From: Candidatus Peribacteria bacterium
GTDB taxonomy: Bacteria; Patescibacteriota; Gracilibacteria; Peribacterales; Peribacteraceae
Direction: 5' to 3'
Assembly: GCA_023245935.1 (NCBI GenBank)
Contig: JAHFJM010000004.1
Location: 13,924-77,923, forward strand
Length of the DNA: 64,000 nt
A model generated the notes under the pieces. It saw only the letters and a list, made by a program, of their open reading frames with translations. It was not told where the DNA came from and did not search any database. This document shows, one piece after another, positions 1 to 64,000 of the stretch (the first letter of the stretch is position 1; each line of letters begins with the position of its first letter). The translations under genes were made by a program, and so were the position numbers.

Positions 1-2
1 CC

Positions 3-30
3 TTGAAGACTGCCGTGAAATCCGTATAAT
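3..30 (+). promoter_or_regulatory. Putative sigma70-type promoter of rpmA (TTGAAG-N16-TATAAT)
   Basis: TTGAAG lies at 3-8 and TATAAT at 25-30, and only 9 nt separate the -10 from the ATG at 40. The window edge truncates the upstream context. Confidence 0.3.
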
Positions 31-39
31 TCTTGAGTT

Positions 40-318
40 ATGGCAACAAAAAAGGCCGGTGGGTCTACAGAGAACGGCAGAGATAGTCGGTCAAAGCGCC
101 GAGGGATTAAGCGTTCCGGCGGACAGCTCGTGAATGCGGGAGAGATCCTCGCACGCCAGAAGGGATCGTGGTACCGCACGGGACCGAACACCTACGTCGG
201 GAGCGACTGGACGATTCATGCTGCGATTGCCGGACGAGTTGCGTTCAAGAAGTGCAAGCGTGAGAAATTCAACGGCAATAAAGAGATGTGCACGTTTGTG
301 AGTGTGGTGGCTGCGTAA
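40..318 (+). CDS. rpmA: 50S ribosomal protein L27
   Basis: This is a 92-aa basic ORF with a KKAGGST..GRDS..KRRG N-terminus and a GEILARQKG..Y..G.N...G.D.T..A core typical of bL27. ATG is at 40 and TAA at 316-318. Confidence 0.9.
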   Translation: MATKKAGGSTENGRDSRSKRRGIKRSGGQLVNAGEILARQKGSWYRTGPNTYVGSDWTIHAAIAGRVAFKKCKREKFNGNKEMCTFVSVVAA

Positions 319-328
319 CGGATTTCTG

Positions 329-405
329 TGGTGGGCGAGGGTGGAGTTGAACCACCGACCGCAGGTTTATAAGTCCTGAGCTCTAACCAACTGAGCTACT
401 CGCCC
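329..405 (-). tRNA. tRNA-Ile, anticodon UAU (CCA encoded)
   Basis: The reverse complement is GGGCGAGTAGCTCAGTTGGTTAGAGCTCAGGACTTATAAACCTGCGGTCGGTGGTTCAACTCCACCCTCGCCCACCA and folds into a cloverleaf by hand. The 7-nt anticodon loop is CT-TAT-AA. The 3' half resembles bacterial tRNA-Ile. There is an A31/A39 mismatch. Confidence 0.8.
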
Positions 406-500
406 ATGATCAAGACAATACTCTTCTTCGATATTCTGCTGAAGTGAAGTTCTATCGTGAGCATCTTGACTCGCAGTCCGCCATCGTCGACCATACGGGC

Positions 501-941
501 ATGTCTCTTCAAAACACTTTCACGATCATCGGCTCTGTCCTACTTCTCGCAAGTTGTTCCGCATCAGCACCAACGGCGGTGGATTCAGGAACGAGTTCTT
601 CATCGGATGTCTCTTCCTCCCCTGCTGCCGAAGCGACAATCCTCTCCCCTGCTCCGGATTCTGTTGTGACGAGCCCTCTCGTTGTCACCGGTCGAGCGGA
701 CAACAGCTGGTTCTTCGAGGGGTCATTGCCTGTGAAGGTGGTCGATGCCGATGGGAACGTCCTCGCAGCCGAGCCCGGTCAGGCGAAGACCGACTGGATG
801 ACGCCTGGGATCATCGAGTTTGAAGCGCACCTTGAGTTTACGACGACGGCGAGAACGGGTTTCATTGTTGTTGCAAAAGACAATCCTTCTGGAGATCCGG
901 AGCGGGATGCAGAAATTAAAATTCCGGTGAAGTTTGAGTAG
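501..941 (+). CDS. Lipoprotein with Gmad2-like immunoglobulin-like domain
   Basis: The signal peptide ends in the lipobox LLASC, followed by a Ser-rich linker. The pattern WFFEGSLPVKVVDADGNVL...AKDNPSGDPE matches the Gmad2 domain. The start was moved to the ATG at 501 (the ORF track begins at a GTG at 444). Confidence 0.6.
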   Translation: MSLQNTFTIIGSVLLLASCSASAPTAVDSGTSSSSDVSSSPAAEATILSPAPDSVVTSPLVVTGRADNSWFFEGSLPVKVVDADGNVLAAEPGQAKTDWMTPGIIEFEAHLEFTTTARTGFIVVAKDNPSGDPERDAEIKIPVKFE

Positions 942-946
942 TCGCA

Positions 947-968
947 GCGGAAGATCCCTATCTTCCGC
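947..968. terminator. Hairpin between convergent genes (GCGGAAGAT-CCCT-ATCTTCCGC)
   Basis: A perfect 9-bp stem with a 4-nt loop lies in the 36-nt gap between the stops at 941 (+) and 978 (-). There is no clear U-tract. Confidence 0.4.
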
Positions 969-977
969 GGTTCGCGA

Positions 978-2333
978 TTAAGAATCGCTACGACGGGTGA
1001 GAAATGCCCTCGCCTCCGCCTTCGTCGTCACTTCTTTTCGCATCTGTGCATCGTGCAGTGCCTGCAGTGCTTTCCCGACTTTTTCTCCGGATCCTATACC
1101 AAGAATCTGCATCACCTCCTCACCCTTCAGCAGGGGTTTTTCCGGTCTCGGATGCGCATTCAGGAACTCGTCGTAATCCTTGATGATCGAATCGTAGAGC
1201 TCGAAATCCGCAGGATCCGTGCCTGCGATATCGAGTGACATCACCTGCAGAAGCTCACGGAACCAGGGATGGAAGTACCAGTGTGCCTTGCGTTCGTCGC
1301 TCAAGGTTTTGAACGCACCCATCATCATGTGATGTTCAATGAGCCAGCAGATTTTCTGCGAGCGTGCGCTCGGCATCTGCAGTTTATGAAGAATGCTCTT
1401 CGCCGTCTCTGCCGATACCTTGGCGTGTTTGTCGAAATGTATACGATCCGTCAGCGAAAATGTTTTCGGTTTACCGATGTCATGAAACAGGGCTGCGATT
1501 CTCACATCGAAACCGTGATCGTCAGTGAACGCATCGATGCACTGAAGCAGATGATTCCACACGTCGCCCTCATGATGATACTGCTGTGGCTGTGCAATGC
1601 CCTTGCATGCTTCCAGTTCCGGAAGAATCTCCTGAAGTACTCCGAGCTCCAGAAGATCAGTCAGGGCTTTCGATGGCTTCTTCAGTTGCAAGATTTTCTC
1701 GAGTTCTTCGAGAATTCTCGTACCGGATAACTTTCCTGCAAGCGCTACGTTTTCTTTGAGAGCACTGTATGTTTCAGGATGATACTGTCCGTCAATAAGC
1801 GCTCGCAGCCTCACCAAACGAAAAATGCGAAGTGCGTCTTCTTTGATTCTGACATTCGGCTCCCCGATGAAACGCACAAGTTTTTCCTTGAGATCCGCCT
1901 CGCCGCCGCAGGGATCAAACAGCTCTCTCGAGACCGGATTCCAGTACATGGCATTGATCGTCGCATCGCGCCTGAGAGCGTCTTCTTCGCGAGTTCCGAA
2001 GCGGACGGATTCGGGTCTCCTGCCATCGGAAATTTCGTGATCGGATCTGAATGTTGTCAGCTCGAACGTCTGTCCTTTCAGAGAAACAACCACACTCCCG
2101 AGTTCTGCGGCTGAGCTGTCGCATTTTGGAAACAGTTTCATTACTTCCTCAGGCTTTGCAGAGACCGCCATATCGATATCCGCAGGAGACTGACCGACGA
2201 ACATATCGCGAACGGCACCTCCGACCCAGAAGCATTCGTACCCTGCATCAATCATGGTTTCTGTTACTGCGTACGCCGCTTCGCCTTGTTTTGTAGCGAG
2301 AGTGCGGTCGATGATTTCTCTGGAGAGTGGCAT
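978..2333 (-). CDS. cca: CCA-adding enzyme / poly(A) polymerase-family tRNA nucleotidyltransferase with HD domain
   Basis: The nucleotidyltransferase head motif is GGAVRDMFVG..DIDMAV and the HD motif is ALFHDIGKP. The start is set at MPLSREII (the reverse complement of ATG at 2331-2333), because the longer ORF runs into the divergent neighbour. Confidence 0.8.
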   Translation of the reverse strand: MPLSREIIDRTLATKQGEAAYAVTETMIDAGYECFWVGGAVRDMFVGQSPADIDMAVSAKPEEVMKLFPKCDSSAAELGSVVVSLKGQTFELTTFRSDHEISDGRRPESVRFGTREEDALRRDATINAMYWNPVSRELFDPCGGEADLKEKLVRFIGEPNVRIKEDALRIFRLVRLRALIDGQYHPETYSALKENVALAGKLSGTRILEELEKILQLKKPSKALTDLLELGVLQEILPELEACKGIAQPQQYHHEGDVWNHLLQCIDAFTDDHGFDVRIAALFHDIGKPKTFSLTDRIHFDKHAKVSAETAKSILHKLQMPSARSQKICWLIEHHMMMGAFKTLSDERKAHWYFHPWFRELLQVMSLDIAGTDPADFELYDSIIKDYDEFLNAHPRPEKPLLKGEEVMQILGIGSGEKVGKALQALHDAQMRKEVTTKAEARAFLTRRSDS

Positions 2334-2354
2334 CGGATAGGTTATGATCGTAGC

Positions 2355-3179
2355 ATGCTTCACTTCGCAGTCGCCGGTGTTCCTCACTCTACTCCAAAGC
2401 CTGGAGGAACGGTCGAAGGTTTGAAGCATGCGCACTCGCTCGGGATCACCGCGATGGAGCTCGAATGGGTGCAGCAGGTACCGAAGAATCCTGAGCGAAT
2501 GCTGGAGATCCGGAAAACTGCAGAGTCACTCGGGATGTATCTGACGTGTCACGCGCCGTATTACATCAATCTGAATTCGCCTGATCGTGAGACGCTCGCA
2601 GCAAGCAAGAGACGCATACTTCTTGCACTGGAAATGGGCGAGATCGCAGGGCTGCATTCCGTCTGCGTTCATCCTGCGTTCTACCTTGGGATGGATCCGA
2701 AAGTTGCATTCGAGAACGTGAGACGCGCAGTGAATGACATCATGAAGAACAAGCAGAAGCTTTTTCCAAATGTGAATCTGGGACTCGAAACGATGGGCAA
2801 GCCGACGCAGTTCGGAACACTGGAAGAAGTCCTGAAAATCAGTAAAGAGTTCGGTATCTACCCGACAGTAGACCCCGCGCACATGCATGCGAGAACGAAC
2901 GGACTGGTCAATTCGACGGAAGAGTGGGAAGAGATGCTGGACCTATACGAAGCGCACCTTGGGAAAGGTGCACTGAAATCCATGCACATGCACTTCTCCG
3001 GAATCGCGTATGGTCCGAAGGGCGAGAAACATCACCTGCCGCTGCTTGAGAGCGATGCGAAGTGGAAAGATTTCCTGAGGGTATTGAAGAGGAGAAAGAT
3101 TGCCGGAGTGGTCGTGTGTGAGTCACCGCTTCTGGAAGCGGATACGGTGAGGATGCAACAAACATACGAAAAGATGTAA
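2355..3179 (+). CDS. Endonuclease IV-like / AP endonuclease family 2 TIM-barrel protein
   Basis: The pattern MLHFAVAGVP..GITAMELEWVQ, HAPYYINLNS, VHPAFY and HMHFSG resembles archaeal-type endonuclease IV / xylose-isomerase-like barrels. ATG is at 2355. Confidence 0.6.
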   Translation: MLHFAVAGVPHSTPKPGGTVEGLKHAHSLGITAMELEWVQQVPKNPERMLEIRKTAESLGMYLTCHAPYYINLNSPDRETLAASKRRILLALEMGEIAGLHSVCVHPAFYLGMDPKVAFENVRRAVNDIMKNKQKLFPNVNLGLETMGKPTQFGTLEEVLKISKEFGIYPTVDPAHMHARTNGLVNSTEEWEEMLDLYEAHLGKGALKSMHMHFSGIAYGPKGEKHHLPLLESDAKWKDFLRVLKRRKIAGVVVCESPLLEADTVRMQQTYEKM

Positions 3180-3215
3180 GATAGAAGACGTACTTATATC
3201 TTCCGTCTCATCCCC

Positions 3216-4220
3216 ATGAACATCGCCATCAACGGTTTCGGTCGTATCGGTCGTCAGGTACTCAGGATTATTCTTGAAAAACATCCGGATCTGAACGTTG
3301 TTCTCATCAACGATCTTACGGAGCCTTCTACCCTTGCACACCTCTTTCAGTTCGATTCGACGTACGGGGTTTTCCGTGAGAACGTCGCATTGAAAGGCGA
3401 CATGCTCATCACCGCTCATGGCAAAGCGAAGCTGACCGCAATCAAGGATCCGTCGCTGCTGCCGCATAAGGAACTGAAGGTCGATGTCGTTCTCGAGTGT
3501 ACGGGTTTCTTCACGAAGCGTGATGATGCGGCACTGCATCTGAAAGCCGGTGCGAAGAAAGTGATCATCTCTGCTCCCTGCAAAGACAAAGCGGACGGGA
3601 CGTTCTGCATCGGAGTGAATCACGAGACCTACAACGCGAAAACGATGGACGTGATCAGCAATGCTTCCTGCACGACGAACTGTCTCGCACCGATGGCAAA
3701 AGTCCTCGACGATACGTTCGGCATCGAACACGGACTCATGAATACGATTCACAGCTACACGAACGATCAGAATCTGCTCGATCTGCCTCACAAAGATCTG
3801 CGTCGAGCACGCGCAGCTGCAGTGAACCTCGTCCCATCGAGCACGGGGGCAGCAAAGGCGATCGGTGAAGTGATTCCCGCACTGAACGGCAAACTGCACG
3901 GTATTTCGATTCGCGTGCCGACACCGACCGGAAGCATCACGGATCTCACGGTCGTGACGAAGAAAGCGACGACGGTGGAACAAGTGAACGCAGCGTTCAA
4001 GAAAGCCGAAGCAGGAGCGATGAGGGGAATTCTGGGCGTGGAAGATCGTCCGCTCGTCCTCAAAGACTTCGTCGGTGATCCGCGAAGTTGCATTATCGAT
4101 TCCGCGCTCACGCAGGTCATCGGCGGAACGCTCGTCAAAGCATTCGGTTGGTACGACAACGAATGGGGATACTCTAATCGTCTTGCGGAGCTTGCTGCGT
4201 TTGTGGGAGGGAAGCTGTAG
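3216..4220 (+). CDS. gap: Glyceraldehyde-3-phosphate dehydrogenase
   Basis: The N-terminus is INGFGRIGR, the active site is SNASCTTNCLAP, and the C-terminal motif is WYDNEWGYSNR. Confidence 0.95.
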   Translation: MNIAINGFGRIGRQVLRIILEKHPDLNVVLINDLTEPSTLAHLFQFDSTYGVFRENVALKGDMLITAHGKAKLTAIKDPSLLPHKELKVDVVLECTGFFTKRDDAALHLKAGAKKVIISAPCKDKADGTFCIGVNHETYNAKTMDVISNASCTTNCLAPMAKVLDDTFGIEHGLMNTIHSYTNDQNLLDLPHKDLRRARAAAVNLVPSSTGAAKAIGEVIPALNGKLHGISIRVPTPTGSITDLTVVTKKATTVEQVNAAFKKAEAGAMRGILGVEDRPLVLKDFVGDPRSCIIDSALTQVIGGTLVKAFGWYDNEWGYSNRLAELAAFVGGKL

Positions 4221-5397
4221 GAGTTTCCCACTTCCTCTCGTAGTTCTGGTCGCCGAGGAGTTGGATCTGACTCATGAGTCGCTGGAGAGGTAGTTGCAGT
4301 TCTTGCATAACTTGTGCGATCGCTCCTTGCCTAGAATCAGAATGATCGCCACCGTCCGTTGAAGAATGTTTTTGAGAGAATTTTTCCCATACATCCAATT
4401 CATTCAATTCCTGCATGCGACGCTGCACGAGCTGTATCACATGTGCTGAAGCAGGAACCTGTTTCTTGATCGCTTCCTTCATCATGATATACATCTCACT
4501 CTCTTGGTTACTCATCTGACGAAGCGCCGATTGCATTGCGTCATCCGTGCAGAGCTCGAGATGCTCATTTCGATCATCTTGAAATAAGCTTTTCTTGAGA
4601 GACGATCTTCCAATGGAATCGATCCAATAATCATCCCAATCGCGGTCATGTACTGCTGGTGACATTATGCTTTGACGTCTTATTTCCTTTCGTACAAGAG
4701 CTGTGATGTTTGGTTTCTCCAACTCGTATATTTCTTCAAAAATGCATTCCTGAACACGATACGTGACAGAGTCCATCACATACGATGCTTTTGCAGTTTC
4801 AAGTAACCATTTCTGATAAGAAAAATCAGACCCCCTTCTTCCTTGCAGCTTCCTAAATGCAGAAAGTACACGATCTTCTTCATCTGGATTAGCTCCCCTT
4901 AATGCAGCGGCAAAAAGCTCGTCATGTATAGATACATCGTCAGGCTGATCAAAACATTTGGATAAATAGTACAGAGGATTTTCTTTGACAATCCTCACTG
5001 ACATCAGCGTGAGATAACTCTCAAGTGGTATTGGAGCTTTCTTTTCGGGACAAAAACCGAACCATCCACGAAATGTTTCACGGGCCTTTGATGTTTTGAA
5101 ATATGGCAACGATCGAGCAAGTATTGCCTCGTTTCCTTTTTCTGATAAGCCGAGGCACTGGCTGAGTGAAGCAATGACAGATTCTGAGATTACCCCCTTT
5201 TTTGAATCGACAGGAAATTGAGGAACAAGGGAAAGCCCCATTCTTCCGAGGAAATCACGTCGATTCATATCCGTCCTGAACGGCAGCTCCGTCGATTCCT
5301 GTGCAGCATGATCCGGTCGATGCTCCATAATTCTATGATACGCCGTTCGCAACGATTGCCATCTCGCAAGTAACTGTCTTGAATATATTTTTGTCAA
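4174..5397 (-). CDS. Hypothetical protein (ORFan, AT-richer; possible internal start at 5268 exposing an RRDFLG motif)
   Basis: This 407-aa ORF has no motif I recognise. Its 3' end overlaps the gap 3' end by 47 nt. M44 is followed by NRRDFLGRMGL. Confidence 0.45.
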   Translation of the reverse strand: MTKIYSRQLLARWQSLRTAYHRIMEHRPDHAAQESTELPFRTDMNRRDFLGRMGLSLVPQFPVDSKKGVISESVIASLSQCLGLSEKGNEAILARSLPYFKTSKARETFRGWFGFCPEKKAPIPLESYLTLMSVRIVKENPLYYLSKCFDQPDDVSIHDELFAAALRGANPDEEDRVLSAFRKLQGRRGSDFSYQKWLLETAKASYVMDSVTYRVQECIFEEIYELEKPNITALVRKEIRRQSIMSPAVHDRDWDDYWIDSIGRSSLKKSLFQDDRNEHLELCTDDAMQSALRQMSNQESEMYIMMKEAIKKQVPASAHVIQLVQRRMQELNELDVWEKFSQKHSSTDGGDHSDSRQGAIAQVMQELQLPLQRLMSQIQLLGDQNYERKWETPTASLPQTQQAPQDD

Positions 5398-5504
5398 TGA
5401 AACATGAAGACTATCTGTTCATTTTCTCGACAACTCGCAACTCTTTCAAATGCTCTGAAAATAGCTTTCATTGGCACTCTCCTTGGCTTGTGTTCATGAA
5501 AAAG

Positions 5505-5810
5505 TCAGCCTAGGAGGCTTGATTCGGAAACCGCATTCCGATACAAGTCGCCGATCAAAGTATGAGCGGCTTGACCCCAAACAACGGCAACAATCATGAG
5601 TGCCACGACATGCCCAAAAATCATGTGGCTGTCACTATTCACAGCTCCAGTGACCTGATCGTCATTGAGGGAAGAACTGTGTTCATCAGCGAACAGGTGA
5701 GGTTCATCCTCAGGAGAGGCTTGATCAATGGAGTTCCCATCAAAACTCCCGTCACCGTGCACGGAACCAATGCAGGCTACGTCGGACACAGCCAGCGGCA
5801 AACGTTTCAC
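5505..5810 (-). CDS. Hypothetical small protein with one predicted TM segment
   Basis: This 101-aa ORF lies downstream of dnaK on the same strand and has a hydrophobic stretch MIFGHVVALMIVAVVW. A competing plus-strand ORF lies at 5562-5849. Confidence 0.25.
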   Translation of the reverse strand: MKRLPLAVSDVACIGSVHGDGSFDGNSIDQASPEDEPHLFADEHSSSLNDDQVTGAVNSDSHMIFGHVVALMIVAVVWGQAAHTLIGDLYRNAVSESSLLG

Positions 5811-5858
5811 CTGCTCGATGCGAGTGTGTTTCCACGCAGCGATGACTGATGATGATCT

Positions 5859-7760
5859 TCATTTCTTATTTTCATCATCCACTACTTTGGCATCGACGAC
5901 ATCGTCCTTGCCTTTCTTCTCCCCTGCCTTCGCTTCCTCCGCCTGCTTCTTCTGCGCTTCCTCGTAGACAATCTTGCCGATTTCCTGTGCGTCGGTTGCA
6001 AGCGTTTCCGTTGCCTTCTTCACCTCTTCGAGTGTTGCACCTTCTTTCTTGAGCACCTCACGAAGCTCGTTCATCTTGTCATTCACTTTCTTCTTCGTCG
6101 CATCAGGGATCTTCGCATCGTTCTCACGCATCTGCTTCTCGAGGTTGAAGATCAAACTGTCGGCGGCATTGCGCGCGTCGATCAACTCTCGCTTCTTCTT
6201 GTCCGCTTCGGCGTTCACTTCCGCATCTTTCTTCATGCGTTCGACTTCGTCTTTGCTTAAGCCCGTTGAGCCTTGAATCGTGATGTGCTGCTCTTTTCCG
6301 GTTCCTTTGTCTTTGGCTTTCACATTCAGAATACCGTTCGTGTCGATATCGAACGTTACTTCGATCTGCGGCATGCCGCGAGGTGCGGTGAGAATGCCAT
6401 CCAGAATGAAGCGACCGAGCGATTTGTTGTCGGCTGCCATCTCGCGTTCACCCTGCACGATATTGATCTCGACCGATGTCTGATTATCCGCAGCCGTCGA
6501 GAAAACCTGGCTTCTGCTTGTGGGGATCTTCATGTTTCTCTCGATGACCTTCGTCGCGACTCCTCCGAGCGTTTCGATACCGACACTCAGTGGAATAACG
6601 TCGACGATGGTGATGTCGCGGTTGATGTCGCCTCCGATTTGCCCCGCCTGAATGGCGGCACCGATTGCGACGACTTCGTCCGGATTCACGCCCTTGTGCG
6701 GCTCCTTGCCGAAGAGTTCCTTCACTTTCGCTTGCACGGCAGGCATGCGTGTCATACCACCGACGAGCACCACTTCGCTGATCTCGGATTTCTTGAGCTT
6801 TGCATCTTTCAAGGCGGCTTCGCAAGGCTTCACCGTTCGTTCGATCAGTTCCGCGACGAGCGCTTCCAGTTTCGACCTCGACAGCTTGATATTCAGGTGC
6901 TTCGGACCCGTGGCATTCGCCGTAATGAACGGCAGGTTCACTTCGGTCTCAGTCTGCGATGACAGTTCGATCTTGGCTTTCTCGGCGGCTTCACGGATGC
7001 GCTGGAGCGCGATGCGATCGGTGCTGAGATCGATGATCTGATCCTTCTTGAATTCCGCGATGAGCCACTCGACGATCAGTTGGTCGAAGTCGTCGCCACC
7101 AAGATGCGTGTCACCGTTCGTGGACTGCACTTCGAAGTGACCATCGCCCGAGATCTCGAGCACTGTCACGTCGAATGTTCCTCCACCGAGGTCGTAGACG
7201 ATGATCTTCTCTTCTTTCTTCTTGTCCAAACCGTACGCGAGCGTTGCCGCTGTCGGCTCATTGATGATACGCACGACTTCAAGCCCTGCGATCTCTCCGG
7301 CTTCCTTCGTCGCCTGTCTCTGGTTATCGTCGAAGTACGCCGGCACGGTGATGACCGCTTTGCTCACGGTCTGCCCGAGGTATGCCTCCGCATCTTTCTT
7401 GAGCTTCATGAGTACTTTCGCGCTGATCTCTTGCGGGAACATGTCTTTTCCGTTGATCGAAATCACCGTTCGACCTTCCTTCCCGCCCTTCACCTCAAAC
7501 GGCATGTTCTTCGCATCCTTCTTCACTTCCTCAAAACGATGTCCGATGAATCGCTTCGCAGAAAACACGGTGTTCTTCGGATTCGTCACAGCCTGACGCT
7601 TCGCGGCGATACCGACGATCACCTCGTTATCCTTGAAGCCAACGATCGACGGTGTCGTATTCGCACCCTCACTGTTCGGGATCACGACCGGCTCTCCTCC
7701 TTCGATAACGGCGACGCAGGAGTTCGTGGTACCGAGGTCGATTCCAATGATTTTTGACAT
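5859..7760 (-). CDS. dnaK: Molecular chaperone DnaK (Hsp70)
   Basis: [27 protein letters not shown] and the full Hsp70 pattern are present. The start is set at the ATG whose reverse complement is at 7758-7760. The 91 upstream codons of the ORF track are not Hsp70-like. Confidence 0.97.
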
Positions 7761-7779
7761 GGTTGTAATGGGAAATGAA

Positions 7780-7806
7780 TTATCACTCGGGAGTGTAGAG
7801 TGATAA
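7780..7806. promoter_or_regulatory. CIRCE-like inverted repeat (TTATCACTC-N9-GAGTGATAA), putative HrcA operator
   Basis: A perfect 9-bp inverted repeat with a 9-nt spacer lies 20 nt upstream of the dnaK ATG. It differs from canonical CIRCE (TTAGCACTC-N9-GAGTGCTAA) by one symmetric substitution per half-site. Confidence 0.65.
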
Positions 7807-7820
7807 TCCTTCGTCGTCAA
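7792..7820 (-). promoter_or_regulatory. Putative dnaK promoter (TTGACG-N17-TACACT) overlapping the CIRCE-like element
   Basis: On the minus strand TTGACG is the reverse complement of 7815-7820, and 17 nt further on TACACT is the reverse complement of 7792-7797. The -10 lies inside the CIRCE spacer. Confidence 0.45.
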
Positions 7821-7881
7821 TAGGAATTTGCAGGATTTTTCTCTGCTGTGATTATGGCTGAAAATAGCGTAGAATGACGAT

Positions 7882-9183
7882 ATGTTTTTGGACGAAGCCA
7901 CGATCGACGTCACGGGCGGCAAGGGTGGAAACGGCTGCGTTGCATGGCGCAGGGAAAAGTATGTGCCAAACGGAGGTCCTGACGGTGGTGACGGAGGAGA
8001 CGGAGGGAATGTCATCATCGAAGCAAATTCCAATACGGATACCCTCAGCGACTACGCGAGCAAGAAACGCTTTGCCGCAGACCCGGGACTTCCTGGGCTC
8101 GGCAAAAATTGCGCGGGACATGCGGGGGAAGATCGAATTCTCTTTGTACCGCCGGGCACGATCATTCTCGATGTCACCGATCCCGCACAGCCGAAGCTCA
8201 TTGCGGACCTCATGCATCCGGGTGAGCGATGCATTGGATCGAGGGGAGGGCGCGGAGGATTCGGCAACACGCATTTTAAAACCTCGACGCGTCAGGCACC
8301 GGACTTTGCAGAACTCGGTGAACCGGGTGAGAAGCGCAGCGTCAAGATGGAGCTGAAACTGGTCGCTGATGTCGGCATCATCGGCTATCCGAGTGTCGGA
8401 AAATCGTCACTGATCGCCGCCGTCTCGAAGGCGAGACCCAAAATTGCCGAATATCACTTCACGACACTTGTGCCAAACCTCGGCGTCGTGCAGGCGTTTG
8501 ATCGCGAGTTCGTGTTGTGTGATGTGCCGGGGCTCATCGAAGGAGCATCGGAAGGCAAAGGGCTCGGCGATAAATTCCTGAAACACATCGAGCGTTGTGG
8601 CATTCTGATTCACCTTCTGGATGTCAGCCGAGACGATATCGTCGCCGATTACAAAGCGATCCGCAAAGAACTGAAGGCATACTCCCCTGCTCTCACGAAG
8701 AAACGAGAACTCGTGGTGCTGAATAAGATCGATCTCGTCGGAGGTGACGCCAAGCCATGGCTGGATGCGCTGAAGAAAGCGAAGATCAAAGTCTTCACGT
8801 CGATTTCTGCAGCCGCCCATAGCGGTACGGATGACCTTATGAAGAAGCTGCTGCCTGCAGTGCTTGAAGAACGTGAGAAGAGACTCGCAGAGCCTCTGGA
8901 AGAGGACGATGCATTCGAGAAAGTGTTGCCCGTTCTGCAGCCGCATCTTCTGAGCAGTAAAATGGGTGCGTACAGAATTAATCGCAGGGAAGGTGAGATT
9001 CATATTTCCGGCACGCGCCTCGAACAGTTCACCCATATGACGAACTTCAAGAATGCCGGTTCCCGTCAGCGCTTCCGCGATGTCGTCTCACGCATTGGCT
9101 TGCTGAAAGCGATCGAGCGAATCGTCGAGCCTGAAGACAAAATCTTCGTCGGACAGACGAGGGTGGAGGAGCACCTTCGATGA
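7882..9183 (+). CDS. obg: GTPase Obg/CgtA
   Basis: The Gly-rich Obg fold is [31 protein letters not shown], the G1 motif is GYPSVGKSS, and a C-terminal extension domain follows. Confidence 0.95.
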
Positions 9184-9235
9184 TCGTTAGGGGGGACTCG
9201 CCATGGCTTCTTTTTTTGCATACAATCATTTCATT

Positions 9236-9311
9236 GGGGCTGTAGCTCAGTTGATAGAGCGCGGCATTCGCATTGCCGAGGTCGAGGGTTTGATTCCCTT
9301 CAGCTCCACCA
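9236..9311 (+). tRNA. tRNA-Ala, anticodon CGC (CCA encoded)
   Basis: The sequence GGGGCTGTAGCTCAGTTGATAGAGCGCGGCATTCGCATTGCCGAGGTCGAGGGTTTGATTCCCTTCAGCTCCACCA carries the G3:U70 identity pair. The anticodon loop is TT-CGC-AT. Confidence 0.9.
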
Positions 9312-9317
9312 CAGTAA

Positions 9318-9345
9318 TTGACATATTAACAAATAAAAGTATAAT
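9318..9345 (+). promoter_or_regulatory. Consensus sigma70-type promoter (TTGACA-N16-TATAAT)
   Basis: TTGACA lies at 9318-9323 and TATAAT at 9340-9345. Only 14 nt separate the -10 from the ATG at 9360, with no SD motif between. Confidence 0.5.
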
Positions 9346-9359
9346 ATTTTTCAATTTCT

Positions 9360-10391
9360 ATGTCTTCCGACTTCCGCCAGCAGCTCATCGACAGCGTCCA
9401 CCCCGAGGGTAGAGAGCTGTATCAGAAGTCTTTCGATCAGATCAGTACTGCGGTCAATCGCAAGGCAGAAATCAGAGCTATCAATCTTCGCATCGTCAAA
9501 GGCATCAATCAGTTGAGCTTGCAAGAAGCACAGCTGACAACGACAGGGCTTGCGACGAGTGACGGGAAAATTTTTGACTGTGGTGCAGCGATGGTGAGGA
9601 ACTTCGAAGGCGTATGGAAGCGCTACTCCGGGAAGGATTCCGCTCATCCCACTCGCCTCTTCTCGAGCTACGACCCGAGCACGGCACAATTTTCTCTCTG
9701 GGCAGAAGGTGATGACGGATTGCTGCTTACGGAGAAGAAGATATTCGATGCATCGATCCTCAATTCGAGAGAGGGTGATATCATTTCTGCTAAATTCGGT
9801 GTAAGTACAGTCCTTGACGGAGTACTGGAGGAAGGAAAACTGACTGATCATATTCGAGAGTGTCTCAGTTCATTTGAGAAAGAAGTCGAAAACATCGGTC
9901 TTCTGCTCCGTCACCCGACGTTTCATCGTTCGTCCGATACGAGAAGTGTGCCGCAGAAAAATATCGATACTCTCTACTCCGACGGTGCGCAGATACACGT
10001 GATGAACAGGGGAACCGTTGAGGATCAGCAAAGCGCATTGCTCGGCATGAAGAGTCTGCGAGCAGGCGTTGAATTCGATGGAGGAGAACTGCCTCCGAAT
10101 ATCGAAGACTGGATTGGTGAGATTGATATCGAGACAGTGCGGGATGGACGCATTCCCCTCAATTTCACGAGTCTCACTCCACGCTGCCTCGTCACTCAGC
10201 GTGATGTTCGCACCGGTGAGATTCATGCGGAGCCCAAGCTTTGGCTGAAGAAGTACAGACCGCTTCGCCCATGGGATCAGCTTGCAACCTTGGGTGCGAA
10301 TGTCGATATGAATCCGGAATTCCACGGAGCGATCATCAGGGTCGGTGATCGATTCACAGTCACTGCGGAGAAGACCGACTGGAGGACGTAA
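9360..10391 (+). CDS. MOSC domain-containing protein (MOSC_N beta-barrel + MOSC)
   Basis: The C-terminal pattern LTPRCLVTQRDVRTGEIHAEPKLWLKKYRP....IRVGDRFTV matches MOSC (YcbX-like) domains, including the conserved Cys. Confidence 0.6.
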   Translation: MSSDFRQQLIDSVHPEGRELYQKSFDQISTAVNRKAEIRAINLRIVKGINQLSLQEAQLTTTGLATSDGKIFDCGAAMVRNFEGVWKRYSGKDSAHPTRLFSSYDPSTAQFSLWAEGDDGLLLTEKKIFDASILNSREGDIISAKFGVSTVLDGVLEEGKLTDHIRECLSSFEKEVENIGLLLRHPTFHRSSDTRSVPQKNIDTLYSDGAQIHVMNRGTVEDQQSALLGMKSLRAGVEFDGGELPPNIEDWIGEIDIETVRDGRIPLNFTSLTPRCLVTQRDVRTGEIHAEPKLWLKKYRPLRPWDQLATLGANVDMNPEFHGAIIRVGDRFTVTAEKTDWRT

Positions 10392-10429
10392 TCGAAACGA
10401 TCGCGAGCGTGCTATTCTCTATGTTATAT

Positions 10430-11668
10430 ATGAATTTTGACGTTGCCGTCATCGGCGGAGGACCGGCTGGCATGATGGCAGCCGGCAGAGCGGCGGAGCT
10501 TGGAGCGACTGTCGTGCTTCTTGAAAAGAACCCGATTCTCGGCAAGAAGTTGCTGATTTCCGGTGGAGGGAGGTGCAATATTCTGAACGCGGAATTCAAT
10601 ACTCGATTGCTGACAGAAAAGTATGGCAAGAAGGGGAAGTCTCTCTTCTCCGCTTTTTCTCAATTTGACGTGCAAGCGACGATCGACTTCTTCGAATCAC
10701 GCGGACTGAAGATCAAAGTCGAGCCGGAGAAACGTGCGTTTCCCGTGACCGACAGCGCGGAGGATGTGCAGAAAACTTTGATTGCATACATGACTGCGGG
10801 AGAGGTGAACGTCATGACGAATGCTCAGGTCAGTGATTTCGAAGTGACTGAAGGCAACATTGCAAAAATTATCTGCAAGGCTGCGGTAATCGAAGCATCG
10901 CAGGTCATTCTCGCAACGGGTGGAAAGTCACGACCGGAGACAGGGTCAACAGGAGACGGATTTCTGTGGACGAAGAAGCTCGGGCATACGGTGACAGAGC
11001 CAGATCCAGCACTTGTTCCGGTGACAATCAGAAATCCGTGGATCAAGGAAGTTGCAGGGATCAGTCTGAAAGCGGCGAAGCTGACGGTCATTCAAAATGA
11101 CAAGAAGCATGATTCCCGCAGCGGAAAAATTCTCTTCACGCATACGGGGCTCAGCGGTCCTCTCGTACTCAATATGAGCAAGGGAATCGGAGCACTTCTG
11201 AAAACCGGATCGGTCAGTCTTTCGCTTGATCTGTTCCCCTCCCTCGATCTCGGAGCACTCGATCGCAAGCTGCTTTCCGTTTTCGAAGGCGGGAAGAATA
11301 AGATGATCAAGAACAATATCGGGGAGCTCGTGCAGCCGAGACTCGGGCATACACTCCTCGCTCTTGCAGGGATCGACGGTTCGACCTTCCTACATCAACT
11401 GACGCGCGATCAGCGCATGGAATTTGCGAAACTTCTCAAGGATATTCCGCTCTCGGTCTCCGGACTGCTCGGAGCCGAGAAGGCAATTGTCACGGGAGGC
11501 GGCGTGCTGCTCTCCGAGATTGATTTCAAGACGATGCGATCGAAGCGTTGCAAGAACCTCTTCGTCATCGGTGACCTTCTCGACTTCGATCGACCCTCCG
11601 GAGGATTCAGTCTGCAGATCTGTTGGACGACGGGATTTGTTGCAGGGACGAATGCGGCGTTGCGATAA
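10430..11668 (+). CDS. HI0933/BaiN-family NAD(P)/FAD-dependent oxidoreductase
   Basis: MNFDVAVIGGGPAGMMAA...LLEKN..LGKKLLISGGGRCN is the hallmark of the HI0933-like flavoprotein family. The start is set at the ATG at 10430. Confidence 0.8.
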   Translation: MNFDVAVIGGGPAGMMAAGRAAELGATVVLLEKNPILGKKLLISGGGRCNILNAEFNTRLLTEKYGKKGKSLFSAFSQFDVQATIDFFESRGLKIKVEPEKRAFPVTDSAEDVQKTLIAYMTAGEVNVMTNAQVSDFEVTEGNIAKIICKAAVIEASQVILATGGKSRPETGSTGDGFLWTKKLGHTVTEPDPALVPVTIRNPWIKEVAGISLKAAKLTVIQNDKKHDSRSGKILFTHTGLSGPLVLNMSKGIGALLKTGSVSLSLDLFPSLDLGALDRKLLSVFEGGKNKMIKNNIGELVQPRLGHTLLALAGIDGSTFLHQLTRDQRMEFAKLLKDIPLSVSGLLGAEKAIVTGGGVLLSEIDFKTMRSKRCKNLFVIGDLLDFDRPSGGFSLQICWTTGFVAGTNAALR

Positions 11669-11713
11669 GGTTTTGCAGTGAAGGAGATTCTTGGTAGTAT
11701 CGCAGTGCACCGT

Positions 11714-11788
11714 GGCCCGGTAGCTCATTGGTAGAGCGCTGCCCTGAAGAGGCAGGCGTAGGCAGTTCGATTCTGCCCTGGGCCACCA
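11714..11788 (+). tRNA. tRNA-Phe, anticodon GAA (CCA encoded)
   Basis: The sequence is GGCCCGGTAGCTCATTGGTAGAGCGCTGCCCTGAAGAGGCAGGCGTAGGCAGTTCGATTCTGCCCTGGGCCACCA. The anticodon loop is CT-GAA-GA. Confidence 0.9.
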
Positions 11789-11794
11789 TCCATA

Positions 11795-12448
11795 TCAGTG
11801 CGGAGAGACGTTGCCGAGTTTGTCGATCGGCAACCCTGACCCTGTGAAAGCCGGCTGTGCTTTTCGCAGAACATCGTAGACAGCCTTCAGTCTCGCAAGT
11901 GGCTCGCGCCATTCGCTACGAAGCGACTGCTTTGCACTCAGCGGCACTTTCGATGCACTGAAGCCGACTGCCTGCAGCCCGAGCGAGCGTGCAATGAAGA
12001 GCGCTCTCGGCAGATGGAAATCCTGACTAACAATGATCACCGAGTGGGCACCGAAAATCGTCTTGGCGCGAAGCACGCTGTCGTATGTCGAAAATCCTGC
12101 ATGGTCGAGAAGAATGCTTCCACTGCTGATTCCGTGCTTCAGAAGATACTTCTGCATCGCAGAAGCTTCGTCATAGTAGCGGCTGCTGTAGTCGCCTGAG
12201 ACGAGAATTTTGTCTGATTTCTTCGCGTTGAATGCGTCGATCGCCGCATCGAGCCTCTGCGCAAGAATTCCAGATACTTCCCCTGCATAGACCTGAGCAC
12301 CCGGAACGAGGATGACATCGGCAATTGGGAGGTTCGATGCATTCGAAATGATCTCGCCTCTCGCAGAGAAAACAATCCACTGGTCAATCAGAATCAGCAC
12401 ACTGACGCTAATCAGACAGACGAGAATAAGATTTCTCAGCAACTTCAT
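11795..12448 (-). CDS. SanA/YdcF-family (DUF218) membrane protein
   Basis: An N-terminal TM is followed by ILVPGAQVY...ILVSGD....YDEASAMQKYLLKHGI....ILLDHAGFSTYDS, the pattern of DUF218/SanA. Confidence 0.75.
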   Translation of the reverse strand: MKLLRNLILVCLISVSVLILIDQWIVFSARGEIISNASNLPIADVILVPGAQVYAGEVSGILAQRLDAAIDAFNAKKSDKILVSGDYSSRYYDEASAMQKYLLKHGISSGSILLDHAGFSTYDSVLRAKTIFGAHSVIIVSQDFHLPRALFIARSLGLQAVGFSASKVPLSAKQSLRSEWREPLARLKAVYDVLRKAQPAFTGSGLPIDKLGNVSPH

Positions 12449-12457
12449 TGCACTATC

Positions 12458-14356
12458 CTACCGTACGTAGCCGTCTTTTCTCATGCGAAGCACGAGATCA
12501 ACCGCCGTTGGATTACTTGAGTCGATTGCGAGAGACTGCTGAAGGTACGAAGCAGCACTGTCGATGTTTTTGCGGTTATAGAGAAGTAAGGCAAGATTTG
12601 CGAGCGCATCGGCATCGCTCGGATTCATTTCTAACACATGTAGAAGCAGCGCTTCCGCACGATCGTTCTGTCCAAGTTGCATGAGTGCAAGTGCAAGATT
12701 ATAGGACGATTCGATGAATGTCGGTTTCAGTTCGATGGACTTCTTGAGAATTGCGACTGCATTCGTCCAGTCTTTCATTTGAAGATAGACACCGCCGAGG
12801 TTGTTGTAGGCGTTGAAGTACTCCGGATCGATCCCGATTGCTTTCCGGTAATGCTGTACCGCGTCCGAAAGATTCCCCCGTTTCTGTTCGATGTTCCCAA
12901 GCCCGTACTCGCTCTCAGCAAGATCCGGATCGCTCGCGAGGACTTCTCTATAAATTTTTTCTGCATCATCAAGGCGACCGAGACGTACGTACGCAGCAGC
13001 AAGATTGATTTTCGTCTTCGGATCCGGTTGTATGGCAAGCGCACGATTGAAAGACCGAATCGATTCCTGCACGTCTCCTCCAAGCATCTGCTCCATGCCG
13101 AGGTTATTGTGCGCTGCTCTTGCATTCGGGTAGAACGCGAGCGCGTTCTCGTAGAGAGAAACGCTGTCGTGCCAAACGGCTGGTTGCTTCACAGAAAGAG
13201 CAGCTGCAAAAACCAGAACAATCAACGATCCTGCAATGCTTGCATTTCTGCGCAGTGCAATCGAGTGAACGGTGTATGCGGTCTGCAGCCATGCTCGAAG
13301 CAAAACACCAACCAAAAGCAAAAGCCCGACCATCGGAACGTAGGCATACCGATCAGATGCGAAGTAGAGATCACCGCCTTTCGCGAAATTGATGAACGTC
13401 GGAAGAAGGGTAATGACGAAGAAAGCGAGTGCAAATGATGCCATGCGATTTCTTTTCCAAAGAAGAACAGTTGCAATCAGAAGAATGAGAGTCAGTGCAA
13501 ACGGAATGGCAAAATCAGCAGAAGTAAACTCGATTGATTGTGTGTACGGGTAGACAACCGAGAGGCCGGTGGGCCAAAGAAACTTCTGGAGGTAAAACAC
13601 AATGCTCTTCCCTGCCATGAGAATTTTCTGCCAGAGCGTCGACGATACGAGCACTTTTGTTTTCCCGAAGATTCCGATGATTCCGAACGTGAAAGCAAGG
13701 AGAAAGTACGGAACCTTCTCGAGAAGCGTCTTCTTGTTCAGGCTCCTTCCTCTCGCAGCATCGAGCAGAAGAAGAACGATCGGCAGTGTCACCACCATGA
13801 CTTTCGAAAGAAGCCCGAGAGTGAAGAGGAAAATCGACAGCCAGAAAAGTTTTCGGCTGCTTCTGTCTATGCCATAGAGGTACGCAATTGCTGATGCAAA
13901 GAAGAAAAACGTCGAGAGTACATCCTTCCTCGCAGCTGCCCAGAGTACCGCTTCGCTGTTGAGCGGATGAACTGCAAAGAGCAATCCAAGCGAAAGTGCC
14001 AGCCAACCGTTTTCGAGCAGGAAAAACAGAAACCATGTAACGAGCAGCGCGTTCAGCGTATGGAAAATCAGGTTCGTCAGGTGAAACATGAGCGGATTGA
14101 GGCCGGCAATAGCGTGGTCGATCTGATACGACAGGAACGTCAGCGGAATGTAGAGCTCCGGATCGTACGACGTGAATGCTTGCTTGATCGTGTCTTCATT
14201 CATGGACGCAACAATGGGGTTTTCGACGATCAGAAAAGAGTCATCCCAAGAGACGAACTGATTATGCAAAGACGCTCCGTACACGCCGAACGTGACGACG
14301 AAGAAAAACACAGTGACCAAGGCGAGTTGAGGGAGGCGAGGAAGGGAAGGCAACAT
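12458..14356 (-). CDS. GT-C-type membrane glycosyltransferase-like protein with C-terminal TPR repeats (TMTC/PMT_2-like)
   Basis: About 10 predicted TM helices have a DD/E-containing first loop (SWDDSFLIVENP). About 6 TPR-like repeats follow in the last 250 aa or so. Confidence 0.65.
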   Translation of the reverse strand: MLPSLPRLPQLALVTVFFFVVTFGVYGASLHNQFVSWDDSFLIVENPIVASMNEDTIKQAFTSYDPELYIPLTFLSYQIDHAIAGLNPLMFHLTNLIFHTLNALLVTWFLFFLLENGWLALSLGLLFAVHPLNSEAVLWAAARKDVLSTFFFFASAIAYLYGIDRSSRKLFWLSIFLFTLGLLSKVMVVTLPIVLLLLDAARGRSLNKKTLLEKVPYFLLAFTFGIIGIFGKTKVLVSSTLWQKILMAGKSIVFYLQKFLWPTGLSVVYPYTQSIEFTSADFAIPFALTLILLIATVLLWKRNRMASFALAFFVITLLPTFINFAKGGDLYFASDRYAYVPMVGLLLLVGVLLRAWLQTAYTVHSIALRRNASIAGSLIVLVFAAALSVKQPAVWHDSVSLYENALAFYPNARAAHNNLGMEQMLGGDVQESIRSFNRALAIQPDPKTKINLAAAYVRLGRLDDAEKIYREVLASDPDLAESEYGLGNIEQKRGNLSDAVQHYRKAIGIDPEYFNAYNNLGGVYLQMKDWTNAVAILKKSIELKPTFIESSYNLALALMQLGQNDRAEALLLHVLEMNPSDADALANLALLLYNRKNIDSAASYLQQSLAIDSSNPTAVDLVLRMRKDGYVR

Positions 14357-14362
14357 TGAGAC

Positions 14363-15607
14363 CTATCCTACATCTTCTTCCTGCAATTTGTACCCGCATC
14401 GAAACGCTCGCAGTGCCTTGCGCAGCGGAAGCAGCGTCAGAAACACTCGAAGATCGAGAAGGCGACGGAGAAGCCATCCCCTGTACCCGCTCGTCACCTT
14501 CGTTCCCTGTACGACGACAGCCCACTTCGGACCGACGGGAACTGCGTAGGTGAGTGGACACGGCTGGTACGCAGCCGGCGTCTTGCCGCTGTGCTTTGCC
14601 GCAATCACTCCTGCAACGTATCGACCGTCATGCAGAGCAGTCTGTGCCATTCCGCTTCCCGGTGTCGCTGCCGAGTCACCGAGCACGTAGACATCCTGAG
14701 TTCCCTTCGCTTGCAGAAATGCATCAACCTCCACTCTTCCTTTACGATCTGTCTGTAAGCCTTTTGTTTCCTTGAGAAGAGGATGTCCGCAGAGACCTGC
14801 AGTCCAGATGACCGTACTTGCATTAATCGTGCCGTCACTCAGAACGAGTGTTCCCTGCTCTTCTCTGAGAACGCTTGTCTGTAGCAGCACCCGAACACCG
14901 AGCGCCTTCAGTCTCTCTTCCGTGGCATTGGATGCGGCGAGCGGCAAATTGCCAAGCACGCGCTCTGTAGCTTCGATCAAATCGATGCGGATTTGCGATG
15001 GAGATAATCCTGACGAAAGTGCAAGTTTCTTCGCATAGGAAGCCAGTTCTGCTGCAATCTCTACTCCGCATGCTCCTCCGCCGACGACTGCTATATGGAG
15101 CAGTGGCATTTGTTTCTCCCCCGTCACGGATTTCGCGGTTCTGAAAGCTTCGTCGATGTGATTTTTCAGTCGCAGAGCCTCCGTTGCGCTTTTCATGCCA
15201 AATGAATACGTTGATACACCTTCGATTCCGAATGTCGTGCCGGTGCTTCCAAGCGCAAGTAACAGCTTGTCGTAGTGGTAGTGAGATCCCGATGCTCCGA
15301 GCGCGCTCTTCTTCTCGAGGTCGATTGTCTGCGCAGAGTCGCGTACGACATCGATGTCGTAGTCATCGAAAATATCGTTGTACGGAATGCAACTCTCCAT
15401 CGGAGATCTCCCCGTTGCAAAACGGTACAGCGCAGCGTGGTACTCGAAGTACGTCTTCGGCTCCAGAAGACGAATCACGGTATTCGGTAACTTTTTTCTC
15501 GCGAGACAGAGCGCAGCCTCGGTGCCTGCGAATCCTCCGCCGATGATCAGAATTGTTGATGACAACAATGAAAGGGAAATCTTCGTATTGTAGCAGAAAT
15601 CAGCCAA
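14363..15607 (-). CDS. Type II NADH dehydrogenase-like FAD/NAD(P)-binding oxidoreductase
   Basis: Two Rossmann motifs are present (IIGGGFAGTEAA and VVGGGACGVEIAAEL), together with the pyridine-nucleotide disulfide oxidoreductase pattern. Confidence 0.75.
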   Translation of the reverse strand: MADFCYNTKISLSLLSSTILIIGGGFAGTEAALCLARKKLPNTVIRLLEPKTYFEYHAALYRFATGRSPMESCIPYNDIFDDYDIDVVRDSAQTIDLEKKSALGASGSHYHYDKLLLALGSTGTTFGIEGVSTYSFGMKSATEALRLKNHIDEAFRTAKSVTGEKQMPLLHIAVVGGGACGVEIAAELASYAKKLALSSGLSPSQIRIDLIEATERVLGNLPLAASNATEERLKALGVRVLLQTSVLREEQGTLVLSDGTINASTVIWTAGLCGHPLLKETKGLQTDRKGRVEVDAFLQAKGTQDVYVLGDSAATPGSGMAQTALHDGRYVAGVIAAKHSGKTPAAYQPCPLTYAVPVGPKWAVVVQGTKVTSGYRGWLLRRLLDLRVFLTLLPLRKALRAFRCGYKLQEEDVG

Positions 15608-15709
15608 AAAGTCACTGAAAATAGCGATGAGTTCCGATGTTCATATTCCATTTTCTTTTTGAAGACTCTTGTCTATCATTGTTCAGCTTATTTTCTCCCC
15701 TCGCAGAGT

Positions 15710-16480
15710 ATGGCAACAAAAGAACAACAGCAGAACGTATGGTTCGGTCTCTCGATGTTCCTCGGCGGCATGATCGTCGGCGTCATCCTCGTTGGTGCAA
15801 GCGGCATCAGCCCTTTCGGAAAAGGTCAGCCTGCTCCGAGCGGTCAGCCTTCGCCGACGGCACCGAATGCTCCGGAAGCTCCGACGGCAAATCTTCAGGA
15901 CACCATTCTCGGATTTGCACGCACAGTCGGTCTCGATGAGGCAAAGTTCACCGGTTGTCTCGCGGCAGACAAGTTCAAGCAGATGTTCACAGATGAGGAG
16001 GCGGCAGGTCAGACGGCCGGAGTGAACGGCACACCCGGAAATATTCTGATCGACATGAAGACCGGCAATGCCAGACTGCTCTCCGGCGCGCAGCCGTTCG
16101 AGGTCTTCCAGAAGAACATCGACGAAATGCTCAAGAATCCGACGGCGAAGAGCACGGATCCAGCAACCCCTCAGGCGACGAATGTCGTTCCGGTCGATCT
16201 CGAGAAAGATCACGTCCGAGGCTCCAAAACGGCACGTCTGGCACTGATCGAATACTCCGACTACCAGTGTCCGTTCTGTCACCGTGTTCACCCGACATTG
16301 GAGCAAATGATGCAGAAGTATGACGGAAAAGTTGTTTGGGTCTACAGACACTTCCCTCTCAGTTTCCATCCGAATGCAATTCCTCTCGCAACAGCTGCCG
16401 AGTGCGCGAATGAAATTGGCGGAACGGATGCGTTCTGGAGTTTCACTGATGAGGTCATGGCGAGTGATAATGTAAATTGA
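15710..16480 (+). CDS. DsbA-family thioredoxin-fold thiol:disulfide oxidoreductase, membrane-anchored
   Basis: An N-terminal TM and a Pro/Ala linker precede the CPFC active site (YSDYQCPFCHRVHP) and a DsbA-like C-terminal part. ATG is at 15710. Confidence 0.8.
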   Translation: MATKEQQQNVWFGLSMFLGGMIVGVILVGASGISPFGKGQPAPSGQPSPTAPNAPEAPTANLQDTILGFARTVGLDEAKFTGCLAADKFKQMFTDEEAAGQTAGVNGTPGNILIDMKTGNARLLSGAQPFEVFQKNIDEMLKNPTAKSTDPATPQATNVVPVDLEKDHVRGSKTARLALIEYSDYQCPFCHRVHPTLEQMMQKYDGKVVWVYRHFPLSFHPNAIPLATAAECANEIGGTDAFWSFTDEVMASDNVN

Positions 16481-16502
16481 AAGAAAATCCAAAATCCAGA
16501 TG

Positions 16503-16524
16503 CCAAATTCCAATTGGAATTTGG
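16503..16524. terminator. Perfect 22-bp palindrome CCAAATTCCAATTGGAATTTGG, likely a bidirectional terminator hairpin
   Basis: It lies in the 66-nt gap between convergent stops (16480 + and 16547 -). It is followed by TTTTT on the plus strand and by T-rich sequence on the minus strand. Confidence 0.5.
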
Positions 16525-16546
16525 TTTTTGGTATTTGGAATTTTTG

Positions 16547-17761
16547 TTACACCGTAAACATCCCGTCCTTGAAAATCACTTTCTTGCTGCCATCCGGCAG
16601 CAGTGCGGTGACGGTGCGGTCTTCGGTTGAGATGATATCTGTGTGTTCCGGCGAGTCGTTGTAGCCCATGTTTTCCCACTCCGCATCCGTCGGAAGACTC
16701 TGATCACCGGGAAAGCTGTCTTTGTACGCGCGACCGAGCGCGAGGTGAGTGTTGCCGAATGCGCCTCCGACGTTCTCGTCGAAGAGCGTGTTCGCCATGA
16801 AGCGGGTGATGCGTGAATATCGCTTATCGGTGAGCGAATACTCGCCGATTTTATTCGCATTCTTTCTGGCAATCATACTCTCCAGAACGCTCTGTCCCTC
16901 CTCGGCAGTTGCCTTCGTCAGGATTCCATCCTTGAACTCGAGTGCAATATTCCTGAGGATGTTTCCGTAGCGGTACAGAGGCTGATTGAAAAAAATCTTT
17001 CCGTTCGTTCCTCTCCAATCCGGAGAGATGAAGATTTCAAAACTCGGAATGTTTCTGCAGCTTCCACCAAGCCATTTACGATTCTTCCCAAGTTGCACGG
17101 TCAGATCGATACGCGCGCTTTCGATGTGCACTGATTCGATCGCCAGAGCATCCAATGCGGCTTTCACGCGATCCTGTTCGCGCTGAATACCCTTCCACTC
17201 GGCAATGGGATCATCGAAATCCAGATAGCACGCACGGATAATCTGACCCCAGTACTCTTCTAAAGACATTCCCGCCTCCTTGGCCATCGCAGAGGTACCG
17301 AAGAGCGCGAGTGTCCACGTGAATTTTCCTTCCTGCTCTTTTCTGAATAACCAATCACGGGCAACGCGTCTTGAATCCATCGCCTTGAAAATCTTCACCG
17401 GATCGATGTTCTGCAGCTCCCTCGGATTCGGATCAGCGATGATCGATACCCGGTGATCGATGAGATCCGCTTCCGCCCGCTTGTAGGCTTCGGGGAAATG
17501 CGTCAGTTGGTCATCCGAGGCACACTGAAAGAAGACGGAATCAACTTCCGTCGGGATGAAGTGAATTTTCGGGTACGCACCGCATTCAAGGACGGCACGA
17601 ACCAGTTCCGGAAGCAGCGGTTTTGCGCTGTCAGGGACGCTCAAGTCGACTGTCTGCTTTGGCTGTACGCCTTCCCCTCCTCCAAGGGCAAATTTGATGA
17701 GGAGGTCTGCGTACTTCCTGAGAATGACCGGTTCCGGTTGAAACATGAAGCAACTATACAT
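16547..17761 (-). CDS. Aminopeptidase, M29 (AmpS/PepS) family
   Basis: The length and the pattern (LRKYADLLIKFALGGG.GVQPKQ.V...., conserved E/H/D-rich C-terminal half) fit thermophilic metalloprotease M29. Confidence 0.75.
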   Translation of the reverse strand: MYSCFMFQPEPVILRKYADLLIKFALGGGEGVQPKQTVDLSVPDSAKPLLPELVRAVLECGAYPKIHFIPTEVDSVFFQCASDDQLTHFPEAYKRAEADLIDHRVSIIADPNPRELQNIDPVKIFKAMDSRRVARDWLFRKEQEGKFTWTLALFGTSAMAKEAGMSLEEYWGQIIRACYLDFDDPIAEWKGIQREQDRVKAALDALAIESVHIESARIDLTVQLGKNRKWLGGSCRNIPSFEIFISPDWRGTNGKIFFNQPLYRYGNILRNIALEFKDGILTKATAEEGQSVLESMIARKNANKIGEYSLTDKRYSRITRFMANTLFDENVGGAFGNTHLALGRAYKDSFPGDQSLPTDAEWENMGYNDSPEHTDIISTEDRTVTALLPDGSKKVIFKDGMFTV

Positions 17762-17827
17762 AGGTACTTTTATTGGTGCAAAGCATCGCTTCTGCGTATA
17801 CTTGGATCGTTCTCTCCCCCCACAATA

Positions 17828-18892
17828 ATGAAGAAATTTTCCACTCTCCTTTTCGTCTTCTCGACAGTGCTTTTTGCGGCGTGTTCACCCGCGTCTCCTG
17901 GCAGTAGCAGCACAGTGCAGACCGGTTCCGGCAGCACTTCCGCTTCGGAAGCCGAGAGCGGCAGTACGATGGTCACGGTGACCAGCAACGTCAGTTACGT
18001 TGGAACGGTGACGGAGCTTGGTGTGTCCGCTGCCATGCAGGGCACTCATAAACTTCTCCTCGCCGACGGGCAATTCATTCTGCTCGAATCGACCGATGCA
18101 AACCTCAACCTGGATACCTATCTCGGAAAGCAGGTGGAAGTGCGAGGAAGCGTTTCACCGACGGTGGAAGGCAACGGTGGAATCATGAGAGTCGAGGAAG
18201 TGACGATTCTCGAGGCCTTCTCCGGGAGTGAGGCGCAGACGACCTCTTCGTCATCGAAATCAGCAACCATTTTCTGCGGAGGCATTGCAGGGATCGCTTG
18301 CCCATCAGGAATGTCATGCGTCGACAATCCGGACGACAGTTGCGATCCTGAGAATGGAGGAGCGGACTGCGGTGGAATATGTGTTCATGCAATGATGCCG
18401 GCATCATCCAAGACATCTTCCGCTTCCTCGAAAGCTTCTGTCGAGCCGACTCAATCTTCCTCGCTCTCGAGTGCTCAAGACGCATTGTCTGCATCACTGG
18501 AAGCTGCAATCGTGCTCATGGCGAAGCAAAAAAATGATGACGCCCTCTGGACGCAGAAGTACTGCACGGGTCACAGCGCATTCTGCATTGCAGCACACAA
18601 GAATTGGTACTTCAAATCGTTCGGAGCGACGACATCCAATCTCTGGCATGTCGAATTCGGCATGTCGCCGATTGAGGACCTCCACACGGGACCGATCGTC
18701 CTCAATCTTGTGACCGGCACGAGCGCATCGATGAACGCGAAAGACGGAGAAATTCGCTCGGAAGGCAGTGACGTCATCGGCTTCAAAGATTGGACCGGCG
18801 GCACGCACTTTGAATTGATTGCCGATGCAAGGCTGAAGGATGCCGTCCAAATCATGCTTCGTTCCATCTCTTCCTACACTCCTGCGGAGTAA
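17828..18892 (+). CDS. Lipoprotein, function unknown, with an internal Cys-rich motif
   Basis: MKKFSTLLFVFSTVLFAAC is a signal peptide plus lipobox, followed by a Ser-rich linker. The motif CGGIAGIACPSGMSCVDNPDDSCDPENGGADCGGIC lies at nt 18275-18382. Confidence 0.6.
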   Translation: MKKFSTLLFVFSTVLFAACSPASPGSSSTVQTGSGSTSASEAESGSTMVTVTSNVSYVGTVTELGVSAAMQGTHKLLLADGQFILLESTDANLNLDTYLGKQVEVRGSVSPTVEGNGGIMRVEEVTILEAFSGSEAQTTSSSSKSATIFCGGIAGIACPSGMSCVDNPDDSCDPENGGADCGGICVHAMMPASSKTSSASSKASVEPTQSSSLSSAQDALSASLEAAIVLMAKQKNDDALWTQKYCTGHSAFCIAAHKNWYFKSFGATTSNLWHVEFGMSPIEDLHTGPIVLNLVTGTSASMNAKDGEIRSEGSDVIGFKDWTGGTHFELIADARLKDAVQIMLRSISSYTPAE

Positions 18893-18898
18893 AATTCT

Positions 18899-19744
18899 AT
18901 GCCTGTCTTCACCTACAGAGCGATGAACGAAGACTCCAAGGAGGTGAGGGGTCAGGTTGATGCTCTCGATCTTGATTCTGCAAAGAGAGCACTTGAGGCA
19001 ACGCATCTCGACGTCGTCGAAATTCACGAAGCATCGAGGAGAAGCGGAGCCGTAGCCGATGCTCCGACCGACGCTCCTTCCCTCAAGACGACGTTCGCAT
19101 TCGAAGGAAAAGACACGAGCGGAGGGATTCGCCGAGGCACGGTGCAATCCGAGACGAAGTACCAGGCGTTTGAGAAACTTAAAAACGATCAGGAGCTGTT
19201 TTTGACAATGCTCTCTCCTCTCGGTGTCACGCCGCAGTACCGTGACAACGACCTCGAGAACTGGCAGAAATCAGCTCCCCCTCCGCCGATCCGTACGGCA
19301 CCTTCGAAGCCTTCGTCGCCCTCACCTGCAAAATCGGTATCGGCTCAACCCCTGAAGCAGGGAAAACCAAAATCCATCGGCTTCGCAGAGACTGCCAGCA
19401 CCCCTCCACCGCAAAAATCAGTATCGCAGCCGGTCGCTCCTTCTTCACACCAATACCATCCTCTCGCATCAACGCTCCGTCTCTATGCCGGCTGGCTTCT
19501 TGCGTGGTACGGGCTCTTCGTCGCACTGGGCTACTATGCGCACACCCGCGCGCTCCCCTGGGATCTTCCGTTCGTCGAAGCATTCTTCGTCTCACCGCTG
19601 ATTTTCAGCTTCACCGTTGCGATCTTCCTGTTCCTGATGCTTGGAAGCATTCACCGGGCAGTCAACGGTCACTGGACAAGCCGCATCGTTCTCGGGCTTC
19701 TCGGAATCGGTGCACTGGTCGGTGTAAGGATGAGTGTCGTCTAA
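18899..19744 (+). CDS. Membrane protein with PilC/GspF-like N-terminal ~45 aa, Pro-rich linker and ~4 TM helices
   Basis: MPVFTYRAMNEDSKEVRGQVDALDLDSAKRALEATHLDVVEIHE follows the M..F.Y.A.d..G....G...A.....A...L......V..I.E pattern of T2SS-F/PilC N-termini. The rest is not a T2SSF domain. Confidence 0.55.
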   Translation: MPVFTYRAMNEDSKEVRGQVDALDLDSAKRALEATHLDVVEIHEASRRSGAVADAPTDAPSLKTTFAFEGKDTSGGIRRGTVQSETKYQAFEKLKNDQELFLTMLSPLGVTPQYRDNDLENWQKSAPPPPIRTAPSKPSSPSPAKSVSAQPLKQGKPKSIGFAETASTPPPQKSVSQPVAPSSHQYHPLASTLRLYAGWLLAWYGLFVALGYYAHTRALPWDLPFVEAFFVSPLIFSFTVAIFLFLMLGSIHRAVNGHWTSRIVLGLLGIGALVGVRMSVV

Positions 19745-20379
19745 AGCCCCAGCTGCTTGCGAATATCGTCAGCCTGCGACTGTTCCTGCTTCTTCGCTGC
19801 GGTCTGCACATACAGAGCTTGCAGATCCTTCCAGTCTTCGCCGTGCTTCTTCTCGAGTTGCTGCAGATGCTTCAAGTGCTTCGGGGAGAGCTGGCTGAAC
19901 TTGAATCGCTCTTCCTCAAGAATCTTCTGAAGCTCATCGATCTGGAACTGACTCAGCTTTGGGATCGCCTGCACGATGCGCCACTTCTCGTCTCTCGTGA
20001 GAGAAATCGAACCCCTGAGCAGTGTCAGGAATGTCTGCTCATCGAAGTTTGTTTCCGGATGGGCCGGAACGACGACTTTGTCGTTATTCAGCGTCGCCAT
20101 CAGAGAACCGAAGCGGTAATTGCCGATCTCCGCAAGAATCTTGATATCCTCGTCGTCATACCCCATCTCCTTCGTCGCAACCGTCCCGACGGGAGGCGGT
20201 GGAGGGCTGGTGTCTTGGACCGGAGGATTCGCGGCACCGGGCTGACCCTGTGCCTGTGCTCCTGCTTGCCCTGCCGGAGGAGGCGGAGGAGAACCGAAAA
20301 CTTGTGTCGGGTCCAACCCTTCTGTCGGAACAGGATCTCCGGGACGCGGTGGGTTGGTGCCTTGAGCTTGGTCAGCCAT
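19741..20379 (-). CDS. Hypothetical protein with Pro/Gly/Gln-rich N-terminus
   Basis: This 212-aa ORF has coding-like composition and a 4-nt overlap with the convergent neighbour stop. I recognise no motif. Confidence 0.5.
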   Translation of the reverse strand: MADQAQGTNPPRPGDPVPTEGLDPTQVFGSPPPPPAGQAGAQAQGQPGAANPPVQDTSPPPPPVGTVATKEMGYDDEDIKILAEIGNYRFGSLMATLNNDKVVVPAHPETNFDEQTFLTLLRGSISLTRDEKWRIVQAIPKLSQFQIDELQKILEEERFKFSQLSPKHLKHLQQLEKKHGEDWKDLQALYVQTAAKKQEQSQADDIRKQLGL

Positions 20380-20442
20380 AGAGGAGGAGGAAAACAGGAT
20401 GAAGCTTATACTGAGCTTGACGCAGCGGCAAGTGAGTAGTGG

Positions 20443-20901
20443 TTAATTGCTGACCGTGAGTCCATACAGAGCAATCCCAAGTGCGACCGATACATTCAGC
20501 GATTCCTTCTTTCCGACCATCGGAATGTGCAGGGCAGTATCGCAAACCTTCAGAAGTTCATCTGAAACTCCTAAAACTTCATGACCGACGATAAGACAAA
20601 TCGGCTTCTGCAAATTGAAATCCGAGAGCGCAGTCGATTTTCCTGTTATTTCAAGTGCCACAATTTCATATCCCTCTTCTCGTCGCTTCTCGATCACCGT
20701 CATCGGATCGTTCGTGTGCGACCACGGAATCCACTCCTCTGCTCCGAGTGCTGTCTTGCTGATTTCTGTGCGTGGAGGAATAGCTGTGTAGCCCGTCAGG
20801 TGAATGTGACTCACGCCGAACGCATCGGCAGTGCGGAAGAATGATCCGATATTCCAGAGTGACCGTATATTGTGAGCGATGAGGACGATGTTCGTTTTCA
20901 T
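20443..20901 (-). CDS. SpoU/TrmH-family RNA 2'-O-methyltransferase
   Basis: The pattern NIRSLWNIGSFFRTADAFG, a small 152-aa SPOUT fold and the C-terminal LNVSVALGIALY motif are present. Confidence 0.85.
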   Translation of the reverse strand: MKTNIVLIAHNIRSLWNIGSFFRTADAFGVSHIHLTGYTAIPPRTEISKTALGAEEWIPWSHTNDPMTVIEKRREEGYEIVALEITGKSTALSDFNLQKPICLIVGHEVLGVSDELLKVCDTALHIPMVGKKESLNVSVALGIALYGLTVSN

Positions 20902-21266
20902 TCAGGAGAATTGAGAACATCGATATTTTGCCAAACCCTTGTGATATTTCGTTGCAACGTGTAATCACGTTGGATGGTATAGCGAAAAATCAGAGCACGA
21001 TCCTCTCCGAGTGTCTCGAGGCAATTTTGCTCATCCATCATAAGATCAGCGCCTTCTTCCATTGAGATATAGGGAAGAAGATCGTCGAGATTATCGAATG
21101 ATTTCAGACTTGTGCGTGCATTGGAATGCGGCTTACAAAAAGCAGACAGCAATTGATACGCTGCATAACGTATGACTCCTACTTCCTTCTGCGCCCTCGT
21201 TTTGTATTCACGATGTTCTTTGCCAAGAACGCGCTTCCGTAGCTGTATTTCCTCAGGTGTATTCAT
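20898..21266 (-). CDS. Hypothetical protein
   Basis: This AT-richer 122-aa ORF has a stop that overlaps the spoU-like start (ATGA). I recognise no motif. Confidence 0.4.
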   Translation of the reverse strand: MNTPEEIQLRKRVLGKEHREYKTRAQKEVGVIRYAAYQLLSAFCKPHSNARTSLKSFDNLDDLLPYISMEEGADLMMDEQNCLETLGEDRALIFRYTIQRDYTLQRNITRVWQNIDVLNSPE

Positions 21267-21283
21267 AAAAGTACTGTAACACT

Positions 21284-22531
21284 TTACGACAAAACTTCAA
21301 GCGTGCTCGCATGCGGATTGCAGAAAACCTCGCAGACTTGCGGGGAGAAAAGCTTCTCCTCACTCACGTCTCTGCAATCGTAGCAAATTCCGGTCTCTGA
21401 TCCTTTTCCGAGTCCCGTTGCTCCCGTGTCCGGTTCATCACGCCTCAGTAGTGTGATACCGGAGAATATCGTGCCGGATGCCGGAGCAAGGCTTCCTGTA
21501 GCACTGTTCCACCTAAAGAGAGAGCCTTTCGAGCGAACGTATGCGATCTCTTTATTCGGATTGAAGAATGAAAGCGATGAAAGTAAATCTTTCACACTAT
21601 CTCTCTGCAGCCCAACGTAACGATACTGCTTCAGGTTGATATTCGGTTCGATTCTTCGCGCAGCCTGCTCGACCGTTCGCTCTTCGTTATTCGTGATGAT
21701 CGTATCGATGAAAATTTCGAGCGGAAGTTGTGACCTCTTCTTTGGCTTGAGATTTGCTTCCTGACTGGCAGAAGAAACCTTCTGTGCAATGCTGTGTTTC
21801 ACTTTCATCCACTGAAGAACAGAGAGAAAGTACGGATCGCCGAGAGGTGTGCGTTCCGGGTGCGGCATGAGTGCGACGACGTTCCCTTCTCTGTTGCAGA
21901 TTCCTGCGATTGCAAGCGTCGAACCGTTCGGAGTCGTCGGCGACGTTTCGTCGACTTTTCCCTCAGCATCGCAGTACTGAAATGCAATTTGATCTTCCTT
22001 CTGCAACTGCTTGATCAAGTCCGGATCACGAGTCACAAATCTGCCCTCTCCGTGTGCAATCGGAATATGAAGAGTCCCAGACCAATTCGATGTTGCGCAA
22101 CGATCTACACTGCACGAACGCTTGATCCAGACCCATTCATTCAGGAACCCCGGTGACCCGTAGCTGCCGTCAGAGTTCTTCAGTGCATTGTGTGCGAGAC
22201 ACATTTTCAGCCCTTCTCCAAGCGGAATCAGCCCGCTCTCGACCAAAACCTGCGCACCGTTGCAATTCCCGATGATTACTTTTCCCTTCGCTGCTTCTTC
22301 ACGCATGAATGCGAAGAGTGGATCGCGTGCGGCAACCATGCCCGATCTCCCTCTGTCTTCGTAACTGAAACCTGCACCGAAGAAATATCCGTCGACATCG
22401 CTCAGCTTCTCAAGGGAATCGTTCCAGCGAAAGACGAAGCAATCAAACCCACAGCGCCTGAGTGTCTTCATGTTGTCTACTTCTCCATTGGAACCAGGGA
22501 AGGACGGTATGGCGAACAGAGGCTTCTTCAT
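21284..22531 (-). CDS. purQ: PurQ-like class I glutamine amidotransferase (FGAM synthase I-like) with ~160-aa C-terminal extension
   Basis: The nucleophile context is GNCNGAQVL and the catalytic His/Glu context is MPHPER. The N-terminus FPGSNGE..... is typical of PurQ. The C-terminal tail ends in a weak PurS-like ..[12 protein letters not shown]. Confidence 0.65.
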
Positions 22532-22540
22532 AGCCCGATC

Positions 22541-22945
22541 CTAGCATGACACTTGCACTCGGTCGACGATCGTACAAACTTCTCCACTCACAGATCCCGG
22601 AGCAAGGACACAGCCCTTGATATCACACAACTTCTTACCGTTCCTGCATGACGTGCACGCTCTCCCGGTACACATGCGGACGCATTCGGCAGAAACAGAG
22701 GAACGGCACGTCATTTGGAACCGAGGCAAGTCGATGCAAGCAGTTCCGCTTGCATTACAACCTTTGTCTGAGCACCATCTTTTGCCATTCTCACACGCAC
22801 CGCATGTTCTTGGACCACAATCTTTGCATACTGGGCTCAATCTCGCATCGAGATTCGACGACTTTGAAGAGTAGATGATCATCATCACCGCAAGCGCGAC
22901 AAGAATGAACCCGGCAATCACAAGCGTGTGCAGGGCTTTGGTCAT
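22541..22945 (-). CDS. N-anchored small cysteine-rich protein (internal duplication of an 8-Cys unit)
   Basis: An N-terminal TM is followed by Cys at 40,43,48,51,58,63,70,80 and at 88,92,97,100,107,112,124,134. The repeated motif is C(E/R)NGK(R/K).C.(D/I)KGC. Confidence 0.6.
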   Translation of the reverse strand: MTKALHTLVIAGFILVALAVMMIIYSSKSSNLDARLSPVCKDCGPRTCGACENGKRWCSDKGCNASGTACIDLPRFQMTCRSSVSAECVRMCTGRACTSCRNGKKLCDIKGCVLAPGSVSGEVCTIVDRVQVSC

Positions 22946-23021
22946 AAAACTGGAGGAGGGAGAATTACTGAATATCCATAAGTGTACTCAACCTGCAATT
23001 TTCTGCAACATTCGGTTCTGA

Positions 23022-23561
23022 TTAAACAGTCATCACCTCCTTGTCTTTCTGCTTCGCCGCTTCATCGATCTTGCCGTTTGCGAGGTCGACGAGGTGTTGC
23101 AATTCCTTCTGTACGCGTTCTTTTTCGTCTTCTTCCGCAATTTCCTTCGCCTGGTCGTTCGCCGCTTGGCGATCCTGACGAATTCTGATCTTCGCCTGCT
23201 CCGAGAGCTGACTGACGACCTTCTTCATTTGAATTCTGCGCTCTTCGGTCATCGGTGGAAAATTGAGACGAATGACGATGCCGTCGTTCACGGGATTCAC
23301 GCCGATATTCGCAGCCTGCAGCGCTTTCTCGACATCCCCGAGCACCGACTTGTCCCACGGTTGAATCACGATCGACCGAGCGTCTTGCACGGAAATGCTC
23401 GCAACCGCCTTCAACTCCATTCGCTGACCGTACGCTTCGACGGTGACATGCTCGATGAGCGATGCATTCGCTCGTCCGGTCTGCAATTTGGAAAATTCAG
23501 CATGAAGATGCTCGATCGTCTTCTGACTGTGAGCGGAGAAAAGTTCGAGTGAGGGATGCAT
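23022..23561 (-). CDS. frr: Ribosome recycling factor
   Basis: This 179-aa protein has the full RRF pattern MHPSLE...LQTGRANASLIEHVTVEAYG......A.ISV.DARSIVIQPWDKS. The reverse complement of ATG is at 23559-23561. Confidence 0.95.
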   Translation of the reverse strand: MHPSLELFSAHSQKTIEHLHAEFSKLQTGRANASLIEHVTVEAYGQRMELKAVASISVQDARSIVIQPWDKSVLGDVEKALQAANIGVNPVNDGIVIRLNFPPMTEERRIQMKKVVSQLSEQAKIRIRQDRQAANDQAKEIAEEDEKERVQKELQHLVDLANGKIDEAAKQKDKEVMTV

Positions 23562-23575
23562 AGAAGAGGAGTGTA

Positions 23576-24280
23576 TTAATCTTTCACTATAGTACCTATT
23601 TTTTTTCCAAGAGCCGCATCCAGCAATGCGCCCTTCTTTGAAAAGTTGAAGACGACGATCGGCAGATTCTGTTCGCGGCAGAGACTGAATGCCGATTGGT
23701 CCATCACCTTCAGGTTTTTCTCGATCACTTCCTGAAATGTTACGCTGTCGTACTTCTTCGCATTCTTGAATTTGTTCGGATCTTTGTCGTAAATCCCGTC
23801 GACATTCGATGCCTTCAGAATGACATCGCACTCCAGTTCGAGTGCACGGAGCGCTGCCGCAGAATCGGTCGTGAAGTACGGATTTCCCGTTCCTCCCGCG
23901 CAGATCACGATTCGCTTCTTCTCCATGTGCCTTTCCGCCCTGCGACGAAGGTACGGCTCGGCAAGTTGCGGAACATTGATGGCCGAGCAGACACGCGTCA
24001 CTGCGCCCAGTTTCTCGATGGCGGATTGCAGTGCGACGGCGTTCATGATCGTTGCAAGCATGCCCATCGCATCGCTCGCCGTGCGCTCGATGCCGCTCTC
24101 CGTCGTATCGCGGTAGCGCCAGATATTGCCGGCACCGATGACGATCACGATCTGAATCCCCTCCTTCCACACATCCACGACCTGCGAGGCGATCGCATGC
24201 AATTTTTTGTAATCGAAACCGAAACCGTCGGCGAGTGCTTCACCGGAGATCTTGAGGAGGACACGCTTGTAGTTTGGCAT
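23576..24280 (-). CDS. pyrH: UMP kinase
   Basis: YKRVLLKISGEAL, VIGAGNIWRY and ICAGGTGNPYFTTDSAAALRA are present. Confidence 0.95.
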   Translation of the reverse strand: MPNYKRVLLKISGEALADGFGFDYKKLHAIASQVVDVWKEGIQIVIVIGAGNIWRYRDTTESGIERTASDAMGMLATIMNAVALQSAIEKLGAVTRVCSAINVPQLAEPYLRRRAERHMEKKRIVICAGGTGNPYFTTDSAAALRALELECDVILKASNVDGIYDKDPNKFKNAKKYDSVTFQEVIEKNLKVMDQSAFSLCREQNLPIVVFNFSKKGALLDAALGKKIGTIVKD

Positions 24281-24310
24281 ACGAAAGTGAAACGAGCGTA
24301 GCAGAGAAAT

Positions 24311-24814
24311 TCACTTCTTGTCTATCTCGAGCGGTGCAGAAGCAGGTGCCTTTTCGGGAGTTTTTAGCTTTTCTGGCGACGGAGGATTTGAGCGCTTGAA
24401 TACATGATCTTTAAGAAGCCTCTGCAAGGTTTCCCAGAGTGTTTTCAGTCCAGTCACCGAGAGATGCAGAAGATCTCCAGCCGAAAGTTCTCCTCTGGAG
24501 AGTGGTCCGGCAAGAGGAACATCTCGAATCTGCCCGCTCGCCGCATTCAGAAAGCCAAGCAGCATTCCGGCAACGATCAGGAAGACCAGGTACTTGCCGA
24601 CCACCGGAATAAAGCTGACTGGAATCGTGAGCAAGAAGAGGACGATCCCCTGCTTGCTGTGGTACTGAATGAACGCCGAATCCTTCCTGCTGAAGTAGAT
24701 CAGCACCGACATGATCCAAATGTAACTGAAGGCAGCCATATCTTTGTTCTCACGAATATCCCGCTGCTCGGGAGTCTCATTCGCAGGTATTTGTATGATG
24801 TTCATCAAGAACAT
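24311..24814 (-). CDS. DUF4870-like membrane protein
   Basis: The pattern AAFSYIWIMSVLIYFSRKDSAFIQYHSKQGIVLFLL is typical of DUF4870. It has 3 TM helices and a Pro/Lys-rich tail. Confidence 0.65.
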   Translation of the reverse strand: MFLMNIIQIPANETPEQRDIRENKDMAAFSYIWIMSVLIYFSRKDSAFIQYHSKQGIVLFLLTIPVSFIPVVGKYLVFLIVAGMLLGFLNAASGQIRDVPLAGPLSRGELSAGDLLHLSVTGLKTLWETLQRLLKDHVFKRSNPPSPEKLKTPEKAPASAPLEIDKK

Positions 24815-24833
24815 TATATCATAAAAACAACAG

Positions 24834-24910
24834 TGGTGCTCCCGGCAGGACTCGAACCTGCGACCAACAGGTTAGAAACCTGCTGCTCTATCCACCTGAG
24901 CTACGGGAGC
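24834..24910 (-). tRNA. tRNA-Arg, anticodon UCU (CCA encoded)
   Basis: The reverse complement is GCTCCCGTAGCTCAGGTGGATAGAGCAGCAGGTTTCTAACCTGTTGGTCGCAGGTTCGAGTCCTGCCGGGAGCACCA. The anticodon loop is TT-TCT-AA. Confidence 0.9.
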
Positions 24911-24932
24911 GAACGCAGGGCAGGATAGCATC

Positions 24933-27900
24933 TTACGAACGTCTCAGGAATCTCCTCCTCGCAAGCCCAATGCCGGCTGCTGCGCCGGTGACGATGAAGA
25001 TCACCATACCCGGACCTTCCTGTGACCGCGCTGGAGTCGGAACTTTCGTCACTTGATCGAAAGCATCTGCAGAGCTTCGGACCCCTTGCGGAGGAATCAG
25101 CGTTCCGACAACCGGAGACGCGGGATGCACCGCTCTCCTGCAGGCGTGATCGCACCCGTCACCGTCGAACGTGTCTCCGGTGTCACACTCCTCATTCACC
25201 GCGACGACTCCGTCGCCGCAGTACGGCAGCTGGCAATTGTCGAGACACCGCGTCGATGCATAGTTCCCGTTGTTGATCCCCGTGTCGCACTGCTCGTACG
25301 GTGAATCGATGACGCCATTGCCGCATTGCGGAACCCTCACCACTCGGCAGAGTACCGTGCAATGCGAAGAAGGCTGACCGTTGAGAGGTCCATCGTCACA
25401 CTGCTCACCGGATCCGCTGTTGATTTGTCCGTCACCGCAGGTACCGTTTTCGACCTTGCATTGCGCGCTGCAACCGTCTCCATCGATGGCATTCGAATCA
25501 TCACACTCTTCTCCCGCATCGATTGCTCCGTTGCCGCAAGTGGTGACCGTCAGGATCTGACAGGTAGTCGTGCAGTTCTGATTGATTTGTCCGTTGAGAG
25601 AGCCAAGATCACATTTCTCCCCCGCTTGCTGTATTCCATCACCGCAGTAGGCAATACTCGAAGCAGGGTACTGATTCTCGCTGGAAGATTGCTGGAAATT
25701 TTGCGAAGGATTTGAGGGGAAACTCGCGATAAATTGACTCGAGCTCGAGGTATCTTTCAAGCTTTGGCAGCACACCTCCGACTGCGAACAATTGCCGAGG
25801 GTCTGAGAGTACGGACACTCCTGGAAGGGAACGCAGGAAGAACCCGTGGGGCAGGTCAGATCACTTGAACTGCTTGAACTCGAGGAGGAATCGAGAGAAC
25901 TTGAGGAGCTCGGCACGGCACCCTGGCAACACACTCCGGTATCCGAACAGGCACCGACTGTGCTCTCCGGCGTGCATTCGTAATAGTTGACGCAAGCGGA
26001 ACCGCCCGGGCAGACGGAATCCGGAACACTCGATGATGAGGACTGCGATCCGCACACCGCGGGACAGGACACTCTCGAATCCCAACATGACCAGCTGCCA
26101 TCCGGACAACAAATCGCTTTATCTTCGCATGCAGGCTTGTTTCCAATGCTGCAGGCTGGAGAGAGAGAACTGGAACTTGAGCTCGAATTTTCACTGCTCG
26201 AAGAAGAACTTGAGGACGAACTGCTGAACGAGGAAGAAGAGGAGCTGCTCACACTGTTGACACTTGAACTGGATGAAGAACTCGAGGAGGGAACAATGGG
26301 AGGGAAGGTGGACGTGCTGTTGCAGGTGTACACCATTGCTCTCGACAGGGAAACGAATCGTACGCAGCCCTGTCCGCAGCTCACCGGCGTGGTTGCCCAG
26401 TGAATGTACTCGGGGAAAGAAACAGACGTATCCTGGCAGAGCGGTTCAGAGGGCGAAGCAGTCATTGCGATCGCATCAATATATTCCTGCCTGTCTTTGT
26501 CCGTGAGATCGGCCGGATCGAAGGAGTAATAGTCGGGATAGTAGGTGCTGTTATAACCGCCCAGTGACGTACTGCTGCGCGTGCATGTGCCCGAAATCGC
26601 AAAGGGACTGATCGAATACTGAACGCCCTGCCATGTGCAGATGTGATCCGGTCCATCCATCGAAACAGGCTGCCATCCGATTTTTGGGAGAGCCTGTGCA
26701 GTGCAGACAAACGGATTCACGTGTCTGCACGCAATGTCGGGGCTCTTGCATGTAGTCGCAAATCCTCTTCCTCCAAGAGACACGAATCTGGCACAGTTTG
26801 GTCCGCAGCTCACAGGCGCAGTCGCCCAGCTGACATCGTGATTGAATGAGACAACGGAACCCGAGCAGGCCGGGGGGGAGCTTTGAACAACATTGAGAAT
26901 CAGATTTTTCATTTGAGTTCTGTCCGGATCCGTCGCATCATTTTTGGCGAAGCTCATGAAATCGGGAACCGTGGGAGGCGTACATGTGCCTGCTTCTTGA
27001 AAGGGATTGAGTGTGAAACGTTTTCCAGTCGCAGTACAAGCGGCATTCGGTCCGTCCATCGAGACAAAATCAACATTGTGCGTGCTTTCGCGGATGCACC
27101 CGATCGGATCGATGGCGGTGCAGGACGACGTGATGTCGCCTCTCAGGATCGATGATCCTCCCGAAATGGCATCTGTGAAACTCCTGATCAAACCGGTCAC
27201 CCAATGCCACACGCCGCTGCCACCGGTTGAAACGGACGAGTTGGAAGTTCCCGGTATCAAGGACCCGAGAAGATTTCCTCCAAGCGTCGAGCTGCTTGCA
27301 CTGTCAACGGCAATTCCATTCACGGCAGGATCCCAGCACATCCAACTGCCGTCGCCGCAGCAGTATGCGTACGCATCGCCGGTGCAGACCGGGGCAACGC
27401 CCTGACATCCTGCGCCGTCGATGAATGAAGATGACGAAGAGGAACTTGAAACACTCGATGTGTTTTGGCAGCAGACTCCGGTCTCCGAACAGACATCAAT
27501 GGTTTGTTCCGGCGTGCATTCGAAGAAGTCGACGCAGGAAGAGTCTTCGGGGCAAGCAGATTGCTCACTGGAAGAAATGCTGCTCTCGCTTGAAGCGCTT
27601 GAACCGTTGTTGCAACAAACGCTGTCGAATGAGCAGGCATCACCGGTATTGTCGGGAGTGCAATCAAAGAAATACTTGCAGGAAGATCCGGACGGACAAC
27701 TGCTGCTCGTGACGCTTGAAGACAAGCTGCTTGTATTGGAACTGACCGACGAACGGGAAGAAACTGCGGAACTTGCGAGTGAAGAACTCGCACTGAATCC
27801 TGAGCTTGCAGAACCGGAACGACTGCTGCTCACACTCGAGCCGGCAGAGAAACTGGAAGAAACCGAAGAACTTGAAACGCTTGATGTGTTTTGGCAGCAG

Positions 27901-30900
27901 ACTTCGAGCGACGAACACTCGCCCACCGTGTGATCCTGATCACAATCGAAGAAGTAGACGCAGGAAGAATCAGCGGGACACCCCGCACTGCTTGAACTAT
28001 TCGAACTCATGCTGCTCTGTGATCGTGAGGATACGACAGAAGATTTCGAGGAACCAACGGAGCTTTGCACGGAGCTCGTAGAAAGGCTGGATCCCGCAGA
28101 ACCGGAACGAGAACTGGAAACGCTCGATGATGTGTTTTGGCAGCAGACTTCCAGTTGAGAACATGCGCCAAGGGTCTGTTCGGGATTACAATCGAAGAAA
28201 TATTTGCAGGAAGAATCGGACGGGCATGCTTCGCTGCTCGAACTCATGCTGTTCTGTGATTGTGAAGAGACAACCGAAGATACCGAACCGGCGGAGCGAC
28301 TGGATCCGGCAGAACCGGAACGGGAGCTGCTTGAATTGGATCTGATCGAAGAAATGGAAGAAACAGAGGAATTCGATGATCCTCCACCGGAGCAAGTACC
28401 GGGACACTGAAGTGTCAGATCCTGACAGGACCAAGTGCCGTCCGGACAGCAGAAGAGCGTGTTTTGGCACTGCGGCTTCGTTGCATCGGAACAGAAGCCT
28501 GCATCAGAACTTGAGGATAGGGAGGAAGAATTTCCGGAAGAAGAATTGTTGGAGGAAGAAGAACTCTTCAAAGACGAACGCGAACTGCTGCGAGAACGGG
28601 GAGAGCTTGAGGAAGAGCAGTACGTAAACCCGGCGACTGCAGCACGGAAGTCACGAGACAGAGCATCCTTGTCTGCAGCGTACCGTGCGTCCAAAGCAGA
28701 GAGCCCGGCTTGGATCTCCGTAGGCACACGTGTTTTGGGATCGATCCCCCTGGCCTGCCAGTAACCGACATCGACTTTGTACAGAACATACACGCTGTTG
28801 ATCGTACTGTTATAGGCAGTGTCCAATGCTGTGCGAATGGTTCCATAGTCCTTCGTCATCGCGACGATTGAGACGCACGCATTCGGAAACGTATAATGCT
28901 CGACCGGACAATTCGCGGGGAATGCGCCAATTGCGGTAAGAAAGTCGCGAGAGAGAGCGGCTGTATCCTGAGCATACTTTCCATCCACAGCAACAAGCAC
29001 CGTCTGAACATCCGCAGGCAAACGTGTTTTGGGATCGATCCCCCTGGCCTGCCAGTAGCCGACATCGATTTTGTACAGAACATACACGCTGTTGATCGTA
29101 CTGTTATACGTATCAGTCAGTGTTTTTTTCGCAGCGGCAAAGTCAGTGATCGAATCGATAACGGGTACACACTCGGTCGGAGGAGGGGGAGGCGGAGGGC
29201 AACTGCTCGATGGGAAGGCGGCAACCGCGGCACGGAAGTCACGATTGAGAGCCGCTGTATCTGCAGTGTACCTTGTGCTGAGAGCCGCAAGAGCAGTCTT
29301 GATCTCTGCGGGCAGAAAGAATTCCGGATTGTTGCGATTCTGAACGCCGTAGGTGGCATAGATGGAATTTGCATTCGTGCTGTACGCATTTGAGAGCGTT
29401 TTCGTTTCTGCGTTGTATTCCTCAGTCATCGCAACAACGGACACGCATGAATTCGTAAACGTATAGCTCTCCACGGGACAATTCGTCGGGAATGCGCCGA
29501 TAGCTGCAAGAAAGTTGCGAGAGAGAGCAGCTGTATCTGCGGCGTACTTCTTATCCATCGCATCGAGCGAAGCCTTGACCTCTGCGCTCAGAAAGAATCT
29601 TGGATTGTCGCGGTTTTGAACACCGTAAATGGCGTACACATTGTAGATTGCGGTGTTGTAGGTACTGGCAAGCGTTTTGCTTGCTGCAGCGTAGCTGGCG
29701 ACTGAGCTTGCGATAGGAACGCACTCGGTTGGCGGAGGGGGAACAGGACAGTCTCCGGGAAGCGTGGCGAGTGCAGCGTTCAAATCATGAGAGAGCGCAT
29801 CCTTATCCGCAGCGTACTTGCTGTCCACGGCGGCGAGTGCTGCATCGACCTCTGCACCGATGAAGATTCTTGGAACATGGTCTGCGTACGTCGCAGGATT
29901 ATAAGGATGGTAGATGGCATACAATTGCAGAATCGAATTGCGGTATGCAGTGTCCATCGCTTTGCGCTTTTCAGCGTAGACACGCATCATGTCGACCGCC
30001 GACACTCCGCATGTATCTGGGAACACAGTGCTTTGTGTGGGACAATTCAGAGGAAACGCAGCGAGGGCTGCAAACAAGTCATTGGAGAGAGCAGCCGTAT
30101 CTGCGGCGTACTTCCCGTCCAACACCGCGAGGATGGCATCGACCTCTGCACTGATGAAGATTCTTGGAACATGGTCTGCGTACGTCGCAGGATTATAAGG
30201 ATGGTAGATGGCATACAATTGCAGAATCGAATTGCGGTATGCAGTGTCCATCGCTTTGCGTTTCGCACCGTACTCACTCATCGAATCGACAACTTGCACG
30301 CAAGTATTCTGCGGAGAAGCGACTCCTCCCGTGAGATCTCCTTTCAAGGTGTCACCCGCTCCATTGAAGATGCTTCCAAAGAAATGCAGAACGCTTTTGC
30401 CAAGATCGATGATCCACTGCATCAGGCCTGAACCGGACTGATTCGATGCGAGCGCTGTTTTGTGACCTCCGAAGAGCAAGTTCCCTCCTAGGATTGATCC
30501 CCCACCGGGAGCCTCGTCGACGATGAGACCGTTCACCGAAGGATCGAAACACATCCAATTTCCGTTGCCGCAGCAATATGCATACGAATTGCCGGAACAC
30601 ACGGGCTCTGCGTCGCCGCACCCGGTAATGCTGGAGCTGAGGCTGCTGGCCGAAGAACAAGACTCCGGACCGCAGGAGATCACGCAACCATTCGCACCGA
30701 AAACCATCGAGGAAAAAGTACATCCGGGTCCCGGGTCGCAGACGAGACATGAGGAAGATTTCGAAGAACTGGACACCTTCGAATTGTTGCTATTCGCTGA
30801 CGAAGATGAACTGGACGGAGGATCGGTACAATCCCGATTCAATGAATTCCGCGCCGTGATGTAGTTTCGATGCAAGGCATCCAGATTGGCTAGGTAGGTA

Positions 30901-33900
30901 TTGTACAGAGAAGTGCGTGAAGTTGCGTAGTCTCTGTCCAGAGCCGCACGGGCAGCAGTGAAGGTGCGATACAAAGCGTCGTTTGAGGCGGCGAAAGTTC
31001 GGTCCAGGGTATCGCGGGCGGCGGTATAGTCACGAGTGATGATCGAGCGAGAGCTTTGATAGCTTTTCTCCAAGGTGGCGCTCGATGCGAGGTACGTGTT
31101 TTTGAGCGTCGCGAGAGTGTTTTGGTAGATCGTGAGCCTCGAAGCGGCAGTCGAGGTGACATAGGTCTGGTACGCTGCATTGATCGCATCGATGTAGTTG
31201 GTTTCCAGCGTATTCCTTGACGTTTGGTACGTACTCAGAAGAGCATTGAGCGACGCAGTGTTCTTGGTCTCGAGGGCATTGCGCGCCGCCTCGTGCGACG
31301 AAAGCAATGCATTGCGATCGGTATTGTATTTGGCGAGCAAAGCGTTTCCGGACGTTTCGTACGCAGTCGTCGCATCATCCCTGGACGCATTGTACTTGGC
31401 GTCGAGGGCGGCAACCGCTGCAGCATAGTTTCGGTCGAGGGCAGCGAATTGATCGCTACAATCACCAGGCTCGGAGCTTGCGGAAGAGCGGGAAGAAGAG
31501 AGTGAGGACGAGGACGAAGGACAAGGCAACGCCTGGAAAACTCCGTCGCAGTAATATCCGTCCTCTTGGCTCGAAGAGGAGGAAGAACCGGAAGAGACGG
31601 GCTGGCATGAAGCGAATGCGCAGTTCGGTCCCGTGCGAGCGACGTAACTGCCATCGGGACACTGCAAGACATCGAGCTCACATACCTGCGGTCGGCTGCT
31701 TGAGAGAGAGGAAGCGGAGGAGAACGACGAAGGCGCTGACGAAGAGAGCGAAGAAGAGGAAGGCTCCGGAATGCACTGCAAGTTAAGTTCTGCGAGTGCA
31801 GTATTGTAATTACGGTCAAGCACCGAGCGTGTGGCAGTGTATGACGACCGCAAGGCATCATACGAGAGTGCATACTCGTTTTTAGCGCGAACGCGTGAAA
31901 TCTGATACTCACGGTTTAAAGTGCTCAGCGCCGTTTGCCATTCAATGCGCGCGTCATCGAAGACACTATTGACCCAATGGGTACCTAGCTGGCTCGAATA
32001 CGCGTAGTATCCATGGTACTTTTTGTAGAGTGCATTCGTTGATACAGAGTACTCATTCTGGATGCGAGCAAGCGTTTCATCGTACGTCTTCTTCCCATCC
32101 CTCAGCGCAGCCTGGTACTCGCTATCGAGTTGAGCACCCTTCGCCTCGTAGGTTTTCGTGAGTGCCCTCGACGACACAATGTTCTTGCTTTCCAGCTGAC
32201 TGCGAATCGAGGCGTAGATACCGTTCAATTTCCGTACCAAATCATTGTACTGCCAGACTAAAGTCTGACTCTCTGATTGATACTGAATACCAAGAGCATG
32301 CTGAGCATCGGAGTATTTCCTTTCCAAAGCATAGAGCAAATTACCATACTTCGTTTTGAGCTTATTTCGATCAGAGCTGTACTTGTAACCGAGTTGCCGG
32401 ATCGTGTAGGCATTGCCATCCGAAGCATCGAGGGAAGCAAGGTAGCTCGCCGTCAGTGCGTCAAACTCCGTTTTGTACTGCGCATTGAAGGAATCACGCG
32501 AGGCAGTGTACTGCTCGTAGAGCGTGATGAGCGATGCGGCAAGCTGACTGTCCATGGCATCTCTGGAAGCGACAAAGTTGCTGTCCAGCTTTGCAAGCTC
32601 CGCTGCTTGTTTGCTCTCCATCGCAGCGAGTGCGTCGTCGTAGGGACGTTTCAAAGCGGCGAGCGCTGCTTGGTACTCCTTCTCCAATGCAGCAGCGGAA
32701 GCAAGGTAATTTTTGTAGAGATTCGCCTTCCATGTCGCAAAATCCCCGAGGGAAGCAATCGCAGTATTGTAGGCACTGCGCAACGCTGCACTCGCAGCAG
32801 TGTATTCGACCTGCAACGCCGCAACCTTGGCTTTGTACCTATCGTATAAAGCTGTTCTTGCGATGGGGTAATCCCGATCGAGAATTGCAAGCGAGGTGTT
32901 GTAGTCACGGAGAAGATTGGCAAAGAGCACTGCGTATTTTGCGTCCAGTGCGGCAATCGCTGCCGTGTAATCGCGCAGTAACGCAGCGCGCAGAGCATCG
33001 CATTCTTCTTTCGTATAGTGCGAACTGCTGGAGCTTGAAGATCGCACAGAACTTGCAGAGCTTGAGGAAGCAACAGAGCAGGTAACATCGGCTATGCATG
33101 CTCCGGCAGCGCACACACCGGAGCCGCACGCTGTCGGATCGATGGCTGTGCACTTCGTTCCTTCGTTCACATAGCAACTGCCGCCATTCAAATAGGATCC
33201 CTGCGGACACTGCCCATTGATTGCGCTGACCGTGCAGCTGACGACCGGGGAGGCCGATGAAGACGTGAGAAAATTCGCACATCCTCTGGCATCGTACGTG
33301 CAGTACTGACCGACTTTGCAGCAGTGAACCGGACCACCCGTGCAGGTGATTTGATCGAAGGCACACGCCTGCGGTGCACACTTGCCACCTGAGCAGTTAT
33401 TGCTACAGCAGCCCGGAGTCATCGGCGTCACGAAGCCGTCGTTCATACAGCATGGACCGGCAATTGCAGGACAGGCAGCTCCGTCCTGCAAGCAAAGACC
33501 GGCACAGAGCGGGACTCCTGTCGGACAGATTCGACTGGATGAAGAAGAGAAGGTTAACCCGCATGCTGCAGTACAGGCTCCAAGAGTGTCAAACACCGGC
33601 TGCCCGGAACAGAGCGAGGAATTCGACTGCTGCATGCAAGTGGGAGGAGCGTGCTGCAGGTGATCGCAGCAGTACACGGATTGAGTCGGCGTAATGACAG
33701 GTCCGCAGAGTGTGACGTTGCTTGCCAAGGCGGTTGCACAATTCTGCGTCGCAAAGTACGTGCCTGACTTCACCGCGCATGCCGACGACGTGATAAGTTC
33801 ACATGCATGTGCGGAGCAACATGCAGAGAGCGGACAGTCTGCATGACAGGAGTCATTGGTTTCTCCGGCATCGCAAATTCCATTCTGGTTGCATGTGGTG

Positions 33901-34208
33901 GACAACGGACATTCAGCCGGGCAGAGAGCATTCGTCTCTCCGGGTTCGCAGATGCCATTCATATTGCATGCTGTTCCGCCCGTACCGCATCCCTGTCCTG
34001 CGCAATCGGAACAGCCGCTCGTGCACTCCTGTGCCGAATCGCAGACACCGTTTAAGTTGCATGTAATACTGCATCCGGGCGTTCCGACGATACAGCCCTT
34101 CAGTTTTGAAGGATTCCGCAACACATTCGATTGCAGAAGAACGATCGTCATCACGAGCCCGAGAAGCGCACCGATCAGAAGCCTCAGGGGGAACTTTATT
34201 GGCATCAT
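24933..34208 (-). CDS. Giant (3,091 aa) Cys-rich, Ser-tract-rich modular cell-surface protein with N-terminal signal/anchor and C-terminal TM + Arg-rich tail
   Basis: This is a single uninterrupted ORF with the N-terminus [25 protein letters not shown]. It has internally repeated modules (see the repeat features) and myxo-type Cys repeats. The C-terminus is [27 protein letters not shown]. All other-frame ORFs inside it are low-complexity shadows. Confidence 0.85.
   Translation of the reverse strand: [3091 protein letters not shown]
25137..25646 (-). repeat. Five myxo-type cysteine-rich repeats (CG[DN]G...E.CD.G..N......C...C), aa 2855-3024 of the giant protein
   Basis: An example is [27 protein letters not shown]. 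This is the pattern of the Myxococcus cysteine-rich repeat (myxo_disulf_rpt / DUF4215-like). Confidence 0.75.
25767..26012 (-). repeat. 6-Cys knot modules K5-K6 (aa 2733-2814)
   Basis: The modules are [29 protein letters not shown] and [29 protein letters not shown], with spacing C-x5-C-x5-C-x8-C-x5-CC. Confidence 0.8.
27468..28226 (-). repeat. 6-Cys knot modules K1-K4 separated by Ser-rich linkers (aa 1995-2247)
   Basis: The modules are [87 protein letters not shown] and [29 protein letters not shown]. Confidence 0.85.
28617..30302 (-). repeat. Six tandem ~95-98-aa repeats (aa 1303-1864) arranged as three pairs
   Basis: Each unit starts with C(V/G)..(V/A) and ends with ..FP..CP. Pair R1/R2 shares a 125-nt DNA block (29842-29966 vs 30136-30260, 1 mismatch). 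Pair R5/R6 shares an 87-nt block (28728-28814 vs 29022-29108, 2 mismatches). Both blocks are offset by exactly 294 nt. Confidence 0.85.
30828..31460 (-). repeat. Hendecad (11-residue) Tyr/Ala repeat region B (aa 917-1127)
   Basis: Aromatic residues lie at 928, 939, 950, 961, (972 H), 994, 1005, 1016, then 1028, 1039, 1050, 1061, 1072, 1083, 1094, 1105 and 1116. Confidence 0.8.
31773..33011 (-). repeat. Hendecad (11-residue) Tyr/Ala repeat region A (aa 400-812)
   Basis: Tyr lies at 414, 425, 436, 447, 458, 469 and 480, then at 501, 512 and 523. F545, L556, Y567, Y578 and Y589 follow. Y621 to Y731 are spaced by 11 with one gap, and Y768, 779, 790 and 801 complete the series. The motif is roughly (L)D..Y..A..AL. 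Confidence 0.85.
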
Positions 34209-34286
34209 GGAAGTCGATGCTGATTATGTCTTATCCGTGAGGAAGCTACAAGCAATTACGACTGCACGCTTCACTATGAAATCTCC

Positions 34287-35615
34287 CTATGGCCTGCAGC
34301 AAACTGTCGGTCCAAAATTGCCGGGTGCGCATGCACCTGCAGTCTGCTTCGAGCTCGGACACATCGCGGTGACTCTGCATGCATTCGGGGAACTGCATGG
34401 CGGAACACAACACACCTTGCCGCCGGTACATGAGTCATTGGTCCTCCTCGCTATGGGACACGATGCACTTGTTGCGCATGCATTCGGAGAAGCGCACGCC
34501 GTCACCGGGTCACAACACACCTTATTGGTACCGGAACATGCCCCTGTTGTGCGGCTCAAGGCCGGACAGAGCATAGTCGTTAGACATGTATTCGGAGACT
34601 GACATGTCGGAGCGCGACAGCAGACCAACTGCGGACTGCTGGTGGGACAGGCAACTCCCGGCATCCGTCTTGATACTGGACAGGAGGCAGGATTTTTACA
34701 TGAATCGGGGAGACCGCATGATGTACAGCAAATCGTGCCTGTGGGACATGCGCCACCCGTCTGGTGTGACAACGGACATTGGCTCGTCGGTGAACATAAA
34801 TTACCGGAGGCACATGCTGCTGAAGCAGAAGAGGAAGGATTGGATGATTGCTGAGAAGAAGGCGATGAACTGCGTCTGGAAGATCTTGAGGAAGAACGTC
34901 TGGAGGACCGAATGGAGGAATTGGCACTGGAACCTCCTCCACCCCCCCCTCCACTACTACTGGAACTTATGGAAGACTGTCCGGAGGAATTGGCACTGGA
35001 ACCTCCCGAACCTCCACTGCCTGAAGAACCGCTGGAGCCACCGGAACCCGCACTGCCGGAGGAACCAGTGGAACCGCTGGAGCCACCGGAGCCGCCTGAG
35101 CTGGAAAAGGCAGGACATAATGGATCGGGGAGAGTAACCATAACGCATAAATTGAAAAAAAGGTCACACGTGCAGTGCCCCATTCCTCCTGCAGGTTGGC
35201 AACCATTGTTACAGATCTGCATATTGCTCACTTGTCCAATGCATGATGCATCTGGATTTGGAGCGGTATTGCAGCCAGAACTTGAAGATGTGCTCATGCT
35301 TGAGGAATTTGAGCTGGCAGATGCACCGCCACACACTCCCGGATGTGCAGTCTGTGCTGCTGCACACGTTAATTCCCCTGGGAAGAAATTTCCCAGTGCG
35401 GTCGTACAAGCAGTCGGGGTCATTACACCGATACAGTGAGGTGTTGGCACCGTGGAACAACAGGCAGCGGTCGGGGGAGTGAGTGCCATTCCCTTCACAT
35501 CACTATTCACTCTAAACCAGAGCTGCATCGCAAGAACAATCACCAACAGAACTGCAGGAACAACGATGGCTGTGAAACCAATGATATTGGAGGAGAACTT
35601 CTTGGGATGCTTCAT
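34287..35615 (-). CDS. N-anchored Cys-rich surface protein (442 aa) with Gly/Ser tract and five 6-Cys knot modules
   Basis: The N-terminus is MKHPKKFSSNIIGFTAIVVPAVLLVIVLAM. The GS/S tract spans aa 171-266. Five C-x5-C-x5-CP-x8/9-C-x5-8-CC modules span aa 268-440 (nt 34296-34814). Confidence 0.75.
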   Translation of the reverse strand: MKHPKKFSSNIIGFTAIVVPAVLLVIVLAMQLWFRVNSDVKGMALTPPTAACCSTVPTPHCIGVMTPTACTTALGNFFPGELTCAAAQTAHPGVCGGASASSNSSSMSTSSSSGCNTAPNPDASCIGQVSNMQICNNGCQPAGGMGHCTCDLFFNLCVMVTLPDPLCPAFSSSGGSGGSSGSTGSSGSAGSGGSSGSSGSGGSGGSSANSSGQSSISSSSSGGGGGGGSSANSSIRSSRRSSSRSSRRSSSPSSQQSSNPSSSASAACASGNLCSPTSQCPLSHQTGGACPTGTICCTSCGLPDSCKNPASCPVSRRMPGVACPTSSPQLVCCRAPTCQSPNTCLTTMLCPALSRTTGACSGTNKVCCDPVTACASPNACATSASCPIARRTNDSCTGGKVCCVPPCSSPNACRVTAMCPSSKQTAGACAPGNFGPTVCCRP

Positions 35616-35638
35616 AGAATTGTTTGAATCCTACTGAC

Positions 35639-37267
35639 CTATTCTGCTCTGCACAACTTGCTGCAACCGTCACCGGATTTCGTGTTCTTATCGTCACACT
35701 GCTCACCGGTATCGATCGTCCCATTGCCGCAGACTGCCGCATGAAGACCGCGGAGCGTGGTGAGGAGGAGAATCAAGTCCTTCCGATCCACGGCACCGTC
35801 ATTATTCAGGTCATTTCTGAGATTTTTGATTTTCATGTCCTGGAACATCATCGTGATTCCCCTGTACATCTCGCTGTTGCTTAGCACACCGCTTCGATCG
35901 ACGTCGAGAGCGGTCAGAATACGAGCGACTAAGGGAGCGATTGGAGCTACGACGAGCGGAGGAGGCAACGCTACTGCAGTGCAAAGGGGAAGAAGTGGTG
36001 ACGGAGCCTTGCACAACCAAGGGAACGGCGGCGGTCCCGGTGGTGGGTGGAGAGGGCAATTACCGAAATGATGCGGACAGTAGTAGTACGCCTCAAGTAC
36101 GCCATGATCCCCGGCAATAATGCCCGCGTCCGGTCCATCGCATTTAATGTACTTTGCCGGTGTCTCGTTGACGCCAATGCACGTGCCCGGTCCTCCGCAT
36201 GTGTTTTCACAAAGTGTCTTAAAGCTGTTCATGTAGGGACCAAGAATAGCGCAGTCGATGGTGATCGGTGGCGTGTTACCCGGTGGAAGTGGAGTCGTAG
36301 GTGGGGGAACTTGTGGCGGATAGCCGGGATAGCCGAGTGCGACCGTGCACCTCTTTTGCATACAATTTGCACTGCAGCCGTCTTGGACAACGGCACACGC
36401 TCCTGTACCGGGGCAGTCTGCAGCGACGCTGCACTGCTTCCCTAAATCCGGAGGACCATTCGGACAATGCTTTCCATTGTCACAGACTTCCGGTGCAGTG
36501 ACGATTCCGTCTCCACAAGCGACGGTGCAGACACTGGTGGAAGTAGCGAGTGGAAGATTTTCACAAGACCAACCGTTCTGAATATTGCAGGCTGCAGTAC
36601 ACCCGTCTCCATTCGTGTTGTTGCCGTCGTCACAGGCTTCATCGTCTCCGCCACCCGGAGCATTGTCTTGGCCATTGGCATCTCTGTATCCGTCTCCGCA
36701 TGATTCGGTTTTGCAAATGTTACTGCAGCCATCTCCGGAAACGGTATTCCCGTCGTCACACTCCTCCGGAGCCACTGTGGCATTGTCTCCACAGGAGCCA
36801 ATCGGTACGCATGTAGTGCCAACGCAGACAGTAACTCCCGGGTTACACATCGGTGGAGTGCAAGCAGACACGCACGTTCCTGATAAGCACGTTCCACAAC
36901 AAGGAGGCTTTTCGGTGGAAGGCATTGGTCCGACGCAGCAAGCGGTCGTCGCTCCCGGAGAAAGGCAGCTGGTGCTACCGTCAGGTCTGCACGTTGAGGC
37001 ATTTCCACACGTGGGAATCGTGACGTCGGGACACGGTCCAAGGAAAGTGCATATTGCAGGAGAACCAAGACACACCGCCGGCGCAATGCAATTCGATGTG
37101 TTGCAAGCGAACACGCATCCTGTAGATGGACAAACAATGCCTCTCAGAGACGTTGTATTTGAGAAGAGCGATGACTTGATGATAAGAACAACCACCAAAA
37201 GAACGGTCGGAACTACGAGAGCTGTGACACGGATAGCAGTGGATGAGTGCTTCGAGAAATGCTTCAT
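35639..37267 (-). CDS. N-anchored Cys-rich surface protein (542 aa) with myxo-type Cys repeats and a dockerin-like EF-hand pair
   Basis: The N-terminus MKHFSKHSSTAIRVTALVVPTVLLVVVLII is paralogous to the neighbour. The repeats CGDNATVAPEECDDGNTVSGDGCSNIC, ACDDGNNTNGDGCTAAC and CGNGTIDTGEQCDDKNTKSGDGCSKLC are present. The loops DVDRSGVLSNSE and DLNNDGAVDRKD lie at aa 455-497. Confidence 0.75.
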   Translation of the reverse strand: MKHFSKHSSTAIRVTALVVPTVLLVVVLIIKSSLFSNTTSLRGIVCPSTGCVFACNTSNCIAPAVCLGSPAICTFLGPCPDVTIPTCGNASTCRPDGSTSCLSPGATTACCVGPMPSTEKPPCCGTCLSGTCVSACTPPMCNPGVTVCVGTTCVPIGSCGDNATVAPEECDDGNTVSGDGCSNICKTESCGDGYRDANGQDNAPGGGDDEACDDGNNTNGDGCTAACNIQNGWSCENLPLATSTSVCTVACGDGIVTAPEVCDNGKHCPNGPPDLGKQCSVAADCPGTGACAVVQDGCSANCMQKRCTVALGYPGYPPQVPPPTTPLPPGNTPPITIDCAILGPYMNSFKTLCENTCGGPGTCIGVNETPAKYIKCDGPDAGIIAGDHGVLEAYYYCPHHFGNCPLHPPPGPPPFPWLCKAPSPLLPLCTAVALPPPLVVAPIAPLVARILTALDVDRSGVLSNSEMYRGITMMFQDMKIKNLRNDLNNDGAVDRKDLILLLTTLRGLHAAVCGNGTIDTGEQCDDKNTKSGDGCSKLCRAE

Positions 37268-37362
37268 ACAATTATCTTCATCCTAAAGGTTGCGCACTTC
37301 CTGAAGCAATACGATCTTCTCAGAATTTGGTTTTTGGAATTTTTCGTCTTACACTGCCGTCC

Positions 37363-38883
37363 ATGATCAGAAAAAGCACATCAGACGAGAAAAAAAAACC
37401 GTCCCACGTGTGGCTGTATGCGTTGTTCGTCCTCGTGACGTCGTTCTTCACGTACATGTACCGCTACGACTTCCCGCCGAATCCTTTCTGGGATGAGCCG
37501 TACCACATCGTCTCCGCTCAGAAGTACCTGAACGGAGTCTTCTTCATGGAGCAGCATCCTCCGCTTGGGAAACTGTTCATCGCTCTGGGAGAAAAGATCG
37601 TGCACGGAAATGCACGGAACGATCAGTTCCTGACGACCGACTACGCAAACAATATTCCGAACGGTTTCAACTTCGCGGGATACCGACTCTTCCCGACACT
37701 GTTCGCGTGGCTCACTGCACCAGTGCTCTTCTTCATCTTTCTCTTCATCACGGGAAGCAGTCCCCTCTCCGCACTCCTTTCTTTCCTCTACGTCTTCGAC
37801 AATGCAGAGATCGTCCACAGCCGCGGCGCGATGGTGGACAGCACACTGACGTTCTTCGGAATGCTCTGCGTGCTGCTCTTCCTCCATCTCCAGCGAAGAG
37901 AAAGGAAGGTCACGCTGAAGAAGCATTGCATTCTCTCGCTTCTCCTCGGCGTATCGTTCGGGCTTGCAATGGCGACGAAAGTCATCGCACTCATCTTCAT
38001 CCTGCTCTTCCCGCTGATCATCCTGCGCCTGCTCCCCGATTGGAGAAAAGTCACGCTCTTCTGTGTTCTCAGCATGGTAGGAATGATGACAATGTACGTC
38101 AGTGTCTGGCAGATTCACTTCTCACTCGGGAAGAGAGTCGTGCCCGAACTCCCCGATAACGGGTATTACCAGGCATCGAGCGAGCTGAAGACGATTCTCA
38201 GTTCGCATGCGCAGAACACATTGTCGTCATTCCCCGTGATGCTTCGCGATCACCTGCTGTTCGCACCGCACTACAACAGAGGAGTGCCGCGTCTCGACCT
38301 GTGCAAGAAAGATGAGAACGGAAGCCCCTCGTACTTCTGGCCGTTCGGGGCACGGTCGATCAACTATCGCTGGCAACAGGAGAATGAGAATGCGTATCGC
38401 TATCTCTACCTCGTGAGCAATCCCGTCGCATGGGGGCTTGGGCTGCTTGGCATTTTATTGACTGCCGTTCTTCTGATCGGCTCACAACTTTTCACAGTCA
38501 AAGAAAAACTGCAGCAGCCGTTTCTGCTTCTGTCGTTTTTTGGCATCTACTGCTCATACATGATTGCAATCAGCCGCATCACGCGTGTGATGTACCTCTA
38601 CCACTATTTCCTGCCTCTCCTGTTCAGCTTCATTCTGTTTTCGCTCGTCCTCATCAATATCCGAACCATCGGACGGTACAGAGTCACCGATGATCGGCGC
38701 ATCGTCTTCATGACGATTCTCGGTCTTCTGATCTTCGGTGCATTCCAATTCATGAGGCCGCTCACCTATTACGAGCCGCTGACCGACAGTGCATTCAAGA
38801 AACGAGCAATCGTGACCATGTGGGAATTGACCTGTGTCCGTTGCCAGAAACTCAGTTGGCTTGTGGTGCCGACCGGGAATTAG
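37363..38883 (+). CDS. Dolichyl/polyprenyl-phosphate-mannose protein O-mannosyltransferase (GT39, PMT family)
   Basis: The loop-1 DE motif (FWDEPYHIVSAQKYL), the HPPLGK motif and about 10 TM helices are present. The start is set at the ATG at 37363 (MIRKSTSDEKKKPSHVWLY...). The gene is divergent from the 542-aa gene across a 95-nt spacer. Confidence 0.8.
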   Translation: MIRKSTSDEKKKPSHVWLYALFVLVTSFFTYMYRYDFPPNPFWDEPYHIVSAQKYLNGVFFMEQHPPLGKLFIALGEKIVHGNARNDQFLTTDYANNIPNGFNFAGYRLFPTLFAWLTAPVLFFIFLFITGSSPLSALLSFLYVFDNAEIVHSRGAMVDSTLTFFGMLCVLLFLHLQRRERKVTLKKHCILSLLLGVSFGLAMATKVIALIFILLFPLIILRLLPDWRKVTLFCVLSMVGMMTMYVSVWQIHFSLGKRVVPELPDNGYYQASSELKTILSSHAQNTLSSFPVMLRDHLLFAPHYNRGVPRLDLCKKDENGSPSYFWPFGARSINYRWQQENENAYRYLYLVSNPVAWGLGLLGILLTAVLLIGSQLFTVKEKLQQPFLLLSFFGIYCSYMIAISRITRVMYLYHYFLPLLFSFILFSLVLINIRTIGRYRVTDDRRIVFMTILGLLIFGAFQFMRPLTYYEPLTDSAFKKRAIVTMWELTCVRCQKLSWLVVPTGN

Positions 38884-38958
38884 ATATCTGCCTTACGTAT
38901 TCCGGATTTTGTGTGTAGACTCTGCCCGCTTTTTTCTCTCACCTTCCCACTCACCATC

Positions 38959-40380
38959 ATGCGTTTCACCAAAATCGTCGCGACCATCGGTCCTGTGACA
39001 TCGTCAGTCGAAAAAATCGAGCAGCTTGCAAAAGCCGGTGTCAATGTTTGCCGTCTGAATTTTTCTCACGGCAGCTATGAAGTGCACGGACAGACGATGG
39101 AGAACATCAAAACAGTCAACAAGAAGGGATACTCGCTTGCGATCATGCTCGACACCAAAGGACCGGAGATTCGTACGGGAGACGTCACGCAGGCGATTGT
39201 CATCAAGAGAGGCGACAGGGTGATCTTCACGTCGAAGGCAACAGGCAAGGAGAAGCTCACGACCATCACGGTGGATTATCCGAAATTTGCGGAAGACGTG
39301 AAGAACGCGAGGTGCATTCTCATCGACAACGGTTCCATCGAATTCAGCGTCGAGAGCATCGAGAAGGGAGGCATCGTCATCGCGAAAGCGCTTGAAGATG
39401 GAAAGATCGGTTCCAGGAGACACGTCAATCTTCCCGGCGCCGATGTCAGTCTGCCGTCGTTCACACCGAAAGACTGGGCGGATATCAGCTTCGGCGTGAA
39501 GCACGGCGTGGACTTCTATGCGACGTCGTTCGTGCGCACCGGAAAGGACATTCGTACGCTCAAAGCATTTCTTTTGAAACACAAAAGTGATGGCGAGATC
39601 ATTGCGAAGATCGAGACGCCGCAGGCAGTCGACAACATCGACGCAATCATCGATGCGGCAGACGGTGTGATGGTTGCACGCGGCGACCTCGGAGCCGAGG
39701 TACCGTTTGAGGATGTTCCGAAGATACAGGAAATGATCGTTGCGAAATGCCGCTTGAACGGAAAGCCGGTCATCGTTGCCACGCACATGCTCGAGAGCAT
39801 GATCCTCTCGCCGATGCCCACGCGCGCCGAAGTCACGGACATCGCATTCGCAGCGATGCTCCAGACCGATTCCACCATGCTTTCAGGTGAAACGACGACG
39901 GGTCTCTATCCCTTCAAAGCGGTCTCTGCCATGGATCGGGTGCTGAAAGTCAGCGAACGAATCGAACACGGAGACATGGCCTCATCGATGCTTCGAAAAA
40001 CGGAGAACATCGCAAACAACATGCCGAGGCAAGAACAGGCAGTTGCTGCGAGCGTGCTGGCAACCAAACTGAAAGCTGACATCATCCTCGTCATCAGCAA
40101 GCACGGACATACGGCGATGGCCGTGAGCAACTGTCGCCCGCTCGTCCCCATTCATGCGTTCGTCGAGACCGAGAGCAGGCAGAGAAAACTGATGCTCGTC
40201 TGGGGCATCACCCCTCACACGATCCGGTTCTCTGAAAAACCGGAGGACACTCTCGATCGTGCACTTGCGTTCCTCGACAAGAACAAGCTCGTCAAGAAGG
40301 GACAGAGAGTGGTCGTTGTCTCCGACATTCGAACCGGAATGACTCCGGTGATGACGATTCAGATACGAACCATCAACTAG
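38959..40380 (+). CDS. pyk: Pyruvate kinase
   Basis: MRFTKIVATIGP, NVCRLNFSHGS, MVARGDLGAEV and the C-terminal regulatory domain are present. ATG is at 38959. Confidence 0.95.
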   Translation: MRFTKIVATIGPVTSSVEKIEQLAKAGVNVCRLNFSHGSYEVHGQTMENIKTVNKKGYSLAIMLDTKGPEIRTGDVTQAIVIKRGDRVIFTSKATGKEKLTTITVDYPKFAEDVKNARCILIDNGSIEFSVESIEKGGIVIAKALEDGKIGSRRHVNLPGADVSLPSFTPKDWADISFGVKHGVDFYATSFVRTGKDIRTLKAFLLKHKSDGEIIAKIETPQAVDNIDAIIDAADGVMVARGDLGAEVPFEDVPKIQEMIVAKCRLNGKPVIVATHMLESMILSPMPTRAEVTDIAFAAMLQTDSTMLSGETTTGLYPFKAVSAMDRVLKVSERIEHGDMASSMLRKTENIANNMPRQEQAVAASVLATKLKADIILVISKHGHTAMAVSNCRPLVPIHAFVETESRQRKLMLVWGITPHTIRFSEKPEDTLDRALAFLDKNKLVKKGQRVVVVSDIRTGMTPVMTIQIRTIN

Positions 40381-40739
40381 TGCGCTTCCGCAACCGACAG
40401 ATCCGCCTGAACGTACTTCGGCTTTGTCGGTTTCTGCATGAGTTGAATCTGCGGATCGTTCTGGAGTGATACGAGTGCATTGGACTTGGCAATCTGCATG
40501 TTCACCACTTCCTGCTCAAGGAGGAGATCCGAGCGTGCACGCTCGAGAGTACGAAGCTTGTAGCCCTTCGTCGCATTCATGTTGTGATGAAAGAGAATGA
40601 GCAGCGCAAGCACGACGATCAGCGTTCCGATCACCGACAGCAAGAGAGCCGTGCTGCTCGACATCATGCGACCAAGCGAATGGCGACGCTGCACGGAGAG
40701 CGCAGACGGCAAAGACGGAAATGACACAAGGTTCAGCAT
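40377..40739 (-). CDS. FtsL-like cell division protein (single TM + coiled coil)
   Basis: It lies immediately downstream of and overlapping rsmH, in the conserved mraW-ftsL position. The TM is ALLLSVIGTLIVVLALLILF, followed by a heptad-like segment. The exact start is uncertain. Confidence 0.5.
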   Translation of the reverse strand: MLNLVSFPSLPSALSVQRRHSLGRMMSSSTALLLSVIGTLIVVLALLILFHHNMNATKGYKLRTLERARSDLLLEQEVVNMQIAKSNALVSLQNDPQIQLMQKPTKPKYVQADLSVAEAH

Positions 40740-41674
40740 GACGCGGTGCGATGGTCAGTATACTCGGTTCGTTTCGCGATTGCACGCAGTCTCGCTGATC
40801 TCGATCGAGGATTTTTCTGAATTTCCTGTTCGCTCGCAGCGATAGGCTTCCGCGTGAGCAGTACAAATTCAGATTTCTTCGAGATCGATCCTGTGAGTAA
40901 GTCCTTCTCATCTGCAGCGAGAGATCGGAATGCTGTCTTCACGAGCGTATCTTCAATCGAATGATAGGCGATCACCGCACAGCGTCCTCCGGGAGCAAGG
41001 AGGAACGGAATCGCTGCAAGCAAGTTTCCGAGTGCTTCGCGTTCACGATTCACCGCCATGCGAAGTGCCTGAAATAACTGCGGCAGCATCTGAGGCGATT
41101 TGTACCCGTACACGACCTTCGCTGCATCCGTGAGATCCGAGCTCGACCGAATAGGATTCTCCGTACGCCTTGCAACAATCTCCGTGACCAATGGACGAAC
41201 TTTCGGCAACTCTCCAAATTCCCAGAATATTTTTCTCAGCTTCTCCTCATCGAGCGATGCAAGGAGCATCGCAGCGGTCATGCCGGAGCTGCGATCGAAT
41301 CGCATATCGAGCGGCGCATCGGTTCGAAACGTAAAACCGCGTGTGGGATCGTCGATGTGCGGAGAACTGAGTCCAAGATCGGCGAGGATGATATCGAATT
41401 GTCGCTGATCTTCCGGCAAACAATTCGGCAGCTCGCTGAAATTGGAATGGAGAATCGTCACTCGTGAACCGAATTTTTTGAGATTTTCTTTTGCAATCGC
41501 AATATTTTCCATATCAGCATCGAGTGCAACGAGCGACCCTGCTTTTCCTGCTGCTTCGAGCAATGCCTCGCTGTGTCCTCCGAGCCCGAGTGTGACATCG
41601 AGAATGCGATCACCTGCTTGCGGAGACAGAATCTCGAGAGTTTCTTTGAGGAGTACTGGAATATGCTGCTGCAC
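40733..41674 (-). CDS. rsmH: 16S rRNA (cytosine1402-N4)-methyltransferase RsmH/MraW
   Basis: HIPVLLKETLE, DVTLGLGGHSEALL, DLGLSSPHIDDPTRGF and SIEDTLVK are present. Confidence 0.95.
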   Translation of the reverse strand: MQQHIPVLLKETLEILSPQAGDRILDVTLGLGGHSEALLEAAGKAGSLVALDADMENIAIAKENLKKFGSRVTILHSNFSELPNCLPEDQRQFDIILADLGLSSPHIDDPTRGFTFRTDAPLDMRFDRSSGMTAAMLLASLDEEKLRKIFWEFGELPKVRPLVTEIVARRTENPIRSSSDLTDAAKVVYGYKSPQMLPQLFQALRMAVNREREALGNLLAAIPFLLAPGGRCAVIAYHSIEDTLVKTAFRSLAADEKDLLTGSISKKSEFVLLTRKPIAASEQEIQKNPRSRSARLRAIAKRTEYTDHRTASC

Positions 41675-41761
41675 GACGGAAGTCTATCCTCACTCCGTCC
41701 TGCGGGACACCTCTCTCCGCTGCGGCGAAGACAGGAATGTCCGTACTCAGAGAAGCTCGAG

Positions 41762-42904
41762 TCACCCCTCTCCAGCCGATGGAGAGGGGCTGGGGGTGAG
41801 GACCGTCTCAAAAACCGCATGCAAGTCCTTCGCCCTCTCCTCAGGTGAAAATCTTTTCCGTGCATCTTCCCTCCCCTTCTCCGAAAGTTTTTGACGAAGC
41901 TCCGGAGAACCGAGCGCTTCGACAATTGCACGCGCGCAGTCGGTTCTGTCACCTGCCGTACAGACAAGTCCCGTTTCGTGATCTCTCACAATACTCCGTA
42001 GACCCGGTGCATCGCTTACGATGACACACGTCCCGGCGAGCATTCCCTGCGCCGCTATGAGACCGAAGCCTTCGAGAAGCGACGGCACGACAAGCACCGT
42101 CGTTGCTGCAAGTTCACGGTACATCGAAGCATCGTCGGTGTGCCCGAGCAGAGTCACAACGTGGGTCAGATTTTTCTCAAACAGAAATTTTTCCAGTGCA
42201 TCTCCGATCAGATTTCTTCCGATCAATCTGACTCTGATGCTCGGATGCGACACTCGAAGAATTTCAATTGCTTTCAGCAACGTCCAAATGCCCTTTCGCT
42301 CCTCAAGCCTTCCGATGAAGAGAATCGTCGCGGGATCTCTTCTCTGTAAAGAATTGTTTGAGGCAGCCGTTACAGCATTCTCGATCACGCACACTTTCGA
42401 TTTCGGAATGTCATACCTCTGTACAAGGAAATCTGCAGTGTCTTTCGAAACGCAGACGATGCGATCGGCAAGTGCGTACGTTCGCTTCTCAAGTTTTGAC
42501 ATGAACTTTTTCCACAGACATTTGAAAAGTGATCCGGAGAAAACAATCTCCGCTTCCTGCAGGTACGTGTGATGCGCGGTGACAACAAGAGGACACGACG
42601 GCTTTCGAAGCAAAAAAACTCCACCCGATCCTGCGTGAACATGAAGAAGATCGAGACGGTGTTTTATGATAAGCGATGGCAGCCTGAATAAAAGCATCAG
42701 GGAAAACAGAGGACAACCGCCTGACTTCTTCCACCGTGAAGCGGCAAGTGAACTCACGCGATCATCGGCGTTTTCGCTCGGAGAAAGTGCAATGAGCGTA
42801 TCCTCCGGAAACAACGTCTCAAGCATTTGCTTCGTCTGCTGTGCAACAATCCCCAGCCCTCCAATCGGAGGGCTGAAATCGTAGGTGAGGATTCCGATGC
42901 GCAT
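41762..42904 (-). CDS. Glycosyltransferase family 4 (GT-B, RfaG-like)
   Basis: The N-terminus is MRIGILTYDFSPPIGGLG, and the C-terminal motif EGFGLIAAQGMLAGTCVIVSD (E-x7-E type) is present. The reverse complement of ATG is at 42902-42904. Confidence 0.85.
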   Translation of the reverse strand: MRIGILTYDFSPPIGGLGIVAQQTKQMLETLFPEDTLIALSPSENADDRVSSLAASRWKKSGGCPLFSLMLLFRLPSLIIKHRLDLLHVHAGSGGVFLLRKPSCPLVVTAHHTYLQEAEIVFSGSLFKCLWKKFMSKLEKRTYALADRIVCVSKDTADFLVQRYDIPKSKVCVIENAVTAASNNSLQRRDPATILFIGRLEERKGIWTLLKAIEILRVSHPSIRVRLIGRNLIGDALEKFLFEKNLTHVVTLLGHTDDASMYRELAATTVLVVPSLLEGFGLIAAQGMLAGTCVIVSDAPGLRSIVRDHETGLVCTAGDRTDCARAIVEALGSPELRQKLSEKGREDARKRFSPEERAKDLHAVFETVLTPSPSPSAGEG

Positions 42905-43022
42905 GTGGAAATAGTAGCATGTAAGAGAATGTTGACTTATAACGATTTTCATTCAATATGACCAAGTTGCTGCCGATCTTTACATCACCGATGTTCGGGA
43001 TGGAGAAAGGTGCTTCTTATGA

Positions 43023-43403
43023 ATGAAAGGGAGAATCATGAGAAAGTTATTCAGAGCCTTCAGTCGTTTCAACGACTGGTACGTTCGTGAGTGCATGAAC
43101 CTCGAAAAACCGGGATTACTGCGATATGAATTCTGGTTCGATGTTGTGCTGATCATTTTAATGTCTTTATTTCTGTTCGCCATCACCGAAGGAATTCCCT
43201 TCTGGAGAAGAGCGACCGTCACGGCGATGGGACCATTCTTCATGTTCTTCATGAGGCTGGGGCTTGCGTGCCAATCCCTCGGTTATCACTTCGGCAAGGA
43301 AAAAGCTGAAGTTATGTCCCGAAAGTTTTGGGGGATTCTGTCCCTCATCACCTTTGTCCCGCCGCTCATCGGCACGATCATGATTATCGTCACGAAATCG
43401 TAA
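43023..43403 (+). CDS. Hypothetical small membrane protein (3-4 TM)
   Basis: This 126-aa ORF has hydrophobic segments and no motif I recognise. Confidence 0.4.
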   Translation: MKGRIMRKLFRAFSRFNDWYVRECMNLEKPGLLRYEFWFDVVLIILMSLFLFAITEGIPFWRRATVTAMGPFFMFFMRLGLACQSLGYHFGKEKAEVMSRKFWGILSLITFVPPLIGTIMIIVTKS

Positions 43404-43493
43404 TCGAAAGTCAGCAGCAACACCGGTCCAGACTTCGTTCTGGACCATTTTTATATATTGACTTATTTATAATTTATAGTAGTATATGACCTT

Positions 43494-44123
43494 TTGTCAC
43501 TCCAAACCCTCCATCAGTTTCGGCTTCTACTGGCTGTTATTGCCTCGGTAACCGTCTATTCAGGTACTGCACTCGCTGCAAGTATTCTGCCTTCGGAAGA
43601 ACCACCAACGCCCTTTGAAGCATGGCAAGCATCTGCAGGAGATTCCTTCCTCGTTGATACCGATCGAAATGTCGGATACCTGCTTCATGCTGATGGTGGT
43701 TATACGACATTTCCTGTCGTCACCGGTCAGCGCCGAACGGTCAGATACATTGGAAGAACCTACAATGCTTCGACACCGACAGTGTCATGGAAGGCACTGA
43801 ACGAGGAGACGAAAGGTGACCGTATCACGTTTGGAAAGCTTGGACGGTTTCTGCGACTCTATAACACGGAAGACGGTGAACCGGAGAGAACACCGTACGG
43901 CATCCACTCCCATGCCTCTGCGGAGAAAATGCTTGCAAGCACGGATCGTTACCGAAGCATGGGCTGCATCATCGTCTCCGAAAACGTGCTCGATACGATC
44001 ATCGAATCATTCGCACTGAACGGCAATGCGCTGACGGTGCGAACCGTTCAAAGCCTTGGGGATGAGTCGATCTCTTTCGAGATGCTGAGGGAGAGAATGA
44101 GTGCACTGAATACGCAACAGTAA
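43494..44123 (+). CDS. L,D-transpeptidase (YkuD-like) domain protein
   Basis: A signal peptide is followed by TPYGIHSH.....YRSMGCIIVSENVLD, the H...S.GC catalytic motif of YkuD. The start is TTG at 43494 as in the ORF track. Confidence 0.65.
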   Translation: MSLQTLHQFRLLLAVIASVTVYSGTALAASILPSEEPPTPFEAWQASAGDSFLVDTDRNVGYLLHADGGYTTFPVVTGQRRTVRYIGRTYNASTPTVSWKALNEETKGDRITFGKLGRFLRLYNTEDGEPERTPYGIHSHASAEKMLASTDRYRSMGCIIVSENVLDTIIESFALNGNALTVRTVQSLGDESISFEMLRERMSALNTQQ

Positions 44124-44137
44124 TATTATTTGCTTTG

Positions 44138-44225
44138 TGGCGGAGAGGGAGGGATTCGAACCCTCGAGACCTTTCGGTCTGCCACGTTAGCAGTGTGGTG
44201 CCTTCAGCCGCTCGGCCACCTCTCC
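44138..44225 (-). tRNA. tRNA-Ser, anticodon GCU (long variable arm, CCA encoded)
   Basis: The reverse complement is GGAGAGGTGGCCGAGCGGCTGAAGGCACCACACTGCTAACGTGGCAGACCGAAAGGTCTCGAGGGTTCGAATCCCTCCCTCTCCGCCA. The anticodon loop is CT-GCT-AA. Confidence 0.9.
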
Positions 44226-44258
44226 ATAATGAGTATAGGTGAAGCTGTCGACTCCTGA

Positions 44259-46745
44259 CTAGGAATGTTTTTTGTATGTCATCACCTTCCCCGCCTCAAA
44301 AATCACGAAGCATGTGAAACAAGCTCCGAGCAACAAGCCCCAGAGCGGAAGCGGAAGCGGGACGACGTGGAAGAGCAGTCCGATCGGCGTTGAGAGCAAG
44401 AGGATGTGCAGAAGCAGCGAGCAGGCAATGGCAAAGGCAAGCCACCGATTCCTCAGTGGCGATTCGAGGAAGGCAAGAGCTCTGGTTCTTGTGGAGATCG
44501 AGAGAAGCATTTGAAAGACGATTGTTGTCGTCAGCGCCACAGTTCTAGCGAGAGGAAGGTTCTCCGGAGCAATGAATCTGACGTACGAGAAAAGGCTGAG
44601 TGTGACGATCATATTGAGAACTCCGGCAAGAACTAAAAGCGGCCACTCTCCGGTGAAGATTCCGTCCTGTCTCGCTCTCGGCTTTCTCCGCATCATGCCC
44701 TGCTCCCCTTCCTCAAGCGCAAGTGCGAGAGCCGGGAAACTGTCGGTGACGAGATTCACCCACAGAATGTGGAGAGGAAGAAGCGGCAACGGCATGGCAA
44801 AGAGCATCGCACCGGAAATGATCATCACCTCCCCAAGGTTGCTGCGCATCAGAAAAATCACGAATTTCCTGATGTTATCGTAGATGCGTCTTCCCTCCTC
44901 GATGGCCGCAACGATCGTTGCAAAATTGTCATCGGTGAGCACCATGGAAGCCGCCTCGCGAGCGATATCCGTTCCCCGGAAGCCCATCGCGATGCCGACA
45001 TGCGCGCGTTTGAGCGCCGGCGCATCATTCACGCCGTCGCCGCTCATCGCGACGATGTGCCCGAGCCCCTGCAGTGCCTCCAGAATTTTCACTTTGTGCT
45101 TCGGCTGCACGCGCGCAAAGACCGAGACTCGTTTGAGTGCATGTTGCAGGTCTTCCGTATCCATTCGCTCAAGCATCTCACCATCGACAACTCCGTCGGA
45201 AACGATGCCAACGCTCTTCGATACCGAAAACGCCGTTGCAGGATGATCACCGGTGATCATGATCGTTAGGATGCCTGCAGACTCGGCTTCGAGGATGGCG
45301 GCTGCAACGCCACTGCGGGGAGGATCCATCATCGCAATCAGTCCCGCACATTGCACATGTCCTTCTGTACCAGAAGCAACCGCAAGGACCCGAAGTCCCT
45401 GCTGCGAAAGCTTCTCACTCTCCGCAAGCACTTCTTTGCGTTCCTTCTCCGAGAGAAAATATGCGATGACTTCAGGTGCGCCTTTCAGATAGCGAAGGCG
45501 CTTTGCATCTCGTTCGTGAATCGTCACCATGTACTTCGCCTCGGATGTGAACGGAACTTCTTCTACCAGAAGAGGCAATCTCAGAATGCCGTCCCGGTCC
45601 GCCTGACGAAGAAGGGCAACTTCGGTCGGATCGCCAATATCCGGGAGTTCGCTCCTGTTGCAGGAAGCGGCAATCTCGAGTGCGAGCTGTCTGCTTCCGC
45701 GGGTCGGAACCCAGATATGCTGCACCGTCATGCGGTTTTCGGTCATTGTTCCGGTCTTATCCGCGCAGATCACCGTGACACTGCCGAGTGTTTCGACCGC
45801 GTCGAGCCTGCTGATCAGCGCGTTCTTCTTGATCATCCGCTGTACGCCAACCGCAAGACAGATCGTCACGACGGCAGGCAACCCTTCCGGAACTGCAGCA
45901 ACGGCAAGACTGACCGCCGTGAAGAAAATGTCCGTCGTTTGCATGCCGGAGAGAATTCCTGCCACGAAGATCAGAAAGCACAGAGCCAGTACCACGATGC
46001 CGATGCGTTTGCCTGCTTGCTGCAGCTCCACCTGGAGCGGCGTCGGCGGCGACTTCAAGTGCATCACCATCGACGTGATTTTCCCGATCTCCGTTCCGAG
46101 CCCGGTCTTCGTGACGACTGCTTCACCGAAACCGCGCGTCGCAAGTGTTGCGGAGTACAAGCAACCTCCGGAAATCGCTCCTCCTGTCAGCATCTCTTCG
46201 GGACATTTTTCTACCGGAACAGATTCTCCGGTCAGGCTCGACTCATCCACTTCGAGCGATGAGCTTGCAATCAGTCGGGCATCGGCACTGATTCTATCTC
46301 CCGCTTCGATCAGCATGATGTCTCCGGGAACCAGTTCCCGAGATGGGATGACGGCTACTTTGCCCTCACGCCTGACTTTCACGCGCGGAGCCGACAAACT
46401 TGCGAGGGCAGCGATGGCATTCTCCGCTCTCCACTCCTGCGCAAAACCGAGCACTGCATTCAACGCAATGATCGCAAGAATTACCACGGCATTCGTGAAC
46501 TCCTGAATATCGATTCTTCCGTGTTGTGCAAGCGGCACCAGCACAGACACGGCGGCAGCCGCGAGCAGAATCGCAACCATCGTGTCCCGGAACTGGCTGA
46601 GGAGCAGCTTCAGCGCCGATCGCTTCTTCGGTGGAATTTCATTGAGACCGGAGCCTGCACGACTCCGGAGAACGGAAGCGGCATCCAGTCCCCCTTCACT
46701 GACCCCAAGCGAGCGAAGAATAGAGAGACGGAGTGCCTGACTCAT
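44259..46745 (-). CDS. P-type cation-transporting ATPase (P2-type, Ca2+-ATPase-like)
   Basis: The motifs PEGLPAVVT (TM4), [17 protein letters not shown] and [20 protein letters not shown] are present. The start is set at MSQALRL (the reverse complement of ATG at 46743-46745). Alternative ATGs lie at 46766 and 46781. Confidence 0.9.
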
Positions 46746-46764
46746 GACTATACTATAGCCGCCC

Positions 46765-47097
46765 ATGCGGAAAACTCCCACATCAGTCGCAATTCTCCTC
46801 TACATGACCTGTCCGACGCAGCGTGTCGCACAGCGCATTGCGAAAACACTGGTGACAGAAAAACTTGCAGCATGTGCAAGCATCCTTGGGGAGTCCGAGT
46901 CTTTCTACCGCTGGAAGGGAAAACAGCAACGGTCAAGTGAGATCGTTGTGGTTGCGAAGACGGTGAAGAAGTTATTCCGAAAAATCGAACGAAGAACATT
47001 GCAAATGCATCCCTACGACTGTCCCTGCATTATCGCGATAAAGATTGAGGATGGGTATGGGAAATATTTGGAGTGGATCAGAAACAGCACTCAGTGA
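46765..47097 (+). CDS. cutA: Divalent-cation tolerance protein CutA
   Basis: This is a 110-aa protein. The pattern VAILLYMTCPT...A..IAK.LV.EKLAACA.I......S.Y.W.G....S.E......KT......I......HPYD.P.I is typical of CutA1. Confidence 0.85.
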   Translation: MRKTPTSVAILLYMTCPTQRVAQRIAKTLVTEKLAACASILGESESFYRWKGKQQRSSEIVVVAKTVKKLFRKIERRTLQMHPYDCPCIIAIKIEDGYGKYLEWIRNSTQ

Positions 47098-47214
47098 AGG
47101 TAATGAAACATGCCCCTCGGCTTGCTGAAGCTCGCTCGAGGCATTCGTCTCGCATGATACCTCTATTGAAGGAGGTCGCAGACCATGAGCAAGGCACCAC
47201 AGTGCCGAGTCGAA

Positions 47215-47304
47215 TGGCGGAGAGGGTGGGATTCGAACCCACGAACCCCTTGCGGGGTTAACAGTTTTCAAGACTGTCGCCATCGACCACTCGGCCACCT
47301 CTCC
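47215..47304 (-). tRNA. tRNA-Ser, anticodon UGA (long variable arm, CCA encoded)
   Basis: The reverse complement is GGAGAGGTGGCCGAGTGGTCGATGGCGACAGTCTTGAAAACTGTTAACCCCGCAAGGGGTTCGTGGGTTCGAATCCCACCCTCTCCGCCA. The anticodon loop is CT-TGA-AA. Confidence 0.9.
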
Positions 47305-47376
47305 ATATCCATCATAGCAAGGTGTCACTTCACATCACCAGAAAGAACCAGTCGCTTCGCTCCGGTTCGTGGCACG

Positions 47377-47394
47377 CCACTCGGCCACCTCTCC
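47377..47394 (-). pseudogene. Orphan copy of the first 18 nt of tRNA-Ser (GGAGAGGTGGCCGAGTGG), no cloverleaf downstream
   Basis: The 19-nt exact repeat ccactcggccacctctcca occurs at 47287-47305 and at 47377-47395, offset by exactly 90 nt, which is the length of the tRNA. The sequence following the copy cannot be folded into a tRNA. Confidence 0.5.
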
Positions 47395-47467
47395 ACAGGA
47401 GATTCTAGCTTCCAAAGATCAATGAAGCGAGACGTGCCTATTTCTTGACAAAGAATTTCGTTCGTCA

Positions 47468-47833
47468 TTGACTAGTGCCATGAACACGGCTGCTGAAATG
47501 GCGGACTACGACGATGGCAGTCTTGATCCTCTGTACTGGGAACTGCGAGATGCTGTCGATGAATATATAGAAATATCACACGGAGCACTGATGACAGCTT
47601 TTGAAGGAATGTTAACGGTCTCGATGGTAGTTGCTTATCAGCAAAATAATAAGTCGTCTAAAAATATCCGTGAGAAGCTTGCAACCATCATTCGAGGTGA
47701 TTTTGAAGAAATGCTCGCGTACTGCCAAGAGAAACGGCATGCATACAAAACCGGTATCACATACTACGAAGAAGGTCTCACACAGGGCGATCTGCAAATC
47801 TACCATCGCTTAAAAAATAATACTCAAATATGA
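47468..47833 (+). CDS. Hypothetical protein (AT-richer ORFan)
   Basis: This is a 121-aa ORF whose stop overlaps the next start (ATGA at 47830). I recognise no motif. Confidence 0.4.
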   Translation: MTSAMNTAAEMADYDDGSLDPLYWELRDAVDEYIEISHGALMTAFEGMLTVSMVVAYQQNNKSSKNIREKLATIIRGDFEEMLAYCQEKRHAYKTGITYYEEGLTQGDLQIYHRLKNNTQI

Positions 47834-48252
47834 AGTACAATCTGGTCATGCAATCAGTGATCATCCAAAGCGCTCCCGTAGTTTCCGGTGCTGGGCGTGG
47901 TCGTCGTATCGGCATACCGACAATCAATGTCGAACCGGCATCCGCTCCGAAAGAACTGACGCACGGCATCTACGCCTGCTTCATATTCATCGACGGGAAA
48001 AAGTACAAAGGTGCGATGCATTTCGGACCGAGACCGGTCTTTAGGGATACCGAGACACTCGAGGTGCACGTGCTGGATGCGACGATCGAAACACTGCCGA
48101 AAACAGTCGACATTGAAATTGCCGGTCGAATACGTGACATTGCAGACTTCCAAAGCGTCGAAGCCCTACAGAAAGCCATTGCAGCCGATATCAAGACAAC
48201 ACGTGCTATGCTGAACACACATGAAGAAGCTTCTGAAAAGCATCGTTCCTGA
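47830..48252 (+). CDS. Stand-alone riboflavin kinase (flavokinase domain)
   Basis: The pattern GAGRGRRIGIPTINV....HGIYA.......Y.GAMHFGPRPVF....TLEVH.LD......IE..GRIRDI..F is the RibF C-terminal domain pattern. Confidence 0.75.
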   Translation: MKYNLVMQSVIIQSAPVVSGAGRGRRIGIPTINVEPASAPKELTHGIYACFIFIDGKKYKGAMHFGPRPVFRDTETLEVHVLDATIETLPKTVDIEIAGRIRDIADFQSVEALQKAIAADIKTTRAMLNTHEEASEKHRS

Positions 48253-49618
48253 GCTGTCGCCACTCCGACTTGCGTACCACCGCACACGAGCGCTGATTGC
48301 AGCGCTGTGGTATGGATTTCCGGCAAAGAAGCTGACGATCATCGGGATCACGGGTACCGACGGCAAGACAACGACCGTCGGCATGGTCGCACATATTTTG
48401 AATGAATGCGGAATCAAGACCGGAGCGCTCTCGACTGCATTCTTCCAGATCGGCAATGATGTCCGCTTCAATCCGACGCAGAAGACCTCGCCTTCACCGT
48501 TCCTGGTGCAGAAGTTTTTGCGTGACCTCGTAAGAGCCGGATGCACGCATGCCGTTCTCGAGTGTTCGTCGCACGGACTGCTGCAAGGTCGACTGAATCA
48601 CACATACCCGTCAGTCGCAGGTATCACGAATGTTTCGGAAGAACATCTCGATTACCATGGAACGATGGAGCAGTACATTCAGGCAAAATCCATTCTCTTT
48701 ACGATGCTTGAAGGCGAGGGAACAAAAGTATTGCATTACTCGGATCGATCCACGGAAACGCTTCGCACTGTTCCATCAAAGAAAACGATCCTCTTCGATC
48801 TCGAAGAGACAAAAATAGATTCCCGCACAGGTGCACCGCTGAATCTCTGGACAGAGGAAATTTCTGTCACAGGCACCGGATCAAACGCAGCACTTGTTTG
48901 GGATGACAGAGGATCTTCCGGAACGCAACGCCTTTCCCTCTCTCTCAATATTCCAGGACGATTCAACCTCGAGAATGCGCTCTGCGCGATTGGTTGCATC
49001 TGCGGTTTGCCCTCTTCTCCGGCACTCAGCGCCAGTGTGAAAGCACTGCAAACATTCAAAGGAGTAGCCGGGCGCATGGAACGAATTGAGGAGCAGCAGG
49101 ACTTCTCTGTAGTCATCGACTTCACGGTCACGCCGAAATCGTATGAATCGACACTCAAGACACTGCGATCGATGCTCGCTCCGGGAAAGCGACTACTCGT
49201 CCTCACTGGCAGCTGCGGCGACCGCATGAAGATGAAACGACCGATCATCGGCTCACTCTGCGCAGCTCTTGCAGACGTTGTTGTCGTCACGAATGAAGAT
49301 CCCTACACAGAGGATCCGGAGAAAATCATTGATGAAATTCTCACGGGTGTTGCAGGGATGATGCCAATCTACAAAAATACCTCCGAGATTCCAGCAAATG
49401 TCATGAACCGCGACACCACTTCGGGTGCAGGGCAGAGTAAATTTTGTGTTCGTATTTCAGATCGTCTTCTAGGGCTCCAATGGATTTTATCGCATGCTAA
49501 AACAGGTGACATCGTTCTGATCGCCGGGAAGGGATCTGACACGACGATGATGACGGCACATGGGCAGATACCGTGGAATGAGAGGGAGATAGTACGAAGA
49601 GAATTAAGAAATAAGTAG
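48221..49618 (+). CDS. murE: Mur ligase, MurE-like (UDP-MurNAc-tripeptide synthetase)
   Basis: The P-loop is IIGITGTDGKTTT. The Mur ligase middle and C-terminal domain pattern (NLENALCAI, GRMERI, DFTVTP, GKGSD) is present. Confidence 0.8.
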   Translation: MKKLLKSIVPELSPLRLAYHRTRALIAALWYGFPAKKLTIIGITGTDGKTTTVGMVAHILNECGIKTGALSTAFFQIGNDVRFNPTQKTSPSPFLVQKFLRDLVRAGCTHAVLECSSHGLLQGRLNHTYPSVAGITNVSEEHLDYHGTMEQYIQAKSILFTMLEGEGTKVLHYSDRSTETLRTVPSKKTILFDLEETKIDSRTGAPLNLWTEEISVTGTGSNAALVWDDRGSSGTQRLSLSLNIPGRFNLENALCAIGCICGLPSSPALSASVKALQTFKGVAGRMERIEEQQDFSVVIDFTVTPKSYESTLKTLRSMLAPGKRLLVLTGSCGDRMKMKRPIIGSLCAALADVVVVTNEDPYTEDPEKIIDEILTGVAGMMPIYKNTSEIPANVMNRDTTSGAGQSKFCVRISDRLLGLQWILSHAKTGDIVLIAGKGSDTTMMTAHGQIPWNEREIVRRELRNK

Positions 49619-49677
49619 TACGTAGTAAGAATAACATCCAACACTCGAGGTGCAATGCTTGCTATACTTCTTACTAC

Positions 49678-50466
49678 TTACTTCTTACTACTTTTCCTCC
49701 AACACCAAATACCAAACCCAATCAAGAAGACGGGTACAGTCAGCAGCTGTCCCCGACTCAACATCAATCCAAGCACCTGTGTGTATCCGTACGGCTGATC
49801 ACGAAAGATTTCGACGATGAAACGAAGAACGGCATAGAGCATCAGAAACAGTGCGGTTGTTTTGCCTGAGCTGTCTTTCTCGGATGACGTAATCTTCAAA
49901 TGCCTGAAACAGGCAAACGCAATGAAAAGATCTTTGATGATCGCATAGATCTGCGTCGGATGACGACTGCCTTCAGCGCCGGGAAACTGCATTCCCCATG
50001 GCAGAGTCGTCAATGTCCCATAGAGCTCTCCGTTGATGAGATTGCCGAGTCTGCCGAGGGCAAGACCGATGGCAATCGGAATAACGAGAATGTCGGTGAG
50101 TGCAAACAAGTCGATCCCGTTCTTTCGCGCAAAGTGGACAAGCGCAAGCGTGACACCGATGAAACCTCCATGTGATGACATGCCGCCATGCCACACGGCA
50201 AAGATTTCCAGCGGATGATCGAGATAGAACGATCCTCCGTAGAACAGCACGAAGCCGAGACGACCGCCGAGGAGGACGCCGAGAAACACATGGAAGAGAA
50301 GGGATTCCCGCTGCGCATGGTTCAATGTGATATTTCTGTATCGCTGTATTCTCGGCAGCAGCCAGACACCGATCAAAAATCCAAGCAGATAGAGAATGCC
50401 GTACCAGTGAATGGCAATCGGACCGAGGGAGAGGGCGACGGCGCGGGAGGGGAAGAGAGAAATCAA
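49678..50466 (-). CDS. lgt: Prolipoprotein diacylglyceryl transferase
   Basis: HWYGILYLLGFLIG, GGRLGFVLFY, the SSHGGFIG context and GRLGN are present. There is no ATG upstream of the conserved core, so the start is tentatively placed at the TTG whose reverse complement is at 50464-50466. The ORF track extends to 50610 and overlaps tsaD. Confidence 0.75.
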   Translation of the reverse strand: MISLFPSRAVALSLGPIAIHWYGILYLLGFLIGVWLLPRIQRYRNITLNHAQRESLLFHVFLGVLLGGRLGFVLFYGGSFYLDHPLEIFAVWHGGMSSHGGFIGVTLALVHFARKNGIDLFALTDILVIPIAIGLALGRLGNLINGELYGTLTTLPWGMQFPGAEGSRHPTQIYAIIKDLFIAFACFRHLKITSSEKDSSGKTTALFLMLYAVLRFIVEIFRDQPYGYTQVLGLMLSRGQLLTVPVFLIGFGIWCWRKSSKK

Positions 50467-50509
50467 GGTATGGAAGGTACGGAAGGTATGGTAGGTTTGG
50501 AAGGTGATG
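50465..50509. repeat. Five tandem 9-bp units AAGGTAYGG (degenerating) in the lgt-tsaD divergent spacer
   Basis: The units are aaggtatgg aaggtacgg aaggtatgg taggtttgg aaggtgatg, directly followed by aggtaaagcaagcat and the tsaD ATG at 50525. Confidence 0.6.
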
Positions 50510-50524
50510 AGGTAAAGCAAGCAT

Positions 50525-51658
50525 ATGCGTATTCTCGGTCTCGAAACATCGTGCGATGAAACCTCTGCCGCTGTCGTCGAGGACGGATGCAGGGTCAAAA
50601 GCTGCGTCATCGCAAGCTCTCAGAAAGATTTCGAGAGGAAAGGAGGCGTGATCCCGGAAGACGCAGCGAGGAAGCAGCTTGAAGTGATTTTGCCTGTCAT
50701 CCGGAAGGCGTTGGATGATGCGAAATGTACGGAAGAAAGCATCGATGCAATTGCAGTCACGTTCGGTCCGGGATTACTCGGTTCGCTGCTCGTCGGGACG
50801 ACAACGGCAAGAACGCTCGCTTCCGTCTGGAAAAAACCACTCATTCCTGTGCATCACACGCTTGGGCATCTCTCTTCAACCTGGCTTTTCTCTCCAAATC
50901 AGAGCCTCAATCCCAACCCTAACCCTAGCCCTGTTTTCCCCATCCTCACCCTCTCCGTCTCCGGCGGACACTCGGATCTCTGGGTTCGATCCTCACACAT
51001 TTCCGGAACGCTCATCGGCTCAACCAGAGATGACGCTGCGGGAGAAGCGTTCGACAAAGGAGCCGTGATGCTCGGGCTCCCCTACCCGGGGGGACCCGCG
51101 CTCGCAAAACTTGCGGAAGAAGGCGACGAGAAGACGTACTCGTTTCCAAATCCACTCGAGAAAGAACATACGCTCGACTTCAGTTTCTCCGGTCTCAAGA
51201 CATCACTGAAATACCTGCTTCGAGATCTGGAAAAACAAGAGAGTATTCAGCCGCTTCGAGCATCGATTGCGGCAAGCTTTCAGTTCGCAATCTGCAGGCA
51301 TCTCTGTTCGACATTGGAGAAGGCAATCAACAGTCATCCGGACATCAAAGAAGTGCACATCGTCGGAGGAGTATCGGCAAACGAGCGACTCAGAATGATG
51401 ACGCGCGCGCTCGGGGAAAAGCATGGAATCATTGTTCGATGGCCATCGTCTCTTCGCACCTGCACCGATAACGGTGCGATGATCGCATCAGCCGGATATT
51501 TTCTCGTGCAAGAAAAACCGGAGATGCTCGGTGCCGAGTTTGAGACAAGTGCGACGGCGAATCTAGAAAAACTCCTTGACCATTCGCCAGAGAATACTGC
51601 TCGGAAAGCAACCTCTCAAAAATCGCAGAATGCGAGGAAGCAAGTAAAAATTTCGTGA
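50525..51658 (+). CDS. tsaD: tRNA N6-adenosine threonylcarbamoyltransferase TsaD (Kae1/Gcp)
   Basis: MRILGLETSCDETSAAVV, the HH motif (PVHHTLGHL) and the GGVSAN motif are present. Confidence 0.95.
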   Translation: MRILGLETSCDETSAAVVEDGCRVKSCVIASSQKDFERKGGVIPEDAARKQLEVILPVIRKALDDAKCTEESIDAIAVTFGPGLLGSLLVGTTTARTLASVWKKPLIPVHHTLGHLSSTWLFSPNQSLNPNPNPSPVFPILTLSVSGGHSDLWVRSSHISGTLIGSTRDDAAGEAFDKGAVMLGLPYPGGPALAKLAEEGDEKTYSFPNPLEKEHTLDFSFSGLKTSLKYLLRDLEKQESIQPLRASIAASFQFAICRHLCSTLEKAINSHPDIKEVHIVGGVSANERLRMMTRALGEKHGIIVRWPSSLRTCTDNGAMIASAGYFLVQEKPEMLGAEFETSATANLEKLLDHSPENTARKATSQKSQNARKQVKIS

Positions 51659-51728
51659 GGCGTATGCATATACGTTGAACGAAATTTTTACGCAGCTGAC
51701 GAAGCAGACTGCATTTTTCAGAGGTTGC

Positions 51729-51827
51729 TCAGTACTGCAAAGAAGACAGTGCAGGCAGCAGTGCACCTAAAATAATCGCAAGAACTCCTGCGATGGCCAC
51801 GCCGCGAATGAGGGAACGTGTTTTCAT
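51729..51827 (-). CDS. Possible 32-aa hydrophobic peptide (MKTRSLIRGVAIAGVLAIILGALLPALSSLQY) translationally coupled to the PKD gene
   Basis: Its ATG overlaps the PKD-protein stop as ATGA (reverse complement at 51824-51827). It has a single TM-like segment and is too short for the ORF track. Confidence 0.3.
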   Translation of the reverse strand: MKTRSLIRGVAIAGVLAIILGALLPALSSLQY

Positions 51828-53899
51828 GGTGCAGTCACGGTAATGATAGCAGTTTGGCTGCTTTTCCGTCCGTCGGCCGTGACCGCAACAAATGAGACAC
51901 TGTAGATTCCCGGCTTTGCGAAAACGTGTGTTGGGTTTGATTGATCGCTCTGTGAACCGTCGCCAAAATCCCAGAGTTTGGAGACGAACTTCCCCGCCGA
52001 GCAGGAATCGTCGAAGAGCACTCCGAGGGGCGCCTTGCCGTTCGTTCGACTGGGCATGAAGCAGGCGTCGATGATCGGCGCCTTCACCACGAGTGTCTGT
52101 TTTCCGATGTAGAATTGATTCGATGTGGTGCGCACGGTCAAGGTCACGGTGTACGTTCCCGGATTTTGGTACGAATGCGTGATGCGTGAACCGGAAAACT
52201 TGGTACCCGTGCTGTCTCCTCCGCTTGATCTGTCATCGCCGTAATCCCAGACGAAACCGGTAATTTCCTCTCCCGACGGAACGTACGTGTCGGAAGCATC
52301 GAAGGTGACGATCGCCGGAGCCGTCGGTGTGGGAGGATCCATCGTGAAGCTGACAACCGACTGAGGAGACTCCGCCGTCACCGTGATGCGCTTGCGGAAC
52401 ACATTCTGATCGGGATCAACGGCAATGAGATCGAGAAAGTACCGTCCGATGTCACGGTAGACCGCATGGAAGCTTTTATCGGTTGCAAGTACTTCCGTTG
52501 CACTCTGCGCATCCCATGAAAAAGAGATGAGCGGTTGCGAGGTGATAGGTGTCAAATCAATCGTCAGCGGCACCTCTCCCGTGATCGTGAACCCTTTCAC
52601 CTCAGGCCTACCCTGGAAGGTAAGATCGGAAAGAACAAGTGGGTTCGTGATGCGCACAAGCTTCGAAAGCTTTGCGGTCGCTCCGCTCTGGGAGCGAACA
52701 GTGCTGGTAACGGCATAACTTCCAACGGAGGAAAACACATGGGCAATCCGAAGTCCCTCGCCCGTTTTCTGGTCACCGAAATCCCACGAAGCACTGGCGA
52801 TGGGCTCCTTGGTCTTCAGTGTGAACACCGCGCCGAACGGAGGCGGACCGAGCAGTGTCGACGGCTCGGTCTCGAGTTCAATCGTAAACGGCTGCTCCGC
52901 AGGCTTCACCACCTCGATCTTTCGTTGAAAGGCCGTCTGCGTCTGGTTGCTGAACTTCATCGTCACCGTGACCGTGACCTCACCCAGCTTATGGTAGACA
53001 TTCGTGGCAACGGTCTTATCGGTCTCCAGATCAACCGTTCCATCGCTCTCGAAATCCCATGTTGCTTTCTCAAGTTTGGGAGCGGTATCCCCACCCGGTG
53101 GCAGCAAATTTTGAAGAGAAAATTGGACAGGGTCATCGATTACGGGATTCATCGGCTCGATGCCGAAGCTCTGCTTGGCAACAACGAGACTCATGCCAAC
53201 CTTCTTCACCGTGCCATTGGTCATCATCACCGTCACGGCAATCGGGTAAATGCCGGAACGATTGACGATGTACGTCGCCTGAGGATCGAATGTTTCCTGA
53301 TCGGGCGTGCCATCCGAAGTGAAGTCCCACTGGTACTTGAGCGGTACCAGATGCATCTGATTGAAGAGTTGCATGGTCGTGGGCATACCAAACGTCACGG
53401 AAACGGGTGCGATCAGTTCCTCGGCATTTGCAGGCTTGATAACCTCCAGAAGGAAAGTCGGTTCACGGTTGATCATGAAGAGCGTGAGTGCGCTGACCCC
53501 GAGGACAGGGAGAACACCGATGAGCAAACGGACGAAAGCCACCAGCTTCATCTGCTGTGTCCCTCCCACCATCGCGATGCGCATCATCCCAAGGACACCG
53601 ACAAATCCTGCAAGGAGAGCACCGAGTGCCATCACGATGGTGCCAATGAGTTTCAAATCCGCACCGCTTGCGTCCTGCGTTGGAAACTTCGCGAGGAGGA
53701 AAACGGCATAGGCAACGTACAGAGCACCCGCGACTCCGAAGGTCGTGAGCAAAACGGCATGCATTCGGGGCTTCTTTCCTTGATCAGTGAGAACTTTTTT
53801 CGCTGCTGCGGGAGCAACGGGAGACCCTTGAACCGGAACTTCCGCCGCTCGTGCAATGCCGTCAACGGACGTTGGTGTTGGAGGGTTTTCCTGCGCCAT
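51824..53899 (-). CDS. Polytopic N-terminal membrane domain + multiple PKD-domain repeats
   Basis: About 4 TM helices are followed by repeated WDF(G/E/T)(D/S)G...... motifs, for example WDFGDGSQSDQSNPTHVFAKPGIYSVSFVAVTADG. This is the classic PKD pattern. Confidence 0.8.
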   Translation of the reverse strand: MAQENPPTPTSVDGIARAAEVPVQGSPVAPAAAKKVLTDQGKKPRMHAVLLTTFGVAGALYVAYAVFLLAKFPTQDASGADLKLIGTIVMALGALLAGFVGVLGMMRIAMVGGTQQMKLVAFVRLLIGVLPVLGVSALTLFMINREPTFLLEVIKPANAEELIAPVSVTFGMPTTMQLFNQMHLVPLKYQWDFTSDGTPDQETFDPQATYIVNRSGIYPIAVTVMMTNGTVKKVGMSLVVAKQSFGIEPMNPVIDDPVQFSLQNLLPPGGDTAPKLEKATWDFESDGTVDLETDKTVATNVYHKLGEVTVTVTMKFSNQTQTAFQRKIEVVKPAEQPFTIELETEPSTLLGPPPFGAVFTLKTKEPIASASWDFGDQKTGEGLRIAHVFSSVGSYAVTSTVRSQSGATAKLSKLVRITNPLVLSDLTFQGRPEVKGFTITGEVPLTIDLTPITSQPLISFSWDAQSATEVLATDKSFHAVYRDIGRYFLDLIAVDPDQNVFRKRITVTAESPQSVVSFTMDPPTPTAPAIVTFDASDTYVPSGEEITGFVWDYGDDRSSGGDSTGTKFSGSRITHSYQNPGTYTVTLTVRTTSNQFYIGKQTLVVKAPIIDACFMPSRTNGKAPLGVLFDDSCSAGKFVSKLWDFGDGSQSDQSNPTHVFAKPGIYSVSFVAVTADGRKSSQTAIITVTAP

Positions 53900-53976
53900 C
53901 GTCGGTCAGTATCCACGCAAGAGGTGCCGAGCGGAAGTGGTGCAGCGCGAAAAATGATGTCAAAACTCATATCTTG

Positions 53977-54927
53977 CTATCTCTCGTGATACGGAGTGGC
54001 AACAATGTCCGACGGTTCCTCGATGACGAAGTTGATCTTCTTGCTCCTCGAAGCGTGCACCTCCGCCTTCAAATTCAGCACTTTCGTTTCTCCCGCCTGC
54101 AGGATGATCGTGGGACTGAACTCGAGTGTCGCAGTGTATCCGCGCAGGTGCGGCACGGGAGCAGTCAGCCCGGTTCCGGAGAGCGTCTCGAGGGACAACC
54201 ACTGCAAATCCATATCGCGTGCCGTCTCAACATTCGTGAACGTGATGCTCTTGAGGAGGTGCGCAGTCCCGGGTCCCGCCGTCAGCTGCACCCTCGCAAC
54301 ACTCTCGATATGTCCGTACTCAACGTGAGCGGACGTTGGCAAGAGACGAACTGTCAGTGATTCTCCCGCCAGAGCCGGAGACATCGATATCACTTTTTTC
54401 GTCGGATCATCCATCGTCAGATTCGTCCGCTTCGCACTCGAGACGATATCAGTGACACTCGCGAGAATAATCCCATGTTCGGACGCAACCTGCGAATCGG
54501 TGCGCATATCGCCAAGCACCGTGAAAGTCACCGCACCGCATTTCGGCAACGTCAGTGCACGAAAACGCAGCGTGGCTTTGTTTCGCTGACGATCGAAGTG
54601 CGCAGCGCGCGTGGTGCGCGTGAAACCGTCGACGGCGTAGACGGATGCGATATCGGTCGAAAGCCCGAGTCCGATGTGCGTGAGGTCGATGGAAGAAACT
54701 TTGATCTCACTGTCGCACGATGCGGAGAGACTGACTGTCAGGAAGGGAACATGTGATGCGCCCTGCGGGAGCGAACCGGCGGTCTGGACGGCATCGGTCA
54801 CAACTGTCAGTGTTCCTGATCCCCTCTCGGAGTACTGCGTATCGGGTGCGGGAATTGCAGTCGATACGGCAGGCTGAAGAAGATCAAGCAGCATGAGGGA
54901 AACGAACGCAGTTGAAATGATGTTCAT
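53977..54927 (-). CDS. Hypothetical secreted protein (signal peptide; two beta-rich repeats)
   Basis: This 316-aa ORF lies upstream of and co-directional with the PKD gene. It has a hydrophobic N-terminus and Thr/Val/Ser-rich alternating patterns. I recognise no named motif. Confidence 0.5.
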   Translation of the reverse strand: MNIISTAFVSLMLLDLLQPAVSTAIPAPDTQYSERGSGTLTVVTDAVQTAGSLPQGASHVPFLTVSLSASCDSEIKVSSIDLTHIGLGLSTDIASVYAVDGFTRTTRAAHFDRQRNKATLRFRALTLPKCGAVTFTVLGDMRTDSQVASEHGIILASVTDIVSSAKRTNLTMDDPTKKVISMSPALAGESLTVRLLPTSAHVEYGHIESVARVQLTAGPGTAHLLKSITFTNVETARDMDLQWLSLETLSGTGLTAPVPHLRGYTATLEFSPTIILQAGETKVLNLKAEVHASRSKKINFVIEEPSDIVATPYHER

Positions 54928-54960
54928 AGAATCATTGTAGCAACAAGAAACTTTTGAATT

Positions 54961-55827
54961 TTACCACTTCCCACTCGCCCCCCCGCCACCGAAGCCACCT
55001 CCGCCAAAACCACCGAATCCGCCACCTCGTCCGCCTCCAAAACCCCCTCCCGGTCCCCATCCTCCACCCGCCCACCAGCTCGTTGCCCCACGAGATTTGT
55101 AATTTTTCGAGACGAGGTAATCAAGCAGAAACCCGAGAGGAATGAGAATCGGCAGCAGCAGCCACCATCCGAACACGAATGCCAGAATCAGTCCGCCGAT
55201 TCCTCCAAGCACTCCTCCAAGCCACCAGGATTTCGTGCGACCGAGAACTGAGGCAAGCCATTGCAGCAGGAGAAAACCAATCAGGAAGATCACTCCGGCG
55301 GAAGGACTTCCCGTATCTTTTTGCGCATAACGATCCGCAGTGAACTCACCGCCGATGTGCTTCTTCAGTGAATCGATGCCGGCGGAGATGCCTTCGAAGT
55401 ACTTCGCGTTCCTGAAATTTGGAACGATATCGGTGTCGATGATCCCCTTCGCAACGATATCCGGTACCGCACCCTCGAGACCGTAGCCGACGTCGAATCT
55501 GACTGTGTGTCCGGCGTAATCGATCAGCATCAGGATGCCGTTGTTTTTCCCCGATGAACCGATCCCCCACTGACGACCGATCTGCAGACCAATGTCCTCG
55601 ATGGCTTCTCCGCCGAGATCCGGAAGAATCACGACGGCGATCTCGTTGCTCGTCGCATCTTTGTACTGCTGCAACATCGAATCGAGATCGGATTTCTGCT
55701 CTGCAGTCAGAATGCCTGCGGCGTCAGTCACGAAGCCGTCATTCGGAGGAATCACGAAGGCAGCACATGCAATTGATACGCTGAGAATCCAAGCTCCAAA
55801 GAGACACGTACCGCGAAGAGATTTCAT
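54961..55827 (-). CDS. TPM-domain protein (YgcG-like) with TM and Gly-rich tail
   Basis: GFVTDAAGILTAEQKSDLDSMLQQYKDATSNEIAVVILPDL is the TPM pattern. The C-terminal tail is GGGFGGGRGGGFGGFGGGGFGGGG. Confidence 0.8.
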   Translation of the reverse strand: MKSLRGTCLFGAWILSVSIACAAFVIPPNDGFVTDAAGILTAEQKSDLDSMLQQYKDATSNEIAVVILPDLGGEAIEDIGLQIGRQWGIGSSGKNNGILMLIDYAGHTVRFDVGYGLEGAVPDIVAKGIIDTDIVPNFRNAKYFEGISAGIDSLKKHIGGEFTADRYAQKDTGSPSAGVIFLIGFLLLQWLASVLGRTKSWWLGGVLGGIGGLILAFVFGWWLLLPILIPLGFLLDYLVSKNYKSRGATSWWAGGGWGPGGGFGGGRGGGFGGFGGGGFGGGGASGKW

Positions 55828-55830
55828 ACA

Positions 55831-56406
55831 TTATTTGGTGAAATCGACGACCGGAGCTTTGTCCGCGCCTTCGACTGCCTCAAATGACTTCTCCGACGCA
55901 AAGCCAAACAGCTTCGCCGCAAGAACGCCTGGGAATCTCTGCACGCGGACATTGTAGGCAAACACGGCATCGTTGTAATCCTTGCGTGCGACAGCGACTC
56001 TGTTCTCCGTTCCTTCGAGCTGCGTCATGAGATCACGAAACGCCTGCGTCGCCTGCAGCTGCGGGTACGCTTCGACCGTCACGAGCAGACGCGACAGAGC
56101 GGAATCGAAACCCGATGCCGCCTGAATTTCCCCGCCGCGATCACCGATCGATTTCGATTGCGACCAACTGCTTCGAGCCTGCGTGACCGCAGTGAATGTG
56201 TCCTGCTCGAATTTTGCGGCACCCTTCACGGTGCTCACGAGATTCGGCACGAGATCAATGCGGCGCTGGTACTGCGTCTCGACTTGTGCCCATGCATTGT
56301 CGACACCTCCCTTCGCGGTGATCAAGCCGTTATAGCTGCTGACTGCCCAGAGGAGAACGAGAACGATGCATCCGAGAAGGATCCAAAGAGGAGAGATTTT
56401 GCGCAT
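55831..56406 (-). CDS. lemA: LemA family protein
   Basis: YNGLITAKGGVDNAWAQVETQYQRRIDLVPNLV, VEAYPQLQATQAFRDL and the GTENRVAVARKDYN pattern are present. The start is set at MRKISPLW (the reverse complement of ATG at 56404-56406). This forms the conserved LemA-TPM gene pair. Confidence 0.85.
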   Translation of the reverse strand: MRKISPLWILLGCIVLVLLWAVSSYNGLITAKGGVDNAWAQVETQYQRRIDLVPNLVSTVKGAAKFEQDTFTAVTQARSSWSQSKSIGDRGGEIQAASGFDSALSRLLVTVEAYPQLQATQAFRDLMTQLEGTENRVAVARKDYNDAVFAYNVRVQRFPGVLAAKLFGFASEKSFEAVEGADKAPVVDFTK

Positions 56407-56486
56407 GAGGGAAGGTTGAGAAAGTAAGCTTCGGGAGTATAGCAAAAATAGGGAAAATTGCGACCGGAGAATGAGCATCATTCGTC

Positions 56487-56945
56487 CTAGATGTTCAGTG
56501 CATCGAGGTCAGCCTGTACTTGCCCTGCATGCGAAGCAGCATCGAATCCTTGGTAGATCTTCTGAATGACTCCTGTCGATCCAATCAGGAACGACGTGCG
56601 TTTCGGGAAGACCGTCCCGTCTGTGCCGTACGCTGCGATCAACTGTCGATTCGGATCCGAAAGCAACGTGAACGGCAGCCGGTATTTTTCCTCAAATTTC
56701 TTGTGACTTTCACTGCTATCTGCACTCACACCGACAATCGCGATTGCTTTCGACAACTCAGAAAACTGATCACGGAATCCGCATGCTTCAGCCGTACAAC
56801 CGGGTGTATCGTCTTTGGGGTAGAAGTACAGAAGATATCGCTTGCCTGAAAAATCCGATGACGAGACTTCGCTTCCGTTCTGATCGAGTGCTTTCCATGC
56901 CGGTGCGGTGTCTCCGATACTGAGCATGTTTGAATGATACTCCAA
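56487..56945 (-). CDS. bcp: Peroxiredoxin Bcp (thiol peroxidase)
   Basis: The active site is YFYPKDDTPGCTAEAC. An alternative start, MLSIGD, lies at 56927. Confidence 0.85.
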   Translation of the reverse strand: MEYHSNMLSIGDTAPAWKALDQNGSEVSSSDFSGKRYLLYFYPKDDTPGCTAEACGFRDQFSELSKAIAIVGVSADSSESHKKFEEKYRLPFTLLSDPNRQLIAAYGTDGTVFPKRTSFLIGSTGVIQKIYQGFDAASHAGQVQADLDALNI

Positions 56946-56980
56946 AGGCCAGCCATTCAGGACGACACCAAATATTCTTT

Positions 56981-57640
56981 CTATTGACCTAGCTGTCGCA
57001 CTCGATCGTGTGTTTCCCTTCTAAACTGTGATACCGAGTTCGATGTTGGATAAACCGTCCCTTTCTCTGCCATCTCGCGGAAAGTTGCTCTATCTATACT
57101 TAGTAATTCACGGGTCTCTATATCGATGAAGAGAAGAAATCTATCGTAAGCTCCGGTAAATCGAATGGTTCTCCCTGAATAATGAAATAAACCACCCGGC
57201 ATAAAAGGTGGAATGTCTGGCGTGGGATATACTGAAGGTTCCCCGCCACCCAGCAGTTCACAGATTTCTGTAATTGAAGTGGCGACAGCGGAATTCGGAT
57301 CGAGACATTCTTCAATGTGATACATCAATTCAGTCGACAAAAAAGTTCCCGGTAAAGACATATACACTTCCAATTTTCGTTCAGTAGATTGAGGAGATCG
57401 AAGCAGGTGCAGAATTACTCCTGCATTCATGCTTCGAAGTACAACTTGATAATCAAGAGGAGCATCTGGATCACTTTGATCAGTGTAATCATGAATGATT
57501 CCATCTGCTGACCTTAAAATTTCTTGCCCCCTCCCGAATTCAAGTGCTTCTAGCCTCGCCACAATTTTGTTCAGAAGCGCACATTCCTCCTCCTGCAAAA
57601 TTTCCCTGCCTTTTTCTGGTGATTTCGATGATTCAACCAT
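56981..57640 (-). CDS. Hypothetical protein (AT-richer ORFan next to tRNA-Pro)
   Basis: This is a 219-aa ORF with no motif I recognise. Confidence 0.45.
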   Translation of the reverse strand: MVESSKSPEKGREILQEEECALLNKIVARLEALEFGRGQEILRSADGIIHDYTDQSDPDAPLDYQVVLRSMNAGVILHLLRSPQSTERKLEVYMSLPGTFLSTELMYHIEECLDPNSAVATSITEICELLGGGEPSVYPTPDIPPFMPGGLFHYSGRTIRFTGAYDRFLLFIDIETRELLSIDRATFREMAEKGTVYPTSNSVSQFRRETHDRVRQLGQ

Positions 57641-57676
57641 AGAAATATTATAGCATATTTCTTTATAAATAACAAC

Positions 57677-57752
57677 TGGTCGGAGCGAGAGGACTCGAAC
57701 CTCCAGCCTCGTGGTCCCGAACCACGCGCTCTACCAACTGAGCTACGCCCCG
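57677..57752 (-). tRNA. tRNA-Pro, anticodon CGG (CCA encoded)
   Basis: The reverse complement is CGGGGCGTAGCTCAGTTGGTAGAGCGCGTGGTTCGGGACCACGAGGCTGGAGGTTCGAGTCCTCTCGCTCCGACCA. It has the C1:G72 pair, and the anticodon loop is TT-CGG-GA. Confidence 0.9.
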
Positions 57753-58078
57753 ACAGATATTAATGATGGTACAAAATACGGTGATGATGTGGAATGAACG
57801 AACGAGAAGATACAGGAAGATTTGGCTTCAGGGAAAGCTTTAGAACTATGCTCACTATTTGTTGAACACAAAATTTACTCATAATGTACGTATAGTTCTG
57901 GACAAAAGAAAAGTTGCCTTTACAATTTGCAACCCTTTTTACAAATCCTATGAATCCGACCCCCCAGATTTCTAAGGACTTGCCCATGAGAATCCTCATG
58001 ACGCACATCGCGCTGATCGCGTTGGTGACGGTCGCAATGCTCGTCAGTCTGCCGACCAATAACCTGATCGGTTAGAGA

Positions 58079-58582
58079 CTATTTCTGCACCTTCTTCAAG
58101 GTGCCCTTTGCAACGAGCGTCTCGTTGCCGGAACCCGAATCTTTCACGAGATAGACCAGCACCGTATTGAAGTTCGTGACGTCTGCTTTGGTCTCGAGCT
58201 TCACGGAGTGACGGACATCACCGACGATGCTTTGGAGCGTTCCGACTTCCATCAAGCCCTTCGATGTGCCGTCTGTAAGCATCGCGAGGTAATGACTGCC
58301 CTTCGGGGCGAGGAGAATATTCACGTTCACCGTGAGAACAGAATTACCATCGTCAAACGTCGGGAAGTAGGCAACACCGTTTGCGTGCGTCTGTCCGACA
58401 CCGTCGATTGCCCCGTACTTGAAGCCCACTTGCGTTCCGTGCACCGGATCCTTGGATCCCTGGATCACCGTATTGTACTTCTGCACTTCGAGAACTTTAC
58501 CGTCATCCACCTTCACGGTGGTCGAGCCGCAGGCAGCGAGGCTCGCGAGAGAGATGAAAAGGAGTGCGTACGTTTTGTTCAT
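58079..58582 (-). CDS. Lipoprotein, function unknown
   Basis: MNKTYALLFISLASLAAC is a signal peptide plus lipobox, followed by a beta-rich mature part. The reverse complement of ATG is at 58580-58582. Confidence 0.55.
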   Translation of the reverse strand: MNKTYALLFISLASLAACGSTTVKVDDGKVLEVQKYNTVIQGSKDPVHGTQVGFKYGAIDGVGQTHANGVAYFPTFDDGNSVLTVNVNILLAPKGSHYLAMLTDGTSKGLMEVGTLQSIVGDVRHSVKLETKADVTNFNTVLVYLVKDSGSGNETLVAKGTLKKVQK

Positions 58583-58656
58583 GGGGGCAAGGGGGAAACA
58601 AAGCAATCATAGTGCGATTCGAGGAGAGAGCAAAAGCGATGCGTCTTGACAGCGAT

Positions 58657-60600
58657 CTACCACAAGTACCCTCGTGGTCTTCCCGTGAGCCTGCTTCGTT
58701 CGAGAGCGGCATGCTGCTCGCTTCTCTGCTGCAGTGAACGGTAGACGGAAGCATCGGAGGGGTAGATCTCCGCAAAGAGCGTGCAGAGCTTCGACAGTTC
58801 CTCCACGTTCGTGGAGAGATCGATGAAGTGCGCATCCTGTTCGATGGCAAGCCCGAAGTCATCCATCAGGAGTTCGAATTCGTGACGGTGAAGATCGAGA
58901 TTTTTTCGGCCACTGCGGAGAAGTTCAACAAGAACCCTCGTGATGCCGAGATCGTTGTAACGACCATAGTGATAGGCGTTCCAGAATGCTTCCAACGCTT
59001 TGTCGTTGTTCTTCTGTTGCAGAAAGAGATCACCCTGCAATTTCCAAATACGATAGTCCTGAGAATTCAGATTCATTTCATGATTGATTGCTTCCTGCGC
59101 TGCATCCGGCGTTCCCTTCGCAAGAAGGATCCCTGCTCGACTCAGCCAACCGTCTCTCGGAAAAAGAGAGTCGTCCGTGAGAGCATAACGAAGCATTGCC
59201 TGAGGATAGTTTCCTGACCTCTCCGCTCTGCGAGCGAGAGAACTAAACAGGAGATACCGTCCTTCGATCAGGGTGAGGAGAAGGAGTGCAAGTGCAATGA
59301 CTACCGATAGTGTTTGCGTGAAAGCGAAAGAAAATTTGGAAGGAAGCGATCTCCGGTTCGGCAGAAGCCCAAGCCCAAGCCAGAACGGAAGTGCGATTCC
59401 GACGAACTGCAGATTGTAATCGATGAGGTTGTGGAGAAGCACTCCTGAAACACTGACCACTATCAATCTGTGAAGCACATCACCGCTTCCCGCTACTCGC
59501 TTCCCGCTACTCTCCTTTCCACCGAAAATCAGGCAGATGCAAACGAGCAGCGCGAAAAGTACCGCAGCAGCAACTCCCCTCTCCATCGCAAGCTTCAGGA
59601 AAACGTTGTGCGGATGATCGGACGTTGCAAGCACATCGGTTTGTATGTGCGGCTGCAGAAACCTGAAACTGTAGGGACCGAAACCAAAGAGCGGTTTCTG
59701 CTGTATGAATGTCAGTGCCTGGCTCCAGAATTGCCTGCGTTCCGAAACGGACGATGTCCCTTCATCTGAAGTGAACGTCGCCTTCTTCGCAACCGATTCG
59801 ACGGCATGGAAGTTCGACCTCAGATGATTGGACAGAACGAAGAAAAGAATCGAGACGGCAATAATCGAGAGTGCGGATGTGAAAAATTTCCGGCATTGAT
59901 TTCCTCGCAGCCCTCTGCGAACAAAAAGCATTGTACAGAGAACAATCTGCATGCAGAAAACAAGAATCGCCCCTCTCGAGTAGCTGAGGAGCAGGCAACT
60001 GAGAAGGAAGCCCATCACGAAAATTTTGAGCAGGTGCGCTCGACTCTCCTGCTTTCTTCCCCACAGTGCCCAGACCATCGGCGGCCATGCGAACAGCAAA
60101 AATTCCGCCCAGGCATTCGGCCAGTAATCCGTCGAGAAACGAGCGTCGAAGAACGTCCCGACGAAGCGACTGACGGGCTGGAGTGTGTAGACGACCATCC
60201 CGATGCCGCAGGCAATGAGTGCTGAGAAAGCAATAATCCTTGCAGAGCGGGATCGAACGTTTTCAAGCTGTGCATCGGGAACTGAGAGTGCGATCTGAAA
60301 GATCAGAAAGAGGGACGCCGTCTGCATCACTTCATCGAGCCCATAATTCTTCGTCGTCGACTGCAGAAAACTCAGGATCGTCCAGAAGAGAAAGAAAAGA
60401 GCGAGGAACCACGGAATCGTCGCCGGTGCTTGCTTCTCTTCACGTGACAGAAAGAACGCATGCAGCAGAGTAATTCCGCATGCAACAAGCGACAGCATCC
60501 ACACAGCATCAAGCGCCTTGCCTCCTTTCCAGAGGATCGAGAAAATCAGCAGAAGAAAGAGGAAGGCGGAGAGAGCGGAGCGGTGGAGTGTCAATCGCAT
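58657..60600 (-). CDS. O-antigen ligase/polymerase (Wzy_C)-like polytopic membrane protein with C-terminal TPR-like repeats
   Basis: About 12 TM helices contain the LLSYSRGAILVF motif typical of Wzy_C/O-antigen ligase. The last 200 aa or so are helical-repeat (TPR-like). Confidence 0.7.
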   Translation of the reverse strand: MRLTLHRSALSAFLFLLLIFSILWKGGKALDAVWMLSLVACGITLLHAFFLSREEKQAPATIPWFLALFFLFWTILSFLQSTTKNYGLDEVMQTASLFLIFQIALSVPDAQLENVRSRSARIIAFSALIACGIGMVVYTLQPVSRFVGTFFDARFSTDYWPNAWAEFLLFAWPPMVWALWGRKQESRAHLLKIFVMGFLLSCLLLSYSRGAILVFCMQIVLCTMLFVRRGLRGNQCRKFFTSALSIIAVSILFFVLSNHLRSNFHAVESVAKKATFTSDEGTSSVSERRQFWSQALTFIQQKPLFGFGPYSFRFLQPHIQTDVLATSDHPHNVFLKLAMERGVAAAVLFALLVCICLIFGGKESSGKRVAGSGDVLHRLIVVSVSGVLLHNLIDYNLQFVGIALPFWLGLGLLPNRRSLPSKFSFAFTQTLSVVIALALLLLTLIEGRYLLFSSLARRAERSGNYPQAMLRYALTDDSLFPRDGWLSRAGILLAKGTPDAAQEAINHEMNLNSQDYRIWKLQGDLFLQQKNNDKALEAFWNAYHYGRYNDLGITRVLVELLRSGRKNLDLHRHEFELLMDDFGLAIEQDAHFIDLSTNVEELSKLCTLFAEIYPSDASVYRSLQQRSEQHAALERSRLTGRPRGYLW

Positions 60601-60642
60601 GCTGAAATCATACCCTACCGAAGGTGTATAATCGTCTCACTC

Positions 60643-61005
60643 ATGGAATTTAACCCTCTCTCACCGGCAGAAAAAGAAATCATCGAGAACAAAGGCACGG
60701 AAGCTCCCCACTCGGGAGAGTACGACAATTTCTTCGAGAAGGGCACGTTCGTGTGTCGGAAATGCAATGCGCCTCTCTATCGGTCCGAGGATAAGTTCCA
60801 CTCACGCTGCGGGTGGCCGAGTTTTGATCAGGAAATAAAAGGTGCGGTGAAACGCATACCGGATGCGGACGGACACAGGATCGAAATCCAGTGCAAGAAC
60901 TGCGGCGGTCACCTCGGTCACGTGTTTGAAGGCGAGCACTTCACCGAGAAGAATACGAGACACTGTGTGAATTCCTTGTCGATGAAGTTCGTACCGGAGC
61001 AGTAA
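60643..61005 (+). CDS. msrB: Peptide-methionine (R)-S-oxide reductase MsrB
   Basis: The pattern is G.F.C..C...L..S..KF.S.CGWPSF, with HLGHVF and the RHCVNS catalytic Cys motif. ATG is at 60643. Confidence 0.9.
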   Translation: MEFNPLSPAEKEIIENKGTEAPHSGEYDNFFEKGTFVCRKCNAPLYRSEDKFHSRCGWPSFDQEIKGAVKRIPDADGHRIEIQCKNCGGHLGHVFEGEHFTEKNTRHCVNSLSMKFVPEQ

Positions 61006-61012
61006 ACGAGCA

Positions 61013-61660
61013 TTAGGGATGCACGACGAAACCGGTTTCTGTTTTCCAATAGGACACCATGTTGAGTTCGAGATTTTGGAGTGCTCCGCCTTTCGGGAGC
61101 ACCAAGAGCGGATCGATGTACTCACTGATCTCCTCCTTCGTCTGAACGTACCCACGCACATCAATACCCGTGCCTCGGTGAATGCCAAGATGCAAGTGTT
61201 TGCGATTGCCATCGGTGTCATGACTTCTGGCAGGTCCGAGAAGGGCAATCTGTTTCCCTGCAACAACCGAAGTACCGTTCTTCGGAAGACTGGAGAGGAA
61301 CAGATGACCGTAAAGAACAGTGACGGATTCTCCGTTGATCTTGCAACGATGCACGATGAGCCCTCCGTATCCTTCGACGAATCCACTCATCACAACTTTT
61401 CCGGAACAGATGGCAAAGACCGGAACATTCACGTCGAGTTCCTCTTTCGTCACTTCGAAATCCGTTCCCACATGGTATCCGATAAAACGCTCCGGCGGGC
61501 TGATGGGATTATTCGCGGGATCCGGCGTGACGTACATGCCGAAGGTGAGGAGAGTCGGTCGAATGCCGATATCGTGTATCGGAACCTGCATCGCAGCCGC
61601 CGTGCAACCGACAAGCAGCAAGCAAAGGCAAGAAAGGTGAAGGGCAGAACGCATGGTCAT
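61013..61660 (-). CDS. M23 (LytM-type) peptidase, lipoprotein-like signal
   Basis: HVGTDFE, YGHL and HLHLGI are the H.xxD / HxH zinc motifs. The signal is MTMRSALHLSCLCLLLVGC. The start is set at 61660. Confidence 0.8.
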   Translation of the reverse strand: MTMRSALHLSCLCLLLVGCTAAAMQVPIHDIGIRPTLLTFGMYVTPDPANNPISPPERFIGYHVGTDFEVTKEELDVNVPVFAICSGKVVMSGFVEGYGGLIVHRCKINGESVTVLYGHLFLSSLPKNGTSVVAGKQIALLGPARSHDTDGNRKHLHLGIHRGTGIDVRGYVQTKEEISEYIDPLLVLPKGGALQNLELNMVSYWKTETGFVVHP

Positions 61661-61765
61661 AGTCTGAAGACGGTACGGAAGCTTCGTTCTTACTCGGAAA
61701 GAATTTCCAGCCTCATCCGTCTGTTTGAAGGCAACATAGTTTTTAAATTCCTTTCCCCACTCATT

Positions 61766-61945
61766 ATGGCAACCGATCTCAGACACCAGCAGCAAATTAT
61801 CGAAGAGCAGAAAAGGCAGACCGGCAAGCTCATCAGCGATCAGAAAACGCTTCTTCATCACGAGCTTACAAATCTCGAGAAGGAGATCTCGCAGATGCAG
61901 AGCCAGAAGAGTCAGGTCGCGGCTGACCTGAGCAAGTTGGGGTAA
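61766..61945 (+). CDS. Possible 59-aa coiled-coil protein
   Basis: The sequence is MATDLRHQQQIIEEQKRQTGKLISDQKTLLHHELTNLEKEISQMQSQKSQVAADLSKLG. This is the only part of the 61019-61945 ORF that is not antisense to the M23 gene. Confidence 0.3.
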   Translation: MATDLRHQQQIIEEQKRQTGKLISDQKTLLHHELTNLEKEISQMQSQKSQVAADLSKLG

Positions 61946-62018
61946 TTTCTCAACTGAGACTTCATCTTTGATGATGTGAGCGTTCCAGCTAGGATGGCTT
62001 CGCTCATTTCATCATCGT

Positions 62019-62105
62019 GCCGATGTGGCGGAATTGGTAGACGCGCACGCTTCAGGAGCGTGTAAGAGCAATCTTGTGCGAGTTCGAGTCTCGCCATCGG
62101 CACCA
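62019..62105 (+). tRNA. tRNA-Leu, anticodon CAG (long variable arm, CCA encoded)
   Basis: The sequence is GCCGATGTGGCGGAATTGGTAGACGCGCACGCTTCAGGAGCGTGTAAGAGCAATCTTGTGCGAGTTCGAGTCTCGCCATCGGCACCA. The anticodon loop is TT-CAG-GA. Confidence 0.9.
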
Positions 62106-62116
62106 CACAAAAATAT

Positions 62117-62512
62117 TTACGCCTTCTTGATGTCCTCCCAAAGCCCCAGAACATTCCCGTCGGGATCCGTGACGTAGGCGTAGTAGCCCATGCCCATCAT
62201 ATCGATCTTCGGCATCACGACTTTTCCGCCGGCTTTTTCGATTTGCTTGATGCGCTCGTCGATCGAGGGAACGTTCATGGCGAAGATCGGTGCCTTCGCG
62301 GTCTTCGTGCGCTTCATGATGCCGCCGTTGATGGCACCGGGCTTGAGCGGCATTCTGGTCTTCTCATCAATCGGCGTCGTGTGCACACCGATGTACTTCG
62401 AACCGTCCGGCATCGGAAAATCCATCAGGTTCCATCCGAAAACGGAACTGTAAAAACCGCGTGCGCGTTCGAGGTCGTCAACCGGTATTTCGAAGTGTAC
62501 GAGAGGATCCAT
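62117..62512 (-). CDS. VOC (glyoxalase/bleomycin-resistance) family protein
   Basis: VHFEIPVDDLERARGFYSSVFGW and YAYVTDPDGNVLGLWE are typical VOC beta-alpha-beta-beta-beta modules. Confidence 0.8.
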   Translation of the reverse strand: MDPLVHFEIPVDDLERARGFYSSVFGWNLMDFPMPDGSKYIGVHTTPIDEKTRMPLKPGAINGGIMKRTKTAKAPIFAMNVPSIDERIKQIEKAGGKVVMPKIDMMGMGYYAYVTDPDGNVLGLWEDIKKA

Positions 62513-62552
62513 GACTAAACATTACCGTGCCTTTCGGACATCCGCAATTTAC

Positions 62553-63260
62553 TTATTTCACCAGAGGTTCTCCCATAATCACATCCTCCACCGCCGCCTC
62601 CACACCCGCCTCCTCCTCCTCGGGCATGGTGACCTGCACCAGAGGCTGATCGACAGGTTCGATTCTGATCGGAAATGTTCCAAGGATGAAGACGGATGTT
62701 GTGATCGTGACCGAGTTCCCCGCGGAAAGAGCCAAAGCAATACTTTTCAATCCCTCCTCATCAACATTCGAATTTCCACGAAGACGAGCTTTGCCGCCGA
62801 TACGAAGCACCTGACCAATCTTCTTCTCAACGGAATCAACCGTGACGAGACTGTTATCGGTTGTCGAGATCTGACGGAAACCTCGCCCACTGACAGACAG
62901 GGTTTTTCCGTCGACGGAAAATGTCATTGGAACCACTCGCTCGACGGGAGCATCGGGCGTGCCTGCATTTACGCGAACGTAGATGGTCGACCCCAGTTCT
63001 ATTGGACCTTCGTCCATGTCTTTAAATTCCACATGCTCTTCCTCCTCTACTTCAACAGCTTTGTCTTCCAAAGGAGGCGCATCCGGGAGCGTCTGCAACA
63101 GAGAAGCACTCTCAACATTCACCGTCGAAACTGCATGAGGATCTTTGAATGCTGTCGTAAGAGCAAGGAGTGCTGCTGCAGATATCCCGAGCGACAGCTT
63201 TTGAGTCGTGCGATTCTCAGGCACCGAATGATTCGCATACTCCTGGAAACGCTCAGCCAT
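62553..63260 (-). CDS. Hypothetical membrane-anchored protein with acidic tail
   Basis: The start is set at MAERFQEY. The TM segment is LSLGISAAALLALTTAF. I recognise no motif. Confidence 0.4.
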   Translation of the reverse strand: MAERFQEYANHSVPENRTTQKLSLGISAAALLALTTAFKDPHAVSTVNVESASLLQTLPDAPPLEDKAVEVEEEEHVEFKDMDEGPIELGSTIYVRVNAGTPDAPVERVVPMTFSVDGKTLSVSGRGFRQISTTDNSLVTVDSVEKKIGQVLRIGGKARLRGNSNVDEEGLKSIALALSAGNSVTITTSVFILGTFPIRIEPVDQPLVQVTMPEEEEAGVEAAVEDVIMGEPLVK

Positions 63261-63367
63261 GACCGAAATAGTACATGTTTCTTCCAACTTTTCGACTACT
63301 TTGCAGGCTGCAGTCAAAATATTGGCTCAGGCATGAGAGAATATCGTATTGGTTTGGTCATGCGTTC

Positions 63368-63766
63368 CTACAAACTCCTCAGAACTTTCTCCAGTGCTTG
63401 GTCATTGTTCTTCTCAGCTTCGTCATACATTTTCTTCTGTGCGTTCCACTCATCTGCTTTTTTCTTCGCGGTCTGCGTATCGGATTCTCTCGCTTGCTGC
63501 ATTGCCAACTCGTATCCTCCCCACGCGAGTAAAGAGATCACTCCACCTAAAACAGCCCTTTCGATGTTCGTGCGCCCCAAGTATCCGAAAGATTCCTTCT
63601 GACTCGCTTGCTTTCGTGATGGTGCAGCTTCAGCGATGACGGGATGATTTCTCATTGTTGTCAGCATAATATTTTCAGAGAGATTTTCGACTATTTCGCA
63701 GCCCATAGGGAAATTCTCGGCTTGTCTCTGAGAAAATATTGCATTGTCCGGAAAAATCCTTAGCAT
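63368..63766 (-). CDS. Hypothetical protein with one TM segment
   Basis: This is a 132-aa ORF with several alternative internal ATGs. The TM segment is AVLGGVISLLAWGGYELAM. Confidence 0.35.
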   Translation of the reverse strand: MLRIFPDNAIFSQRQAENFPMGCEIVENLSENIMLTTMRNHPVIAEAAPSRKQASQKESFGYLGRTNIERAVLGGVISLLAWGGYELAMQQARESDTQTAKKKADEWNAQKKMYDEAEKNNDQALEKVLRSL

Positions 63767-63772
63767 TCCATT

Positions 63773-64000
63773 ATGCGGTCTACTGAACGCAGGGACGAGT
63801 CTCCAAAAAGCAGAATCAATCGCAGTTCACATGTATCACCGTCGATTACTGTCACCCTTTCGATGCTTGTTGCAGCCGGACAGATGAACATTCAAAATGT
63901 GTTCGAAGAACATGAACCGCGCGATTCACAGACCGTGCTCACCGTCGAGCAAAGTCCGGAAGACATTGCGCATCTTCAGCAGATCAATGTCGATCTTGAT
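63773..64000 (+). CDS. Partial CDS (5' end only), hypothetical membrane-anchored protein
   Basis: From the ATG at 63773 the frame stays open to the window end (76 codons), reading MRSTERRDESPKSRINRSSHVSPSITVTLSMLVAAGQ... Confidence 0.3.
   Translation, partial: MRSTERRDESPKSRINRSSHVSPSITVTLSMLVAAGQMNIQNVFEEHEPRDSQTVLTVEQSPEDIAHLQQINVDLD

Follow-up and report, generated by a model that had tools for sequence, protein, structure and literature searches.

What does a locus encode in which three consecutive, extremely Cys-rich genes adjoin a gene for a protein O-mannosyltransferase (PMT)? The window, i.e. the whole stretch of 64 000 nucleotides analysed, comes from an uncultured Peribacteria (CPR) bacterium, and a preliminary description had proposed a disulfide-knotted, O-glycosylated extracellular fibre with accessory subunits, plausibly serving attachment. 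The cluster itself is real: three Cys-rich exported proteins (one of them a giant) adjoin a conserved PMT gene (Table 1).

Gene layout and the PMT enzyme

The three minus-strand genes stand in series as described, with confirmed open reading frames and intergenic gaps of 78 and 23 nt. Each product begins with K/R/H residues followed by a hydrophobic 17-mer (mean Kyte-Doolittle hydropathy 2.5-3.1), in agreement with the basic segment and hydrophobic N-terminus noted at the outset, and all three are indeed Cys-rich (5.7% in the giant, 10.0% in the 442-aa protein and 9.6% in the 542-aa protein). The long Ser tracts claimed for the giant and the 442-aa protein are present, Ser making up 17% and 19.9% of these proteins respectively. 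Such features support the prediction that the three are exported or anchored, disulfide-rich, Ser-tract proteins.

It is highly improbable that the giant is a pseudogene or a chimera produced by misassembled repeats. Its internal repeats are real, and an independent short-read contig breaks off within the longest of them (209 bp, 88% identical to its partner). However, no internal DNA repeats are identical, the reading frame is open over 9276 nt, GC content is uniform, both termini of the protein match orthologues, and an independent assembly is 100% identical across window positions 30231-41715. There is thus no obvious chimera.

Table 1. Features of the locus (positions in the window; aa, residues of the giant unless stated otherwise).
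Feature	Position	Strand	Basis or content
DsbA-like thiol oxidoreductase	15710..16480	plus	Membrane-anchored, CPFC; candidate disulfide catalyst in trans
tRNA-Arg(TCT)	24834..24910	minus	Left edge of variable slot
Giant, 3091 aa	24933..34208	minus	ORF, translation
Conserved C-terminal tail	24936..25061	minus	VPTPA-x5-GPG, hydrophobic helix, RRRFLRRS
Five myxo_disulf/DUF4215 repeats, aa 2855-3023	25140..25646	minus	Membrane-proximal
Ser tracts and two 6-Cys knots, aa 2629-2830	25719..26324	minus
Orphan module, aa 2356-2634	26307..27143	minus	Two copies of ~135 aa, 8 Cys
Ser tracts, four 6-Cys knots and small CC..W.C modules, aa 1865-2270	27399..28616	minus
Six tandem modules, aa 1303-1864	28617..30302	minus	Each Cys-bracketed; predicted helical hairpins
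Hendecad region 2, aa 908-1128	30825..31487	minus
Hendecad region 1, aa 398-808	31785..33017	minus	11-residue A-L-x-x-x-Y helical repeat
N-terminal Cys-rich region, aa 38-380	33069..34097	minus	Includes three CNxNGxC..GE..C..DC modules
Leader, aa 1-48	34065..34208	minus	Basic residues, Gly-rich hydrophobic helix, L-K-G motif
442-aa protein	34287..35615	minus	ORF: MKH-type leader, Gly/Ser tract, five tandem 6-Cys modules
542-aa protein	35639..37267	minus	MKH-type leader, Cys-rich region, 3-4 DUF4215 repeats, Pro-rich/Cys core, EF-hand pair
Paired EF-hand Ca2+-binding loops, 542-aa protein, aa 455-512	35732..35905	minus
GT39 protein O-mannosyltransferase	37363..38883	plus	Bacterial type without MIR domain; Pfam PMT and PMT_4TMC

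By its domains, the divergently transcribed enzyme is a bona fide GT39 protein O-mannosyltransferase family member (PF02366, PMT: E 3.7e-33, 115.6 bits, cut-off 22.7; PF16192, PMT_4TMC: E 1.8e-15, 57.4 bits, cut-off 32.4; yeast Pmt2: E 5.7e-14). We found 1217 homologues, and the acidic DE motif expected in the first extracytoplasmic loop (FWDEPYH; D44, E45) and the HPPLGK motif, already recognized in the preliminary description, are invariant in 24 of them. The reading frame could open at 37243, but homologue lengths of 497-509 aa and an independent gene call of 506 aa favour the ATG at 37363, with which the reported distance of 95 nt to the 542-aa gene holds. The enzyme had been called divergent; it is ordinary within its clade, being 50-90% identical to > 100 Peribacteria proteins, and all Peribacteria carry PMT as a core gene. 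In actinobacteria and fungi, enzymes of the GT39 family attach O-linked mannose to Ser/Thr-rich segments as these pass through Sec; to our knowledge, no substrate of any CPR PMT has ever been demonstrated. Ppm-type GT2 is absent from the window, and GT2 genes adjoin PMT in clade B relatives.

Elsewhere in the window, the DsbA-like oxidoreductase proved genuine (CPFC motif; Thioredoxin_4, E 2.5e-18), and a DSBA gene also occurs in the syntenic backbone of locus L006. Two further supposed GT-C-type proteins were not borne out, that at 12458-14356 consisting of an unassigned membrane domain plus TPR and that at 58657-60600 of Wzy_C plus TPR.

Architecture of the three proteins

The 542- and 442-aa proteins had been presented as paralogues. 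Homology between them is detectable only over residues 1-61 (E 2e-7), so they share a common leader and not the body. Myxo-type repeats were found as claimed in the 542-aa protein (TIGR02232, E 3.7e-32, 109.9 bits) and in the giant (E 4.1e-17, 61.7 bits, five copies; cut-off 20.8 for both). The 442-aa protein has no TIGR02232 match, nor any Pfam or NCBIfam match, and is therefore not a DUF4215/TIGR02232 member. The 6-Cys framework occurs six times with strict spacing in the giant (regex search), as stated, whereas the five copies stated for the 442-aa protein come to four strict matches and a fifth with a longer last loop; despite the common Cys framework, a knot HMM built from the giant gave only ~4 bits on the 442-aa protein. 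A 398-aa relative of the latter was found in L002, and full-length homologues of the 542-aa protein were confined to P0146 (79%), P0147 (48%) and the PMT-adjacent genes in L003 and L004.

The Ca2+ module of the 542-aa protein, previously termed dockerin-like, is a paired EF-hand with two canonical 12-residue loops, DVDRSGVLSNSE and DLNNDGAVDRKD (EF-hand_1, 25.8 bits against a cut-off of 25.4 when the module is scanned alone, sub-threshold in a whole-protein scan). Dockerin membership did not hold: Dockerin_1 scored 14.6-18.3 bits on the EF-hand modules (14.6 for the 542-aa protein; cut-off 22.9), and a Pfam scan gave no cohesin match in any locus protein. A multi-subunit fibre in which a Ca2+ module of dockerin-cohesin type docks the accessory proteins on the giant thus seems improbable. 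In its favour, all three genes run in one direction with little space between them, and EF-hand pairs whose second loop is dockerin-like recur in the L004 homologue of the 542-aa protein and in the L002 homologue of the 442-aa protein; yet the L003 orthologue of the 542-aa protein and typical family members of other species lack the module, and searches of the giant gave no cohesin or other potential partner domain. Nor is there any indication of a polymerized multi-subunit fibre as first envisaged, pilin, sortase and LPXTG features all being absent.

The giant is present as an exact sequence, without a name, in public collections. Its 11-residue periodicity spans ~630 aa, with Tyr autocorrelations of 0.50, 0.37 and 0.26 at lags 11, 22 and 33 in hendecad region 1 and of 0.55 and 0.36 at lags 11 and 22 in region 2, which is similar to region 1 (BLAST). 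The six tandem modules, ~82-88 aa each with a repeat period of ~95 aa including linkers, are 33-82% identical to one another (self-BLAST), and an AF2 model of two of them showed two helices of ~30 residues each (pLDDT 78.8, pTM 0.69); no PDB fold matched at E<0.7. Because of this periodicity and the six predicted helical-hairpin modules, the giant is likely to carry long helical stalk-like segments. Its two orphan-module copies are 40% identical, found no homologue in a word-indexed search of 5.8e9 proteins and gave no usable fold (AF2, pLDDT 37.6). Profile searches recognized no lectin, adhesin or other binding domain in the giant.

The L family and the slot beside PMT

Judged by shared sequence features, the giant is a member of a narrow family that is new here, called the Peribacteria clade-A L family and defined by a conserved leader, Ser-rich tracts, at least three myxo repeats and an IPTPA..GPG-TM-RRR tail; the description of these features, with 3-5 membrane-proximal repeats, is likewise new. 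All are present in the giant (leader HMM, Ser 17%, five repeats, tail). An HMM built from leaders of other species recognizes its leader (E 1.5e-8), which aligns with some 30 S/L-protein leaders taken from other species and is the only match to the leader HMM among the window ORFs (E 6e-7). The family tail reads IPTPARTPTGPG, followed by a hydrophobic helix and RRR; it occurs 19 times in 80 PMT loci plus the window and matches only 24 clusters among 1.84e9 representative proteins. Myxo repeats lie immediately upstream of the tail in 15 of the 15 clusters retrieved (of the 24), which argues against a promiscuous sorting tag. Three tails compared with the NCBIfam CTERM/anchor models (E<=10) gave no match above cut-off, the best being a chance-level 13 bits to PExPT-CTERM (cut-off 40), and no LPXTG is present, so we rejected a catalogued sorting signal (LPXTG, PEP-CTERM, PGF-CTERM, GlyGly-CTERM or MYXO-CTERM).

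Members of the family range from 482 to 3091 aa, contain 19-30% Ser, keep the myxo repeats throughout and occur as one copy per genome region; leader and tail together were seen only in clade-A type contexts. In the orthologues of the giant (L003/L009, 1452 aa; L004/L010, > 2437 aa) both ends are conserved, and the middle in L003 and L004 is rebuilt from shuffled cassettes. The DUF4215 repeats of the family adjoin the predicted membrane anchor.

The PMT neighbourhood is largely kept among relatives. Leader-bearing Ser/Cys-rich genes lie immediately upstream of PMT, between tRNA-Arg and PMT, in 18 of 20 informative species of PMT clade A. One clade-A species has an empty slot (L006/L083; in L006 the same tRNA stands directly beside PMT), and in another unrelated genes intervene (L002/L008). 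Whether or not the insert is present, the backbone RRF-pyrH-p167-tRNA-Arg / PMT-PK-RsmH-GT4 is retained. Identity to relatives is 61-93% for proteins of this backbone, 56-59% for the conserved C-terminal part of the giant and 33-51% for the 542-aa protein; the housekeeping backbone is conserved, and the interiors of the genes in the slot are reshuffled.

Does this position tie the proteins to the enzyme? The tRNA-Arg/PMT slot could be a hot spot at which sets of variable surface-protein genes grow and shrink beside a housekeeping PMT with many substrates, any glycosylation of the Ser tracts coming from another enzyme, e.g. the Wzy_C/TPR protein within the window, whose family includes PglL-type O-oligosaccharyltransferases. 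Such purely positional linkage is conceivable though doubtful. It would fit the invariant backbone, the conservation of PMT across Peribacteria and its different neighbours in clade B (FtsH and GT2, with no Cys-rich genes of this kind), as well as the L-family genes found away from PMT (L092, between RNase Y and EF-Tu; the P0127 contig, beside an ABC transporter; L088). It fits less well with a slot that stays filled in nearly all clade-A species although its content is fully turned over, with gene pairs on each side of PMT in L014 and L016, or with the divergent arrangement across 95 nt. Moreover, searching with the tail instead of PMT led to six loci, three of which fall in the PMT slot or its backbone, whereas a random gene in a 1.2-Mb genome would fall within 10 kb of PMT in ~2% of cases. 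Three to four tandem gene pairs fill the slot in L027 and L031. The adjacency is nevertheless suggestive and no proof of a dedicated cassette, because PMT is a core gene, the Cys-rich genes behave as an indel that is missing in L006/L083, and members occur elsewhere; since the entire region is syntenic, it may simply be inherited.

Proposed role and closest known systems

We favour, with a probability of about 0.55, the reading that we see here the local form of a surface-protein slot that is clade-specific and diversifies rapidly, and that the giant is a type I surface protein and likely a variable coat or attachment molecule. We base this on the identity of PMT and organism, the leader HMM and tail, the conserved ends of the L003 and L004 orthologues over a shuffled middle, the divergence of the slot relative to its backbone, the Ser content of the family, the periodicity and hairpin model, clade-A occupancy, the DsbA-like gene in the window and parallels in the literature. 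Against it stand the core status of PMT, clade B without such neighbours, the empty slot, the family members elsewhere, the want of an identified binding domain, and promoter and terminator scans of the locus, which gave background level only.

The giant is most likely an elongated surface protein with a type I anchor, stabilized by disulfides and probably O-glycosylated, which two accessory proteins accompany. Its leader would take it through Sec, and its C-terminal hydrophobic helix and RRR tail would hold it in the cytoplasmic membrane; were the leader left uncleaved, the protein would be tethered at both ends. The five Ca2+-type acidic Cys repeats would lie next to the membrane, and further out the Ser tracts, hendecad helices and disulfide-stapled helical hairpins may form an extended stalk presenting interchangeable Cys-knotted and orphan globular modules, with disulfides formed outside the cell by the DsbA-like enzyme. 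The Ser tracts are obvious putative acceptors for the adjoining PMT, and O-mannosylation would make them stiffer and shield them, much as it does in mucin-like proteins that carry it. The co-oriented 442- and 542-aa proteins, with their own common leader, would be accessory surface proteins, and the EF-hand pair of the latter could mediate Ca2+-dependent binding. Adhesion, PMT-catalysed glycosylation and dockerin-type docking are functions that we infer from the sequence, the likely role being that of a variable coat or attachment molecule of a host-dependent ultra-small bacterium.

It is unlikely that the proteins instead form a structural envelope or glycocalyx layer (an S-layer-like coat or spacer) whose variability serves phage or predator evasion. 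The membrane-proximal anchor, very long stalk-like segments, mucin-like Ser tracts, rapid divergence with cassette shuffling and failure to recognize a lectin or adhesin domain would all suit a layer, but a single copy per genome region with so wide a range of lengths is unlike lattice-forming S-layer proteins, and the L006 slot is empty.

The preliminary description had not recognized a described system. Large, strain-variable extracellular proteins with > 5% Cys and a signal peptide are, however, known from Candidatus Peribacter riflensis, where weak similarity to Myxococcus Cys repeats was noted and attachment proposed (Anantharaman et al. 2016, PMC4736985). The proteins of our locus match that class in host class, size, Cys content, myxo-repeat similarity and variability between strains, and the cluster is a fast-evolving member of it, not a new kind of system. 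That report neither defines a family nor describes an anchor, a leader or linkage to PMT, as given here for the L family, and P. riflensis belongs to PMT clade B, unlike the L family with its clade-A type contexts. DUF4215 repeats have also been found in a protein of diatom adhesive trails (bioRxiv 10.1101/2023.03.06.531300).

Like the giant, Myxococcota DUF4215/myxo_disulf_rpt proteins place an acidic Cys repeat ahead of a hydrophobic C-terminal anchor and basic tail. They often end in MYXO-CTERM, whereas the giant's tail matches neither this nor any other NCBIfam CTERM model, its host is a CPR bacterium without an outer membrane, and its Ser tracts and leader are family-specific. The giant as proposed also resembles Fap1, GspB and SraP of Gram-positive bacteria, which combine a very long Ser-rich glycosylated stalk and distal binding modules with a C-terminal anchor. 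Proteins of that type are glycosylated in the cytoplasm by GtfA/B, exported by SecA2/Y2 and anchored by sortase at an LPXTG motif; the candidate glycosylating enzyme here is an extracytoplasmic GT39, and we rejected an aSec-dependent serine-rich repeat adhesin, since LPXTG is lacking and a Pfam survey of the window ORFs revealed no SecA2, SecY2 or Gtf genes. Known PMT substrates include actinobacterial lipoglycoproteins and fungal mucins and Wsc1/Mid2-type sensors. The fungal proteins have a type I topology, in which a Cys-rich head sits on an O-mannosylated Ser/Thr rod that is followed by a single TM and a short tail, a layout that the giant resembles, just as the GT39 enzyme with its DE motif is shared; unlike them, the giant has tracts of almost pure Ser and is modular and 10-fold larger. 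Its strict 11-residue hydrophobic periodicity over hundreds of residues recalls tetrabrachion, a surface protein with a hendecad right-handed coiled-coil stalk, the likeness being one of periodicity alone, and the signature hendecad residue of the giant, unlike that of tetrabrachion, is Tyr.

Layout and composition of the Cys-rich genes

The three minus-strand ORFs of the preliminary description, separated by 78 and 23 nt and divergent from the gene for a GT39 protein O-mannosyltransferase (PMT), were all found as described (see table). Their translations begin with a basic and then a hydrophobic stretch, Cys represents 5.7%, 10.0% and 9.6% of the giant, 442-aa and 542-aa proteins respectively, and long Ser or Gly/Ser tracts occur in the first two; all three would be exported by the Sec route. 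Two of the proteins match the NCBIfam myxo_disulf repeat, the 542-aa one with E 3.7e-32 and the giant, at its C-terminus, with E 4.1e-17; the 442-aa protein had no match in Pfam or NCBIfam profile searches. Only two full-length homologues of the 542-aa protein were found in 5.8e9 proteins, its remaining matches being DUF4215 repeats from Myxococcota and others. Neither the giant nor the 542-aa protein had a sequence match in the PDB, and searches of PHROGs and PADLOC gave none either, leaving no phage-fibre or defence reading. Counts in a promoter and terminator scan equalled the shuffled expectation.

The 542-aa and 442-aa proteins had been taken as paralogues; they are homologous in their first 61 residues, to which demonstrable homology is limited. 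The 6-Cys framework said to be common to the giant and the 442-aa protein is indeed present in six and five copies respectively, but the 442-aa knots score very low with a knot HMM derived from the giant, and homology was rejected as the Cys framework alone is shared. A fibre with a subunit bearing a dockerin-like Ca2+ module had also been envisaged. The Ca2+ module of the 542-aa protein scored 25.8 bits with EF-hand_1 (cut-off 25.4; module scanned alone) and 14.6 bits with Dockerin_1 (cut-off 22.9), and no cohesin was found in the locus proteins; a dockerin–cohesin fibre is not supported.

Positions of the features discussed (window coordinates with strand, residues, or coordinates of relatives' loci)
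Feature	Position	Remarks
Giant	24933-34208 (-)	3091 aa
442-aa protein	34287-35615 (-)	
542-aa protein	35639-37267 (-)	
PMT	37363-38883 (+)	GT39
Leader	giant aa 1-48	
Cys-rich region	giant aa 38-380	
A-L-x-x-x-Y hendecad repeats	giant aa 398-808 and 908-1128	Tyr autocorrelation 0.50-0.55 at lag 11
Recurring CC..W.C.DP module	giant aa 1280-1300, 2345-2367	
Six Cys-bracketed repeats	giant aa 1303-1864	period ~95 aa
Ser tracts with 6-Cys knots	giant aa 1865-2270	
Orphan 8-Cys module	giant aa 2356-2634	two copies (2 x 135 aa)
Further Ser tracts and knots	giant aa 2629-2830	
Five myxo repeats	giant aa 2855-3023	
Tail	giant aa 3050-3091	VPTPA..GPG, hydrophobic helix, RRRFLRRS
Ca2+ module	542-aa protein aa 455-512	two canonical EF-hand loops
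Small slot protein		160-220 aa; CCN..C motif at end
Large slot protein		480-960 aa; Ser 19-30%; 3-5 myxo repeats; tail IPTPARTPTGPGLVIFLASGAAAGVG..RRR
Second small-plus-large pair	L014 11577-14617 (L016 same region)	between PMT and pyruvate kinase
Uncalled giant homologue	L004 1-7400 (ENA k141_1401059)	
Uncalled giant homologue	L003 4100-7300	
Tail-anchored loci L094, L095		PMT upstream
Tail-anchored locus L093		RRF-side backbone downstream
Tail-anchored locus L092		between RNase Y and EF-Tu, without PMT
Tail-anchored loci P0127 contig, L088		without PMT
tRNA-Ile	329-405 (-)	anticodon TAT (UAU)
Polytopic membrane protein	12458-14356 (-)	632 aa
DsbA-like protein	15710-16480 (+)	
Ser/Cys protein	17831-18892 (+)	
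PKD protein	51824-53899 (-)	691 aa
LemA and TPM-domain genes	54961-56481 (-)	adjoining
Wzy_C protein	58657-60600 (-)	TPR tail

Two of the six Cys-bracketed repeats of the giant were modelled as helical hairpins (AF2, pLDDT 78.8, pTM 0.69), for which Foldseek returned nothing below E 0.7 in the PDB. The orphan 8-Cys module had no homologue in 5.8e9 proteins and gave no usable AF2 model (pLDDT 37.6). That the ORF might be an assembly chimera is made unlikely by an independent Logan assembly, 100% identical across window 30231-41715 (its contig stops within a 209-bp repeat, 88% identical to the partner copy), by the absence of long identical DNA repeats inside the gene and by orthologues from two relatives that retain both leader and C-terminus. 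The exact 3091-aa protein is already present, without a name, in public collections.

The recurring module of the giant, also seen in its homologues in two relatives' loci (L003 and L004), comprises a CC..W.C.DP knot, then a stretch rich in Gly, an amphipathic helix and S/T-L-[RK]-G-D, the end of which echoes the family-wide L-[RK]-G motif behind the N-terminal leader; it might be a processing site, and support from the HMM is weak. An origin of the giant by gene fusion was considered, since the internal 'LRGD' after amphipathic helices resembles the post-leader motif, but the leader HMM gives an i-E of only 0.05-1 on these segments and fusion is thus unsupported. In the source annotation of L003 and L004 the giant homologue is uncalled, and the other strand is instead annotated with approximately nine Glu/Leu-rich ORFs, artefacts that run antisense to Ser-tract coding sequence. 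Caution is required, as gene callers split such genes into spurious antisense ORFs, and annotated CPR MAGs probably contain more of them than have been counted.

The interval beside PMT across Peribacteria

PMT was correctly recognised as a GT39 enzyme: both Pfam domains, PMT and PMT_4TMC, are present, the DE and HPPLGK motifs are invariant, and yeast Pmt2 is matched with E 5.7e-14; homologue lengths and an independent gene call back its start. It is a core gene in Peribacteria, and its homologues place the source lineage in Candidatus Peribacteria/Peregrinibacteria (CPR). The locus is flanked by housekeeping genes, i.e. SpoU, GATase, RRF, pyrH, a 167-aa membrane protein (p167) and tRNA-Arg on one side, and pyruvate kinase (PK), RsmH and GT4 on the other.

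PMT loci, examined in 10-kb contexts of PMT orthologues and in 80 loci, one per species, taken from GTDB genomes, fall into two PMT clades. In clade B, which includes P. riflensis, PMT adjoins FtsH and GT2 and has no Cys-rich neighbours. Clade A (26 species, counting the window) displays the backbone RRF-pyrH-p167-tRNA-Arg-slot-PMT-PK-RsmH-GT4, the slot being the variable interval between tRNA-Arg(TCT) and PMT. The neighbourhood is kept in most clade A relatives: leader-bearing Ser/Cys-rich genes lie directly upstream of PMT in 18 of the 20 clade A loci with sufficient upstream sequence. The exceptions are an empty slot of 472 nt with tRNA-Arg abutting PMT (L006/L083) and unrelated genes in between (L002/L008). 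The usual slot unit is a small plus a large gene, present as three to four tandem pairs in two loci (L027 and L031) and as one pair either side of PMT in two others (L014 and L016), in which family members therefore flank the enzyme gene on both sides. The tail pattern occurred 19 times in the 80 loci and the window, always beside PMT, whether within the slot or in the PMT-PK interval (L014 and L016). Contexts were more mixed in tail-anchored searches than in PMT-anchored loci.

A genomic island at tRNA-Arg was rejected: no integrase was found, GC is uniform and the slot goes far back in the history of the clade. The pattern is best read as a variable slot adjacent to PMT ever since the origin of clade A. 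While backbone proteins share 61-93% identity with their nearest relatives, the values are 33-51% for the 542-aa protein and 56-59% for the conserved C-terminus of the giant, whose interior in relatives is assembled from different cassettes. Given that PMT is a core gene, that the entire region is syntenic and that the family is also found elsewhere, a functional link between PMT and the Cys-rich genes is plausible but not established.

Leader, tail and proposed role

Among window ORFs, the giant alone matches a leader HMM (E 1.5e-8) constructed from approximately 30 leaders in other species; the HMM does not recognise the 542-aa and 442-aa proteins, which carry a separate MKH-type leader. The tail matched no NCBIfam anchor model, and when 1.84e9 representative proteins were searched exhaustively it turned up in 24 clusters. 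We considered a new general sorting signal, but among the retrieved matches the tail is confined to one architecture, immediately preceded by myxo repeats in 15 of 15 retrieved clusters, which argues for the conserved anchor of one family rather than a promiscuous sorting tag.

The sequences demonstrate the gene structure, the family membership, the pattern of synteny and the turnover of modules. The giant is best interpreted as an elongated surface protein, rich in disulfides and with type I anchoring, that belongs to a clade-specific family and bears mucin-like Ser tracts, accompanied by the 442-aa and 542-aa proteins as two accessory exported proteins. Its tail would provide the membrane anchor, extracellular disulfides would be formed by the DsbA-like enzyme, PMT may O-mannosylate the surface proteins, and these may serve in attachment or as a coat. 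The system had been called undescribed, yet large, very Cys-rich extracellular proteins with weak similarity to Myxococcus Cys-repeat proteins and strain-level indels have been on record in Peribacteria since 2016, together with a proposed attachment role and multiple mannosyltransferase annotations (Anantharaman et al., 2016; PMC4736985). DUF4215, whose function is not assigned, is present in a diatom adhesive-trail protein (bioRxiv 10.1101/2023.03.06.531300). Our literature search on protein O-mannosylation in CPR bacteria found no linking paper.

We give roughly one chance in four to the possibility that the small-plus-large pair and the adjacent GT39 gene constitute a dedicated cassette, in one Peribacteria clade, for mucin-like, O-mannosylated, type I-anchored surface glycoproteins whose leader and ultra-conserved C-terminal helix are recognised by a processing or assembly partner. 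Such a cassette would be the first PMT-substrate module beyond Actinobacteria and eukaryotes. For these episymbiont-like cells it would also be the chief variable structure in contact with the host. CPR bacteria rely on other cells and, to our knowledge, almost none of their contact molecules are known. The locus offers a concrete family defined by its sequence (leader, Ser tracts, DUF4215 repeats and conserved anchor) at a fixed, easily found address beside PMT, and can thus be tested in metagenomes, metatranscriptomes and heterologous systems, opening questions on strain-level surface variation, CPR protein O-mannosylation and the role of the widespread DUF4215 repeat.

Other genes of the window

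The DsbA-like gene was confirmed. Its product matches the DSBA profile in swapped order, with DSBA positions 122-190 aligned to residues 63-137 and the CPFC part (Thioredoxin_4 positions 3-88) to residues 165-251, an arrangement that could reflect circular permutation or partial duplication. Profile searches did not bear out the GT-C identity proposed for two membrane proteins. The polytopic one carries a WDD motif close to its N-terminus and a TPR array at the C-terminal end; it resembles TMTC-type O-mannosyltransferases in architecture, but its membrane part has no Pfam match. The other contains Wzy_C, of the O-antigen ligase/PglL-type family, and is possibly an alternative protein O-glycosylation enzyme.

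A further exported Ser/Cys protein, probably a lipoprotein, combines Ser tracts, a small Cys-rich module and an LFAAC lipobox with no family match, and the protein with three PKD domains is likely another surface protein. The LemA and TPM-domain genes, a common membrane-associated duo, have no relation to the Cys-rich locus. The tRNA-Ile of the window is unusual for bacteria, which mostly decode AUA by a lysidine-modified CAT tRNA.

Follow-up and report, generated by a model that had tools for sequence, protein, structure and literature searches.

The DNA analysed here (the window, a stretch of 64,000 nucleotides from a Candidatus Peribacteria bacterium) carries on its reverse strand one open reading frame of 3,091 codons plus a stop. 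A preliminary description made from the letters alone had read this as a single gene, and no internal stop splits the frame over its 9.3 kb. The modules which that description recognized all lie at the residues it assigned, and the strings it quoted recur exactly (W1 at 1196, W2 at 2267, P1 at 1906 and P2 at 2686). The gene, its modules and its neighbours are the following.

24933..34208, minus strand: whole gene for a predicted 3,091-aa modular surface protein; intact ORF with positional orthologues at 5 syntenic loci
34119..34208, minus strand: predicted N-terminal signal peptide or signal anchor, aa 1-30 (Kyte-Doolittle peak at residues 4-30)
33069..34097, minus strand: Cys-rich head, aa 38-380, with 3 CN.NG.C units (52 Cys in the segment ending at residue 379)
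31773..33011, minus strand: hendecad helical stalk A, aa 400-812, with a single Cys at each end (C403, C812); rows of 11
31521..31685, minus strand: small Cys units amid Ser tracts, aa 842-896 (4+2 Cys)
30828..31460, minus strand: hendecad helical stalk B, aa 917-1127, with end Cys C917 and C1127, one Gly and no Pro
30657..30749, minus strand: 6-Cys unit, aa 1154-1184
30318..30623, minus strand: W1, opening bracket of cassette 1, with 5-Cys W-head (aa 1196-1232) and tail (aa 1233-1297); Whead HMM 5e-24, Wtail 4e-24
28611..30317, minus strand: cargo 1, six R98 repeats, aa 1298-1866 (alignment, AlphaFold2, BLAST)
28389..28610, minus strand: Ser tract (aa 1867-1904) and P1 (aa 1905-1940, 7 Cys), closing bracket of cassette 1; P HMM 1e-19
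27462..28229, minus strand: K1-K4 knot array within Ser-rich linkers, aa 1994-2249; K HMM 1e-16 to 1e-18
27123..27413, minus strand: W2 head and tail, opening bracket of cassette 2, aa 2266-2362; Whead 7e-24, Wtail 2e-25
26289..27122, minus strand: cargo 2, D1 and D2, aa 2363-2640, 16 Cys in total; D1 and D2 42% identical
26049..26288, minus strand: poly-Ser (aa 2641-2684) and P2 (aa 2685-2720, 7 Cys), closing bracket of cassette 2; P HMM 4e-20
25761..26015, minus strand: K5-K6 knots, aa 2732-2816 (alignment and K HMM)
25137..25646, minus strand: five myxo/DUF4215 Cys-rich acidic repeats, aa 2855-3024 (TIGR02232 E 4e-17; positions by regular expression)
24936..25061, minus strand: conserved VPTPA...(E/T)GPG motif, TM helix and RRRF tail, aa 3050-3091 (Kyte-Doolittle peak at 3065-3083)
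34287..37267, minus strand: two upstream same-strand genes for anchored Cys/Ser-rich proteins, one of 442 aa with knot-like units and one of 542 aa with DUF4215 repeats
37243..38883, plus strand: divergent gene of the PMT family (protein O-mannosyltransferase); PF02366 4e-33 and PF16192 2e-15, above cut-offs

The architecture thus runs from an N-terminal signal, through disulfide-rich or helical modules strung on Ser-rich linkers, to myxo/DUF4215 repeats and, at the very end, a TM helix with an Arg-rich tail. The core of the protein is formed by two copies of a cassette in which W (a 5-Cys head and a tail) is followed by cargo, poly-Ser, P (with 7 Cys) and optional K knots. The Ser-rich linkers make up 17% of the residues; 534 residues fall in sequence windows with a Ser content of 50% or more, and the 14 tracts that these form are 20-75 residues long, irregular and broken up by Cys modules, and all six Ser codons are in use in them.

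We consider it likely that this ORF is a genuine gene and that its giant, extracytoplasmic product forms a fibre on the surface of a Peribacteria/Peregrinibacteria (CPR) bacterium. That the long frame or its repeat numbers stem from misassembly, or that the gene is a decaying pseudogene, is extremely improbable. The region is hard to assemble, as the related contigs attest (L002, L003, L004 and L007 end inside the gene at their 3' contig ends, and L005, L006 and L008 are also incomplete), but 3,091 codons remain free of stops in DNA of ~53% GC, the conserved Cys frameworks are intact in all modules, and two full-length orthologues (2,486 and 2,170 aa) are unbroken. Furthermore, no DNA repeat within the ORF exceeds 85% identity (over 239 nt), which makes assembly collapse unlikely.

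The two ends of the protein hold its only hydrophobic segments by the Kyte-Doolittle scale, residues 4-30 and 3065-3083. The N-terminal motif LGLVMxIVxLQ(S/T)N is common to the window protein and that of locus L001, and the other relatives likewise start with a hydrophobic segment. On inspection, the LKGC at residues 36-39 does not mark a lipoprotein: it lies too far from the hydrophobic core, the residue at -2 is atypical, and the motif is not conserved in L001. At the other end, the tripartite-looking arrangement of VPTPA..GPG, TM helix and RRRF is kept in L001 and L006. A search of the last 64 residues against the curated C-terminal sorting signals of NCBIfam (LPXTG, PEP, PGF, MYXO-CTERM) returned 0 families at E<=10, and there is no C-terminal LPXTG, the sole [LIV]PxT[GASN] match being an internal IPGTS at residue 2318. 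It is worth noting that, if the N-terminal segment is uncleaved, both ends would be anchored and the protein would be a loop rather than a fibre.

The gene order around the giant gene (PK-PMT-...-giant-orf167-RRF-GATase5) is conserved. The flanking proteins are 59-90% identical (63-90% for housekeeping enzymes), whereas the modules of the giant gene are 35-68% identical and differ in content; the locus is therefore conserved and the giant gene is not. The PMT gene adjoins the giant gene at 5/5 Peribacteria loci with upstream DNA (window, L001, L002, L004 and L007), and in the distant relative L009 a gene of the phosphoglucomutase/phosphomannomutase family lies alongside. With a PMT encoded next door, Ser-rich tracts and a hydrophobic signal at residues 4-30, the protein has the features of a PMT substrate, and the PMT gene product is a candidate modifier of the Ser tracts. 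The adjacency among close relatives could, however, reflect inherited synteny rather than a functional link.

Modules along the protein

The CN units of the Cys-rich head start at residues 50, 81 and 106. Two of them fit the pattern CN.NG.C..GE....C..(D/E)C proposed earlier for all three exactly, whereas the first is degenerate. The head, which is partly common to L001 by eye, has no Pfam match.

Written in rows of 11, the two stalks follow the consensus xxxYxxAxxAL, over ~37 rows with three phase slips in stalk A and over 19 rows in stalk B. The 11/3 = 3.7-residue periodicity of hydrophobic positions is clear in stalk B (power 5.9 vs 1.8 for the 99th percentile of shuffles) and, globally, only near the 99th percentile of shuffles in stalk A, owing to the phase slips. 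The rows and the periodicity of stalk B bear out the earlier reading of these segments as hendecad stalks. No hendecad-profile match was obtained in the related ORFs, so that the stalks are seen only in the window protein, in which stalk A matches the R98 repeats (BLAST E 1.5e-5).

Near the C terminus, TIGR02232 matches aa 2855-3024 over 4 stretches with 61.7 bits vs a cut-off of 20.8, while Pfam DUF4215 reaches 21.4 vs 27. This match, together with the hydrophobic peak at 3065-3083, agrees with the myxo repeats, TM helix and Arg tail of the preliminary description. The region containing the repeats (aa 2848-3074) is 55% identical to L001. By profile matching, the myxo/DUF4215 repeats are the only known family in the protein.

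The modules of the two cassettes are homologous, as had been proposed for W1/W2 and P1/P2. W1 (1196-1293) and W2 (2267-2360) are 44-46% identical (E 4e-24), P1 and P2 42-50% depending on the alignment (E 2e-11), and D1 and D2 42% over 127 aligned residues. The six K knots have the Cys spacing C-x5-C-x5-C-x8-C-x5-CC and a mutual identity of 39-69%. Against 2000 composition-preserving shuffles, the similarities stand at z = 30.6 (W), 16.3 (P), 35.7 (D) and 17.1 (K), with 0/2000 shuffles as high. The tail of W1, aligned with 10 other W modules, comprises LGGxLL, an amphipathic helix and L(K/R)GD(L/I)T.

The R98 repeats were described as six 98-aa units. Their number stands, but the periods are 92-98 residues and the array looks like three di-repeats split by poly-Pro. 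The copies are 35-71% identical, and one Cys bounds each repeat at either end. AlphaFold2 models R1R2 with a pLDDT of 77.6 and a pTM of 0.67 as helix-short helix-helix per repeat; the R98 repeats are thus probably disulfide-closed helical hairpins related to the stalk hendecads. In Foldseek, the di-repeat model retrieves just generic helical bundles (best E 0.75). For cassette 2, predicted with an alignment of window rows only, the mean pLDDT is 38.7; the W2 head (77-86) and P2 (82-85) alone are confident, and D is not folded.

A relationship on which the preliminary description was silent links the two brackets themselves. The profiles of W-head and P align in hhalign with a probability of 98.7% (E 4e-16), which identifies them, at the level of profile comparison, as paralogous members of the same minidomain family. 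Two known families were considered for this minidomain and rejected. Granulin (PF00396) matches P2 with 17.4 bits (E 0.005), below the gathering threshold of 20.9, and gives no match to P1; the granulin framework has 12 Cys, against 5 or 7 in the modules, and profiles of 16 P and 15 W-heads found no granulin chain among PDB sequences at E<=10. The W/P Cys spacing bears what we take to be a resemblance to hevein, but hevein/chitin-binding type 1 (CBM18, PF00187) gave no Pfam match at E<=10 and no PDB match.

More generally, nothing in Pfam, NCBIfam or PDB credibly matches W, P, K, D or R98, and R98 and D match no known binding fold in Pfam or PDB. The W1/W2 alignment and a 12-sequence W alignment each returned zero matches from 5.8 billion protein clusters, and cassette 2 returned 0 matches from 1.84 billion representative proteins (full HMMER). 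A whole-protein search, dominated by low-complexity candidates, returned merely two DUF4215 proteins; the whole protein has no match among PDB sequences, an exact look-up of the 3,091-aa protein finds no record, and the W and P profiles have no match on viral contigs. The family, which is effectively absent from protein collections, was reached only through DNA-pattern scans.

Bracket pairing and cargo exchange

These scans yielded relatives at one locus in a genome and at eight in metagenomes; five of these have the same flanking genes as the window. Each protein contains 3-4 cassettes. W-heads and P modules alternate strictly around cargo in 26 cassettes from 9 ORFs, several of them near-duplicates. 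Complete W-heads have 5 Cys and P modules 7, whereas the cargo always has an even number (4, 6, 8, 10, 12, 14, 16 or 22); the W-head of L005, cut by the contig end with 3 Cys visible, is incomplete and lies outside the 5-Cys count. Both window cassettes obey this rule of alternation, 5-Cys W-head, 7-Cys P and even-Cys cargo, and all segments of the window protein other than W-head and P have even Cys counts.

The brackets also match in kind. W and P subtypes agree within the cassette in 13/13 non-redundant cases, compared with 3/8 across the junction from P(n) to W(n+1). The distances among W-heads and among P modules are correlated by Mantel test, with r=0.82 for 20 cassettes and r=0.48 (p=5e-4) for 13 cassettes; these cassettes are not phylogenetically independent and represent two subtypes only, and r is -0.03 inside the long-W subtype. 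Because there is no signal within that subtype, we limit the claim of covariation to the two subtypes. At that level, comparison of the sequences shows that the brackets are passed on as matched W/P pairs.

How could two odd-Cys modules serve an even-Cys cargo? One arrangement, which we advance tentatively, is that W-head and P are each a 5-Cys-core beta-hairpin minidomain with one Cys to spare, and that the pair from the same cassette docks and forms a disulfide. The two would then constitute a covalent clasp, with the cargo looped off a continuous backbone of Ser linkers and knots. The odd Cys counts (5 in the W-head, 7 in P) suit intermolecular pairing equally, in which case the spare Cys could pair between molecules and produce a covalently cross-linked, glycosylated mesh or sheath, like a mucin gel or an S-layer, rather than individual fibres. 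Stalk B would be compatible with such cross-linking: it has 211 residues, one Gly, no Pro and a single Cys per end, and if it is one continuous helix its end Cys cannot meet in-chain, which suggests interchain disulfides and an oligomeric coiled coil. Ser-rich tracts combined with small Cys domains also recall gel-forming mucins. However, random cross-linking needs no equal numbers of W and P, no strict alternation and no 13/13 subtype matching. In the two stalks, the Cys at both ends would fit a hairpin or staples between chains alike. A single Cys per end is found in R98 as well, where the modelled helix-short helix-helix would bring both close if the long helices are antiparallel; since these end Cys may lie near each other, terminal Cys pairs need not imply interchain bonds. 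On balance, we regard the mesh as rather unlikely. With a clasp within each cassette, the clasp and not the cargo would carry structural continuity, so that any even-Cys domain could be swapped in.

The history of the cassettes is recorded in the brackets. P1 shares 62% identity with the P of L002_1405 and 59% with P1182 of L001, vs 42-50% with P2, its paralogue; between P2 and the final P module of the L001 protein, identity is 68%; and W1 matches the W of L002_1405 at 54%, vs 44-46% for W2. Being nearer to the modules of other species than to their paralogues, W1, P1 and P2 indicate that the two brackets split before these lineages, in keeping with the ancient duplication that had been postulated from the window alone. 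The duplicated unit was given as W, repeats, Ser, P and knots. The duplication stands, but it is no one-off event: the cassette is an iterated family block, and its knots are optional, with 0 to 6 K after a P and some P modules without any. Within the window, K1-K4 are 56-69% identical to one another, vs 39-56% to K5-K6, which implies that the arrays expanded or were homogenised after the cassette duplication.

The cargo has a different history. The bracket of L002_1405, orthologous to window cassette 1, holds another cargo, which recurs in L001_1527 and L004_1820. D, the cargo of window cassette 2, occurs in the first cassette of L006/L007, as a single copy (E 3e-41, 46% identity), and in the second cassette of L009, while the R98 repeats are confined to the window protein among the relatives. 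Unrelated cargo in orthologous brackets means that cargo has been exchanged inside conserved brackets. The comparison with orthologues that the preliminary description had called for thus finds the brackets conserved and the cargo different, and its suggestion that the variable part was swapped between copies holds for L002_1405, L006/L007 and L009.

Such mobility raises the question of whether a whole cassette was ever duplicated, or whether W, P and K are independently mobile modules that stand in the same order by chance. The varying number of K after P, the clear movement of cargo apart from the brackets and the uncorrelated W and P distances in the long-W subtype would all suit independent modules. 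This explanation is nonetheless very unlikely: W and P alternate without exception in 9/9 related ORFs, their subtypes pair in 13/13 cases, and W1 and P1 share their nearest relative, the L002_1405 cassette (54% and 62%), as co-inheritance of a bracket pair predicts.

Proposed role and known systems

Based on the above data, we infer that the protein is most likely a membrane-anchored, disulfide-rich and probably O-mannosylated fibre that displays swappable binding domains. In this proposal, Sec would export the protein, and the C-terminal helix would keep it in the membrane with the Arg tail inside. The adjacent PMT enzyme would O-mannosylate the Ser tracts during export, making them stiff, protease-resistant spacers, and the hendecad segments would form rigid helical stalks. 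The W/P brackets would then show exchangeable cargo (R98 hairpins, D domains) outward for attachment to other cells or surfaces, and cargo exchange at the conserved locus could confer lineage-specific surface specificity. A life attached to other cells is assumed for CPR bacteria, and their giant orphan surface proteins, nearly all of them unannotated, are prime candidates for making this contact.

The analysis resolves one hypothetical protein into modules that follow a simple grammar of W, cargo and P (odd, even and odd Cys), introduces W, P, K, D and R98 as five module families that are new, and describes a conserved locus, beside a protein O-mannosyltransferase gene, that evolves through cargo exchange in fixed brackets. 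By itself it answers no long-standing question, and the function is one that we infer. It does provide handles: W/P HMMs for profile searches, the cargo as the predicted specificity part, and disulfide topology and glycosylation as subjects for experiments. The clasp, if true, would be a previously undescribed 'plug-in socket' for the display of surface domains and a natural scaffold for protein engineering.

Several known systems share parts of this design. Fungal Als/Flo/Epa adhesins and actinobacterial PMT substrates combine a distal binding part, a long Ser/Thr-rich spacer, a C-terminal anchor and a PMT-family modifier. By analogy, the window protein has a spacer, a C-terminal anchor and a candidate PMT modifier whose gene adjoins its own; it has no sequence homology to them, its anchor is a TM helix rather than GPI, and many small disulfide modules interrupt its spacers. 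Serine-rich repeat adhesins (SRRP: Fap1, GspB, SraP) differ from it, as the window protein has no C-terminal LPXTG and no long regular Ser-X dipeptide repeats; no SecA2/SecY2 accessory locus occurs among the genes scanned near the giant gene. Cnm, an adhesin of Streptococcus mutans, is small, has an LPXTG motif and binds collagen through a known domain. Its gene cnm adjoins an operon (pgf) that includes a PMT-family membrane protein and is needed for the modification of Cnm, which has a threonine-rich region and is guarded against proteolysis by the modification (PMC5856776). The giant gene likewise stands beside a PMT-family gene, but its product, unlike Cnm, has no C-terminal sortase motif.

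In gel-forming mucins, Ser/Thr-rich domains are interrupted by CysD domains, and unpaired Cys could cross-link. The window protein similarly alternates long O-glycosylatable Ser tracts with small Cys domains, as an analogy only, and differs in being bacterial, in its Cys domains and in its TM-helix anchor. For the stalks, hendecads with 4-3-4 hydrophobic spacing are expected for straight or slightly right-handed helical bundles. The 11-residue periodicity and 4-3-4 spacing are like those of the tetrabrachion stalk of Staphylothermus marinus, but there is no sequence similarity and the window stalks are capped by a single Cys per end. As to the Myxococcus cysteine-rich acidic repeat/DUF4215 (TIGR02232, PF13948), the match is confined to the C-terminal 170 residues, ~6% of the protein; no cassette module belongs to this family, and the neighbouring 542-aa protein has such repeats too.

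The closest precedent comes from Candidatus Peribacter riflensis, for which large Cys-rich extracellular proteins with an average of 1,655 aa have been reported, including very large, strain-variable ones of 1,219-3,861 aa (Anantharaman et al. 2016, PeerJ, PMC4736985). Those proteins carry a signal peptide, weakly resemble the Cys-rich repeats of Myxococcus, and are proposed to act in attachment and to be a source of strain variation (PMC4736985). The window protein is likewise large and Cys-rich and comes from the same bacterial class; its organism is another species, with ~53% GC vs 58.5%. The general kind of protein, large Cys-rich extracellular proteins of Peribacteria, was thus reported in 2016, and the cassette rule is new: the passages of that paper drawn on here treat the proteins in bulk, whereas the present analysis adds the module map, the W/P bracket rule, the Cys parity and the exchange of cargo, which are not found in them.

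Integrity and internal repeats of the giant protein

The minus-strand open reading frame at 24933..34208 runs uninterrupted through 3,091 codons, and all coordinates of the module map in the preliminary description agree with our translation. Within this protein, the two opening brackets (W1 and W2) are 46% identical (E 4e-24), the two closing brackets (P1 and P2) 50% (E 2e-11) and the two cargo domains of cassette 2 (D1 and D2) 42%. The six R98 repeats (R1-R6), which form the cargo of cassette 1, share 35-71% mutual identity, and all six K knot modules have the spacing C-x5-C-x5-C-x8-C-x5-CC. These within-protein similarities reach z values of 7 to 36, and the observed scores are matched in 0/2000 composition-preserving shuffles. 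The myxo repeats hit the TIGR02232 model with E 4e-17, and hydrophobic segments are limited to residues 4-30 and 3065-3083. The preliminary description had raised the possibility of repeat assembly artefacts. DNA repeats inside the frame reach no more than 85% identity (over 239 nt), and each of the six Ser codons occurs in the Ser tracts, with their order scrambled; it is therefore unlikely that the repeats arose from assembly collapse or replication slippage.

The hendecad stalks A (aa 400-812) and B (aa 917-1127) are clear in rows of 11, with the consensus xxxYxxAxxAL. Stalk B shows a strong 11/3 periodicity; in stalk A three phase slips weaken the global signal. Exactly one Cys lies at each end of stalk A (C403 and C812) and of stalk B (C917 and C1127). 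Every helical unit (stalks A and B and each of R1-R6; DNA 28611-33011) thus holds exactly two Cys, one per extreme end, which suggests disulfide-closed hairpins or interchain staples. In a model of the R1R2 di-repeat (pLDDT 77.6, pTM 0.67), each repeat consists of two 30-residue helices with a short helix between them, and the single Cys at either end lies just outside the long helices; this placement would fit a disulfide closing a hairpin. For the stalks two arrangements would fit: long hairpins with the same kind of closure, or oligomeric coiled coils with staples from chain to chain. Foldseek with the di-repeat model returned only generic helical bundles. A weak relationship links R98 to stalk A (E 1.5e-5), and probably one derives from the other, in either direction.

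Searches of Pfam, NCBIfam and PDB sequences gave no credible match for any module except the myxo/DUF4215 repeats, the rest falling far below curated cut-offs. No homologue was found for the W modules among 5.8 billion protein clusters, or for cassette 2 (W2, D1-D2, P2, K5-K6) among 1.84 billion representatives. Granulin was considered for P2, but its 17.4 bits lie below the cut-off and profile searches gave no confirmation.

A cassette rule with cysteine parity

When DNA was scanned for the pattern of the W alignment, relatives were recovered at one genome locus (L001, in a Candidatus Peribacteria MAG) and at eight metagenomic loci. Module HMMs built from window and L001 sequences were mapped onto all related giant ORFs. 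In every one of them W-heads and P modules follow each other in strict alternation (W-X-P, W-X-P ..., X being the cargo), with three or four cassettes per protein and K knots after some P modules and absent after others. Profile-profile comparison (probability 98.7%, E 4e-16, 29 columns) shows that W-head and P belong to one minidomain family, P having an additional C-P-x-x-C at its end. AlphaFold2 predicts both as small beta-hairpin units (pLDDT ~77-86) and leaves the remainder of cassette 2 unpredicted.

All complete W-heads contain 5 Cys and all P modules 7, and the cargo count is always even (4, 6, 8, 10, 12, 14, 16 or 22). Every other inter-linker segment of the window protein is also even (52 Cys in the head, 2 in each stalk, 2 in each R98 repeat, 6 in each K knot). 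For an exported protein, this means that neither W-head nor P alone is a closed disulfide unit and that the whole W+X+P cassette is one. A P-like unit ahead of the first L001 cassette (aa 365-397; C-x6-C-x6-CC-x6-C-x9-C) has 6 Cys, neither 7 nor 5, one extra downstream Cys making the count of this core-like unit even.

The brackets fall into two subtypes. W-heads with a tail of ~65 residues (LGGxLL, amphipathic helix, L(K/R)GD(L/I)T) always have a partner P of the CSxxTKPxC-x5-CC type, and tail-less W-heads, followed directly by poly-Ser, have one of the C(S/T)GxxPxC-x6/7-CC..GWxCWNP type. Subtypes agree in 13/13 non-redundant cassettes within the cassette, versus 3/8 across the P(n)-W(n+1) junction. 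W-head and P distance matrices correlate (r=0.82) across 20 cassettes; for a set of 13, drawn from four proteins, r is 0.48 (p=5e-4), and there is no signal inside one subtype. It is a rather doubtful proposal that a disulfide joins W-head and P of one cassette into a clasp that encloses the cargo; its main rival is that their spare Cys cross-link molecules into a mesh.

The preliminary description had proposed an ancient duplication with the variable part swapped, and both elements are borne out. The L002_1405 cassette is the nearest relative of both W1 (54%) and P1 (62%), and the final P of L001 shares 68% identity with P2, versus paralogue identities in the same comparison of 44% (W1-W2) and 46% (P1-P2). 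These identities argue that the two window brackets diverged before these lineages split. Cargo does not track the brackets: the bracket orthologous to window cassette 1 holds an unrelated domain, common to L001_1527, L002_1405 and L004_1820. L006/L007 have one copy of the D domain, in their first (tail-less) cassette; in L009 it opens a composite cargo, and the last cassette of the window protein has two copies. Extension of the single duplication to a family-wide cassette rule is supported.

R98 and the hendecad stalks are confined, among related giant ORFs, to the window protein. Spacer type also varies by lineage: L001 (5552-13012, aa ~150-200) and L004 (aa ~1124-1176) carry (G-S-T)n tracts in place of the stalks, and these weakly match the Pfam collagen repeat.

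A conserved locus and its envelope-related neighbours

Parts of the window gene order recur at five loci (L001, L002, L004, L006, L007): pyruvate kinase, PMT (a divergent protein O-mannosyltransferase gene), small Cys-rich proteins, giant gene, orf167, RRF and GATase_5. The upstream or downstream side is present at each, and both in L001. The shared order and flanking proteins of 59-90% identity (housekeeping enzymes 63-90%) identify these giant genes as positional orthologues in related Peribacteria. The window also encodes the following.

34287-35615, minus strand: 442-aa protein, TM helix at the N-terminus, long Ser/Gly tracts
35639-37267, minus strand: 542-aa anchored protein with DUF4215/TIGR02232 repeats
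37243-38883, plus strand: PMT-family protein O-mannosyltransferase, divergent from the three-gene Cys/Ser-rich cluster
41762-42952, minus strand: GT4 glycosyltransferase, envelope-related
51824-53899, minus strand: 691-aa protein with three PKD domains, envelope-related
58657-60600, minus strand: Wzy_C (O-antigen-ligase-like) membrane protein, envelope-related

PMT adjoins the Cys/Ser-rich cluster in L001, L002, L004 and L007 as well; with the window, 5/5 Peribacteria loci with upstream DNA have an adjacent PMT gene. In the distant relative L009 the place directly upstream is taken by a phosphoglucomutase/phosphomannomutase gene instead. The 442-aa protein contains about seven knot-like units (e.g. 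CASGNLCSPTSQCPLSHQTGGACPTGTICC) that resemble K knots, none reaching E 1e-3 against the K HMM. Near its C-terminus the 542-aa protein has an EF-hand/dockerin-like loop pair (DVDRSGVLSNSE ... DLNNDGAVDRKDL), and a similar pair is visible in the neighbouring L001 protein; these loops hint at calcium-dependent docking.

Housekeeping genes in the window include DnaK, Mur ligase, pyruvate kinase, RsmH and RRF, with eight scattered tRNAs. GC content is ~53%, versus 58.5% in Ca. Peribacter riflensis, and the organism is a different species. The end of tRNA-Arg(TCT) (24834-24910, minus strand) lies 23 nt from the giant-gene stop codon. ARAGORN called a tRNA-Ile with anticodon TAT at 329-405 (minus strand); such tRNAs are uncommon in bacteria, where AUA is usually decoded by a lysidine-modified CAT tRNA. 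In a mechanically called 382-aa ORF (23022-24170, minus strand) the RRF domain is confined to residues 223-380, and a 234-aa ORF in another frame (23576-24280, minus strand), probably pyrH, overlaps its N-terminal half. L001 has an amino-acid-kinase ORF at the matching place, and the long RRF ORF is most likely a calling artefact.

Proposed function and known systems

The giant protein has a modular architecture, an extracytoplasmic-type composition, terminal hydrophobic segments and 14 Ser-rich tracts totalling 534 residues. The LPXTG motif is absent and curated sorting signals are unmatched; despite this, the C-terminal VPTPA..GPG-TM-RRRF arrangement is conserved. For its function we infer Sec export, with the C-terminus anchored in the membrane and its Arg tail on the inside; the Ser-rich tracts would be O-mannosylated, the stalks would serve as rigid helices, and interchangeable cargo domains would be displayed outward for attachment. 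By arithmetic from residue counts, fully extended Ser linkers would reach a total of roughly 130-190 nm, to which stalks A and B would contribute a further ~62 and 32 nm if each were a continuous helix.

The 2016 Peribacteria description reports many large, Cys-rich, probably extracellular proteins that weakly resemble myxo repeats, are proposed to act in attachment and vary by indels between strains (PMC4736985); this kind of protein is therefore already known. Cassette grammar, parity rule and cargo exchange are absent from its relevant passages. The cnm-pgf locus of S. mutans, in which the adhesin gene adjoins PMT-family genes whose products modify the adhesin and protect it from proteolysis, provides a precedent for an adhesin gene beside its modifying PMT-family genes (PMC5856776).

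Follow-up and report, generated by a model that had tools for sequence, protein, structure and literature searches.

A six-cysteine mini-domain in 11 copies across two adjoining surface-protein genes of an uncultured Peribacteria bacterium, and its possible beta-defensin-like fold

Beta-defensins carry six cysteines, with consensus spacing ranges of C-x(4-8)-C-x(3-5)-C-x(9-13)-C-x(4-7)-CC. The vertebrate members (PF00711) are small, secreted, cationic peptides that derive from a prepropeptide and fold into a three-stranded sheet. Reviews confine the scaffold to vertebrates and some invertebrates (PMC11561630), and within the searchable literature it is reported only from animals. Tandem beta-defensin-like domains, two per polypeptide, are found in the tick carboxypeptidase inhibitor (TCI; 1zlh, 2jto), the C-terminal tail of which enters the carboxypeptidase active site, and in rusticalin, whose repeats (Cx6Cx6-7Cx8Cx7CC) have been assigned to the beta-defensin fold (PMC6339383). 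Arthropod clip domains (PF18322, CLIP_1; PF12032) likewise contain six cysteines and share with the modules described below a C-x5-C-x5-C start and an invariant V-C-C end; they measure 37-55 aa with long loops, and a trypsin-like protease follows them. CPR bacteria, for their part, live as episymbionts and need to attach to other cells (PMC4736985, PMC11665869). Candidatus Peribacter riflensis encodes large, exported, extracellular Cys-rich proteins (6-7% Cys) that weakly resemble a Myxococcus Cys repeat, vary between strains and “may function in attachment” (PMC4736985, Anantharaman et al., 2016). The proteins considered here are of the same kind and come from the same class of organisms; the module that they carry is not described in that paper.

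The window, that is, the whole stretch of 64,000 nucleotides analysed from an uncultured Peribacteria (CPR) bacterium, holds two adjoining surface-protein genes with 11 copies of a six-Cys mini-domain of 29-34 residues, all on the minus strand. The larger gene (24933..34208, minus strand) encodes a giant protein of 3,091 aa (176 Cys, 524 Ser), with a hydrophobic anchor or signal at its N-terminus and, at the C-terminus, a TM helix and then an Arg-rich tail. Its six copies, G1 to G6, are located at 28140..28226 (aa 1995-2023, CPSDSSCKYFFDCNPEQTLGACSQLEVCC; net charge -3; 57.0 bits with an HMM of the 11 copies), 27894..27980 (aa 2077-2105; -6; 49.7 bits), 27612..27698 (aa 2171-2199; -3; 46.9 bits), 27468..27554 (aa 2219-2247; -7; 51.0 bits), 25926..26012 (aa 2733-2761; -3; 44.1 bits) and 25767..25853 (aa 2786-2814; -2; 48.3 bits). 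G1-G4 make up the span flagged at the outset (nt 27468-28226); G5 and G6 lie outside it (nt 25767-26012). The neighbouring gene (34287..35615, minus strand) encodes a 442-aa protein, P0002, consisting of an N-terminal anchor, a Cys-rich head, a Gly/Ser linker of roughly 100 aa and five C-terminal modules, N1 to N5. These are arranged head to tail at 34296..34814 (aa 268-440), score 39.6-45.1 bits each with the same HMM and occupy aa 268-297, 300-333, 338-368, 374-403 and 407-440, respectively.

Run across the 1.22-Mb genome, this HMM finds significant domains (39.6-57 bits) only in the two genes, and exactly 11 of them, in agreement with the sequence-only reading, which had counted 11 copies. 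A loose regular expression run on all six frames of the genome finds the locus, a 380-aa Cys-rich ORF and a 61-aa junk frame, and nothing else; the 380-aa ORF lies 5 kb outside the window. A degenerate, non-significant twelfth copy (36935..37033, minus strand; C-x7-C-x5-C-x8-C-x8-CC) occupies aa 79-111 of the 542-aa protein P0003; it is undetected with the 11-copy HMM and attains 31 bits solely when it is itself part of the model.

The spacing C-P-x4-C-x5-C-x8-C-x5-CC is exact in all six giant-type copies, as had been noted together with the loop-2 strings quoted at that time. The same spacing had also been attributed to the neighbour, which departs from it: the pattern there is C-x5-C-x5-CP-x8-C-x5..9-CC, with nine instead of eight residues in loop 3 and last loops of 5, 8, 6, 5 and 9 residues in N1-N5. 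An SPN pattern ascribed to these copies is present in three of the five and missing from the remainder. The described contrast in arrangement, beads on a string against head-to-tail packing, holds, since the giant inter-module linkers are Ser-rich and 19-65 aa long and those of the neighbour span 2-5 aa. Net charge also separates the two versions (-2 to -7 in the giant type versus 0 to +2 in the neighbour type). The two versions, only about 30% identical, are related, as judged from an hhalign probability of 73% (E 3e-5) between their profiles and from 1/300 loop shuffles reaching the score.

Searches with the whole giant protein and P0002 placed no Pfam or NCBIfam model on the modules. CLIP_1 is the commonest weak Pfam match (5/17 modules), with a best score of 15 bits against a cut-off of 26 and coverage of C1-C3 only; in a genome scan the clip-domain model stayed sub-threshold (11 bits, E 0.6). 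Defensin_beta (PF00711) reaches 10.9 bits at best on single modules, against a threshold of 21 (E 0.2-0.5 in two of about 23 modules), and matched no module when the whole genome was scanned. Toxin_30 (E 0.019, over 12 residues) and Toxin_12 (E 4.2) give weak local matches, and an hmmsearch of PDB sequences yields only a 12-residue hydrophobin match (E 4). EGF-like and granulin identities were ruled out for want of any family HMM match above threshold: EGF_Hmr-1 (E 0.15) and EGF_Pikachurin (E 2.5) each match a single module below threshold, and the granulin models match no single module. The myxo-type repeat (TIGR02232/DUF4215) was also rejected: four such Cys repeats are present near the giant protein's C-terminus (TIGR02232, 4e-17), where the model covers aa 2889-3023, and further matching regions occur in the protein of the upstream gene, P0003, the modules themselves being left uncovered. 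Clip-domain membership fails on the sub-threshold HMM scores and on the host proteins, in which the Pfam/NCBIfam search of the whole sequences found no protease domain. The knottin, or inhibitor cystine knot, framework needs its CC at III-IV (C-C-CC-C-C); the doublet of the module is terminal (V-VI). The disulfide-type module first described stands, and “knot”, taken as knottin, is probably the wrong word for its topology. With every Pfam, NCBIfam and PDB sequence model below threshold, the module is unassigned at the sequence level, as originally claimed.

Spacing and terminal CC had further been claimed to be unlike known patterns; this was mistaken, because the terminal-CC framework is that of beta-defensins. 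The module framework, C-x5-C-x5-C-x8/9-C-x5-CC, is essentially the same, with near-equal loop lengths, and approximates the consensus ranges given above, the giant-type loop 3 being one residue short; the beta-defensin alignment used as a yardstick reads C-x6-C-x4-C-x9-C-x5/6-CC. The rusticalin motif is likewise near that of the modules (PMC6339383). When compared by hhalign with a validated beta-defensin alignment, the neighbour-type profile has a probability of 48% (E 1.9e-4) over C3-C6 (“CP....G.C.....CC”), and 1/300 loop shuffles with the Cys columns kept reach the real score. Vertebrate beta-defensins and neighbour-type modules have in common a “CP” following C3 and a “G-x-C” preceding C4. 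The giant-type profile gives a probability of 1.3%, inside the shuffle range.

AF2 models of the giant type (pLDDT 89; strands 8-12, 21-24 and 29-33) and, from a separate run, of the neighbour type (pLDDT 82.7) were built on shallow alignments of 6-12 rows from one genus. Among 350,542 PDB chains, Foldseek retrieved the beta-defensin fold in 3/6 matches of the giant-type model, namely AvBD3 (7lzl; TM 0.56, rmsd 2.1), gallin (2mjk) and pelovaterin (2jr3), and in 12/12 matches of the neighbour-type model, including hBD-2 (1fd3), hBD-1, TCI (1zlh; rmsd 1.2, TMq 0.63), SCRiP1 and APETx1; clip structures are absent from these matches. For both models the beta-defensin-fold matches have TM values of 0.45-0.63, and every E-value lies at 4-10, so the matches of this 35-residue query are individually non-significant. 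The structure search thus went half way towards placing the module in an established class, returning entries of one at non-significant E-values. The predicted three-stranded sheet aligns with vertebrate beta-defensins at TM 0.45-0.56 and rmsd 2.1-3.0 Å over 27-35 columns, and the best rmsd to the neighbour-type model is that of TCI (1.2-1.5 Å, TMq 0.59-0.63). In the giant-type model C2 falls in strand 1, C4 at the end of strand 2 and the CC in strand 3; from these positions we infer the pairing C1-C5, C2-C4 and C3-C6.

Taken with the framework, the predicted antiparallel sheet would amount to beta-defensin (trans-defensin) architecture. We regard as moderately probable that the module is a lineage-specific, beta-defensin-like disulfide bead that lends rigidity or binding to O-mannosylated attachment proteins, and not a free antimicrobial peptide. 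It is possible, although less probable, that it has a new three-disulfide fold or is a generic disulfide staple, its likeness to beta-defensins arising from the Cys spacing and from AlphaFold's memory of small peptides. AlphaFold may rebuild beta-defensins from Cys spacing, and the fold evidence is therefore not independent of the pattern; the failure of curated HMMs, the high Foldseek E-values, a giant-type profile no nearer to beta-defensins than shuffled loops and the shallow AF2 alignments are all consistent with such an artefact. It accounts poorly for two sub-types of such low mutual identity whose models converge on the same fold class, for the proportion of beta-defensin entries among the matches drawn from so many chains, for the contribution of non-Cys residues to the neighbour-type profile match, and for strand positions that fit the beta-defensin layout relative to the cysteines.

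A role for the beta-defensin-like bead is suggested by protein architecture and gene neighbourhood. A divergent protein O-mannosyltransferase of family GT39 (37243..38883, plus strand; PF02366 3.7e-33, PF16192 1.8e-15) adjoins the module locus in four genomes, the source genome and three congeneric ones, and probably modifies the Ser-rich linkers on either side of the modules. Away from the locus, a DsbA-like thioredoxin-fold protein (15659..16480, plus strand; PF13462 3e-18, PF01323 2.2e-17) is a candidate oxidase for the disulfides; searches for DsbB and VKOR found neither. On this reading each module is a real mini-domain of ~30 residues, exposed outside the cell and predicted to hold three disulfides. 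The six copies of the giant protein, acidic and rich in aromatics, sit between Ser-rich linkers, which are probably O-mannosylated by the adjacent GT39 enzyme, and in P0002 five mildly basic copies may form a compact C-terminal rod on the Gly/Ser stalk. Most likely the modules would serve a cell-surface attachment apparatus as rigid, protease-resistant spacers and as beads that contact the ligand, with giant-type loop 2 (V-x-F-F-[DE]) and neighbour-type loop 3 (CP-x-x-[RK]-[RK/Q]-T-x-G) as putative exposed, fast-evolving contact surfaces. A functional analogy is offered by fungal CBM1, a cellulose-binding, disulfide-stapled three-stranded mini-sheet of ~35 aa with aromatics and O-mannosylated Ser/Thr linkers. 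The predicted mini-sheet, conserved aromatics and Ser/Thr-rich linkers of the modules are similar, but CBM1 has a 4-Cys pattern and no sequence match to the modules.

A tentative and rather unlikely extension is that trans-defensins are not an animal invention but recur as surface modules among ultra-small episymbiotic prokaryotes, with the basic P0002 array and the acidic giant beads forming a charge-complementary docking or host-envelope-binding system. An active effector role is also unlikely; here the P0002 array would, while tethered, bind or perturb host cell envelopes in a defensin-like way or inhibit proteases as TCI does, and the acidic giant copies could be its docking partners through complementary charge. 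The charge ranges of the two versions, the beta-defensin-like R/K residues of loop 3, the two-domain TCI as best structural match and the need of CPR episymbionts to bind other cells (PMC4736985, PMC11665869) agree with such activity, but +2 per module is far below the charge of antimicrobial defensins, and amphipathic signature, sign of peptide release and protease partner within the locus are all lacking. No tail like that of TCI was identified.

Cys, Pro5 and Val30 are invariant in 15/15 giant-type copies from four genomes, with mixed codons. Across these copies pS is 0.78 versus a pN of 0.32 (pN/pS 0.41, with pS saturated), and the module is under purifying selection. Its framework recurs in giant Ser-rich ORFs of three congeneric genomes and in 9 metagenome contigs, in variable copy number and with a period of 87-89 aa. 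The giant-type model matches one of 229 genera in the class, the neighbour-type model gives a convincing match in this genus only among 319 genera of the phylum, and the 11-plus-1-copy model has no real match among 1.84 billion representative proteins. At the DNA level, the framework pattern occurs 11, 8 and 5 times in the genus, and most of 118 other genomes show 0-3 background matches, like the reversed control; the few higher counts listed among them fall in TGC/GCT-type simple-repeat DNA. The module was not found in other sampled Peribacteria genera and is, so far, confined to one.

This narrow distribution fits recent local invention and makes it distinctly unlikely that the modules share true homology with the beta-defensins, big defensins or clip domains of animals, whether through ancient descent or horizontal transfer. 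Such homology could explain the common framework with its “CP” and “G-x-C” positions, the 33-40% identity to hBD-1, hBD-2 and TCI in the neighbour-type Foldseek alignments and the frequency of CLIP_1 among weak Pfam matches, but tiny disulfide scaffolds converge easily, HMM-level significance is not reached and the chemistry, acidic and tethered, differs. Unlike beta-defensins, the modules are embedded in anchored proteins of 442 aa or 3,091 aa at five or six copies each (TCI and rusticalin are animal proteins of two domains), reside in one genus of a CPR host and, in the giant type, are acidic and aromatic. Chance derivation from Cys/Ser-rich low-complexity sequence (the host proteins have 6% Cys and 17% Ser) has a negligible probability and is refuted by purifying selection, with the module retained in other genomes at saturated synonymous divergence, by the exact spacing of the giant copies and the 11-copy HMM result, and by the DNA-level pattern counts.

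Should the fold prediction fail, an ordinary lineage-specific Cys-rich repeat would be left. If fold and pairing hold, a scaffold reported from animals would have a bacterial counterpart that is tethered, present in multiple copies and in part acidic, and this would bear on whether trans-defensins had a single animal origin or are easily re-invented. The module also defines, within giant Cys-rich surface proteins of Peribacteria that are otherwise intractable, a small unit suited to expression, and its position beside a conserved protein O-mannosyltransferase offers a testable substrate-enzyme pair. These giant proteins are prime candidates for the attachment of the uncultured, probably symbiotic Peribacteria to their partners.

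The locus of the six-cysteine module consists of three successive minus-strand genes, whose products are cysteine-rich proteins with N-terminal hydrophobic anchors: P0003 (window positions 35639-37267, 542 aa), P0002 (34287-35615, 442 aa) and the giant P0001 (24933-34208, 3,091 aa). The genome that carries them (1.22 Mb, 53% GC) is 99% complete. A gene for a GT39 protein O-mannosyltransferase (37243-38883, plus strand) is divergent from the cysteine-rich genes, and this neighbour adjoins the module locus in 4 of the 4 genomes examined. The giant has a C-terminal TM helix and holds its modules in the C-terminal third; in P0002 a Gly/Ser stalk bears five of them at its end. The modules are tethered domains, not peptides. 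Two further anchored cysteine-rich ORFs, of 333 and 380 aa (7.8% and 11.1% Cys), are found at contig positions 81312-83572 (locus L024), approximately 3.4-5.7 kb past the end of the window.

The N-terminal anchor of P0002 (35520-35615) reads K-K-F-S-S-N-I-I-G-F-T-A-I-V-V, and that of a P0003-like protein in the congeneric genome G004 (L011:14005-16188) includes R-V-I-G-F-T-L-I-V-L. Both are similar to a class III (prepilin) signal, G|FT[LA]I, except that Val stands where Glu5 is usual, and no N_methyl match is returned by Pfam for either. To judge from their sequence, these N-termini could be pilin-like anchors.

All six copies in the giant (aa 1995-2023, 2077-2105, 2171-2199, 2219-2247, 2733-2761 and 2786-2814) follow exactly the pattern C-P-x4-C-x5-C-x8-C-x5-CC and are separated by Ser-rich linkers of 19-65 aa. 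The five modules of P0002 occupy its C-terminal end (aa 268-440) and lie only 2-5 residues apart. The sequence-only reading had given both proteins the same cysteine spacing, which is inexact because loop 3 of the P0002 modules has 9 residues (8 in the giant) and their last loop 5-9 (5 in the giant), a spacing close to that of the giant but not identical. Its count of 11 copies in two genes holds, as an HMM built from those copies recovers exactly 11 significant domains (39.6-57 bits). The two types are chemical opposites: the giant modules have a net charge of -2 to -7, 2-4 aromatic residues and a conserved V-x-F-F-[DE] in loop 2, whereas those of P0002 have a net charge of 0 to +2, are nearly devoid of aromatic residues and contain Arg or Lys in their loop 3.

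Matches to a loose regular expression in all six frames of the genome are essentially confined to this locus. Neither a degenerate twelfth copy in P0003 nor a loose C-x6-C-x5-C-x10-C-x6-CC unit in the 380-aa ORF past the window is significant, the latter as scored by the module HMM. At the DNA level, the framework pattern matches 11, 8 and 5 times in three genomes of the genus; beyond these, most of 118 further genomes from the family give 0-3 matches, about the level of a reversed-pattern control, and the few higher counts among the genomes listed (G433, G239 and G447) come from simple-repeat DNA of the TGC/GCT type. The module pattern exceeds chance.

Ahead of each module cluster, the giant carries a duplicated cysteine motif, C-x6-C-x5-CCPDG[ST]WSC[QW]D-x5-CP-x2-C, at 28300-28420 and 26030-26140 (aa ~1930-1968 and ~2690-2727). 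Another duplicated unit reads GC-x5-VC[ST]G-x-[AS]YAYCCG-x-G-x-WMC[FW]DP-x-VNG. These duplications also involve aa ~1180 and ~2265. This arrangement would fit a duplicated supermodule.

An hhalign comparison of 17 giant-type with 6 neighbour-type (P0002-like) modules extends over 32 columns with every cysteine in register (probability 73%, E 3e-5), and its score is reached by 1 of 300 shuffles of the non-cysteine columns. At the sequence level the module is indeed unassigned, as the earlier reading had it: searches of Pfam and NCBIfam with whole proteins and single modules place no module above threshold, the only matches in the full proteins being myxo-type repeats at the C-terminus of the giant and in P0003. 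With single modules, CLIP_1 matches 5 of 17 (highest score 15 bits, cut-off 26, spanning C1-C3), Defensin_beta remains sub-threshold (E 0.2-0.5), as does Toxin_30 (E 0.019 over 12 residues), and EGF and conotoxin models give isolated sub-threshold matches. Membership of the EGF, granulin, knottin, myxo repeat, clip and hydrophobin families was considered and rejected, since the matches to curated models and PDB sequences are sub-threshold or local; for hydrophobin, hmmsearch of the PDB with two profiles returned a single local match, 'CS..VCC' (E 4). A search of a viral structure library with the module gave no meaningful match.

The claim that the module resembles nothing known was wrong, because its closest known architecture, by cysteine framework and predicted structure, is the beta-defensin fold. 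A framework with a terminal CC is common to both, and structures were predicted for two non-overlapping sub-types. The giant-type AF2 model (pLDDT 89) has strands at residues 8-12, 21-24 and 29-33 in the beta-defensin layout, with C2 in strand 1, C4 abutting strand 2 and C5-C6 in strand 3, and among the structures that Foldseek retrieves for it from the PDB are those of avian beta-defensin 3 (TM 0.56, rmsd 2.1 Å), gallin and pelovaterin. For the neighbour-type model (pLDDT 82.7), 12 of 12 matches have the beta-defensin fold, among them hBD-2, hBD-1, SCRiP1, APETx1 and tick carboxypeptidase inhibitor (TCI; rmsd 1.2-1.5 Å, TMq ~0.6). All Foldseek E-values for both models lie between 4 and 10, as expected with 35 residues, and the weight of these predictions would lie in the agreement across matches, not in any single one. 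A similar assignment exists for the rusticalin repeats (Cx6Cx6-7Cx8Cx7CC), which are ascribed to a beta-defensin-like fold, and TCI is termed the sole structure with two such repeats (PMC6339383). A literature search found no paper tying CPR or DPANN proteins to this fold. The alternative that the fold is unrelated to defensins, the AF2 outcome being biased by the cysteine spacing, could draw on the shared framework and on those E-values; set beside the concordance of two separately modeled sub-types, it is considered less likely.

A sequence yardstick was provided by an alignment of seven vertebrate beta-defensins, validated by a PDB search, which returned 1bnb, 1fd3, 1e4s, 1kj6, 1ut3 and 2lg5 (E 1e-12 to 1e-18). 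It aligns with the neighbour-type profile over C3-C6 ('CP....G.C.....CC'; probability 48%, E 1.9e-4), a score reached by 1 of 300 loop shuffles, and shows no significant similarity to the giant-type profile. On these profiles, therefore, the neighbour type has a moderate link to beta-defensins, and the giant type one that is only transitive, by way of the neighbour type. The module is not shown to belong to the beta-defensin family: the Defensin_beta HMM does not reach its threshold, and the fold is a prediction. True homology with animal defensins would agree with the neighbour-type alignment; it is likewise regarded as a less likely explanation.

Giant-type modules with identical spacing occur in giant Ser-rich ORFs of the congeneric genomes G002, G003 and G004. 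Over 15 copies the six cysteines, Pro5 and Val30 are invariant, with mixed synonymous codons and pS of 0.78 against pN of 0.32; these residues are therefore kept by selection. In the P0002 orthologue of G002 (L009:12524-14176, minus strand), a dockerin-like EF-hand tail (DSDSDGT...DINGDGNVNRDD) comes after two neighbour-type modules; in the window genome this tail is on the separate 542-aa protein, so modules have been shuffled among the accessory genes. Within its repeat region, the G002 assembly contains N-gaps and what looks like a frame break. Nine metagenome contigs from one sample set bear G002-like alleles with two to at least 6 modules, and copy number therefore varies between strains; the module-plus-linker period is 87-89 aa in contigs SXGQ-SXGU (L029-L037) and in G002 (L009), and some copies are identical.

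In the class, the giant-type model is found in 1 of 229 genera (401 genomes), with no convincing match outside the genus, and in the phylum (319 genera, 401 genomes) the neighbour-type model is convincing only in this genus. Weak neighbour-type matches at phylum level (E ≤ 0.01) were rejected as short spurious frames, of which several contain stop codons. Weak matches in G009 and G021 were rejected because they lie in ordinary low-cysteine ORFs. When 185,579 species genomes were scanned with a narrow peptide pattern, a single locus was confirmed, that in G002. Against 1.84 billion representative proteins the module HMM gave 2 matches, both spurious (eukaryotic repeats without the CC doublet). 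The giants of the genus were likewise not returned, although a local hmmsearch scores that of the window at E 2e-64; this non-exhaustive library evidently lacks them, and the negative is weaker than it appears. Word-seeded homologue searches gave no match for P0002 aa 260-442 or for giant aa 1990-2830, the latter being swamped by Ser-rich words.

The genome encodes three DsbA/Thioredoxin_4-like ORFs, including one in the window (15659-16480, plus strand), and no DsbB or VKOR partner is detected in it by Pfam, despite a proteome rich in extracellular cysteine. In the giant, the modules may act as disulfide-locked beads that punctuate the stiff, glycosylated Ser-rich linkers of a fibre anchored through the C-terminal TM helix, a picture supported by their alternation with Ser-rich tracts and by the GT39 gene beside the locus. 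The five modules of P0002 would pack into a compact rod ending the Gly/Ser stalk. The conserved aromatic/acidic loop of the giant and the basic loop of its neighbour may provide contact surfaces. An active role, whether the modules bind or perturb the envelope of a host or inhibit a protease in the manner of TCI, would accord with the basic loop and with the likeness to TCI, and is considered less likely. Peribacteria are reported to possess large, strain-variable extracellular cysteine-rich proteins that may mediate attachment (PMC4736985), and the variation in module copy number fits this reported variability (PMC4736985). The favored interpretation is that the modules would serve as rigid, protease-resistant spacers and contact units of an attachment apparatus.
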